Source: Aliterella atlantica CENA595
GTDB lineage: Bacteria > Cyanobacteriota > Cyanobacteriia > Cyanobacteriales > Chroococcidiopsidaceae
Assembly (NCBI RefSeq): GCF_000952155.1
Contig: NZ_JYON01000006.1
Coordinates: forward strand, 2,833-26,832
DNA: 24,000 nt
Direction of reading: 5' to 3'
In this document: in pieces, positions 1 to 24,000 of the stretch
Layout of the letters: each line of letters opens with the position of its first letter
How positions within the stretch are numbered: the stretch's first letter is position 1
Made by a program: the position numbers and the translations under genes
The notes under the pieces: generated by a model
Seen by the model: the letters and a program-made list of their open reading frames with translations, nothing else
Database searches by the model: none
What the model was told of the DNA's origin: nothing

Positions 1-93
1 ATATTGGTGGCGCGATCGCCAAACTACAAAAATCTACCAAAGCTTTAAAAATAGAGAGCGGGAAATTATGTAAATTAACTATTACCAATATTT

Positions 94-1374
94 ATGCGAT
101 CGCCGAGCAAAATGCAACCAAGAAACTTTCCCGAACGAGTAATCTGGTATTCCATAGTTGGTACGTATGCTTTTTATTTAATTGGTGGCATATACATTAT
201 AATTCCTGCGATCGCCTGGGTATTATTTTTTTATTTTTGTAAAAAGCTTTGGCAGCAAAACGATACAACTCCTGCTAGCGAAAAAATTCATATTCCTGTA
301 ATGGTCTGGGTCTGGGTAGCAGGAATGTTACTAGAAGAACTAGCCCTAATTATGGGGCATATAGACTTCGACTTAGGACTTACAGCCCTAATTAAATCGT
401 CAATTGGTTGGGCAAAAGGTTGGGCATTTTTCGCCATATTTCCTTTAGTTAGCTGCTTGCAAATACGCCCCCAATTACTTTATCGCGCAGCTTGCATAGT
501 TTGCTTGCAGACATTAATATTTGCGCCCATATTTATCCTTGCATACTACATTCACTTACCCGAATTAGTCTACGTTTCGCCCTTAAAAATTGTTGGCGGA
601 CCAGGACCAGAATTTTTTGAATTTAGATTCTTTGAAATCGACCCAGACAACGGCGAACCTCGCTGGCGACTATTTACACCTTGGGCGCCAGCATTAGGAT
701 TTGTTGCCAACATCTACTTTGTTTTTTCTTTGTATGAAAAAGACAAAAAATGGAAGTGGTGCGGCATAATTGGCAGTATTTTAATGTGCTTAATTACAGC
801 ATCGCGATTGGGAATTTTATGTTTACCAGCAGTTTCAATTATTGCATGGGCATTATCTAGTCTAGCGCGACCGATATTTCTAATTTTTATCGGCTTGTTG
901 TCCTCATTAGCCGCAATTTTTGCCTCACCCGCAATTGAAGCCGCAACTACATTTTTAGACAAAGTTAAATCTTCCAGAGCAAGTTCCACAGAAGTAAGAG
1001 GAGCATTAGCAAGAATCGCTCTAAGTCGTTTTTCAGAAGCACCAATATGGGGACATGGCGCAGTAGAAAGGGGACCCCACCTAGTCCAATTTATGGTTAT
1101 TGGCTCTCATAGCACATTCTACGGCATCTTATTCATCAAAGGCATAGTTGGCTTCATCGGCTACGTAGTACCGCTATTATCAAGCTTCGTAAACCTACTT
1201 ATCAAAGCGCAGAAAAGTGAGACAGCAAAAGTAGGTTTCAGCATAGTATTACTCTTATTCTTCTACTCCTTCGCCGAAAACCTAGAAATGCTAGCTTACC
1301 TAATTTGGCCAGGTTTAGTAATGCTAGGAATAGCCTTCAAAGAAAAAAATTCCTCAATTCCACATCAACCCTAA
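94..1374 (+). CDS. Wzy-like O-antigen ligase/polymerase family integral membrane protein
   Basis: 426-aa ORF that is almost entirely hydrophobic helices. It has one larger hydrophilic loop (SSRASSTEVRGALARIALSRFSEAPIWGHGAVERGPH) of the type seen in O-antigen ligase/Wzy_C proteins. It lies directly upstream of a Wzx-like flippase and a GT2 gene. An alternative ATG is at 112. Confidence 0.65.
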   Translation: MRSPSKMQPRNFPERVIWYSIVGTYAFYLIGGIYIIIPAIAWVLFFYFCKKLWQQNDTTPASEKIHIPVMVWVWVAGMLLEELALIMGHIDFDLGLTALIKSSIGWAKGWAFFAIFPLVSCLQIRPQLLYRAACIVCLQTLIFAPIFILAYYIHLPELVYVSPLKIVGGPGPEFFEFRFFEIDPDNGEPRWRLFTPWAPALGFVANIYFVFSLYEKDKKWKWCGIIGSILMCLITASRLGILCLPAVSIIAWALSSLARPIFLIFIGLLSSLAAIFASPAIEAATTFLDKVKSSRASSTEVRGALARIALSRFSEAPIWGHGAVERGPHLVQFMVIGSHSTFYGILFIKGIVGFIGYVVPLLSSFVNLLIKAQKSETAKVGFSIVLLLFFYSFAENLEMLAYLIWPGLVMLGIAFKEKNSSIPHQP

Positions 1375-1424
1375 AAAAAGTCTCAACCAACTCTCCCCCT
1401 TTACTGTCTGCGTCCTCTGCGTAC

Positions 1425-1464
1425 GCCAGTCGCACAGGTGGGGGAACCCCCGCACGGCGCTGGC
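1425..1464. repeat. GC-rich imperfect palindrome in the wzy-wzx spacer, flanked by TCCTCTGC direct repeats
   Basis: GCCAGTCGCACAGGTGGGGG-AA-CCCCCGCACGGCGCTGGC folds as an imperfect hairpin. TCCTCTGC occurs on both sides (1412-1419 and 1465-1472). A T-run follows at 1478-1483. It may be a small dispersed repeat or an attenuator. Only one copy is present in this window. Confidence 0.35.
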
Positions 1465-1495
1465 TCCTCTGCAGTTCGTTTTTCCAAACACATTA

Positions 1496-2761
1496 ATGAG
1501 CAAAATTTCAGTCTTACTAGCTCCAGTCAAGCAAAAACTTTCCAGTCAATTTGTCCGTAACTTAGGTTGGCTAGGAGGTTCAGAAATAATTAACCGAGTT
1601 TTTCGGTTACTGACAACAGTTATTTTAGCTAGAAATCTCTCAGACTACGACTATGGATTGGCAGCGATTGTAATTACCACAGGAGAATTTGTAGAAGTAT
1701 TTTCGCGCAACGGTATAAACGCCAAACTAATCCAAGCAGAACAAGCAGAACTAGCAGTTTTATGCAACTCAGCTTACTGGCTCAACTGGGTAATTTACAG
1801 TAGCTTATTTATCCTCCAGTGTCTCATCGCCTTCCCTATTTCCTGGTTTTACAAAGACAGCCAATTAATCCTACCTATTTGTATTACAGCCCTACTGTAC
1901 TTAACATTTCCGCCAGCGATGATTCAATTTACCCTAATTCAAAGAGAAAATCGCTTTAAACTCATAGCCGCCAACAACTTTATTCAAATCACAGGTGGCA
2001 ACATCATCACGGCTAGTTTAGCGGCATTAGGTCTAGGTATGTGGGCGATTGTATTAACTAGACTCTTAATGGCTCCTTTTTGGGTTATCTTTAACCGCAT
2101 TTGTCATCCTTGGCGACCGAGTGCAAAATTTACAACCAAACATTGGGGAGAAATTTTTGCTTTTGGGCGTAATGTTTTAGGTAGCGAATTACTAAAAACT
2201 GCTGTAAATAACTTAGATTATTTAATAGTTGGTCGCTTATTAGGAATTAAAGTATTAGGGCTGTATTATTTTGCTTTCAACGCTGGGTTGGGTGTGAGTT
2301 TAAGTATTATCAACGCTATTAATACAGCAATATTGCCTCATTTGTGCGCGGTACGGGCGGAATGGACGCAATTTAAACAGCAGTATTTGAGCAGTCTAAA
2401 AACAATTGCCTGCGTCATCATTCCGATGGTAGTTTTGCAGTCAAGTTTAGCGCCTATTTACGTACCGATTGTATTTGGACAAAAATGGGTTGCCGCGCTG
2501 CCAGTCTTAATCTTAATTTGCTTATCAGCAATTCCTCGCCCCTTCGCCGATGCTGCTTCGCAACTACTTATCGCTATAGGTAAACCGCATCTAATCTTAC
2601 GCTGGCATTTGATATTTACAGGTATCTTTATTACTGGAATTTTAATTGGCGTGCAGTGGCAAGCTATTGGCGTAGCTACATCGGTTCTACTTACTCACTT
2701 TATTTTCCTGCCCTTATTTACATTGTGGGCAACGCGCTATGTATTTTCTAAAGCTGTTTAG
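1496..2761 (+). CDS. Wzx-like oligosaccharide/polysaccharide flippase (MOP superfamily)
   Basis: 421-aa polytopic membrane protein. The N-terminus (SSQFVRNLGWLGGSEIINRVFRLLTTVILARNLSDYDYGLAAIV) is typical of polysaccharide biosynthesis/flippase proteins. It sits between a Wzy-like gene and a GT2 gene. Confidence 0.75.
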   Translation: MSKISVLLAPVKQKLSSQFVRNLGWLGGSEIINRVFRLLTTVILARNLSDYDYGLAAIVITTGEFVEVFSRNGINAKLIQAEQAELAVLCNSAYWLNWVIYSSLFILQCLIAFPISWFYKDSQLILPICITALLYLTFPPAMIQFTLIQRENRFKLIAANNFIQITGGNIITASLAALGLGMWAIVLTRLLMAPFWVIFNRICHPWRPSAKFTTKHWGEIFAFGRNVLGSELLKTAVNNLDYLIVGRLLGIKVLGLYYFAFNAGLGVSLSIINAINTAILPHLCAVRAEWTQFKQQYLSSLKTIACVIIPMVVLQSSLAPIYVPIVFGQKWVAALPVLILICLSAIPRPFADAASQLLIAIGKPHLILRWHLIFTGIFITGILIGVQWQAIGVATSVLLTHFIFLPLFTLWATRYVFSKAV

Positions 2762-2796
2762 CGCGAATTACTCTTGTCGTTAACTTGGTAGCTGAG

Positions 2797-3816
2797 ATGC
2801 AAAAAGTATCTGTAATTATTCCCACCTACAAAGCCGAAAAATTTATAGAGGCGACACTGCGCTCTGTTTTGGCTCAAACTTACACCAATATTGAAATTAT
2901 TATCGTCGATGATGAATCGCCCGATCGCAGTATTGCCATTTGTCAGCAATTTACGGACCCTAGAATCAGCATCGTGCGCCAGAAAAATCGCGGACTGGCG
3001 GGCGCTAGAAACACAGGTATTCGTCACGCTCAAGGAGACTATCTAGCTTTTATCGATGCTGACGATATTTGGTTGCCAGAAAAGCTAGCCAAGCACGTAC
3101 AGCATCTCCAAAGTTCGCCTCATGTCGGCGTTAGTTATTGCTGTTCTGCCTTTATTGACGAAACTGGGCAGCCTTTAGGTATCTATCAAATCCCTCAATA
3201 TAAAGATATTACCCCGCCGATCGTGCTGTGTCGCAATCCAATTGGCAACGGTTCTGTAGGTGTATTTCGTAAAGAAGTTTTTGCGGCGATTAAGTTTGAA
3301 GACAACTTATATGGCACAGTTGAAGATTTTTACTTTGACGAGCATTTCCGCCAGTCCGAAGATATGGAATGTTGGATGCGGATTATTTTGCAAACATCTT
3401 GGCAAATGGAAGGTATTCCCGAAGCTTTGACGCTGTATCGAGTTAATACTTCAGGGCTTTCGGCTAACGTGCTAACACAGCTAGAGTTTCTGGAAAAGGT
3501 AATTGAAAAAACCCGTACTTACGCCCCCCAGTTTGCTGCCAAGTGGAAAAACCCAGCAATGGCTTATTATCTACGCTACTCAGCGCGGCGGGCAATTCGG
3601 ATGCAAGATGGTACAACTGCTGTGCAACTAGCGCATCGAGCTTTAGCAACTCACTGGCGGATTATTTTAGAAGAACCGCGTCGTACCATATTAACTTTGG
3701 CTGCGGCTTATTCGATTTGGCTGCTACCTCAGTCTTTTTACAACCATATAGAGAATCTAGCTTTGAAAATAACTGGAGCTAATCAAAAACGGCGGATGCA
3801 GCAACTTAAATCTTAA
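2797..3816 (+). CDS. Family 2 glycosyltransferase (GT-A fold)
   Basis: The N-terminus VSVIIPTYKAEKFIEATLRSVLAQTYTNIEIIIVDDESPDRS and the later FIDADD motif are the GT2 signature. The ORF track starts at TTG 2785. ATG 2797 (MQKVSVII...) is the more likely start. Confidence 0.9.
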   Translation: MQKVSVIIPTYKAEKFIEATLRSVLAQTYTNIEIIIVDDESPDRSIAICQQFTDPRISIVRQKNRGLAGARNTGIRHAQGDYLAFIDADDIWLPEKLAKHVQHLQSSPHVGVSYCCSAFIDETGQPLGIYQIPQYKDITPPIVLCRNPIGNGSVGVFRKEVFAAIKFEDNLYGTVEDFYFDEHFRQSEDMECWMRIILQTSWQMEGIPEALTLYRVNTSGLSANVLTQLEFLEKVIEKTRTYAPQFAAKWKNPAMAYYLRYSARRAIRMQDGTTAVQLAHRALATHWRIILEEPRRTILTLAAAYSIWLLPQSFYNHIENLALKITGANQKRRMQQLKS

Positions 3817-4135
3817 CTTAGGTGCAATCCACGATGCATACTATCATTACACTATCCCAAAACGTCAGAATTTTTTAATATTCTCAGTAGTTGTACGTTA
3901 ATGCGAATAATTACTGACAGTATTTTCCCATTGAATTGAGGTAAAAACCTAGCACAAAAAGCTAAATGATCGGTAAAAATTCAATTGTTTAAAGATATTA
4001 CGCTCAGTTAAATTTGTTTTGTAAAGTTGTTGTGTAGGTTAAATAAAGTAGTTATTCACAATCCAGAAAATACTTATTTGTTAAGCATCAACTTATACAG
4101 TGTTTGTTAAACGTAAAATTTAGCTAGTTATTAAT

Positions 4136-6265
4136 ATGATTAATTCTCGTTTTTGGCAATCAATCAAACAAGTAACCTGTCTAGCTGCTGTAGGGCTAGC
4201 GTTAACAGCAAGCACATCGCCGTTGAAATGTGCGGCTGTCACTCCGAGCGCAGCATACGAATGGAACAACGTCGCCATCGGTGGTGGGGGGTACGTAACA
4301 GGTGTATATTTACACCCATTACAAAAAGACCTTGCTTATATAAGAACTGATATCGGCGGATTTTTTCGTTGGGATGCTATTAATAAAAAGTGGATTCCTT
4401 TAAGCGATCGCAAATCATTAAAAGAGAGTAATTTCTATGGTGGAGAAGCCTTAGCGATTGACCCTAAAGATGCAAACGTTGTATATATTGCCGCTGGCAA
4501 ATATACCGCTAGTTGGAGTGGATTGGGGACAATATTTAAATCTAGCGATCGCGGACAAACTTGGACTAAATTAAATATAGACTTGCCTATGGGTGGCAAC
4601 GAAGACAAACGCTGGGTAGGAGAAAGACTAATCGTTAGTCCGCATAATTCTCAAGTTATTTATTTTGGTTCGCGCGTCAGCGGACTGTGGAAATCGACAG
4701 ATGCAGGCAGCACTTGGAAGCAAGTAACGTCCTTTCCCGTTAAGCCCAGCAACAATATTGGGATTACATCGATAAACTTCGACAAAACATCAGGAAACGT
4801 TTACGCCAACGCTTACGGCAGCGGCATTTACAAATCTACAGATTCAGGCGCTACTTGGAGCAAAATATCAGGTAGCCCAGCAGAAGTCAATCGTTCGGCA
4901 ATTGCTAGCGATGGGACGATGTACGTCACCCATACAGGCGGAGTGAGCAAATACAAAAATAACGTTTGGAAAACTATTACACCACCCACCGCCAAAGCCA
5001 AATTCAACGGTTTAACAATCGACCCCAATGACCCAGCACATATCCTGATAGTTTACGACCAGTACGACAAACACGACGACCCCAATAGAATATTTCAATC
5101 TACTGATGGTGGCACGACTTGGCAACAAAAGAAGCCAAGTTTGAACAATCAAATTGCTTGGTGGCGTGATTGGTATTTTGGTTCCTCCGCAGCATCCATC
5201 GCTTTCGACCCCAAAATTCCTGGCAAAGTTTGGTTAACAGACTGGTACGGCGTATGGCAAACAGATAAAATTAGCGCCAATCCCACCGTCTGGGCTAACT
5301 ACGCCAAAGGACACGAGCAAATAGTTGCTTTTTCTCTAGCTGCACCTCCTCAAGGCTCTTTACTTGTTAGTGGCGTAGCAGATGTAGACGGTTTCAATCA
5401 CAATAACGGACTTGATGCTATCCCAACTAAAGACTTTACTCGCACTGGTGCGTGGTTCCAAGATACCTACAGCATCGCCTACAGCGAAAGCAATCCCTTA
5501 CAAATGGTACGTGTAGGCGGTCATAGATGGAGCAACAGCTATACTGGAGCAACTTCTACAGATGGCGGACAAACATGGAAACAGTTCCCCTCATTTCCCG
5601 CCAATCAAATGCCTCTGCGCGTAGCTATGTCTGCAAATAACGCCAGCCAACTTGTTGTTACTCTCAGCAACGGACTGCCTATTCGCAGCACTAATGGCGG
5701 AACATCTTGGAGTTCTGTATCGGGATTGCCAAAAGGACCTGGAGGCGCTTGGTATTGGGGTCAACCACTAGCCGCAGACAAAGTTACAGGAGGTACGTTC
5801 TACTACTACGGCGATGGCAAAGTGTATCGCAGTACAGATGGCGGTGCTAATTTTAAAGTGGTTAACTCTACACTCAGTAGCGAAAGTTGGGCAATGCTGA
5901 AAACAAAGCCAGGAACCAAAGGCGATGTCTGGCTGAGTTTAGATTGGAAGGGGCTACATCGTTCGCAAGATAGCGGTACGACGTTTACCAAAATTCCCAA
6001 CGTAGAACGAGCTTATTTATTTTCTTTTGGTAAGCCAGCCGAAGGTAGCAATGTTCCCGCCTTGTACGTTTACGGCAATGTTACAGGTATGGGTGAAGGT
6101 ATCTTTCGTTCTTTAGATAACGGTAAGACATGGGCGAGCATTGGGGACGTGCAAAAGCCAATCGGCAATCTTCCCAATGTTATGGAAGCTAGCCGACAGA
6201 AATTTGGCTTAGTATTTATTGGCACTAATGGTAGGGGTGTATATTATGGCACACCGCAAAACTAA
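4136..6265 (+). CDS. Secreted BNR/Asp-box repeat beta-propeller protein, GH74-like (putative polysaccharide hydrolase)
   Basis: Signal-peptide-like N-terminus (VTCLAAVGLALTASTSPLKCAA). A GH74-like opening motif follows (WNNVAIGGGGYVTGVYLHP...YIRTDIGGFFRWD). There are nine S-x-D-x-G-x-T-W/F Asp-boxes: SSDRGQTW, STDAGSTW, STDSGATW, STDGGTTW, STDGGQTW, STNGGTSW, STDGGANF, SQDSGTTF and SLDNGKTW. Confidence 0.8.
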   Translation: MINSRFWQSIKQVTCLAAVGLALTASTSPLKCAAVTPSAAYEWNNVAIGGGGYVTGVYLHPLQKDLAYIRTDIGGFFRWDAINKKWIPLSDRKSLKESNFYGGEALAIDPKDANVVYIAAGKYTASWSGLGTIFKSSDRGQTWTKLNIDLPMGGNEDKRWVGERLIVSPHNSQVIYFGSRVSGLWKSTDAGSTWKQVTSFPVKPSNNIGITSINFDKTSGNVYANAYGSGIYKSTDSGATWSKISGSPAEVNRSAIASDGTMYVTHTGGVSKYKNNVWKTITPPTAKAKFNGLTIDPNDPAHILIVYDQYDKHDDPNRIFQSTDGGTTWQQKKPSLNNQIAWWRDWYFGSSAASIAFDPKIPGKVWLTDWYGVWQTDKISANPTVWANYAKGHEQIVAFSLAAPPQGSLLVSGVADVDGFNHNNGLDAIPTKDFTRTGAWFQDTYSIAYSESNPLQMVRVGGHRWSNSYTGATSTDGGQTWKQFPSFPANQMPLRVAMSANNASQLVVTLSNGLPIRSTNGGTSWSSVSGLPKGPGGAWYWGQPLAADKVTGGTFYYYGDGKVYRSTDGGANFKVVNSTLSSESWAMLKTKPGTKGDVWLSLDWKGLHRSQDSGTTFTKIPNVERAYLFSFGKPAEGSNVPALYVYGNVTGMGEGIFRSLDNGKTWASIGDVQKPIGNLPNVMEASRQKFGLVFIGTNGRGVYYGTPQN

Positions 6266-6294
6266 CAGGCTGTTTGTAGTAACAGCTTAACAGT

Positions 6295-7131
6295 CTAAAT
6301 TTTTACTTTATTACGCGGCGTACGAGCTTGAGGAATTAAATAGTTTTTCGTTCGATTTCCTAAATCGTATCCTTCCTCATGTATCGGCGCTTTATACAGG
6401 TTTAGTTTTTGCTGAATTATTAACCACAAAAAGGGTAAATCGTCTACTAAATATCTTTTCCATAACCTTTTTGGTTCTAACATCATTCTGTACAACCATT
6501 CTAAACCTGCATTACTCATCCATTTAGGACTTCTCTTGACTTTCCCTGCTTCAAAGTCAATTGTTGCACCAATAGCGAAAAATATTTGGATACTAGGTAA
6601 TTTATCTTTGTACTTACATATCCATTTTTCTTGCTTGGGCGAACCTACTCCCACAGCTAATACTGTTGCACCAGATCTATTGATTTTTTCAATTATGCGA
6701 TCGCATTCCTGTATATTATTCTCAAATCCATAAGATGGAGAATGAGCGCCGACAATAATATTTCTCCCCACTTTATTGTTGATTTGTTCTTGAGCGAGCT
6801 TGGCAACCCCAGCACCCGCTCCTAGTAAGAAGATTTTTACTTCACTATCTGCTTTATGGTAGTGACAAAAAGCTGGAAATAGGTCTGAGCCTGATATTTT
6901 TTCCTTGATTGGCGTACCTAAAAATTTAGATGCATAGTATAATATCTTGCTATCGCATAATTTGTAATCAGCACTACCATATACTCGCAAAAAGTCTTTA
7001 TCTGTCTGCAATCTTACTAAGTGATCTACGTTAGCGGTAAATACAACACCATTTGTTAGTTGCTCTAATACATCTGTTAGTTGTAAGCTGTCAATAGAAA
7101 TGTTTAATACATTAACTTTTTCCGCACTCAT
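6295..7131 (-). CDS. WecB/TagA/CpsF-family (GT26) glycosyltransferase
   Basis: 278-aa ORF. Family-typical blocks are FLLGAGAGVA...AHSPSYGF, GVGSPKQEKWI, and FAIGATIDFEAGKVKRSPKWMSNAGLEWLYRMMLEPKRLWKRYL. Confidence 0.85.
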   Translation of the reverse strand: MSAEKVNVLNISIDSLQLTDVLEQLTNGVVFTANVDHLVRLQTDKDFLRVYGSADYKLCDSKILYYASKFLGTPIKEKISGSDLFPAFCHYHKADSEVKIFLLGAGAGVAKLAQEQINNKVGRNIIVGAHSPSYGFENNIQECDRIIEKINRSGATVLAVGVGSPKQEKWICKYKDKLPSIQIFFAIGATIDFEAGKVKRSPKWMSNAGLEWLYRMMLEPKRLWKRYLVDDLPFLWLIIQQKLNLYKAPIHEEGYDLGNRTKNYLIPQARTPRNKVKI

Positions 7132-7897
7132 CTGCTTGGTGTAATTTCCTTTATTTCAAAAAACGTACCTTCAAGCTAGAAGAAAGTAAGATGCTCCCTA
7201 GCCCAACTGACATTCAATAAGATTTAGAAAATCTAACTTAAAACTAGACCTATTCTACCTAATGTATAGATTATGCGATCGCCTGTGAATATAGGGCATC
7301 TATCAGTAGAATTAGGTTTTTTCATTAATGCATACTGTTAGTTTGACGACTATTACTACAAAGTTATTGAGCTAGTTCTAATTAGATAAATACATTGCAA
7401 TTAGAATACTATAGATCGCGGTAATAACGCAAAGAAAGATTTGCTATTTCCCTAGCTTACAGAAGTTTTACTCTGATAACAGGTAGCAATTGTTGCTTAA
7501 TTAACTAAGTACAAAAGTTTCTAACTTGTCAAAATAAGGTGAGATATGGATGTGGTAGAGCGTAGCGTTATACCAGGTACTTGCTACTTCTATGCGTATA
7601 AATACTCTATACTTTAACCTAAAATATTAATTACTCAATATATTTAACGTTGTATGCATTAAACGGACAATAACGAAGCAGTAGAAGTAAAATAACATAC
7701 AAACCTTTGCAGAAAAAGATCCGTACTTATTACAGGTGTATTTAGTAAACCTCGTTATTATAGTATGTGGCAAGTTCATCTTTGCCATTCGCTCTCAATA
7801 ACTTAATAGCCAGCAAAAAATATAAGTAGAGGAAAGCGATCGCACCCTTATCAGCGATTAGAATCAAAATGAGGAAAATTTCATTGCATTCACAACC

Positions 7898-9856
7898 ATG
7901 CTGGAACAAGGCACGATCAGTATCCATACTGAAAATATCTTCCCAATCATCAAGAAGTCTCTCTACTCAGACCACGAAATTTTCTTACGAGAACTGGTTT
8001 CCAACGCCGTAGATGCCATCGAAAAAGTAAAAATGGTATCCCGCGCCGGAGAATACAACAGCGAGATAGGAGAGCCAGAAATTGCGATAACCGTAGATAA
8101 AGAACAAAAAACGCTAGCGATCGCAGATAATGGCATCGGGATGACAGCCGAAGAGGTGAAAAAGTACATCAACCAAGTAGCCTTTTCCAGTGCTGAAGAA
8201 TTCGTGAAAAAGTACGAAGGCAAATCAGATAGAGCAATTATCGGTCACTTTGGGCTAGGATTCTACTCATCCTTCATGGTGGCACAACAAGTCGAAATCG
8301 ATACCCTATCATACAAAGAAGGCTCTTCAGCAGTGCGCTGGACTTGTGACGGTTCGCCAGAATTTCGTTTAGAAGATTCATCTCGTACCCAGCGCGGTAC
8401 GACAATTACGCTAACGCTACAAGAAGAAGAACTAGAATACCTAGAACCAGCACGCATCCGCCAGTTAATCAAAACCTACTGCGACTTTCTCCCCGTACCA
8501 ATCAAACTCGAAGGCGAGGTTATTAACCGCCAAAAAGCACCTTGGCGCGAATCTCCTAGTAGCCTGACAAAAGAAGATTACTTAGAGTTTTACCGCTACC
8601 TGTATCCATTCCAAGATGAACCTTTGTTGTGGGTACACCTAAATACTGACTATCCCTTTATCCTCAACGGTATCCTTTACTTTCCCAAATTAGTACCGGA
8701 TGTAGACGTTACCAAAGGACAAATCAAACTATTTTGCAACCAAGTATTTGTCAGCGAACATTGTGAAGAAATTATCCCCAAATTTCTCCTACCAATGCGG
8801 GGAGTAATTGACAGTACCGATATTCCGCTCAACGTATCGCGTAGCGCTCTGCAAACCGATCGCACAGTCCGTAAAATAGCTGATTATATTGCCCGAAAAG
8901 TAGGCGATAGGCTCAAAGAACTCTACCGTGACAATCGCCAAGAATACATTAGTAGCTGGCAAGATATCGGCACATTCGTCAAATTCGGCGCTCTCAACGA
9001 CGAAAAGTTCAAAAAACAAATTGAAGACATCATTATCTATCGCACCACTTACGAGGCGAAAACAGAGACTCCAGCAGTTGAAGTTCAATCGCAAGAGGGC
9101 GATGCATGGCAAGATGTTTCTGCTGCGCCTAGCCTTCCCTACACCACAATTAAGGAATACTTAGAGCGCAACAAAGAGCGTCACGAAAACCGAGTATTCT
9201 ACTGTACCAATGAAGCGACTCAAGCAACCTACATCGAACTGCACAAGCAGCAGGGTTTAGAAGTCCTATTTATGGACTCATTTATCGATACTCACTTTAT
9301 CTCCTTTTTGGAGCAAGAATACGCCAACGTCAAATTCTCCCGCGTCGATTCCGAATTGGATGAAAGTCTTTTAGAAAAAGATAAAGCAGGGGAAATAGTC
9401 GATCCGAAAACAAATAAAACTCGCAGCGAACTAATTAAGGAGTTATTCGAGCAAGCTATCAACAAACCCAAAGTCAACATCCGCACCGAAGCACTAAAAT
9501 CTGATAATCCTCAAGGTTCGCCACCTGCGATCGTATTATTACCAGAATTTCTGCGCCGGATGCGCGATATGAGCGCGATGATGCAGCAGCAAACAGCGCA
9601 GTTTCCAGAGGAGCATATTTTGCTTGTCAATACGACTCACCCCTTGATTCAAAACTTAGTCAGTTTAAGCGAAGGTGGGATATTGCAAGGCGATAGCAAG
9701 TCGCCATCAGCAGAACTTGCAAACCTAATTTGCCATCACGTCTACGATTTGGCACTAATGGCACAAAAAGGCTTTGATGCGGAAGGAATGACAGCCTTTG
9801 TCGAACGCTCGAACCAAGTGCTGACAAGGCTTACCGAACGCGCTGCAAGTAGCTAG
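7898..9856 (+). CDS. htpG: Molecular chaperone HtpG (Hsp90)
   Basis: 652-aa ORF. GHKL ATPase N-terminal motifs are IFLRELVSNAVDAIEK, DNGIGMT and GHFGLGFYS. Hsp90 middle and C-terminal blocks include LNVSRSALQ. Confidence 0.97.
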   Translation: MLEQGTISIHTENIFPIIKKSLYSDHEIFLRELVSNAVDAIEKVKMVSRAGEYNSEIGEPEIAITVDKEQKTLAIADNGIGMTAEEVKKYINQVAFSSAEEFVKKYEGKSDRAIIGHFGLGFYSSFMVAQQVEIDTLSYKEGSSAVRWTCDGSPEFRLEDSSRTQRGTTITLTLQEEELEYLEPARIRQLIKTYCDFLPVPIKLEGEVINRQKAPWRESPSSLTKEDYLEFYRYLYPFQDEPLLWVHLNTDYPFILNGILYFPKLVPDVDVTKGQIKLFCNQVFVSEHCEEIIPKFLLPMRGVIDSTDIPLNVSRSALQTDRTVRKIADYIARKVGDRLKELYRDNRQEYISSWQDIGTFVKFGALNDEKFKKQIEDIIIYRTTYEAKTETPAVEVQSQEGDAWQDVSAAPSLPYTTIKEYLERNKERHENRVFYCTNEATQATYIELHKQQGLEVLFMDSFIDTHFISFLEQEYANVKFSRVDSELDESLLEKDKAGEIVDPKTNKTRSELIKELFEQAINKPKVNIRTEALKSDNPQGSPPAIVLLPEFLRRMRDMSAMMQQQTAQFPEEHILLVNTTHPLIQNLVSLSEGGILQGDSKSPSAELANLICHHVYDLALMAQKGFDAEGMTAFVERSNQVLTRLTERAASS

Positions 9857-9865
9857 ATAAAGATG

Positions 9866-9905
9866 AGCGATCGCACATCTATAATAAATATGCGATCGCT
9901 CTTTT
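9866..9905 (+). terminator. Rho-independent terminator of htpG built from an inverted pair of HIP1 sites
   Basis: GAGCGATCGCA (9866-9876) and TGCGATCGCTC (9891-9901) form a perfect 11-bp stem with a 14-nt AT-rich loop. TTTT follows directly. The structure begins 10 nt after the htpG stop codon. Confidence 0.6.
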
Positions 9906-10046
9906 AAATTAGCAATCCAACTCCTTGTCTCCTTGTCTCCCCATCCCCCCACATCACAGAAATTATCCAAGAGTTCTACTCACCCGCTTTCTCCTAAGTA
10001 CCGATACAATATAAGACTGCACATTAGTTAAAAATACAGGTAAGAT

Positions 10047-10283
10047 ATGTCGCGCAAATGTCAGCTAACAGGCAAAAAGGCAAACAACGCCTTTGCAGTC
10101 TCTCACTCCCACCGCCGCACGAAAAAGCTGCAAGAAGCCAATTTACAATGGAAACGCGTATGGTGGAGTCAAGGCAATCGTTGGGTAAGACTTAAGCTTT
10201 CTACCAAAGCCATCAAAACATTGGAAAGCAAAGGTTTAGCAGCAATGGCAAAAGAAGCTGGAATTGACTTAAATCGTTACTAA
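10047..10283 (+). CDS. rpmB: 50S ribosomal protein L28
   Basis: 78-aa ORF beginning [34 protein letters not shown], the canonical bL28 N-terminus. AGGTAAG lies just upstream of the ATG. Confidence 0.97.
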
Positions 10284-10416
10284 AATATTTCTAATTAGGG
10301 GCTAGCTGTTCAATTTTACTGCAGCAAGTAGCCCCTGCCAGATCGACAGTTAAAGCCAATGCTATTTTAAGGTTTTGAATAGTGAGGCGATCGCGTTTTT
10401 TGAATCGCCAATTAAG

Positions 10417-11029
10417 TTAAGATTGCTGCTCAAAAGCCTGTTTTACTGCCTCTAAATCTATACATAGTTGTTGGGCAATTTGCTCCACACTCATTCCTGC
10501 TTGCAACAGCAGAGGTACTGCTGCCAGTTTACCTTCTTTACGACCTTGCTCTAATCCTTGCTCTAGTCCTTGCTCTAGTCCTTGCTCTAGTCCTTCTTCT
10601 AAAGCCTCTTGGTAAACTTTAGTCTGCTTGAGTTCGCTTAATCCCAACATTTGTTCAATCTCCTGCCTGCTCAAGTTTGGAAACTTATAGACAAATACTG
10701 TTTCTACTAATTCTACAATTTTTCGCTGTTCGGCAGCATCTTTTAGTTCCTGTCTAGTTCTGCTAATTAGCTGTCTTGCTTGCTGCTGGGCAACATTTTC
10801 CTTAACGCCAATTAGTTGTAGCACTCCTAACCCTAGTGAGGCGCTAGCTATTTGTGTTGATAGCTCATCTAAATAGATGCGCTGCAAGCGAGGACTATTG
10901 GCAAAGTCTTGATACTGTGGTGGTAATCCTGGATCTAAACGACGTTTGGTGAATATTAGGATTCCTCGCCAGTCGTTTACAGGTTTATAGTCGTTCAAGT
11001 ACAAGAAGATTTCGCTAAAAAAGCTGGGG
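10417..11029 (-). CDS. Exon 2 of an intron-split Rpn-family (DUF2887/DUF4351-like) nuclease or putative transposase
   Basis: After the predicted 3' splice site (11030|11029) the frame reads ..PSFFSEIFLYLNDYKPVNDWRGILIF.. and continues to a C-terminal EQGL-repeat/helical tail typical of DUF4351. The first ~34 codons of the 237-aa track ORF (11030-11130) are intron domains V/VI, not coding sequence. Confidence 0.75.
10545..10596 (-). repeat. In-frame 12-nt tandem repeat (about 4.3 copies) encoding (GLEQ)n
   Basis: The plus strand reads CCTTGCTCTAAT, then CCTTGCTCTAGT three times, then CCTT. This translates on the minus strand to GLEQGLEQGLEQGLEQG. Confidence 0.85.
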
Positions 11030-11032
11030 ATT

Positions 11033-11104
11033 AAAGTCAGTGAAGGAGTCGCCCCCTCCACTGCTCTCCAAAACGGAACGTGATAGTTTCCGATCATTCC
11101 GCTC
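11033..11104 (-). ncRNA. Group II intron domains V and VI (catalytic hairpin and branch-site hairpin)
   Basis: Domain V is GAGCGGAAUGAUCG-GAAA-CUAUCA-CG-UUCCGUUU. It is 34 nt with an AGC triad, a 2-nt CG bulge on the 3' strand and a GAAA tetraloop. Domain VI has a 4-bp basal helix (AGAG/CUUU), bulged A 11037, an 11-bp upper helix (CAGUGGAGGGG/CUCCUUCACUG) and a GCGA loop. Confidence 0.8.
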
Positions 11105-11126
11105 CTCAGTAGTACGGTTGTTGTCA

Positions 11127-12941
11127 TCAATACGTCATTACCAACATATCGTCTTCCCAGGTAAACTTATCTGGAAATCCTGGTGGCTTTGGCTTAACAC
11201 TATTACAGTTAGATTTTGTACCATAACTGCCGTCAGTGGCAGTCTTTTTGTCGTGGCAGTGTCGATGGAGTAGTTGCCAATTGTTATACGAATTCTTACC
11301 ACCCAATGATGTCGGAATTATGTGGTCGACTTCTATCGGCTCTCCGTATGTAAAGTAGTTTTTGCAGTGGGCGCATTTTCCCTTTTGCCGCTTGAGTAGG
11401 GTTGCTATTCTTGCGGGGGTCTGTGGGTGCGTTCCCCTTCTTGAACTCCAATATAGCCAGTTTCCGTCATAAGGCGATGAATTACCTTTCACTTTGACAT
11501 GACGGGTAATTTCTGTTGAGTTATGTGGAATGAGTGTTAGGGAATTATTACCTTCCTTAGTAGCAAACGTCCAATTGTTGCCTTGTACTGTTTTAAAGTA
11601 TTTACGGCTTGTCCAACTTCTACCTTTTTTTCGATGACGGCGGCGACCCCATTTAAGCAGTTTCCAGAAAGACAAATGCCATAACCTTTTAAAGGTTTTA
11701 TGACTGGAGACAGTTGAAAAGTAGTTACACCAACCCCTTATAATTGGGCTTAGTATCTTGATTAAGGTTGCTTGGTCTAATCCCCGCGACCTATTTATTA
11801 TTCCAGCTATCTTTCTGTAGTGCCTTTTCTGGCTCTCCTTACTGGGGGTGATAATAGTTTTAAACCCTAGTAATCCGCCTCTATGACTACCTGATTGATA
11901 TTTGCCAACAGGGAATTGTTTGATGTTGAATCCGAGAAAATTAAACCCCGATTCTGTATCACCAAATTCATTCAGGGTGTGAGCGATTCTTGTTTTACTA
12001 GGTTTTAATTCTAACCCAATGCCGTTTAACCACTTTTCTATCTCTGTTTTACACAAATTTACTACTTCTATGTCTTTATGGAGAACAACGAAGTCGTCTG
12101 CGTATCTAACAAATGTAATCGATTTAAGCTTATCTCTAACACTCAATTGAGTGAAATCTGGTCGCTTCATATCTAATTTTGGGGCTAGACCCATGATTAG
12201 TTCTTCGATTCCATGTAGGGCGACGTTTGCCAGCAGGGGTGAGATAACTCCTCCTTGGGGCGTGCCTTCATTAGTAGGGAACAACTGTCTCCCATCCATT
12301 ACACCAGCTTTTAACCAAGCTCGGATTTGTCTTTGCAGGGTGGGATAGGTATTTAGTTTTGAGAGAAGTACATCGTGGTTGATGCGGTCGAAGCATTTAC
12401 TGATGTCGGCATCCAAGACGTACTTGGCTTTTTTATTTACCGCAATGTATATTGCTCCAATTGCATCATGGCATGAGCGTCCAGGGCGGAACCCGTAGGA
12501 ATTTGGTTCAAATCGCGCTTCCCATTCTGGCTCCATTGCCATTTTGACTAGCGCTTGCAAGGCTCGGTCGTACATTGTCGGTATTCCTAATGGTCTTTTT
12601 TCCTCACTTCCTGGTTTGGGTATCCAAACTCGGCGTGTTGGTCTGACCTTTGTCCCCAGTTTGATTTTATTCATTAGGGTGAGACGTTGCTTTGGGGATA
12701 GTGCCTTAACACCGTCCACTCCTGCCGTCTTCTTACCTTGATTGTCCTGAGTTACCCGACGAACCGATAATGCTCTTGCCGCCCAAGAACTTATCAATAA
12801 TTTCTGGAGTCTGCGAACTAGCTTGACGTTTCCACGACTAGACGCTTGGTATATCCGCTTTTGCAACTTAAAGACGCTACGTTCCAGCTTTTGCCAGTTG
12901 ATATCGCTCCATTCATACATCGGACATGATGCCGTGTTCAT
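11127..12941 (-). CDS. Group II intron-encoded protein: reverse transcriptase, maturase (X) domain and HNH endonuclease
   Basis: 604-aa ORF. RT blocks include the YADDFVV catalytic motif. The maturase region contains RGWCNYF. The C-terminal HNH region reads CAHCKNYF...VDHIIP...NNWQLLHRHCHDKKT. Confidence 0.95.
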   Translation of the reverse strand: MNTASCPMYEWSDINWQKLERSVFKLQKRIYQASSRGNVKLVRRLQKLLISSWAARALSVRRVTQDNQGKKTAGVDGVKALSPKQRLTLMNKIKLGTKVRPTRRVWIPKPGSEEKRPLGIPTMYDRALQALVKMAMEPEWEARFEPNSYGFRPGRSCHDAIGAIYIAVNKKAKYVLDADISKCFDRINHDVLLSKLNTYPTLQRQIRAWLKAGVMDGRQLFPTNEGTPQGGVISPLLANVALHGIEELIMGLAPKLDMKRPDFTQLSVRDKLKSITFVRYADDFVVLHKDIEVVNLCKTEIEKWLNGIGLELKPSKTRIAHTLNEFGDTESGFNFLGFNIKQFPVGKYQSGSHRGGLLGFKTIITPSKESQKRHYRKIAGIINRSRGLDQATLIKILSPIIRGWCNYFSTVSSHKTFKRLWHLSFWKLLKWGRRRHRKKGRSWTSRKYFKTVQGNNWTFATKEGNNSLTLIPHNSTEITRHVKVKGNSSPYDGNWLYWSSRRGTHPQTPARIATLLKRQKGKCAHCKNYFTYGEPIEVDHIIPTSLGGKNSYNNWQLLHRHCHDKKTATDGSYGTKSNCNSVKPKPPGFPDKFTWEDDMLVMTY

Positions 12942-13606
12942 AACTTATGCATTGCTACTTGTAGCTATACCTTCCGTATTACCGTGAGTCTGTTAGCTTA
13001 TCCTGGTTATTACAACTAGGCGTTTGCTTCTGACTCGATCTTTCCATTCCGTTACCTGACTTGTGCCAGATTTTTCGTCTTAGCTGACTGCTCGAAGTAT
13101 TCGACCTCTTCGAGAGTAGACGGATTGGTTACTTCGTTCCTCATTACCTTTGGTTTGTTCCGTTAGGATGTCATCTCTTCACCGAGCTTTTGGGTAACGT
13201 AGGTATGTCGGTTGGTAATCCTCATACCACCTTTTGCTTCTGCCCTTTTGGGACTTCCAGCGCGTATAGCCTTATTTCGCTGGTTCGGCGTAACGATGAT
13301 TCACACAATGACTTTGCTTTCGCTATCCATAGGAACTTGCTTACGGGATACCACTTTTAGGCTAGTAGCTCTTTTCCGCTTTTATCCCCGCTTCACCGAT
13401 TGAGGGCTAGTCGCTACAGTGGGGGATATGCTTTCACTCCTACGTCTGGAGGACAGGACTTGACGCTTTCTAGGATACTAACGCTCACCTGCAAGGTTAT
13501 GAAGTTATCATTTGCAAGGGATTAAAGTGCGAACTCAATCCTGTTGGATTACCCTACAAATGTCGCCCATCCCCCGATTTATCGGTTTCGAGCGAACGAA
13601 TCGCAC

Positions 13607-13836
13607 TACAAGTCGCCTTTTGTGTCTCGATAGCCTTGAATTTCCAGGAAATATATTGGTAAGTCGGTGGCATAAATAGGCGGAACTAAAATACCATCAA
13701 TCCGAAAGCTAGTCTGTTTGACTTCTTGGGATGCAAAACTGTAAGTTGATGTTCTCGGCGAATCGTTGCCGATGAGTTCAAATAGAATAGCGGGGTAAAG
13801 TTGAAACAGTTCGTAAAATAAGCTGTCTGTCTGCAC
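13607..13836 (-). CDS. Exon 1 of the intron-split Rpn-family (DUF2887-like) nuclease or putative transposase
   Basis: MQTDSLFYELFQLYPAILFELIGN...VKQTSFRIDGILVP...PIYFLEIQ matches the N-terminal pattern of cyanobacterial DUF2887/Rpn proteins as I recall it. The apparent TAG stop (13608-13606) spans the exon-intron junction (TA|G). Splicing gives TA|C, which is Tyr, in frame with exon 2. The spliced product is 280 aa. Confidence 0.75.
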
Positions 13837-13889
13837 TCTTAGTTCGGTGGCTGCACTTAATGAAAGTAAGATTCATTTTAGGGCTAAGA

Positions 13890-14254
13890 GCGATCGCGCT
13901 ATAGTGAAATCCCCACTTGAGTTATAAAAAAGCGATCGCTCTTAGTTTTGGTATGATCGCGCCTCAGTAAAATCTCAACTTAAACCACAAATAAGCGATC
14001 GCACTTTAGTGAAATCTCAACTTGAACCACAAAAAGGCGATCGCGCTTAAGTCAAATCTCAACTTGAGCCACAAACAAGCGATCGCTCTTGGCATTGGTA
14101 AAAGCGATCGCGCTTCAGTAAAATCTCAACTTAAACTACAAAAAGGCGATCGCGCTTATGTGAAATCTCAACTTAAACTACAACAAAGCGATCGCTCCTG
14201 GTATTGTTAAAAGCGATCGCGCTTCAGTGAAATCTCGACTTGAGCCGCAATACA
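13890..14254. repeat. Tandem array of seven 42-bp units plus three 23-25-bp short units, each starting with HIP1 (GCGATCGC)
   Basis: Long-unit consensus is GCGATCGCGCTTCAGTGAAATCTCAACTTGAACCACAAAAAG. Long units start at 13890, ~13953 (degenerate HIP1), 13995, 14037, 14104, 14146 and 14213. Short units (GCGATCGCTCTTGGCATTGGTAAAA-like) start at 13932, 14079 and 14188. Units are contiguous with no unique spacers. Confidence 0.9.
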
Positions 14255-14300
14255 TAGCGTCACGAAAACTGAATGTTTTACTGCTCCAACCAAGCGGCTA

Positions 14301-14346
14301 AAAGAATGAGCGATCGCACTTCTGGTTATGCGATCGCTCATTCTTT
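14301..14346. other. Perfect 18-bp inverted repeat (hairpin) containing two HIP1 sites
   Basis: AAAGAATGAGCGATCGCA (14301-14318) and TGCGATCGCTCATTCTTT (14329-14346) are perfect reverse complements separated by a 10-nt loop. The hairpin lies just downstream of the tandem-repeat array and about 330 bp upstream of the pilin operon. No annotated gene ends here. Confidence 0.5.
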
Positions 14347-14680
14347 ATACTCCGTAACCTGCACAGGCGGGTTTTGTCTGTTTAGCCGTGAATTCTATTA
14401 TTTAGTTTAGAGTAGCTATTCTCTCTACATCTAAGCTAAGACTTGACTTTAGCCTAGTACCTGAAACAGCCTCTTCAATACATAAAGCTAATCTACATTC
14501 AACCGTTAATCTACGTAATTAATTACTTTAACTAAATTAATAGCGTACATTTGCGGTAGATATTCATATTTGCGACTTGCTACAACTATGTATAACTCTC
14601 TTGGCAGTGCAGTTATTAAAAGTTGCGGTTTTAATTTCCCTGGCAGAGTTTATTTATATTAAATAGCGGTCGTTGATTTT

Positions 14681-15256
14681 ATGAATAAAAACTTACTAAT
14701 GCTAGGAGGGCAAAAAGCGAAAAATAATGAGGGATTTACCCTAATTGAATTATTAGTAATTATATCTTTAATAGGTATTATGGCTGCATTTAGTGCGCCT
14801 TATATAAATTTTGGAGTTAACCCATTAAAAGATACTACTAATAGAGTTGCAAGCACCTTTAAACTGATGCGCGTTAAAGCAATGTCTCAAACTTCTGCTT
14901 ATCGGATCAAGCAAGCTACCTCAACTACGTTGAAAATAGAACGTAATAAATTGTGTTCTGATTCAACTGGTTGGACTGTAGATGGTAGCTTTGATTCAGA
15001 AGATTTAACTTTAACCGAAGCCAAAGATTTCAAAGGGGCAGCTAAAAATACTGTTATCGAAATTATAGCCGCAACTGAAAATAGTTCAAACATTACGCCT
15101 TTGATAGAGGCGACAGGTTCGCCAGGCTGGAGCCTTTGTTTCAATAGTAGGGGATTAGCAAATAAAACTTTAAAACTTACTATAAAAGATTTAAAAACTG
15201 CTAAAACGAAAGATATTGAGATATTTCAAGGAGGCGGAGTTCAAATTTATGAATAA
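14681..15256 (+). CDS. Prepilin-type minor pilin/pseudopilin, GspH/FimT(FimU)-like
   Basis: 191 aa. The leader MNKNLLMLGGQKAKNNEG is followed by FTLIELLVIISLIGIMAA, the class III signal G|FTLxE with a hydrophobic helix. It is the first gene of a four-gene pilin-like operon. Confidence 0.8.
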   Translation: MNKNLLMLGGQKAKNNEGFTLIELLVIISLIGIMAAFSAPYINFGVNPLKDTTNRVASTFKLMRVKAMSQTSAYRIKQATSTTLKIERNKLCSDSTGWTVDGSFDSEDLTLTEAKDFKGAAKNTVIEIIAATENSSNITPLIEATGSPGWSLCFNSRGLANKTLKLTIKDLKTAKTKDIEIFQGGGVQIYE

Positions 15257-15716
15257 AATTTTTGCTGGTAAAAATCAAGGGCTGTCATTGGTAGAAGCAT
15301 TAGTAGGAATGACAATTTTCTTGATTACTTTGGCATTCATGATTCCTTTACTTGCAACCAATCAATTTAATACAATCAATAGAGAAATCAAGACAGGAGC
15401 TATTTCTGTCTCGCAAAGAATTCTAGACGAGTTCCGCCAATCTCTAGACCAGCTACCCGCAGATGAGTGGGCAACAAAATTACCATTATCAGGAACAGAG
15501 ACTAAGTTACCTTTACCCTACCCCTCTGGCACTGATATTTCATCCATAACAGAGCTTGGTAAAACTTATAGCGCAAAAATTATTTATTGCGAGGTTATTT
15601 CTCCTGCTACTACTAATCCTAACTGTGATGCCAATACTAGACAAATAAAATTACAAGTGAACTACAATGGTCAACCGATTTATACTGTTGAAACAATTTA
15701 CACAAAGTTCCAATAA
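15249..15716 (+). CDS. Prepilin-type minor pilin, PilV-like
   Basis: The track ORF starts at 15216. ATG 15249 gives MNKIFAGKNQG|LSLVEALVGMTIFLITLAF, a prepilin signal with Glu at +5. This start overlaps the upstream stop codon by 8 nt, which suggests translational coupling. Confidence 0.7.
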   Translation: MNKIFAGKNQGLSLVEALVGMTIFLITLAFMIPLLATNQFNTINREIKTGAISVSQRILDEFRQSLDQLPADEWATKLPLSGTETKLPLPYPSGTDISSITELGKTYSAKIIYCEVISPATTNPNCDANTRQIKLQVNYNGQPIYTVETIYTKFQ

Positions 15717-16800
15717 AGGTTTTACACTACTGGAACTTTTGGTCACTTTAGTTGTAGCCTCAGTTATAACTGGGTTGGCACTCAAACTAATAGTCGATCA
15801 GCGCCAACTCTTTTTAAACGATCAAAGCCGTACTCAAGTTAATCAAAACTTACGAGCTTCTCTAGATTTAGTCGGTGCTGATATTAAACAAGCTGGCGAA
15901 CGACTAACAACAAGTACATTGCCAGTAGTGAGAGTCATAAATGGATCTGCGACCGATCCTAATGTTCCTGATGAGCTAGTATTGCAGCGTTTAGTCATTG
16001 CTGAAAGCCTACCAGTTTGTAAGACAGTTACTACTGGTACTACGACAAGTGAAATAGAAGTCTCTCAAAAAGGCGGTGCTGGATTGTGCAATGCCTCTTT
16101 TTCTAGTCCTACAGCCACTTTGCCTATTACCCTTAACCAGTGGAAAGATAGCCGTTGTGCTAAAGATGGTACTTCTGCTTGCGCCAGAGCTATAGATGTA
16201 AATCGCGCTACAGTCAGCAATCGATGTGTTGAGGAAAAGGATGGTACTGACAAAGAGTGCGTATGGGCTTATATTTACGATCCTGATACTAATCGAGGTG
16301 AGTTTTTCCTTTACGGTTTTGAAAGTCCTAAAGACACTCCAGATACGCCTACTAACGCTTATCGCGTGCATCGGGTTGATGGTGAAGCTTGGAAAAATAC
16401 ATACCCCTATGGTGTCCTGAGTTCTACTAATCCCACTAATCCTACTCTCTACATTTTGGAGCAGCGCCGCTATCGATTAAAAGACAATGTTTTAGAGTTA
16501 ATTCTTAATGAACAAATACCACCTCCATCTAAATCTACATCTGATTTTTTAGTTGACAACCAAACATCACCAATAAGACTTGTTAACCAACTAAGTAATT
16601 TTCAAGTAAAAGCTTTGATGCAAAGTGGCAACACACCACTTACTAGAGAAGATTTTAACAACACAGCTATTGACGACTGGAAGCAACTTAAAGCAATCAA
16701 GATAGATGTAACAGCTATAAACCCAGCACCTAATTCTACTAAAGTTCCTAACCTTACCGTATCTGCACAGTTTTTCCCACGCAACGTTTCTTCTAAGTAA
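15667..16800 (+). CDS. Prepilin-type minor pilin, PilW-like
   Basis: 377 aa. The leader MVNRFILLKQFTQSSNKG is followed by FTLLELLVTLVVASVITGLALKLIVDQRQLF...NLRASLDLVGADIKQAG, a PilW-like pattern. With this start it overlaps the upstream gene by 50 nt. A later TTG start is possible. Confidence 0.75.
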   Translation: MVNRFILLKQFTQSSNKGFTLLELLVTLVVASVITGLALKLIVDQRQLFLNDQSRTQVNQNLRASLDLVGADIKQAGERLTTSTLPVVRVINGSATDPNVPDELVLQRLVIAESLPVCKTVTTGTTTSEIEVSQKGGAGLCNASFSSPTATLPITLNQWKDSRCAKDGTSACARAIDVNRATVSNRCVEEKDGTDKECVWAYIYDPDTNRGEFFLYGFESPKDTPDTPTNAYRVHRVDGEAWKNTYPYGVLSSTNPTNPTLYILEQRRYRLKDNVLELILNEQIPPPSKSTSDFLVDNQTSPIRLVNQLSNFQVKALMQSGNTPLTREDFNNTAIDDWKQLKAIKIDVTAINPAPNSTKVPNLTVSAQFFPRNVSSK

Positions 16801-16811
16801 CAGATAAATTT

Positions 16812-19127
16812 ATGAAATACCAATATAAAAATTTTCAACAATTAATGCTGCTGAGGCTGGTGCGCTTACAAAAATATAACCATGAAGAATCAGGTTTTGT
16901 GCTAGTTATTGTAATTTCTATGGTGTTGATCCTGACATCTTTGCTAGCAGCCTACGGCTTACTTAGCAAAATTGAAACAGCAAGCACTAAATCTTCTGTG
17001 ACTAGCAACACAGGGTTTTATGCAGCAGAGGCTGGGCTTAACCTACGAGCTAAACAGGTTCGAGACAAATTTAATGGATTCAATCGTCCTACTGGCACTC
17101 CTCCTGGAACTGCCCCTGAATACCTTGATGCTTTACAAAAGTGTTTAAGTAATACTGGTAGTTTAGGCAGTGGTGATTTCATCTGTAAGCGCCAAACTTT
17201 TAACAACCAAGAATTATTAAGCTACGTCATTGAACATCCAGATAATTTTGACCCTACAAAAAATATTATACAGATTAATTCTGGCGAACCTTTTGCTGGC
17301 TTGAGCGCTCAAGAATATCGTTACGATGTTACATCAGTAGCACTCAATTCTCAGGAGCCAAGTGCCATACTAGGAATGCGTTTCAAAAGCCGATTGATAC
17401 CACTGTTTCAATTTGTTGTTTTCTACAACAATGACGCAGAATTTACTGTGCCACCAGATATGAACTTAAATGGTCCTATTCACAGTAACGGTGATTTGTA
17501 TCTAAACGTTGGTAACAGTCGTATTTTGACAATTAATGGTGTAGTTAGTACAGCAGGCAAATTATATCGTGGCGAGAAGGTAGCATCGCAATGTGGGGGT
17601 AAAGTTAATATCTATACGGTTCTTGACTCTGTATCTAGTATCAAAGAGCTTAGTTGTGGTAGTGGCAGAACTGAGTACACTCAAAGTCAAGTCAGTGATT
17701 GGAAGAAAAATATTCTTGTTACCGTCCCTAAATTAGAGGTTCCTGAACCTGATGCCTTAGATGCTAAAGCAGGAAAAGATTATTGGGACAAAGCAGACCT
17801 ACGAATTGTGCTTAAACTTGACTCTTCTAGTGGCAATCCAAGCGGTATTGAAATACGCAATCAAGATAAATCGGTAGACACGACGAAAACGAAAGCCCTT
17901 CTAGAGAGTTGCCCTACTAACACCACCACTACAACACTTAGAAATGAGTTAGATGGTACATCTAACTACGAGCAAAGTGACGTTGACCTGATAGTCAATT
18001 CAATTACTGGTTTTGCGGTTGGTAATGTAGTAAGAGTAGGAAATGATTATGATAGCAATATTATTACCAGTATAAATCCATTAACTAATACAATTAGATT
18101 GAAAAGGAGGCTAGGACACACTTATCAATCAGCTACTGTAGCCTCGAAAGATGACATCGTTAGTAAAGTGAGCGTCTCTACATCTAATACATTCTACAAT
18201 TATCGAGAAAAAAATGGAGGTACGACAGGCAATGATGGTACGTACATTCGTATGCTCAATGTTGACGTTCGAGGTCTGTTGGACTGTATTCATTCACAAA
18301 GTTTAATGGGTAGTAAAGCCTTGAATGATGTTACTGAAAACGGTTTAGTCTGGTTTCTGACTGTAGATGGACCTAATTCAGAAACAGATGTAAACTCTAG
18401 TACGGCTCCTAATAACTCCAATAATTATGCTGTACGCCTTTACAACGGTGACTATTTATATTCAGGTCAAAGTGGTGCACCAGAAATTAAAGGTTTGACG
18501 ATTGTTTCAGACCAAGCAGTATATATTCAAGGTAACTACAATCTTAAAGATGACTCAACAACTACTGGTATTAACGAAGGTGATAACTTAGCCACTACTA
18601 CTGTTACTGAAAGGTGGAGACCAGCCTCAATCCTTGCTGACACAATTAATATTCTCTCCAAAAAATGGCAATTAGATGATTCCAATGGTCGGACATATAG
18701 TACAAGTAATGTACCGTCAGGCACAATTCAATATGATGATTCTAGACGAACTGCTGAAGAAACAACCGTTAATGCAGCATTCTTGTCTGGAACCACAATT
18801 ACAGGTGGTAAAAATGGTACAGATGGTCAAGACAAGGGTAGCAATAGCAATAGTGGAGGTGTGAATAACTATCCTCGATTCCACGAACATTGGAATGGTA
18901 CTGTTAAATTTAACTATAAAGGGTCGTTTGTAAGTCTCAATGCACCGCGTCGCACTAATTCGCCATTCTGCGGTAGCTATGATGCAACCAACTGCAATAT
19001 TTATAGTCCTCCACAGCGTAACTGGGACTTCGATTCTGACTTCAAGAATGCTGCTAACCTACCACCACTTGCTCCTAGGTTTGTCTATTTAAGGCAGGAG
19101 GTTTTTTCTCGTAGCTTTGAGCGATAA
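16812..19127 (+). CDS. Large PilX-N-terminal-domain pilus-associated protein (771 aa)
   Basis: The N-terminus ..EESGFVLVIVISMVLILTSLLAAYGLL...FYAAEAGL resembles the PilX N-terminal domain and has no Glu at +5. The large C-terminal region is Thr/Asn-rich. It is the fourth gene of the pilin set and starts 11 nt after the PilW-like stop codon. Confidence 0.7.
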   Translation: MKYQYKNFQQLMLLRLVRLQKYNHEESGFVLVIVISMVLILTSLLAAYGLLSKIETASTKSSVTSNTGFYAAEAGLNLRAKQVRDKFNGFNRPTGTPPGTAPEYLDALQKCLSNTGSLGSGDFICKRQTFNNQELLSYVIEHPDNFDPTKNIIQINSGEPFAGLSAQEYRYDVTSVALNSQEPSAILGMRFKSRLIPLFQFVVFYNNDAEFTVPPDMNLNGPIHSNGDLYLNVGNSRILTINGVVSTAGKLYRGEKVASQCGGKVNIYTVLDSVSSIKELSCGSGRTEYTQSQVSDWKKNILVTVPKLEVPEPDALDAKAGKDYWDKADLRIVLKLDSSSGNPSGIEIRNQDKSVDTTKTKALLESCPTNTTTTTLRNELDGTSNYEQSDVDLIVNSITGFAVGNVVRVGNDYDSNIITSINPLTNTIRLKRRLGHTYQSATVASKDDIVSKVSVSTSNTFYNYREKNGGTTGNDGTYIRMLNVDVRGLLDCIHSQSLMGSKALNDVTENGLVWFLTVDGPNSETDVNSSTAPNNSNNYAVRLYNGDYLYSGQSGAPEIKGLTIVSDQAVYIQGNYNLKDDSTTTGINEGDNLATTTVTERWRPASILADTINILSKKWQLDDSNGRTYSTSNVPSGTIQYDDSRRTAEETTVNAAFLSGTTITGGKNGTDGQDKGSNSNSGGVNNYPRFHEHWNGTVKFNYKGSFVSLNAPRRTNSPFCGSYDATNCNIYSPPQRNWDFDSDFKNAANLPPLAPRFVYLRQEVFSRSFER

Positions 19128-19172
19128 TCACTTTTATAACGCCAGCCGTTCAGTAAAATCATTAACCTTGTA

Positions 19173-19216
19173 AAAGAAGGACTTGTCTAATAAAAACAAG
19201 TCCTTCTTTGCTTTTG
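19173..19216 (+). terminator. Rho-independent terminator after the PilX-like gene
   Basis: AAAGAAGGACTTGT (19173-19186) and ACAAGTCCTTCTTT (19196-19209) form a perfect 14-bp stem with a 9-nt loop. GCTTTTG follows. Confidence 0.7.
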
Positions 19217-19368
19217 CCTACTACCAAACTCAAAGCTAAAGTATAACTACGCTCAATGTTTAAGATTGAAGTCATTATTTATACCTTCAAACAGCAAGAT
19301 TTCCTACTAACATAGGTAATATATATCGTAGTTCACTATAGAGCCTAGCTCTTTGTAGGAAAGCAGTC

Positions 19369-22300
19369 ATGTCCAGCCGCAAGCAACGTCGGGTAGTTCA
19401 GAAGCGCGATCGCCAAATTTGGCAACTATCCGCTACAAACTGTAAACAGCATACGTCATGGCTGCTACGCTGCTCAATACTTAGCGATAAAAACTCCCAT
19501 TCATCTGGCTTCGTCTTGCCAACTGTAGCAATGGTGTCGCTAGTAGTCGTACTAATAACTACTGCGCTCGTATTGCGGGCTTTTGATCGCTCCAGAGAGG
19601 CTAGTAATGTCAGGGTAGATGCCGCAGTATCAAATGCTGCAAAACCTGGCATAGATCGCGCTAGAGCCAAAATAGATGCATTATTATCCGATCCGAGTTT
19701 GCCAAGAGACACTCCCACTGATACCGATTTTTACAATGCCCTGACTAGCAGCAGGTATGTATTAGGTGATGAAACACGCCTGAAACTGGTTTACGACATC
19801 AATAACAATAAAATTATTGAAAAACGACCTACAGCAACAACTCTAGAACAAGACGAAGCGATCGCAACTGCTTGGAAATTTCCAGTTGATACTGACAATA
19901 ATGGTAAATTCGATAGCTATACACTATACAGTATTGTCTTCCGCAGTCCCAACCGAGGACAAGATGGTAGGTTTGAGCGCTCTAGAAATCCTCTAGAAGC
20001 AAGAACTCCACCAATGAAAGGTGCGCTGAGTAGACGCTGCGAATATACTGCTGGTACTAGCCCTAACTTGGTAGGTGACTCTAGTTGGTACAAATCAGGT
20101 AGTAACCTAACCAAAAGCTTTTTTGCCTACACTGCCACAGTGCCAATTGATACTCTGCCTATATCTCCCAATGTAGGTGCTGGCAACTATGAAGTGTATA
20201 GAGGAAATCGAGGTTTTTCTGCCCTGGAGTTTCAGCAAGATCGCAGTAGAGTTCCCCTAAATAGCAATGCTGTTTTGTTTCAAAACGACCTGGAACTTAC
20301 TCCTGGTGTTGACTTTCGCATGAATGGCAGAATTTTTACAAATGCCAACTTACTGATCGGCGGGCATGAGGGTAAAGCGATTAGGCTCTATCAAATTAGT
20401 AGCAAAAACTCCTGCTTTTACAAAGAACAAAACAGTAAAATTACTGTCGGTGGCAACGTCGGTACAGGCAACGTAGCCGACGCACAAAATCAAACAGCGG
20501 TAACTGTCGATCTATTTAGAGGAGTAGGTAACGACCCAAGTACCTCCACAATCGATGGCAATAATAAATCTACAAGCGAAGTAGGAGGCAAAAGAGTAGG
20601 ATACAACGATGCCGCCTATAGCAAGCGGATCGGGGCAATGAAGCAGGCTATGCTAGCTTTTTCTACAACTAATCCTCCCACAGTTGCCAGCGTCAATAGC
20701 ATTACTCAGTACCCTTTTTCAGTTAAAGCAGCATTTAAAGCTAAGATTGAAGCACCTGGAGGTAGCAGCTTAAACGCTCAAGAAATTCTTGCCGAACAAG
20801 TTGAAACATACCTAAAAGATCGTACCCGTCGCGTTCCTTTTGCTGAAGTACCTGCCGCCGATGGGACAGGTGCTATTCTTCCAGGGGATAGCAATGGGAT
20901 TGATACAAGCTCTGGGATTGTAGAACCAATCGCTAAATGGCGAGAGCCTACAGACACTAATACTGGTTTAGCGCTAATTGCAGCCAACCTACAACAGACT
21001 CAGCCCGAACAGCAGAGAGAAGATGGTGTAGAGACATACTTAGGCGATCGCATTAATGTAGGTAACAACTTACCTGCTTACTGGAAAAATCTGACTAAAT
21101 ATGTTACAGGACCTTTTGAAAAGCAATTTTTAGGCAGCGCGGTTAAATGGACTAATCCTAGCGACGAAGAACGCTATCGAACTACTCAAGTAGTCGCTCT
21201 CCCAGATGTAGGTATATCTAATCGAGATGGTTTTTGGGAAGATGCAGCCGCTAGACAACCAGCAACTAAATTATCTAATGTAGGCGGTTTGAGGATAATA
21301 ACTGGGGCAGGAATTTATCGCAACTTAGCATCTACTTATACAGCTTTATCTGCTCCGTCTTTTCTTCCACTCCCTCCTACCATCCTTGATGGCAATAGAG
21401 CTATTCCTAATGCTCCACTTTTAGCAGGTGAAAGCTCATCTATTCCCTACACTTTAGTTTGGTCTGACACCATGCCTATGAGTGGTGGAGTCGATAACAG
21501 CAAAACACTAATCAATGAAAGTACAGCGCCAGCCGACTTGCGGATGAGAGCTACGGCTGTTTATCACTATGCAAACAATCCTGGAACTAGCCAGACTCCG
21601 ATCGCTTGTGTCAGCAGCTATTACGATCCGACAAACGCAACTACTGCTAAAAATAGAGTTAATTTTGATGGTGGATACGGCATCGATACTGCTAGCGGTA
21701 AGTCAAACAATGGTGTTGTCTATCCTACTCCCTACACCAGCGATACAGATAGGTTTAGTGCGATCGCCTCTTATTTGCCAGAGTTGAAAGCTCAAGCAAA
21801 ACTGATGTTTCCCAATGGGCGCGTCGTTAACGAACCTTTGCAGCAAGCCTTGCTCAAACTTAATGGTGGTGGCGGACTATTAGACAATACCAAACCCCTA
21901 AGTTTGGCGGAAAATTCAGCAATCGATACAGCTATTTGCGGTATCAAAATTTTGACCGATAGCTCCTTCAATCCCAGCACAGAGCCTATAGTGCCACATG
22001 GCGCAATTAGAGAAGCATCTTTTCTTAATGCTAGAGAAGTTCAAGCGATTCATAAGACGAATAATACGACTGACTACGATTTAGAACTAGAACAACGCCA
22101 GCCTTTAGAAGTACGAGTGACTGACCTCGATATGGGTCAACTTGCAGCTAAAACAATTGGGACAGCAAACCTTCAAGAATATCTTTTGCCTAACAGCGGT
22201 ATTATCTATGCTAGTCGAGACGATGCGCTGCTCGATCTAAGTGACACGAGCATAGAAAGAGAGTTACTTAGTTCTACCGACTTCAAACTCGACCCTACAC

Positions 22301-24000
22301 GCCGCCCAAACGGAATTAGGCTAATCAACGGTAGTAGTTTAGAACGAGATGATGATTATCGAGAAGAAGAAAAGGGACTAACTTTAGTTACCAATTTGCC
22401 AGCTTATATTCAAGGCGACTTTAACCTGCACCAACAGTCAGGCGATCGCACGCCTACTGAAGAATTTACCGATACCTTGGCAGATAACTGGAGCGATTTT
22501 TATACACGCAACCCAACACTCGATCCTAATTTTGCTTGTCGTAAGGGGCAAAGTGGGTGTGGTGGTAATGGCGATCGCTGGCGACCTGCAACTATCATCT
22601 CTGATGCCATGACGGTGCTATCAGGCAGTTTCCGCGATGGTTTCCGTGATGAAGGAGACTACGATCTCAATAACTATGCAGGTATTGCTCCTACTTTAAA
22701 TCGCACTAAAAACGGCTTGTGGAACAATAGCTTTGTTCCTAGTGCCTTATGGTGGGATACAGGCAATACAGACAATGCTTATCCTAATGAAAAAACTGAG
22801 GATAGTTATGTAGGTTCCTACCTAACTAATGCCGTGACACCGATCCAACGGCGCGTAAATGCACCTGAATATGTCATGGAAATTTGCCGTAAAGTCCCTG
22901 TCTCCGAATGTAGACCGAGCGATTGGCTAGTTGGCTACGATAATAACGGCGATGGAGATATCGATGATAATGGGGAAAGCGATGTTAAATCTGCAAATCT
23001 GCCCCAAAACGCTGATGTTACTCGCTTAGGTGCAGGTACTACTGCTAGCGCTGCTTTGCGACCTAGCGATCGCCGTTACGCTCGTCGGGTTGCATTCAAA
23101 CGTAGCACTGGCAATACACTAGAGTTATCTAATTGGTCTAGCCCTAACGAAGATAATATCACTCCAATAGCATTAGGAATAAATAATAGCGGTCAAGTTG
23201 CTGAATTTCCTTATACAGAAAATGTTCTGCCCAGAATAAGAAATAATGCTCTGTGGTTTAGAACAACAACTAATACTATTGGCGAACCATACAACAATCC
23301 TAGCTACGCAAACAATAGACCGCTAGCATATACAGGCAATACTAAATTTACGTCTCCTCTTACCCCTGAAATTGACAACGTAAATAGTCTCAACCTTCCA
23401 GAGAATAACCCTGCTTCTAGCTACACAGTTTGTACTAAAACTGCTGGTTCCTCTCAAAAACCGTTAGTCAATGATTCCACGCTTCTTGATGACGGAAATT
23501 GCGATCTTGACACAACCGTAGGGCAGCTAAATGCTTTAGATCCTAGTACATCTAATACAGATGCGATCGTTACACCTAGTCAAAAGGTAACTAATCAAAA
23601 GGGAAGCTTTGCTAGCGGGGAGGAAACAACTCTCACCCAGAGTGGTCGTATAAACGTTATCGATTTAGGCCTTGGAGCGCGGACTTTAGGAGAGGATAGT
23701 ACGAGAGTAACAACAATTAAATTAGTAGGCGATGAAGACTCTATATTTGTGTTCCAAAAAAAAGGAGGAATCTTAAACTTTGCTAGCAATTCAAATTGTA
23801 GCCGTCGTAACAATACCTGCACCCGCAAAGGTGTAGCTATTGAACTAGATGGGGTTGATCCTAACAATGTATTCTGGGCATTAAATGCAGATACTCAATG
23901 GAACGAAGTAGATTCTAACAGCCCTCATAGAATGAAGGGGAATTTTATTAGTAAAGGGGCTGTTAATAGTCTCAAAAATGTAGTGATAGAGGGTCGTCTT
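19369..24000 (+). CDS. Giant pilin-anchored protein, 5' partial in this window (more than 1544 codons, continues past 24000); possible HpsA (hormogonium polysaccharide) family
   Basis: This ORF is not in the supplied track. I read the frame beginning at ATG 19369 codon by codon to 24000 and found no TAA, TAG or TGA. An upstream in-frame TAG is at 19339-19341. Only short shadow ORFs lie on other frames across these 4.6 kb. A 47-aa basic leader is followed by G|FVLPTVAMVSLVVVLITTALVL. The HpsA assignment rests on my recollection of that family's N-terminus and is unverified. Confidence 0.8.
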   Translation, partial: MSSRKQRRVVQKRDRQIWQLSATNCKQHTSWLLRCSILSDKNSHSSGFVLPTVAMVSLVVVLITTALVLRAFDRSREASNVRVDAAVSNAAKPGIDRARAKIDALLSDPSLPRDTPTDTDFYNALTSSRYVLGDETRLKLVYDINNNKIIEKRPTATTLEQDEAIATAWKFPVDTDNNGKFDSYTLYSIVFRSPNRGQDGRFERSRNPLEARTPPMKGALSRRCEYTAGTSPNLVGDSSWYKSGSNLTKSFFAYTATVPIDTLPISPNVGAGNYEVYRGNRGFSALEFQQDRSRVPLNSNAVLFQNDLELTPGVDFRMNGRIFTNANLLIGGHEGKAIRLYQISSKNSCFYKEQNSKITVGGNVGTGNVADAQNQTAVTVDLFRGVGNDPSTSTIDGNNKSTSEVGGKRVGYNDAAYSKRIGAMKQAMLAFSTTNPPTVASVNSITQYPFSVKAAFKAKIEAPGGSSLNAQEILAEQVETYLKDRTRRVPFAEVPAADGTGAILPGDSNGIDTSSGIVEPIAKWREPTDTNTGLALIAANLQQTQPEQQREDGVETYLGDRINVGNNLPAYWKNLTKYVTGPFEKQFLGSAVKWTNPSDEERYRTTQVVALPDVGISNRDGFWEDAAARQPATKLSNVGGLRIITGAGIYRNLASTYTALSAPSFLPLPPTILDGNRAIPNAPLLAGESSSIPYTLVWSDTMPMSGGVDNSKTLINESTAPADLRMRATAVYHYANNPGTSQTPIACVSSYYDPTNATTAKNRVNFDGGYGIDTASGKSNNGVVYPTPYTSDTDRFSAIASYLPELKAQAKLMFPNGRVVNEPLQQALLKLNGGGGLLDNTKPLSLAENSAIDTAICGIKILTDSSFNPSTEPIVPHGAIREASFLNAREVQAIHKTNNTTDYDLELEQRQPLEVRVTDLDMGQLAAKTIGTANLQEYLLPNSGIIYASRDDALLDLSDTSIERELLSSTDFKLDPTRRPNGIRLINGSSLERDDDYREEEKGLTLVTNLPAYIQGDFNLHQQSGDRTPTEEFTDTLADNWSDFYTRNPTLDPNFACRKGQSGCGGNGDRWRPATIISDAMTVLSGSFRDGFRDEGDYDLNNYAGIAPTLNRTKNGLWNNSFVPSALWWDTGNTDNAYPNEKTEDSYVGSYLTNAVTPIQRRVNAPEYVMEICRKVPVSECRPSDWLVGYDNNGDGDIDDNGESDVKSANLPQNADVTRLGAGTTASAALRPSDRRYARRVAFKRSTGNTLELSNWSSPNEDNITPIALGINNSGQVAEFPYTENVLPRIRNNALWFRTTTNTIGEPYNNPSYANNRPLAYTGNTKFTSPLTPEIDNVNSLNLPENNPASSYTVCTKTAGSSQKPLVNDSTLLDDGNCDLDTTVGQLNALDPSTSNTDAIVTPSQKVTNQKGSFASGEETTLTQSGRINVIDLGLGARTLGEDSTRVTTIKLVGDEDSIFVFQKKGGILNFASNSNCSRRNNTCTRKGVAIELDGVDPNNVFWALNADTQWNEVDSNSPHRMKGNFISKGAVNSLKNVVIEGRL

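Follow-up and report, generated by a model that had tools for sequence, protein, structure and literature searches.

The window, i.e. the whole 24,000-nucleotide stretch of Aliterella atlantica CENA595 DNA that was analysed, holds, with a probability of roughly 0.8, two adjacent, separate core minor-pilin modules (tip/priming complexes) of the cyanobacterial type IV pilus. The first module (14681-19127) is, as judged from its sequence matches, an operon of the pilA9-pilA10-pilA11-pilA12(slr2018) type, and the second begins at 19369 with hpsA, behind which hpsB, hpsC, and a GspH-like hpsD would follow beyond the window by analogy with related loci. Gene content, family membership, paralogy, synteny, and the hairpin between the modules are read directly from the data, as is the fold of P4 from its model. 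A framework of two core sets, in which beta-solenoid PilX proteins are PilY1-like plugs, has already been published, and the window is a further instance of it; the same preprint terms the lineage of both modules EPS/motility-type, puts the Synechocystis pilA9-12-type locus in the EPS type, assigns HpsA to PilX_EPS, and describes cyanobacteria as generally lacking PilY1 (10.64898/2026.02.12.705559).

Table 1. Features of the two modules and their flanking regions, with positions counted along the window
Feature	Positions	Strand	Description
Conserved non-coding region upstream of P1	14399-14680	+	putative operon promoter and 5' UTR
P1	14681-15256	+	FimT/GspH-like minor pilin, PilA9-like, 191 aa, G|FTLIE
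P2	15249-15716	+	PilV-like minor pilin, PilA10-like, 155 aa from ATG, G|LSLVE
P3	15667-16800	+	PilW-like minor pilin, PilA11-like, 377 aa, G|FTLLE
P4	16812-19127	+	PilX-class cap pilin, Slr2018/PilA12-like, 771 aa, G28|FVLVI, without Glu5
Hairpin after P4	19173-19216	+	intrinsic-terminator-like, perfect 14-bp stem, 9-nt loop
Conserved hpsA upstream region	19217-19368	+	putative promoter and 5' UTR
hpsA, 5' 1543 of 1782 codons	19369-24000	+	ATG start, ORF runs off the window end

The gene coordinates bear out the packing described in the initial annotation, with overlaps of 8 nt (P1/P2) and 50 nt (P2/P3) and a gap of 11 nt (P3-P4), and the complete core set that it had read in FimT/GspH-, PilV-, PilW-, PilX-like order is confirmed. 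All five proteins (P1-P4 and HpsA) possess a Gly followed by a hydrophobic helix; the first three carry the expected G|(F/L)xLxE signals, and the translations of P4 and of the giant protein encoded downstream (G47|FVLPT) have, as had also been reported, no Glu at +5. Both are Glu5-less cap-type pilins, and their leaders, of 28 and 46 aa, are unusually long. Three pilins with class III signals (G|FxxxE) and one Glu5-less PilX-class protein are therefore combined in a single tight operon. The Pfam N_methyl profile, with a cutoff of 21.2 bits, recognizes P1 (28.3 bits) and P3 (28.7 bits), with P2 falling slightly under the cutoff at 20.6 bits; P2 is kept as the second cassette gene in most of the related loci, and the alternative TTG at 15216 in its ORF listing is probably not the start because the relatives call a protein of 156 aa. 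P1 matches GspH at E = 0.011 (Pfam) and 1.1e-7 (TIGR01708), P3 resembles HpsC in the N-terminal helix only, and in profile searches P2 and P3 fall short of the HpsB and HpsC models.

The suggested likeness to Synechocystis pilA9-pilA12 holds gene for gene. The sequence comparisons were made with the proteins of PCC 7338, whose locus reads Crp(-)/263/160/356/786 aa/ABC transporter, and BLASTP aligned each pair over the full length: P1 with the 263-aa product of the first gene (E = 9e-15), P2 with the 160-aa protein (E = 3e-7), P3 with the 356-aa protein (E = 2e-21), and P4 with the 786-aa protein (29% identity, E = 7e-87). The PCC 7338 locus was equated with pilA9-slr2019 (TU763) of PCC 6803 by its layout, namely by gene order, the sizes of the proteins, the ABC transporter, and a crp-like neighbour, which we take to lie divergently upstream of the pilA9 operon in PCC 6803. 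The gene for Slr2018 (773 aa) shares a transcript with pilA9-11 and slr2019, and the Synechocystis locus is needed for motility, whereas transformation does not require it (10.1101/2020.12.15.422378).

The designation of P4 as PilX-like proved right as to its class, but P4 is not a small PilX, since its 771 residues include, in the AlphaFold model (pLDDT 76.7), a large beta-rich insert carried by a pilin fold. The modelled order, a helix at 28-87, four strands within 126-197, many short strands, and a final long strand at 756-769, would fit a beta-solenoid inserted in a pilin fold. When the model was compared with the PDB by Foldseek, ComZ (6QVI) was the sole significant match (E = 6e-8), with no detectable sequence similarity between the two proteins. 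In ComZ, a large beta-solenoid interrupts the pilin fold ahead of the last strand, and a tip position has been argued for the protein; its pilin domain is nearest to that of GspK, and predictions do not count ComZ itself among the PilD substrates (PMC6561018). Given the modelled fold of P4 and its match to ComZ, the role of a tip plug could be filled within the four-gene set. On sequence comparison, the set does not fall in with the Com type (PilX_Com/PilV_Com), which is represented by Synechocystis PilX1-3 and PilA5, S. elongatus RntA and RntB, and Thermus ComZ and PilA2, as the likeness to ComZ is one of fold only and the set matches the pilA9-12 type.

By its profile match, the giant protein is identified as HpsA, a family that had a name before. 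Against the NCBIfam equivalog NF038301 (EPS_HpsA; curated cutoff 400 bits), the part within the window scores 1590.6 bits, and the full-length Aliterella protein P0121, which is 100% identical to that part and bears the NCBI name HpsA in Aliterella atlantica, scores 1862.8 bits over model positions 2-1502/1503. The protein is 48% identical to HpsA of Nostoc punctiforme and has an ice-binding-like stretch near residues 1444-1548, where Pfam Ice_binding gives 23.3 bits, below the Pfam cutoff. It had been described as unrelated-looking, a view that does not survive comparison with P4: the HpsA HMM matches P4 in 4 stretches (71.7 bits, E = 2.6e-20), BLASTP aligns the two in three collinear segments, hhalign gives a probability of 98.6% for the N-terminal region, and the consensus sequences of the two families have C-terminal motifs in common. 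On these alignments, P4 and HpsA are paralogues, HpsA being by far the larger. The identity of a PilY1/PilC tip adhesin was rejected for both proteins, in neither of which Pfam found the C-terminal beta-propeller domain of PilY1/PilC or the N-terminal vWA-like domain that PilY1 of P. aeruginosa also has. The guess that the giant protein might be linked to a pseudopilus and to polysaccharide agrees with the name HpsA, and a requirement of HpsA for motility and hormogonium polysaccharide is known from the genetics of N. punctiforme only (cited in PMC6495340).

The gene order of the relatives corrects the initial annotation on a further point, namely the placing of the giant gene in the PilY1 position, for it encodes the PilX-class subunit that opens a second set, hpsA-B-C-D. 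In N. punctiforme, hpsA is followed by genes for proteins of 226, 322, and 232 aa and then by three GT2 genes, and in Gloeocapsa PCC 7428 it is likewise the first gene, with hps pseudopilin genes behind it. In the closest relative contig (L089), the HpsA of which is 82% identical to that of the window, the genes after hpsA score 230 bits as HpsB (cutoff 150) and 373 bits as HpsC (cutoff 200), and in the relatives the hps set closes with a gene for a GspH-like pseudopilin. The order of hpsA and hpsB-D-type genes is also found in contigs L080, L082, L084, L086, and L088, such that every hpsA context that was read has its own HpsB-D downstream. As the window ends inside hpsA, the hpsB-D of Aliterella are expected beyond it, their placing being taken from the relatives.

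The two modules are separated by a spacer of 241 nt, and the hairpin in it, noted earlier as a strong terminator, is real. The hairpin folds at -19.6 kcal/mol (z = -5.7), 0 of 200 shuffled sequences folding equally well, and is followed by the T-rich tail TTTGCTTTTG; a consensus terminator scan missed it solely because its loop exceeds the 8 nt to which that scan is limited. It is conserved in L080 and L089, where the changes are wobble pairs or single mismatches only. The spacer has a mean column identity of 87% among three relatives, with the last 22 nt before the hpsA ATG invariant, and the two modules of L084 and L086 are more than 1 kb apart, with small ORFs between them. Most likely, then, hpsA has its own promoter, and read-through of the hairpin may also occur. 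Ahead of P1, DNA homology of the window with L080 and L089 begins at 14399/14398 and runs into the gene.

At the scale of genomes, this set of four genes recurs in unchanged order, as a cassette, in 53 of 79 related loci, which makes it no product of chance. The hosts include Thermus, Deinococcus, and Bdellovibrionota, and since the pilA9-12-type cassette is common at the level of sequence to Deinococcota, Bdellovibrionota, Binatia, and others, it appears not to be specific to cyanobacteria. The co-occurrence of this cassette with the giant gene, which had been proposed as a check, largely fails as regards adjacency: of the 41 genome loci that extend 6 kb or more beyond the cassette, none has hpsA next to it, and in N. 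punctiforme and Gloeocapsa PCC 7428 hpsA has no cassette upstream. The adjacency is lineage-restricted, being found in a few related contigs (L080, L084, L086, and L089); as these represent four or more diverged lineages, the two modules may to some extent be functionally coupled. The comparison with L080 is instructive in that DNA homology extends through the first 41 codons of hpsA and breaks off immediately ahead of the Gly of the cleavage site. The hpsA promoter region and the leader are thus conserved, but mature HpsA shares only 33% identity, and the HpsB-/HpsC-like proteins of L080 have NCBIfam scores far below those of L089, while P1-P4 remain 69-88% identical. This pattern would suggest a diversifying replacement of the tip adhesin in which recombination is anchored in the conserved leader. 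Perhaps, though this is less likely than not, the locus is part of a "pilus-tip island", in which two or three alternative priming/tip modules stand side by side and are exchanged as cassettes; modules of the pilA9-12 and hpsA-D types would be its members, joined in some relatives by one of the DUF7305 type.

It has to be noted that other readings of the locus can be put forward. The initial annotation saw in the giant protein a tip cargo or adhesin of the P1-P4 set replacing PilY1, which generally is missing in cyanobacteria (10.64898/2026.02.12.705559), and hpsA does lie directly downstream on the same strand, with a pilin-like anchor and with this adjacency repeated in four contigs. This model is nonetheless highly improbable, as HpsA is accompanied by its own HpsB-D in every context read, lacks a PilY1/PilC domain in the Pfam search, represents no new protein class but a paralogue of P4, and is set apart by the hairpin and spacer; the set, moreover, already has in P4 a cap that lacks Glu5 and carries a large beta-rich insert, and the genome loci without the adjacency count against it as well. 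The four genes might alternatively encode a competence-type (Com, ComZ-like) priming complex for short DNA-uptake pili, standing beside a motility/EPS set, as the fold match of P4 to the competence pilin ComZ, the homologous cassettes of the naturally transformable Thermus and Deinococcus, and the shortfall of P2 and P3 against the HpsB and HpsC models could be taken to indicate. That, too, is very unlikely, since the set matches the Synechocystis locus that motility needs and transformation does not, the HpsA HMM matches P4, the slr2018-like protein of PCC 7338, and a Thermus protein and does not match the DUF7305-type PilX of the third set of L084, and the cassette of Thermus igniterrae has no detectable match to T. 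thermophilus ComZ or other solved pilins beyond the N-terminal helix.

Somewhat less improbable, though still unlikely, is that one or both sets form a short T2SS-like pseudopilus pushing polysaccharide through the PilQ secretin instead of priming true pili. P1 and the last gene product of the hps set are GspH-like, and polysaccharide genes (Wzy, Wzx, GT2, and WecG) lie upstream in the window; in the profile search, however, this GT2 stays below the HpsE and HpsN cutoffs, and in Synechocystis either set alone is enough to prime PilA1 pili. A further point against it is that a 2025 review leaves it undecided whether HPS exits via PilQ or a Wza-type exporter found later (PMC12288463).

In the preferred reading of two tip modules, processing by the peptidase, the order of assembly, placement at the tip, and the physiological role are drawn from the protein families. 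Prepilin peptidase would cleave after the conserved Gly, whereupon the hydrophobic N-terminal helices would form a four-subunit complex in the inner membrane, with P1 as the GspH/FimT-like adaptor, P2 as the PilV-like and P3 as the PilW-like subunit, and the PilX-class P4 as the cap. The complex, presumably with the large Glu5-less subunit at the very tip, would prime polymerisation of the major pilin, and P4 or HpsA would serve, through its large beta-rich domain, as tip plug and adhesin, as PilY1 does in proteobacteria. With a large cap in each module, the pili would therefore have a module-specific tip, and the second module would be the counterpart of the one tied to motility and hormogonium polysaccharide in N. 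punctiforme.

The analysis sets aside the attractive but mistaken view that a minor-pilin set bears a new giant substitute for PilY1, and in its place clearly maps the genes of two paralogous tip modules that lie in tandem. It backs the recent proposal that the cyanobacterial tip plug is built into enlarged PilX-class pilins rather than PilY1. A unicellular cyanobacterium with pilA12-like and HpsA-type caps side by side is a natural test case in which to ask whether pili differ in adhesive or polysaccharide-related function according to the cap they carry, and the apparent swap of hpsA-D behind a conserved leader, together with the cassette in other phyla, offers modest leads on pilus-tip evolution.

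Among known systems, the GspH-GspI-GspJ-GspK set of type II secretion is paralleled by the GspH-like P1 and by the large Glu5-less tip subunit, although no T2SS genes lie nearby and the insert of P4 is beta-rich, whereas the GspK domain is alpha-helical. Thermus thermophilus ComZ (PDB 6QVI, with PilA2) resembles P4 in fold, but with low TM-scores, and it is a competence DNA receptor, whereas the nearest sequence relatives of P4 are of the motility type. Pseudomonas aeruginosa fimU-pilV-pilW-pilX-pilY1-pilE has four core minor pilins in the same order, as the initial annotation had recognized, the last of them without Glu5, and a comparable priming/tip-complex role is expected for the window set; unlike in P. 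aeruginosa, the PilX of the window has 771 aa with a built-in beta-rich domain, and in place of a PilY1 homologue, absent from the window, the next gene encodes a second PilX-class protein. The N. punctiforme hps locus (hpsA-hpsD, then hpsE-G and more) shares with the relatives of Aliterella the order of HpsB-like, HpsC-like, and GspH-like pseudopilins. It differs in that the glycosyltransferase genes behind it are absent after the hps set in L080 and L084, that it has no pilA9-12-type set directly upstream of hpsA, and that the J-box is found neither in 14399-14680 nor in the hpsA upstream region of the window; to our knowledge, Aliterella is unicellular and forms no hormogonia, unlike N. punctiforme. 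Compared with pilA9-pilA10-pilA11-slr2018(pilA12) (TU763) of Synechocystis PCC 6803, the window set has no slr2019-like ABC transporter after P4, where hpsA is located instead, and neither a crp-like gene upstream nor a CRP site in 14399-14680, and the identity of P1-P4 to the PCC 7338 proteins is only 23-29%; the order and tight packing of the genes are nevertheless the same, and the caps are of near-equal size, with 771 aa in P4 and 773 aa in Slr2018.

The locus consists of an annotated HpsA gene adjoining an operon of the pilA9-12 type, both of known kinds. The part of the giant protein lying in the window scores 1590.6 bits against NCBIfam NF038301 (HpsA), an equivalog model with a cutoff of 400, and a protein of 1782 aa recovered by homology search has 100% identity to this part and is named by NCBI 'hormogonium polysaccharide biosynthesis protein HpsA [Aliterella atlantica]'; in full length, the Aliterella HpsA reaches 1862.8 bits and spans the model end to end. 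The HpsA of N. punctiforme is 48% identical to the giant protein. By these measures the giant protein is HpsA, the gene having been annotated before, and the link to polysaccharide suggested for it in the initial annotation is thereby upheld. The ORFs, overlaps and gap, prepilin motifs, and hairpin described there were likewise all recovered by ORF listing, translation, and folding, with P1/P2 and P2/P3 overlapping by 8 and 50 nt and P3 and P4 separated by 11 nt. The Pfam N_methyl cutoff is exceeded by P1 and P3 and missed by P2 by 0.6 bits.

Coordinates of the minor-pilin genes and of the interrupted DUF2887/Rpn-family gene in the window
Feature	Position	Strand	Length	Prepilin motif	Basis
P1 (FimT/GspH-like)	14681-15256		191 aa	G|FTLIE	ORF listing and translation
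P2 (PilV-like)	15249-15716		155 aa counted from ATG	G|LSLVE	ORF listing and translation
P3 (PilW-like)	15667-16800		377 aa	G|FTLLE	ORF listing and translation
P4 (PilX class)	16812-19127		771 aa	G28|FVLVI, without Glu at +5	ORF listing and translation
hpsA (giant ORF)	19369, open at 24000		1543 codons in window	G47|FVLPT, without Glu at +5	
DUF2887/Rpn-family gene, exon 1	13836-13609	minus			
DUF2887/Rpn-family gene, exon 2	11034-10420	minus			
Group II intron ORF (RT, maturase, HNH)	11127-12941	minus			

The cyanobacterial core minor pilins have been split in a 2026 preprint into an EPS/motility set and a Com/competence set, with PilX_EPS including HpsA and the Synechocystis PilA12 (Slr2018) (10.64898/2026.02.12.705559). 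A third homology search, queried with the P4-family protein from Aphanothece, led to Synechocystis sp. PCC 7338, where an oppositely oriented crp-like gene is followed by genes for 263, 160, 356, and 786 aa and then by an ABC transporter, a layout that in gene order, sizes, and ABC transporter matches the pilA9-pilA10-pilA11-slr2018-slr2019 unit. In PCC 6803, a crp-like gene presumably lies upstream of the pilA9-slr2019 unit. Slr2018 itself is 773 aa long (10.1101/2020.12.15.422378).

An assignment of P1-P4 to the Com type had at first been favored because the sole PDB fold match of P4 is ComZ and because homologous cassettes occur in Thermus; it was dropped after all four proteins had been compared with the pilA9-slr2019-type locus of PCC 7338, whose counterparts they match over the full length (P1, 9e-15; P2, 3e-7; P3, 2e-21; P4, 7e-87). 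The HpsA HMM also scores the 786-aa product from Synechocystis at 53 bits and a Thermus igniterrae member at 92 bits, and gives no match to the DUF7305-type PilX of a third set found in L084. The full-length matches and this HMM pattern together identify P1-P4 as a pilA9-12-type set, as the initial annotation had proposed by comparison with Synechocystis, where that set is required for motility, bead binding, and flocculation and is dispensable for piliation and transformation (10.1101/2020.12.15.422378). As a check of set type, the deletion primers for tll2333-35 and tlr0680-82 from the preprint (10.64898/2026.02.12.705559) were run against a Thermosynechococcus locus (L022), with zero matches.

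The reading of the giant protein as a cargo in the PilY1 position of the P1-P4 set found no support, the protein being HpsA and the head of its own set in relatives. In N. punctiforme, hpsA is preceded by an unrelated metH-like gene and followed by genes for 226, 322, and 232 aa and then by three GT2 genes. In Gloeocapsa sp. PCC 7428 (L082), the WecG, HtpG, L28, and DUF2887 neighborhood is as in the window and leads directly into hpsA-BCD, and the four-gene cassette is absent from this hpsA neighborhood. In L089, the closest available relative (identity to the window proteins 70% for P4 and 82% for HpsA), the gene after hpsA scores 230 bits on the HpsB model (cutoff 150), and the set also holds a protein reaching 373 bits on the HpsC model (cutoff 200), together with a GspH-like pseudopilin; pseudopilin genes likewise follow hpsA in the source-related contigs L080, L084, and L086. 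Gene order and family scores in these genomes thus indicate that hpsA starts a separate minor-pilin set. The Gloeocapsa locus carries this set in tandem (L082 10001-25358), with hpsA-hpsB-hpsC(-hpsD) twice and HpsA of 1785 and 1734 aa.

Scanning species-representative genomes with the P4 family gave 79 loci, with all four genes in the same order at 53 and P3 plus one other cassette gene detectable at a further 13. Regular adjacency of the giant gene to the four-gene set across genomes was largely not borne out: hpsA follows the cassette at 0 of the 41 loci having at least 6 kb downstream. The two are adjacent only in source-related contigs (L080/L081, L084/L085, L086/L087, and L089), among which L084 and L086 have the two modules set apart by small ORFs and over 1 kb. 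Because of this distribution, the linkage is read as co-location of separate modules within a lineage, and the comparison argues against a conserved operon.

The 79 loci include Thermus, Meiothermus, Deinococcus, Trueperaceae, Bdellovibrionota, Binatia, and Gemmatimonadales; at the sequence level, pilA9-12-type cassettes beyond cyanobacteria were seen in these and other groups (L024, L028-L033, L036-L038, L040-L044, and L046-L079), with one Deinococcus copy on a plasmid (L078). The Thermus igniterrae cassette shows no sequence match to the solved T. thermophilus pilins, and no major pilin gene adjoins it. Upstream of the P1-P4-like cassette and divergent from it, L084 (2514-7355) and L086 (3149-7197) carry on the minus strand the third minor-pilin set, composed of a 473-477-aa PilX-like protein with DUF7305 and two small pilins, to which L084 adds a pilin of 722 aa whose C-terminal domain is DUF4082; lying beside the other two, it makes three sets in one island.

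Separate promoters for P1-P4 and hpsA are likely. Between the two lies a hairpin (19173-19216) whose 14-bp stem is fully paired and followed by a T-rich tail (-19.6 kcal/mol, z = -5.7, 0/200 shuffles as stable), which the pattern scan missed only because of its 9-nt loop. The 241-nt P4-hpsA spacer has a mean column identity of 87% among the window, L089, and L080, in which the hairpin is kept and the final 22 nt ahead of the ATG are invariant. Matches to the SigJ J-box (GGGaAtacT) occur in the window at chance level, with none in the hpsA upstream spacer, and a CRP site (TGTGA-N6-TCACA) is absent upstream of both P1 and hpsA, its window count being below chance expectation. A near-perfect CRP-like palindrome inside the P4 coding region (16994-17015, TGTGACTAGCAACACA), coinciding with a terminator-like hairpin of the pattern scan, is probably due to chance, since the window has fewer such sites than shuffled sequence.

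DNA homology between the window (19369-19493) and L080 (12540-12663) ends 41 codons into hpsA, just ahead of the predicted cleavage-site Gly. The 46-aa basic HpsA leader is near-identical and P1-P4 are 69-88% identical, whereas mature HpsA is only 33% identical. The HpsB- and HpsC-like proteins of L080 have NCBIfam scores far below those of L089. It looks as if the whole hpsA-D module had been swapped behind a conserved promoter and leader.

Farther upstream, the DUF2887/Rpn-family gene (10420-13836, minus strand) is interrupted by a group II intron (Rfam RF00029 match, 11030-11106); its L080 orthologue is uninterrupted (272 aa). Tandem repeats of about 42 nt, each with the cyanobacterial HIP1 palindrome GCGATCGC, lie between exon 1 and P1 (13889-14250), and window-L080 homology is broken over 13943-14399. 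A polysaccharide gene cluster (94-7131) encodes a Wzy_C-domain protein, a Wzx-type flippase, a GT2 glycosyltransferase, a BNR/F510_1955-like glycosylhydrolase, and a WecG-family transferase. Its genes were ruled out as Hps glycosyltransferases, with HpsE and HpsN scores far under cutoffs, and by these NCBIfam cutoffs its GT2 is no HpsE/HpsN orthologue.

P4 and HpsA are paralogues, as the HpsA HMM matches P4 in four stretches (E = 2.6e-20), BLASTP aligns the two in three collinear segments, hhalign of the family alignments gives 98.6% probability in the N-terminal region, and C-terminal motifs are common to both family consensus sequences. In the AlphaFold model of P4 (pLDDT 76.7, pTM 0.76), a long N-terminal helix (28-87) precedes four strands within 126-197, many short strands, and a last long strand (756-769). 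This predicted order is that expected of a ComZ-type pilin with an inserted solenoid, the Thermus ComZ having a pilin fold with its solenoid inserted ahead of the last strand (PMC6561018). In Foldseek against PDB, ComZ (6QVI) was the sole significant match (E = 6e-8), with low TM-scores of 0.18-0.29; PDB sequence searches in which the profile of the P4 family, the homologue from Thermus igniterrae, and P1-P3 served as queries found neither ComZ nor any other solved pilin past the N-terminal helix.

A β-solenoid has been found in every cyanobacterial PilX protein and was proposed to stand in for PilY1 as the tip plug (10.64898/2026.02.12.705559). For the hps pseudopilins, a direct role in exporting polysaccharide may come in addition to one in pili (PMC12288463). 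In the mechanism considered most likely here, each module would build a four-subunit priming complex, in which P4 or HpsA, the large subunit lacking Glu5, would be placed at the tip, with its large β-rich domain as plug and adhesin. The proposed priming mechanism rests on Synechocystis, where one set alone, whichever it is, primes PilA1 pili (10.64898/2026.02.12.705559), on the structural argument made for ComZ (PMC6561018), and on the genetics of hpsA-D in N. punctiforme, as far as these are cited in PMC6495340.

Follow-up and report, generated by a model that had tools for sequence, protein, structure and literature searches.

What relationship exists between two very large proteins that are encoded side by side and on the same strand in a cyanobacterium? 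The window analysed here, a stretch of 24,000 nucleotides from Aliterella atlantica CENA595, contains the gene for a PilX-like protein of 771 amino acids and, downstream of it, most of the gene for a giant protein. The original prediction, read directly from the translations, held that the two are paralogues with a common N-terminal anchor and three motifs (A, B, and C) in the same order. The claim stands, in the broad sense of paralogy: the two proteins are homologous over the N-terminal anchor and a set of ordered core blocks. The features to which the argument refers are given below; a slash within a motif marks the prepilin-like site.

14681 to 15256, +: FimT/GspH-like minor pilin of 191 aa, first gene of the cassette, with the prepilin motif G/FTLIE (Glu5 present)
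15216 to 15716, +: PilV-like minor pilin, second gene of the cassette, listed as an open reading frame of 166 aa from a TTG codon (N_methyl E = 3.3e-4)
15667 to 16800, +: PilW-like minor pilin of 377 aa, third gene of the cassette, with the motif G/FTLLE (N_methyl 28.7 bits)
16812 to 19127, +: PilX-type tip minor pilin of 771 aa (PilA12/Slr2018-like, 'PilX-EPS' type), assigned from AF2, Foldseek, the HpsA HMM, and BLASTP
16890 to 16943, +: anchor SG/FVLVIVISMVLILTSL of the 771-aa protein, a prepilin-like G/F site with Ile and not Glu at +5
17415 to 17504, +: motif A (aa 202-231) in the 771-aa protein, which holds the earliest of the short strands that follow the pilin sheet
18492 to 18659, +: motifs B (18492-18545) and C (18612-18659) of the 771-aa protein, aa 561-616, from translation match, hhalign, and BLASTP
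18753 to 19097, +: block D of the 771-aa protein, aa 648-762 (NNYPRFHEHW...KGSFVSL...PPQRNWDFD...), from hhalign, running into the last long beta-strand
19173 to 19209, +: 14-bp hairpin with a T-rich tail between the 771-aa gene and hpsA, from RNA folding
19369 to 24000, +: 5' part of hpsA, 1544 of 1782 codons inside the window, from the NF038301 EPS_HpsA equivalog
19504 to 19557, +: anchor SG/FVLPTVAMVSLVVVLI of HpsA, a G/F site with Thr and not Glu at +5
20269 to 20358, +: motif A of HpsA, aa 301-330, from hhalign
22375 to 22623, +: motifs B (22375-22428) and C (22576-22623) of HpsA, aa 1003-1085, from translation match, BLASTP, and hhalign

Gene order around the two large proteins

The 771-aa gene is the fourth member of a FimT-PilV-PilW-PilX minor-pilin cassette (14681 to 19127) and lies directly downstream of three prepilin genes that have Glu5. 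The FimT/GspH-like protein matches Pfam N_methyl with 28.3 bits, GspH with E = 0.011, and TIGR01708 (GspH) with E = 1.1e-7, while the N-terminus of the PilW-like protein matches HpsC, GspJ, and PRK10557. The real start of the PilV-like gene is likely to be the ATG at 15249 (MNKIFAGKNQG/LSLVE). The same order of four genes is found in most of 80 related loci. Between the cassette and hpsA, the intergenic hairpin has a folding energy of -19.6 kcal/mol (z = -5.75) and none of 200 shuffled sequences folds as well; it is probably an intrinsic terminator that separates the two gene sets. A consensus terminator scan did not call this hairpin, probably because its loop is 9 nt and the limit of the scan is 8.

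The giant protein is identified by its sequence as HpsA. The part encoded in the window reaches 1590.6 bits against NF038301 (cut-off 400) and covers model positions 2-1324 of 1503, the protein being partial here; at full length (P0121) it has 1782 amino acids. A stretch at aa 1444-1548 resembles ice-binding domains at a score under the threshold. The HpsA of Nostoc punctiforme (P0213) is among the homologues, and the closest named relatives are from Chroococcus, Gloeocapsa, and Gloeocapsopsis. None of these three genera is, to our knowledge, a hormogonium former.

The two gene sets also adjoin in two metagenomic relatives (contigs L081 and L082), where a PilX set with a large protein of 760 or 715 aa is located directly upstream of hpsA-hpsB-hpsC and a third prepilin gene. 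The genes that follow hpsA in these contigs encode HpsB (257.7 bits, cut-off 150), HpsC (351.7 bits, cut-off 200), and a prepilin of 222 aa, which is hpsD by position. In Aliterella the region where hpsB-D would be expected lies past the end of the window, and the order of HpsB-D is known from these relatives.

Sequence blocks common to the two large proteins

At the N-terminus, the 771-aa protein reads SG/FVLVI, with Gly at -1 and a hydrophobic helix but without Glu at +5. HpsA reads SG/FVLPT, and G47, F48, L50, P51, and T52 are nearly invariant among 26 HpsA sequences. A G/F anchor with a hydrophobic residue or Thr at +5 is kept in both large proteins and in their families. The absence of Glu5 is a hallmark of the subunit that tops the priming complex and cannot accept a further subunit above it. 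The Pfam PilX_N model (PF14341) gives 11 bits for the 771-aa protein (E = 0.44), under the cut-off of 25.5, and no match for HpsA; precomputed annotation places PF14341 in some other members of the 771-aa family (P0246 and P0313).

All eight of the peptides on which the original prediction was built occur in the translations. The anchors and motifs B and C lie exactly where they had been placed, and motif A falls inside the slightly wider ranges first given. The three BLASTP high-scoring pairs between the two proteins are collinear, and the profile blocks come in the same order in both. Motifs A and B are 1077 nt apart in the 771-aa gene and 2106 nt apart in hpsA, in agreement with the earlier figures of about 1 kb and about 2 kb.

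How strong is this similarity? BLASTP of the 771-aa protein against HpsA gives 42.4 bits over motifs B and C (E = 2e-7), 35.0 bits over motif A (E = 3e-5), and 27.3 bits over the anchor (E = 0.006). In 300 shuffled versions of the 771-aa protein, the best pair had a mean of 20.3 bits (sd 2.1) and a maximum of 29.6, and the second-best stayed at or below 23.5 bits; two of the three real pairs therefore score above every shuffle. Profile-profile comparison was carried out with hhalign, segment by segment, on family alignments of 30 sequences (A1) and 26 sequences (A2); local alignments of segments were used in place of runs at low mact, which forced near-global alignments. The anchors align with 65% probability (E = 6e-5), motif A with 96.2% (E = 2.4e-9), and motifs B and C with 97.9% (E = 3.2e-13). 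A fourth common block, block D, joins residues 648-762 of the 771-aa protein to residues 1607-1739 of HpsA (97.4%, E = 1e-11). In HpsA this block lies past the end of the window and so was invisible to the original prediction. For residues 321-520, in the middle of the 771-aa protein, segment-wise hhalign finds nothing equivalent in HpsA.

The signatures RWRPA, YIQGxxNL, and NxxRFxExW...KGSF...PPxRxWxFD occur once in each protein, and hhalign -alt finds no second copy of the motifs within either one. The same blocks are conserved in the 80 loci, which span many phyla. The NF038301 model also recognises the 771-aa protein, in four stretches (71.7 bits, E = 2.6e-20); given the cut-off of 400, this marks it as a homologue and not as an HpsA.

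A DUF7305-type PilX-like protein of 473 aa, encoded in contigs L081 and L082, was considered as a third member and rejected because it has only the anchor in common with the two others. The relationship between the 771-aa and HpsA families is therefore a specific one.

Predicted structure and comparison with known proteins

Do the two proteins share a fold? The AF2 model of the 771-aa protein (pLDDT 81.1, pTM 0.80) has a long helix (29-87), a sheet (126-197), many strands of three to five residues, and a final long strand (756-769); the strands of motif A are at 203-205, 217-220, 223-225, and 229-231. As modelled, the protein is a pilin helix and sheet with a large beta-rich insert. In the architecture described for PilX-EPS proteins, a beta-solenoid is placed between the penultimate and last strands of the pilin sheet (10.64898/2026.02.12.705559), and the DSSP string of the model is compatible with such an arrangement. 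HpsA residues 1-1200 were modelled poorly (pLDDT 57, pTM 0.41), and Foldseek with this model returned nothing significant, the top match being ComZ at E = 0.3. The proposal of a common core fold with large insertions thus holds for the insertions, which are present in HpsA, while the fold itself is seen structurally for the 771-aa protein only.

Among the nearest known proteins is PilA12/Slr2018 of Synechocystis, 773 aa long, in which a PilX_N domain is present and position +5 is hydrophobic (Oeser et al., preprint, 10.1101/2020.12.15.422378). Like the 771-aa protein, it is encoded by the fourth gene after three prepilins, combines a pilin fold with a large beta-rich insert, and is homologous to HpsA. 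The comparison was made through the protein in the Slr2018 position of Synechocystis salina (P0274, 785 aa), not with Slr2018 of PCC 6803 itself. The gene for P0274 follows three small genes and precedes an ABC transporter, with a Crp regulator upstream, which is the layout of pilA9-slr2019. BLASTP aligns the 771-aa protein with P0274 at E = 3e-48 and 1e-39, leaving its middle (about aa 364-502) unaligned. At the level of sequence and gene order, the 771-aa protein is homologous and syntenic to this protein. The loci differ downstream: the pilA9-12 locus of Synechocystis has an slr2019-like ABC transporter, whereas the neighbour of the 771-aa gene in the window is hpsA.

The HpsA of Nostoc punctiforme (NF038301), encoded in the hps locus hpsA-K, provides a second point of comparison. 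The giant protein of the window is a full member of that family, and the 771-aa protein has the anchor and blocks A-D but lacks about 1000 residues of HpsA-specific insertions, which lie at about aa 371-977 and 1100-1606 of HpsA, as well as the ice-binding-like stretch. The 771-aa protein also resembles the PilX/GspK-type capping pilins of Proteobacteria, in that its gene belongs to a set of FimU/T-PilV-PilW type and Glu5 is missing, although its match to Pfam PilX_N is under threshold. In Proteobacteria, however, PilX is a small protein and PilY1 a distinct one that is not a pilin, whereas in the 771-aa protein the pilin itself carries the bulky domain. By analogy with the proposal in 10.64898/2026.02.12.705559, this domain would be located at the tip in the role of a plug or adhesin, as is the PilY1 tip adhesin.

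Could the 771-aa protein instead be a competence-type, ComZ-like DNA-binding tip pilin, related to HpsA only in the generic way of large PilX proteins? ComZ, the competence-associated tip pilin of Thermus thermophilus (PDB 6QVI), which is a pilin fold bearing a large beta-solenoid (10.64898/2026.02.12.705559), is the sole significant Foldseek match of the 771-aa model in the PDB (E = 1.4e-7, probability 0.99), with low TM-scores (0.18 and 0.24) and an rmsd of 18.5. Full-length homologues of the 771-aa protein are also found in four-gene cassettes of Thermus, Meiothermus, and other Deinococcota, and the preprint that introduced the EPS and Com labels states that they imply no strict functional separation (10.64898/2026.02.12.705559). 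However, ComZ (the smaller protein, its crystal chains having 507-518 residues) has no detectable sequence similarity to the 771-aa protein; searches of the PDB with both family profiles and with the homologue from Thermus igniterrae gave no meaningful match to a solved structure, ComZ included. The homology and synteny with the S. salina protein point to the pilA9-12 operon, which serves motility and not competence (10.64898/2026.02.12.705559; 10.1101/2020.12.15.422378). Moreover, the relatives have a separate DUF7305-type PilX-like set without the HpsA motifs, which is the likelier competence-type set. A competence-type identity for the 771-aa protein is therefore unlikely.

Distribution of the two families and proposed function of the gene sets

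Have the two genes arisen by a recent local duplication, in which the 771-aa gene was copied and inflated into HpsA, or HpsA was copied and shrunk? They are adjacent and on the same strand, and the adjacency recurs in L081 and L082, but in the 80 genome loci with a member of the 771-aa family, HpsA is never a neighbour. Recent duplication is also difficult to reconcile with the profile scores: the HpsA profile gives 62-79 bits for members from Thermus and Hyphomicrobiales, against about 16-60 for cyanobacterial members (from other genomes), and the NCBIfam HpsA model gives 92.5 bits for Thermus and 71.7 for the 771-aa protein of the window. Furthermore, the probable terminator lies between the genes, and the two have separate sets of three partner pilins, those of HpsA being HpsB-D as seen in the relatives. 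A recent tandem duplication is thus very improbable, and the split between the two families appears to be old.

Convergence, meaning that unrelated beta-solenoid or beta-helix proteins with biased, repetitive rungs (N/G/T-rich turns and alternating hydrophobic residues) have come to share short motifs by chance or structural constraint, might account for block identities of just 27-36%, the unmatched middle third of the 771-aa protein, and the low-confidence model of HpsA, but is the least credible reading of all in view of an anchor and four blocks in one order, scores beyond all shuffles and profile E-values down to 3e-13, motifs that are not internal repeats, and conservation in 80 loci of many phyla.

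The best explanation, which is very probably correct, is that the window holds two adjoining type IV pilus minor-pilin gene sets, and that the cap in each comes from a single family of very large tip pilins of PilX type. The first (14681 to 19127) would comprise the FimT-like, PilV-like, PilW-like, and 771-aa PilX proteins, in the order of pilA9-pilA12 (slr2015-slr2018) in Synechocystis. The second would open with hpsA at 19369, to be followed, as in relatives, by the pseudopilins hpsB and hpsC and a third prepilin. Both large proteins would consist of a prepilin-like G/F site and a hydrophobic helix without Glu5, then a pilin sheet, then a beta-rich domain in which motifs A, B, and C and the C-terminal block D are the conserved parts. 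In HpsA this scaffold would have gained about 330 residues between A and B and about 500 between C and D, the ice-binding-like stretch included. Judging from the literature, the three partners of each large protein may prime a pilus or pseudopilus whose tip that protein caps and 'plugs'; once there, it may be an adhesin or a module for polysaccharide binding. Of the two sets, that of the 771-aa protein would serve motility-type pili, and HpsA-D would work in secreting or handling the motility polysaccharide.

The link between HpsA and PilX-type minor pilins, which the original prediction also drew, is correct, but it has already been described. Schuergers et al. (bioRxiv, February 2026, 10.64898/2026.02.12.705559) grouped HpsA-like proteins and Synechocystis PilA12/Slr2018 as a 'PilX-EPS' subfamily, homologous to HpsA and proposed to act as a tip plug or adhesin. 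The window is therefore mainly an independent confirmation, obtained from sequence alone. To this it adds a natural example of both family members adjoining, each with partner pilins of its own (those of HpsA as seen in relatives), the fourth conserved block at the C-terminus, the age of the split, and the spread of the shorter family beyond cyanobacteria. The 771-aa family and its cassette are found in Cyanobacteria, Deinococcota (Thermus, Meiothermus, and Trueperaceae), Bdellovibrionota, Gemmatimonadota, Binatia, Thermodesulfobacteriota and other 'delta' lineages, Margulisiibacteriota, and a Hyphomicrobiales MAG. The preprint covers cyanobacteria alone, and links Thermus solely through the architecture of ComZ (10.64898/2026.02.12.705559).

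It is an evenly balanced proposal that the scaffold of anchor and blocks A-D represents a pan-bacterial 'giant PilX' family of tip pilins, which travels as a fixed FimT-PilV-PilW-PilX cassette and generally takes the place of PilY1 in these phyla; HpsA would then be a cyanobacteria-specific inflation that has recruited polysaccharide-binding or ice-binding-like modules. Annotations long presented HpsA as a hypothetical membrane protein in the hormogonium polysaccharide system (e.g., PMC6495340). Its place alongside the pseudopilins HpsB-D makes sense if HpsA is an inflated PilX-type tip pilin, and the same reading points to a dedicated pilus or pseudopilus, capped by HpsA, for handling motility slime.

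Two large pilin-like proteins in neighbouring gene sets

Five consecutive plus-strand genes run from 14681 to the end of the window:

14681 onwards, plus strand, gene 1: 191-aa prepilin with GspH/FimT-like matches
gene 2, plus strand: 166-aa prepilin with prepilin motif
gene 3, plus strand: 377-aa prepilin with prepilin motif
16812-19127, plus strand, gene 4: PilX-type protein of 771 aa
19369 to beyond the window end, plus strand, gene 5: hpsA, a very long ORF matching NF038301

The three small proteins all have canonical prepilin motifs, G|F(L)xLxE, with Pfam N_methyl matches, and also match the NCBIfam GspH, PilV/ComGE and HpsC/GspJ N-terminal models. By its score against the NCBIfam equivalog NF038301 (1590.6 bits, cut-off 400), the long ORF is HpsA; the full-length protein in the database (P0121) has 1782 aa. 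A spacer of 241 nt separates the 771-aa gene from hpsA. It contains a hairpin with a T-rich tail (19173-19209; 14-bp perfect stem, 9-nt loop; -19.6 kcal/mol, z = -5.75), which suggests that the two genes belong to separate transcription units. This hairpin was not called by a consensus terminator scan, probably because its 9-nt loop exceeds the 8-nt limit of the scan.

Are the two large proteins related? The original prediction described them as paralogues sharing an anchor and three ordered motifs (A, B and C). All eight peptides on which it drew are present in the translations, six of them exactly where reported; the motif A peptides lie at 17415-17504 and 20269-20358, within the slightly wider ranges proposed. 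BLASTP finds three collinear HSPs, covering motifs B and C (42.4 bits, E = 2e-7), motif A (35.0 bits, E = 3e-5) and the anchor region (27.3 bits, E = 0.006). With 300 shuffled versions of the 771-aa protein, the top HSP had a mean of 20.3 and a maximum of 29.6 bits, and the second-best reached at most 23.5. Independently, the curated HpsA model matches the 771-aa protein in four stretches (E = 2.6e-20). Default profile-profile comparison of 30 homologues of the 771-aa protein (alignment A1) with 26 HpsA proteins (A2) aligned the B+C region at 97.1% probability (E = 5e-11), and a segment-wise comparison added a C-terminal segment, block D.

Segment-wise profile-profile comparison of the two families (residues in the 771-aa protein; residues in HpsA; probability; E-value)
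Anchor: 20-99; 39-118; 65%; 6e-5
Motif A: 162-257; 281-370; 96.2%; 2.4e-9
Motifs B+C: 536-630; 978-1099; 97.9%; 3.2e-13
Block D: 648-762; 1607-1739; 97.4%; 1e-11

Block D (NNYPRFHEHW...KGSFVSL...PPQRNWDFD in the 771-aa protein, NFVRFQENW...QGSFIQL...PPTRQWGFD in HpsA) had escaped the first reading because the HpsA C-terminus lies outside the window. Nothing in HpsA corresponded to residues 321-520 of the 771-aa protein in this comparison. Both N-termini contain S-G|F-V-L and lack Glu5, position +5 being occupied by Ile in the shorter protein and by Thr in HpsA; these anchor residues and a non-Glu +5 are conserved across both families. Taken together, the located peptides, the two HSPs that exceed every shuffled control, the profile matches and block D confirm that the paralogy was correctly read and is statistically solid, and extend it.

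In two metagenomic relatives (L081 and L082) the gene order is a PilX set with a protein of 760 or 715 aa, HpsA, HpsB, HpsC and a third prepilin, with scores above the NCBIfam cut-offs for HpsB and HpsC. Thus, each of the two large proteins comes with a separate trio of partner pilins. Upstream of the PilA12-like set, in divergent orientation, both contigs carry a third minor-pilin set (L081 1361-4004, L082 952-3646, minus strand), so that three sets are clustered; the window has an intron/DUF2887 region at this position. The DUF7305 PilX-like protein of the third set (473-477 aa) has an RG|FALP anchor and no HpsA motifs. It was rejected as a member of this subfamily, since the anchor is all that it shares; the 771-aa and HpsA families are therefore specifically related, and not merely both 'PilX-like'.

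Expansion of HpsA and age of the split

Judged by block coordinates, HpsA looks like a scaffold of the 771-aa type enlarged at three points: the N-terminal domain is longer by about 100 residues, the stretch from motif A to motif B by about 330, and that from motif C to block D by about 500. Within this last enlargement lies an ice-binding-like stretch (HpsA 1444-1548) that scores below threshold; Pfam Ice_binding (PF11999) is above threshold in some HpsA proteins. The proposal of a shared core fold with large insertions holds for the insertions and the sequence homology. For HpsA, the fold itself draws on sequence profiles and not on modelling, because the model of residues 1-1200 is poor (pLDDT 57) and Foldseek found nothing significant with it.

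On profile scores, the two families separated long ago. With an HMM trained on HpsA sequences, Thermus and Hyphomicrobiales members of the 771-aa family score 62-79 bits, which equals or exceeds what cyanobacterial members outside the window's genome reach, and the NCBIfam HpsA model scores a Thermus igniterrae protein at 92.5 bits versus 71.7 for the 771-aa protein. HpsA lies beside a 771-aa family gene in none of 80 genome loci. Two full-length HpsA paralogues occur a few genes apart in Gloeocapsa sp. PCC 7428 (Glo7428_2896, Glo7428_2901) and Gloeocapsopsis dulcis; HpsA has thus been duplicated in Chroococcidiopsidales, the clade closest to the window's organism.

A PilA12-like family within and beyond cyanobacteria

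Among the candidates scored, 624 database proteins belong to the family of the 771-aa protein (E <= 0.001). They are mostly 700-850 aa long and often labelled 'Tfp pilus assembly protein PilX' by JGI. Across species-representative genomes, a scan recovered full-length relatives both in cyanobacteria and far outside them:

Deinococcota: Thermus, Meiothermus, Trueperaceae and others
Bdellovibrionota and Oligoflexia
Gemmatimonadota and Binatia
Thermodesulfobacteriota and other 'deltaproteobacterial' MAGs
Margulisiibacteriota and one Hyphomicrobiales MAG

At most of the 80 loci, the large PilX gene is the last of a four-gene cassette (FimT-like, PilV-like, PilW-like, PilX).

The AF2 model of the 771-aa protein is good (pLDDT 81.1, pTM 0.80), with a helix at 29-87, a long-strand sheet at 126-197, a long run of 3-5-residue strands beginning exactly at motif A, and a final long strand at 756-769. 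Among solved structures, Foldseek finds one significant neighbour, ComZ, the tip pilin of Thermus thermophilus (6qvi; E = 1.4e-7, probability 0.99; global TM-scores low, 0.18 and 0.24), and no sequence-level match to ComZ or other solved structures was found for the family. The secondary-structure string and the ComZ match point to a predicted solenoid. Thermus and Meiothermus have a cassette of 153/125/299/603 aa (Thermus igniterrae locus L030, 8234-11800; also L041, L077 and L027). Its last protein in L030, a full-length homologue and the one scoring 92.5 bits, has no sequence similarity to crystallised ComZ; it may be either an orthologue of ComZ that has diverged or an additional tip pilin.

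Starting from a more distant cyanobacterial member of the family, a search retrieved a 785-aa Synechocystis salina protein (P0274), through which, rather than PCC 6803 Slr2018 itself, the comparison with Slr2018 was made. Three small genes precede it, an ABC transporter follows and a Crp-type regulator lies upstream, the layout of the published Synechocystis pilA9-pilA10-pilA11-slr2018-slr2019 locus. It aligns with the 771-aa protein over residues 1-363 (E = 3e-48) and 503-771 (E = 1e-39). According to its published description, Slr2018/PilA12 has 773 aa, a PilX_N domain and a hydrophobic +5 residue (10.1101/2020.12.15.422378). This synteny, alignment and description identify the 771-aa protein as a putative PilA12-like, PilX-type capping minor pilin.

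HpsA is still termed a hypothetical membrane protein in earlier papers (PMC6495340). Schuergers et al. (bioRxiv, 12 February 2026, 10.64898/2026.02.12.705559) sorted cyanobacterial pilins by predicted structure. All cyanobacterial PilX homologues had a pilin fold in which a beta-solenoid separates the penultimate strand from the last, an architecture shared by ComZ; a 'PilX-EPS' subfamily, including PilA12, has an expanded solenoid homologous to HpsA, and those HpsA-like proteins that were oversize for the AlphaFold database were placed in this cluster. The predicted link between HpsA and PilX was right, yet had been published already. The paralogy is known in substance, and the present pair is a clean example with a few extensions. 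Added here are statistical confirmation at this locus, the C-terminal block D, the specific exclusion of DUF7305-type PilX, the tandem minor-pilin sets (triple in relatives), the wide occurrence of the PilA12-like cassette outside cyanobacteria and evidence for its ancient split from HpsA.

Genomic setting and proposed roles

A group II intron appears to lie within a DUF2887 gene (10417-13836, minus strand):

10417-11130, minus strand: C-terminal part of the DUF2887 gene
11030-11106: Rfam Intron_gpII match, 47.9 bits
11127-12941, minus strand: 604-aa intron ORF with RVT_N, RVT_1, GIIM maturase and HNH domains
13606-13836: ORF that, from its translation, seems to encode the N-terminus of the DUF2887 protein

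Non-coding tandem repeats (13889-14250; 42-nt unit, higher-order periods 109 and 151, 81-89% matches) lie immediately upstream of the minor-pilin cassette, each unit with the cyanobacterial HIP1 palindrome GCGATCGC. Further upstream is a polysaccharide biosynthesis cluster (94-7131), which may have a connection with the polysaccharide on which the Hps system acts:

94-1374: Wzy/O-antigen ligase-like
1496-2761: Polysacc_synt_3 flippase
2785-3816: GT2 glycosyltransferase
4136-6265: BNR/sortilin-Vps10 repeat protein, 709 aa
6295-7131, minus strand: WecG/TagA-family transferase
7898-9856: htpG, next after the cluster

What might the two sets do? The 771-aa protein may act in motility, polysaccharide handling or DNA uptake; its resemblance to ComZ and its Thermus homologues keep competence among the possible roles. 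Beyond the homology, gene order, lack of Glu5 and predicted 771-aa fold demonstrated here, the type IV pilus literature suggests that a Glu5-less PilX subunit would sit atop a PilV-PilW-FimT priming complex and cap the filament. The cyanobacterial fused beta-solenoid has been proposed to take the place of proteobacterial PilY1 as plug and adhesin (10.64898/2026.02.12.705559). By analogy with Synechocystis pilA9-12, the first set in the window would prime motility-type pili, and the HpsA set, by analogy with Nostoc hpsA-D, a filament whose dedicated task would be to secrete or grip the motility polysaccharide.

What the first reader, a model, noticed from the sequence alone, without database searches (positions are those of the whole stretch)
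19369..24000. Giant open-ended ORF (at least 1544 codons) missing from the ORF track
The last 4.6 kb looks empty in the supplied track, which lists only ORFs of 106 aa or fewer. Frame +1 from ATG 19369 is open all the way to the window edge. I checked all 1544 triplets and found no stop codon. The product starts with a long basic leader (MSSRKQRRVVQKRDRQ...). A pseudopilin-like G-FVLPTVAMVSLVVVLITTAL helix follows, and then more than 1450 residues of Asn/Thr/Gly/Asp-rich sequence. I recognise no classical enzymatic motif in it. The N-terminal block (GFVLPTVAMVSL...RAFDRSREASNVRVDAAVSNAAKPGIDRARAKIDALL) resembles what I recall of HpsA. HpsA is the large protein of unknown function in the Nostoc hormogonium-polysaccharide (hps) locus. 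Its mechanism has not been established experimentally.
Basis: partly seen in the sequence, partly recalled or inferred. Interest (0 to 1): 0.8.

Follow-up and report, generated by a model that had tools for sequence, protein, structure and literature searches.

The report
Known cyanobacterial HpsA giant pilus-tip gene
The long open reading frame is real, but it is the 5' part of hpsA from Aliterella atlantica, a giant pilin-like protein already named HpsA in public databases, so it is an ordinary, correctly guessed gene rather than a discovery.

Summary
Observation confirmed. Frame +1 from ATG 19369 is open for all 1544 codons to the window edge. The chance probability is about 7e-41, and the other five frames carry 57-179 stops. 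The ORF is missing from ORF lists only because ORFs that run off the window end are not listed.

Interpretation supported. The fragment scores 1590.6 bits against NCBIfam NF038301 (EPS_HpsA, equivalog; cutoff 400). It is 100% identical to WP_052672297.1, "HpsA [Aliterella atlantica]", 1782 aa. The true stop therefore lies about 717 nt beyond the window. In the nearest relative (82% identity), hpsA is followed by hpsB, hpsC and a GspH/FimT-like pilin. Aliterella has an NCBI-named HpsC on a contig of the same length.

Best mechanism: HpsA is the Glu5-less PilX/GspK-type tip subunit of a four-pilin priming complex for the type IV pilus. It carries a huge ectodomain that caps the tip and binds secreted polysaccharide or the surface. 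A 2026 preprint already proposes this.

Extras found here:
- A roughly 245-residue ice-binding-like (DUF3494) β-solenoid insertion that Nostoc HpsA lacks.
- A second, divergent minor-pilin operon directly upstream, which includes a 771-aa "mini-HpsA".
- Widely conserved htpG-hpsA synteny.

Novelty: already known. Interest: low.

The parts
19369..24000 (+). hpsA, 5' 87% (codons 1-1544 of 1782). The gene continues about 717 nt beyond the window.
   Evidence: Open frame. NF038301 scores 1590.6 bits against a cutoff of 400. 100% identical to WP_052672297.1, 1782 aa.
19369..19506 (+). Unusually long basic leader of 46 aa, ending in Gly(-1). It contains a conserved W31-L-L33-R34 motif.
   Evidence: Sequence. 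M1 and L33 are invariant and W31 and R34 at least 90% conserved in 18 HpsA proteins. The leader of the 771-aa paralog aligns with it (LLRLVRL..ESG|FVL).
19507..19584 (+). Prepilin-type cleavage site G47|F48 and the hydrophobic α1N helix (residues 47-72). Position +5 is Thr, not Glu.
   Evidence: G47, F48, L50, P51, T52 and V53 are invariant in 18 HpsA proteins and at least 90% conserved in 74. The model predicts a helix at 52-71. Aligned with the four neighbouring pilins, all share Gly-1, and only the three small ones have Glu5.
19621..23331 (+). Conserved HpsA core (residues ~85-1321). It comprises an α1C helix, an α/β region (85-300), short-strand β-coils (300-395), a helical insert (414-485) and a large mixed α/β body. 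Many Cys, Arg, Asp and Trp residues are invariant.
   Evidence: Collinear with Nostoc HpsA at 4-1321. AF2 models have pLDDT 72 and 79.5. No solved-structure analogue was found by Foldseek or by profile search.
23332..24000 (+). Ice-binding-like (DUF3494 / IBP-1 fold) β-solenoid insertion, residues 1322-1544 here. It ends at residue 1565, beyond the window.
   Evidence: Absent from Nostoc HpsA. Pfam PF11999 scores 21.3-23.3 bits, below the 28.7 cutoff, in this protein and 37.1 bits in homolog P0018. Foldseek on the C-half model hits 29 ice-binding protein chains (best E 1.7e-4; probability 0.82-1.00, at least 0.96 for 28 of them; TM about 0.45). BFVD returns only DUF3494 proteins. Model pLDDT in this stretch is about 88-95.
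19173..19209 (+). Perfect 14-bp hairpin followed by GCTTTTG. It is a candidate intrinsic terminator separating the upstream pilin operon from hpsA.
   Evidence: Sequence. RNA fold gives -19.6 kcal/mol, z = -5.75, and 0 of 200 shuffles fold as well. The simple terminator scan did not list it, because of the 9-nt loop and an A/U-rich stem with only five G-C pairs.
16812..19127 (+). 771-aa 'mini-HpsA': a PilX-type, Glu5-less minor pilin (WP_045053994.1) and the last gene of the upstream minor-pilin operon.
   Evidence: NF038301 scores 71.7 bits, E 2.6e-20, below the cutoff. Four collinear BLAST blocks match HpsA: N-terminus, 282-372, 983-1089 and 1607-1739. hhalign gives 97% probability for one block. 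UniRef and JGI call it or its homologs PilX. Pfam PilX_N scores only 11 bits.
15667..16800 (+). 377-aa PilW-like minor pilin with a G|FTLLE signal.
   Evidence: N_methyl PF07963 scores 28.7 bits and TIGR02532 27.3 bits. Matches to HpsC and Verru_Chthon C are weak and confined to the N-terminus.
15216..15716 (+). Small PilV-like minor pilin with a G|LSLVE signal. The real start is probably ATG 15249.
   Evidence: N_methyl scores 20.6 bits. The L080 ortholog is 138 aa, 69% identical, and starts MKTKVFAGKNQG.
14681..15256 (+). 191-aa GspH/FimT-like minor pilin with a G|FTLIE signal.
   Evidence: TIGR01708 GspH scores 32 bits and N_methyl 28.3 bits. The L080 ortholog is 80% identical.

Best explanation
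The ORF is hpsA of Aliterella atlantica. Its product is a type IV pilin-like protein made with a long leader, a prepilin-peptidase site (G47|F48) and a membrane-anchoring α1 helix that lacks Glu5. It most likely acts as the PilX/GspK-position subunit of a four-protein 'core minor pilin' complex. The partners are HpsB, HpsC and a FimT/GspH-like pilin, which are encoded just downstream in the closest relatives. That complex would prime assembly of a type IV pilus by the PilB/PilC/PilMNOQ machine and remain at the pilus tip. The roughly 1700-residue ectodomain has three parts: a conserved core, a lineage-specific ice-binding-like β-solenoid and a conserved C-terminal module. It would cap the tip and act as an adhesin for the cell's own secreted polysaccharide or the substratum, coupling pilus retraction to surface motility and to polysaccharide accumulation. 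SHOWN here: gene identity, domain layout, loss of Glu5, operon context in relatives, and the IBP-like fold of the insertion. TAKEN from the literature: hpsA-D are needed for motility and HPS in Nostoc, and HpsA-like proteins cluster structurally with PilX. INFERRED: cleavage by PilD, tip location, adhesin or plug role, and any function at all in a unicellular, non-hormogonium-forming organism.
For: Identity: NF038301 scores 1590.6 bits against 400; identical to WP_052672297.1, 'HpsA'; collinear with Nostoc HpsA. Pilin features: conserved G|F, a hydrophobic helix and Thr at +5, while the three neighbouring small pilins have Glu5. Lack of Glu5 is the hallmark of the top-of-complex subunit GspK (established knowledge of T2SS/T4P minor pilins). 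An invariant C-terminal Cys pair, C1752/C1773, is compatible with a pilin D-region disulfide. Context: hpsA-hpsB (230-241 bits, cutoff 150)-hpsC (373 bits, cutoff 200)-GspH-like pilin in L080 and L006; an Aliterella HpsC lies on a contig of the same length. A smaller paralog of HpsA occupies the fourth (pilX) position of a canonical fimT-pilV-pilW-pilX-ordered operon directly upstream. Adhesin-type module: the DUF3494 β-solenoid fold. Literature: HpsA is classed as PilX_EPS with a β-solenoid insertion and proposed as a tip plug or EPS adhesin, and deleting the PilX_EPS-PilV_EPS locus abolishes motility in Thermosynechococcus. hpsA-K are required for hormogonium motility and HPS. Exogenous HPS rescues hps mutants, so HPS serves as a substrate for pili rather than a propellant.
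Against: There are no experimental data on HpsA processing, localisation or binding in any organism. Pfam PilX_N and N_methyl models do not detect HpsA, so the PilX assignment rests on motif, context and someone else's structural clustering. I could not model N- and C-termini together because of the 1200-aa limit, so the split pilin fold is untested here. The C-terminal module is only moderately confident (pLDDT about 40-79). Foldseek found no ComZ, PilX, GspK or PilY1 match. A mature protein of roughly 190 kDa (my estimate from the 1782-aa length, not computed) must pass the PilQ secretin, which is plausible only if it is elongated. The 46-aa conserved leader is atypical for type IVa pilins. 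Aliterella is a coccoid cyanobacterium for which I have no motility data.
Confidence: 0.6

Rival explanations
1. HpsA-D form a short periplasmic pseudopilus of the type II secretion kind. Driven by the PilB/PilC motor, it would push hormogonium-type polysaccharide out through a PilQ/GspD secretin. HpsA would be the GspK-like cap of the piston, and its large domain would engage the polymer. This is the original 'novel polysaccharide secretion system' model.
For: The same pilin-like features and operon context fit this model equally well. The small pilins score best against T2SS GspH and GspG models. [quoted passage not shown] A 2025 paper, seen here only as its listed abstract, implicates secretins in slime secretion (PMC12475490). 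A Wzx/Wzy EPS gene block lies in the same window.
Against: A Wzx/Wzy pathway normally uses its own Wza-type exporter, and one was later identified for HPS. The 2026 preprint shows that EPS-type minor pilin sets prime real, long extracellular pili in Synechocystis. Nothing in the sequence distinguishes the two models.
Confidence: 0.25
2. HpsA is a membrane-anchored polysaccharide-active enzyme, such as a lyase, hydrolase or polymer-modifying β-helix protein, that processes the secreted glycan. In this model the pilin-like N-terminus is only a membrane anchor.
For: NCBI's product name says 'biosynthesis protein'. β-helix and β-solenoid folds are common in glycan-active enzymes. The core has many invariant Asp, Glu, Arg and His residues, for example E908-x-R910-Q-P912-x-E914-x-R916, R978-R979, H1021 and D1069-x-W1071-R1072. 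EPS biosynthesis genes are neighbours.
Against: There is no hit to any Pfam or NCBIfam enzyme family. A profile search of the PDB finds nothing. Foldseek against the PDB and BFVD returns no lyase, hydrolase or tailspike fold, only non-enzymatic ice-binding proteins. The conserved G|F site, the missing Glu5 and the tight coupling with three pilins are unexplained by a mere anchor.
Confidence: 0.08
3. The frame is a decaying or non-functional relic in a unicellular cyanobacterium that makes no hormogonia.
For: Aliterella belongs to the coccoid Chroococcidiopsidales. The family name refers to hormogonia, which this lineage does not form (my knowledge of the genus description).
Against: The frame is intact for 1782 codons. 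It has 82%, 68% and 63% identical full-length orthologs in related taxa. The invariant residues are all retained. The downstream hpsB/C partners are conserved.
Confidence: 0.02

Closest known systems
HpsA of Nostoc punctiforme (Npun_F0066; NCBIfam NF038301, InterPro IPR049774)
   Same: It is an ortholog by the curated equivalog model. It is 48% identical and collinear over residues 4-1321 and 1566-1782. It has the same leader, G|F site and Thr5 N-terminus and the same C-terminal module. In relatives, hpsB and hpsC lie downstream.
   Different: It carries a ~245-residue DUF3494 ice-binding-like insertion (1322-1565) that is absent from Nostoc and from all Nostocales loci examined. The host is unicellular. 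No hpsE-G glycosyltransferases follow the pilins in relatives; pntB/pntA do. A Wzx/Wzy/GT block lies upstream instead.
Cyanobacterial PilX_EPS core minor pilins, e.g. Synechocystis PilA12/Slr2018 (bioRxiv 10.64898/2026.02.12.705559)
   Same: The preprint describes the same proposed architecture: a pilin N-terminus, a bulky β-solenoid-containing insertion, and co-encoding with PilV, PilW and FimT-type pilins. The 771-aa gene upstream of hpsA has this smaller format and shares four blocks with HpsA.
   Different: HpsA is more than twice as long. Pfam PilX_N does not detect it. I had no Synechocystis reference sequences, so I could not test which subfamily (EPS or Com) the upstream 771-aa protein belongs to.
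GspK / PilX-PilY1 tip assemblies of proteobacterial T2SS and T4aP; ComZ of Thermus thermophilus
   Same: It is a Glu5-less subunit encoded with three Glu5-bearing minor pilins, and a large extra domain is inserted in the pilin head. The presumed role is at the filament tip. These points rest on established knowledge plus the preprint's comparison.
   Different: No sequence or Foldseek similarity was detected to any solved GspK, PilX, PilY1 or ComZ structure. The resemblance is one of role and position, not demonstrated homology.
DUF3494 / IBP-1 ice-binding proteins, e.g. FfIBP 4NU2 and LeIBP 3UYU
   Same: Residues 1322-1565 are predicted with high confidence to adopt this β-solenoid fold (Foldseek best E 1.7e-4; probability 0.82-1.00 over 29 chains). 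Pfam gives a weak match.
   Different: Identity is only 14-19%. The Pfam score is below the gathering threshold in this protein. Here the fold is a domain inside a pilin-like giant in a non-psychrophilic context, so ice binding is not expected. A generic flat-surface adhesion role is inferred.

Membership tests
HpsA (NCBIfam NF038301, equivalog) | Whole-protein score above the curated cutoff of 400 bits | tested here: met
   1590.6 bits for the truncated 1544-aa product. Residues 4-1359 align to profile positions 2-1324 of 1503.
HpsA (NCBIfam NF038301, equivalog) | End-to-end collinearity with the founding member, N. punctiforme HpsA | tested here: met
   Residues 4-1321 match 5-1312 at 48% identity, and 1566-1782 match 1326 onward at 52%. 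One 245-aa insertion lies between them.
HpsA (NCBIfam NF038301, equivalog) | Followed by pseudopilin genes hpsB-D | tested here: inconclusive
   The downstream DNA is outside the window, and the source contig could not be fetched. The feature is met in the 82% and 64% relatives. An NCBI-named Aliterella HpsC lies on a contig of identical length, 202,331 bp.
HpsA (NCBIfam NF038301, equivalog) | Required for motility and hormogonium-polysaccharide accumulation | not testable with these tools
   Genetic evidence exists only for Nostoc (literature).
Type IV pilin / pseudopilin (class III signal; Pfam PF07963, TIGR02532) | Gly(-1), hydrophobic +1 residue and a ~20-residue hydrophobic α1N helix | tested here: met
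   The sequence reads ...HSSG|FVLPTVAMVSLVVVLITTALVL. G47 and F48 are conserved in at least 90% of 74 homologs.
Type IV pilin / pseudopilin (class III signal; Pfam PF07963, TIGR02532) | Glu at +5, and a match to the N_methyl HMM | tested here: not met
   Position +5 is Thr52, which is invariant in 18 HpsA proteins. There is no PF07963 or TIGR02532 hit for HpsA, whereas the three small neighbouring pilins do hit. Absence of Glu5 is expected for GspK/PilX-position subunits.
PilX-type core minor pilin (PilX_EPS of Schuergers et al. 2026) | Pfam PilX_N (PF14341) match | tested here: not met
   No hit for the HpsA N-terminus at E up to 10. The 771-aa paralog scores 10-11 bits against a cutoff of 25.5, and 2 of 38 of its family members hit at E of 0.0016 or weaker.
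PilX-type core minor pilin (PilX_EPS of Schuergers et al. 2026) | [quoted passage not shown] | tested here: inconclusive
PilX-type core minor pilin (PilX_EPS of Schuergers et al. 2026) | Co-encoded with PilV-, PilW- and FimT-type minor pilins | tested here: met
   In relatives, HpsB, HpsC and a GspH/FimT-like pilin directly follow hpsA.
DUF3494 / ice-binding-like (Pfam PF11999) | Pfam gathering score of 28.7 bits | tested here: not met
   23.3 bits for the full-length protein and 21.3 bits for the window part. Homolog P0018 passes with 37.1 bits.
DUF3494 / ice-binding-like (Pfam PF11999) | IBP-1 β-solenoid fold | tested here: met
   Foldseek finds 29 solved ice-binding protein chains with probability 0.82-1.00 (at least 0.96 for 28), best E 1.7e-4 and target TM 0.31-0.49. 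BFVD returns DUF3494 proteins only. The tool does not report query ranges, so placement in residues 1322-1565 rests on the Pfam coordinates.

The most novel reading that the evidence does not exclude
In Aliterella and its closest relative, two divergent core-minor-pilin sets sit back to back. One is a compact fimT-pilV-pilW-pilX(771 aa) operon, which appears to be inserted between htpG and hpsA. The other is the hpsA-D set. HpsA of non-heterocystous lineages also carries an extra DUF3494 β-solenoid that Nostocales lack. The most novel reading still open is that this module is a swappable specificity domain at the pilus tip that recognises the lineage's own exopolysaccharide, and that the two tandem sets prime two different filaments in a unicellular, desiccation-tolerant lineage. 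The conserved htpG-hpsA linkage would then reflect Hsp90-assisted handling of the giant tip protein.
Probability: 0.25. Interest if true: 0.45.

Novelty: already known. Interest (0 to 1): 0.2.

Why it matters
As a finding it matters little. The gene is an HpsA ortholog that NCBI's pipeline already names, and the family has been known since 2013. Its residual value is as comparative material for an open question: how giant HpsA/PilX_EPS proteins couple type IV pili to polysaccharide-dependent motility. This locus offers three natural variants that could guide domain-swap or binding experiments. It has an HpsA with an extra ice-binding-like module, a half-size paralog that keeps only four shared blocks, and two minor-pilin sets in tandem. 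It also shows that the conserved roughly 1200-residue HpsA core has no recognisable solved-structure analogue, so an experimental structure would be informative.

Tried and rejected
1. Extending the contig failed. Exact-protein look-ups for the 771-aa protein and for full-length HpsA found nothing on record. The GTDB species-representative scan returned 79 HpsA loci but not Aliterella, with a best identity of 64%. I therefore used P0001 for the true length and relatives L080 and L006 for the downstream genes.

3. A profile search of the PDB with an 18-sequence HpsA alignment found nothing meaningful (E 0.88 to Vac8).

4. I tested the enzyme hypothesis with Pfam, NCBIfam, PDB and BFVD and found no support.

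5. I tested whether the upstream small pilins are HpsB/C/D. They are not. Their similarity is confined to the α1 helix (residues ~1-80), and their NCBIfam HpsC score is 32 bits against a cutoff of 200.

6. I recalled a possible link to the Verrucomicrobia 'Verru_Chthon cassette' (large protein A plus pilins B-D). Only weak N-terminal hits of the small pilins to cassette proteins C and D appeared, and HpsA gave no hit to any NCBIfam family other than HpsA. I did not pursue it.

7. hhalign between the mini-PilX and HpsA families reported only one block (97% probability). The other three blocks rest on pairwise BLAST (E 1e-7 to 8e-3).

8. I could not classify the upstream set as 'Com' or 'EPS' type. 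No reference Synechocystis or Thermosynechococcus sequences were available, and the preprint's text supplement does not list them.

9. The simple promoter scan found fewer sites than in shuffled sequence and gave no credible hpsA promoter.

Full report
OBSERVATION. Translating window 19369-24000 in frame +1 gives 1544 sense codons and no stop. With the ORF's own base composition the per-codon stop probability is 0.058, so an open run of 1544 codons has a probability of about 7e-41. The other five frames of the same stretch contain 57-179 stops. A stop lies 9 codons upstream in frame. The ORF is absent from the mechanical ORF list only because ORFs that run off the source are not listed.

IDENTITY. 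The 1544-aa fragment scores 1590.6 bits against NCBIfam NF038301, 'hormogonium polysaccharide biosynthesis protein HpsA' (equivalog; curated cutoff 400). Residues 4-1359 align to profile positions 2-1324 of 1503. Pfam finds nothing in the whole fragment at E ≤ 0.01. A database search returns a 100% identical protein of 1782 aa from Aliterella atlantica. Its accession is WP_052672297.1, and NCBI and UniRef already name it HpsA. The window therefore comes from A. atlantica, order Chroococcidiopsidales, family Aliterellaceae, a coccoid cyanobacterium. The real stop codon lies about 717 nt past the window end. More than 1000 homologs exist, and a scan of species-representative genomes found 437 HpsA-encoding stretches, all of the listed ones cyanobacterial.

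CONTEXT DOWNSTREAM. The source contig could not be retrieved, so I used relatives. In L080 (HpsA 82% identical), the genes after hpsA are HpsB (230 bits, cutoff 150), HpsC (373 bits, cutoff 200) and a GspH/FimT-like pilin. In L006 (64% identical) they are HpsB (241.5 bits), HpsC (372.7 bits) and two further prepilin-type pilins, followed by pntB and pntA. Aliterella itself has an NCBI-named HpsC (P0245, 74% identical to the L080 HpsC) on a contig of the same 202,331-bp length as HpsA. The canonical hpsA-hpsB-hpsC-pilin order is thus very likely just beyond the window, but I did not see it directly.

CONTEXT UPSTREAM. The window begins with an EPS block: Wzy-like, Wzx flippase, a GT2 glycosyltransferase, a BNR/sortilin-type 'F510_1955 family glycosylhydrolase'-like protein, and a WecG-family glycosyltransferase on the minus strand. 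htpG follows. In L007 the same block (Wzx-GT2-BNR-WecG-HtpG) is followed by hpsA after 0.9 kb. In L006 only htpG was found upstream, 0.8 kb before hpsA. In this window 9.5 kb intervene. The intervening DNA contains a DUF2887/Rpn-family gene on the minus strand that is interrupted by a group II intron. The evidence is a reverse transcriptase/maturase at 11127-12941, Rfam RF00029 at 11030-11106 (47.9 bits, gathering score 40), and exon-like ORF pieces at 10417-11130 and 13606-13836. It also contains a four-gene plus-strand operon at 14681-19127.

That operon encodes:
- a GspH/FimT-like pilin of 191 aa;
- a small PilV-like pilin;
- a 377-aa PilW-like pilin;
- a 771-aa protein.

The three small proteins have G|F(L)xLxE signals with Glu5. 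The 771-aa protein has G|FVLVI, without Glu5. The 771-aa protein (WP_045053994.1) is called a PilX N-terminal domain protein by UniRef, and JGI calls many of its homologs PilX. It is a half-size relative of HpsA. NF038301 scores 71.7 bits with E 2.6e-20, far below the cutoff. BLAST finds four collinear blocks: leader plus α1 helix, HpsA 282-372, 983-1089 and 1607-1739. hhalign gives 97% probability for the 983-1089 block. The small pilins resemble HpsB/C/D only in the α1 helix, so this is a separate, divergent minor-pilin set and not a displaced hpsB-D. The whole arrangement (four-gene set, then hpsA, then hpsB/C/pilin) is conserved at 68-80% identity in L080. It is absent from L006 and L007. 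A perfect 14-bp hairpin at 19173-19209 (-19.6 kcal/mol, z = -5.75) followed by GCTTTTG separates the operon from hpsA.

ANATOMY OF HpsA.
1. Residues 1-46 form a basic leader, long for a prepilin. It contains a conserved WLLR motif (M1 and L33 invariant, W31 and R34 at least 90% conserved) that also aligns with the 28-aa leader of the 771-aa paralog.
2. G47|F48 is followed by a hydrophobic helix. G47, F48, L50, P51, T52 and V53 are invariant in 18 HpsA proteins and at least 90% conserved in 74. Position +5 is Thr.
3. Residues ~85-1321 form a core that is collinear with Nostoc punctiforme HpsA at 48% identity. It has many invariant Cys, Arg, Asp, Glu and Trp residues.
4. Residues 1322-1565 form an insertion for which Nostoc HpsA has only about 14 residues.
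5. Residues 1566-1782 form a conserved C-terminal module shared with Nostoc HpsA (52% identity) and with the 771-aa paralog. It ends with an invariant Cys pair, C1752/C1773, which could be a pilin D-region disulfide (inference).

STRUCTURE. Because of the 1200-residue limit I modelled two overlapping halves with 74-sequence alignments. Residues 1-1200 gave mean pLDDT 72.2 and pTM 0.66. Residues 583-1782 gave mean pLDDT 79.5 and pTM 0.77.

The N half shows the α1 helix (low confidence), an α1C helix at 85-106, β-strands between 136 and 294, a run of short strands at 300-395, a helical insert at 414-485 and a large mixed body. Foldseek against the PDB gives no match better than E = 1.5 for it. 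A profile search of PDB sequences also finds nothing.

The C half matches 29 solved ice-binding protein chains of the DUF3494/IBP-1 fold, including FfIBP 4NU2 (E 1.7e-4), LeIBP, TisAFP, ColAFP and the Shewanella DUF3494 domain. Probabilities are 0.82-1.00 (at least 0.96 for 28 of the 29) and target TM-scores 0.31-0.49. Nothing else matches. The viral structure library likewise returns only DUF3494 proteins. Foldseek output gives no query ranges. The sub-threshold Pfam Ice_binding matches place the domain in the insertion: residues 1444-1548 at 23.3 bits in the full protein, 21.3 bits in the window part, and 37.1 bits (passing) in homolog P0018. Model confidence in that stretch is about 88-95.

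The insertion is detectable in 49 of 120 HpsA homologs and in 19 of 79 species loci. These include Gloeocapsopsis, Chroococcus, Chlorogloea, Chroococcidiopsidaceae, Okeania, Potamolinea, Coleofasciculaceae, Spirulina and Microcoleaceae. It is detectable in no Nostocales locus.

[quoted passage not shown] A 2025 review states that it is unresolved whether HPS leaves through PilQ or through a Wza-type exporter. It also states that exogenous HPS rescues hps mutants, so HPS is a substrate for pili rather than a propellant (PMC12288463).

A February 2026 preprint (10.64898/2026.02.12.705559) clustered predicted pilin structures from 90 cyanobacteria. It reports that all cyanobacterial PilX homologs have a pilin fold interrupted by a β-solenoid 'that resembles ice-binding proteins'. 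It assigns HpsA-like proteins (IPR049774, too long for AlphaFold DB) to a 'PilX_EPS' subfamily that strictly co-occurs with 'PilV_EPS'. It shows that deleting the EPS-type locus abolishes motility in Thermosynechococcus. It proposes that PilX plugs the pilus tip in place of PilY1, and that PilX_EPS is an adhesin for the self-laid EPS track. The mechanism I consider most likely is therefore already in the literature as a hypothesis, and it remains experimentally untested for HpsA itself.

MECHANISM (best estimate, confidence about 0.6). HpsA is inserted in the inner membrane by its α1 helix and is probably cleaved by the prepilin peptidase at G47|F48 (inferred from the conserved motif). Because it lacks Glu5, it would take the top position of a four-subunit priming complex with HpsB, HpsC and a FimT/GspH-like pilin, by analogy with GspK in GspHIJK (established knowledge). 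The type IV pilus machine then polymerises PilA beneath it, leaving the giant ectodomain at the tip. There it would cap the filament and bind polysaccharide or the surface. The DUF3494 module, a flat-faced β-solenoid used elsewhere for surface adhesion, would add or alter binding specificity in non-heterocystous lineages.

Rivals:
- A T2SS-like periplasmic pseudopilus that pushes polysaccharide through a secretin (0.25). The sequence data cannot separate this from the tip-adhesin model.
- A glycan-active enzyme (0.08). No family or fold support was found.
- A relic gene (0.02). Conservation contradicts it.

VERDICT. The feature is an already annotated member of a family described in 2013, so novelty is 'already known' and interest is low (0.2). 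The by-products may be useful to people working on cyanobacterial pili, but they are incremental. They are the DUF3494 insertion and its lineage distribution, the tandem second minor-pilin set with a mini-HpsA, the conserved htpG-hpsA synteny, and the absence of any solved analogue for the HpsA core.

Noticed in passing
window 7898-9856 (htpG) relative to hpsA at 19369; loci L006, L007, L011 and others: htpG lies directly upstream of hpsA on the same strand, with a gap of 0.8-2.7 kb, in 33 of 79 species-representative HpsA loci spanning Nostocales, Chroococcidiopsidales and Oscillatoriales-type taxa. In this window the pair is split by 9.5 kb of inserted DNA. The literature links a DnaK1-DnaJ3 chaperone system to T4P and HPS, so an Hsp90 link is a speculative lead.
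   Followed up: partly
window 10417-13836 (- strand): A DUF2887/Rpn-family (recombination-promoting nuclease-like) gene appears to be interrupted by a group II intron. The evidence is an RT/maturase/HNH ORF at 11127-12941, an Rfam RF00029 domain V-VI match at 11030-11106 (47.9 bits), and exon-like ORF pieces at 10417-11130 and 13606-13836.
   Followed up: partly
window 14681-19127 (+): A complete second minor-pilin operon (GspH/FimT-like 191 aa, PilV-like ~155 aa, PilW-like 377 aa, Glu5-less PilX-like 771 aa 'mini-HpsA') sits immediately upstream of hpsA. It is conserved in L080 but absent at this position in L006 and L007, so it looks like an insertion between htpG and hpsA. Whether it is the 'Com' or the 'EPS' type of the 2026 preprint was not resolved.
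   Followed up: partly
window 19369-19506 and 16812-16895: Both Glu5-less giant pilins have unusually long leaders (46 and 28 aa) that share a conserved hydrophobic/basic LLR motif shortly before the G|F site. This conservation is unexpected for a peptide that is supposedly just cleaved off.
   Followed up: no
window 94-7131; L007 831-6450: A Wzy-like / Wzx / GT2 / BNR-sortilin 'F510_1955-family glycosylhydrolase'-like / WecG-GT block precedes htpG-hpsA. The Wzx-to-WecG part is conserved at 71-79% identity in Chlorogloea sp. CCALA 695. The 709-aa BNR protein inside an EPS cluster is itself uncharacterised.
   Followed up: no
homolog table: P0007/P0030 (Gloeocapsa sp. PCC 7428, Glo7428_2896 and _2901); P0009/P0022 (Gloeocapsopsis dulcis): Some Chroococcidiopsidales genomes carry two full-length HpsA paralogs, about 1735 and 1780 aa. 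In PCC 7428 they are only five locus tags apart, with an HpsC (Glo7428_2898) between them.
   Followed up: no
window 15216-15256 and 15667-15716: Adjacent pilin ORFs overlap as called (191-aa/166-aa by 41 nt; 166-aa/377-aa by 50 nt). The TTG start at 15216 is probably wrong. ATG 15249 matches the ortholog's start, which would reduce the first overlap to 8 nt.
   Followed up: partly
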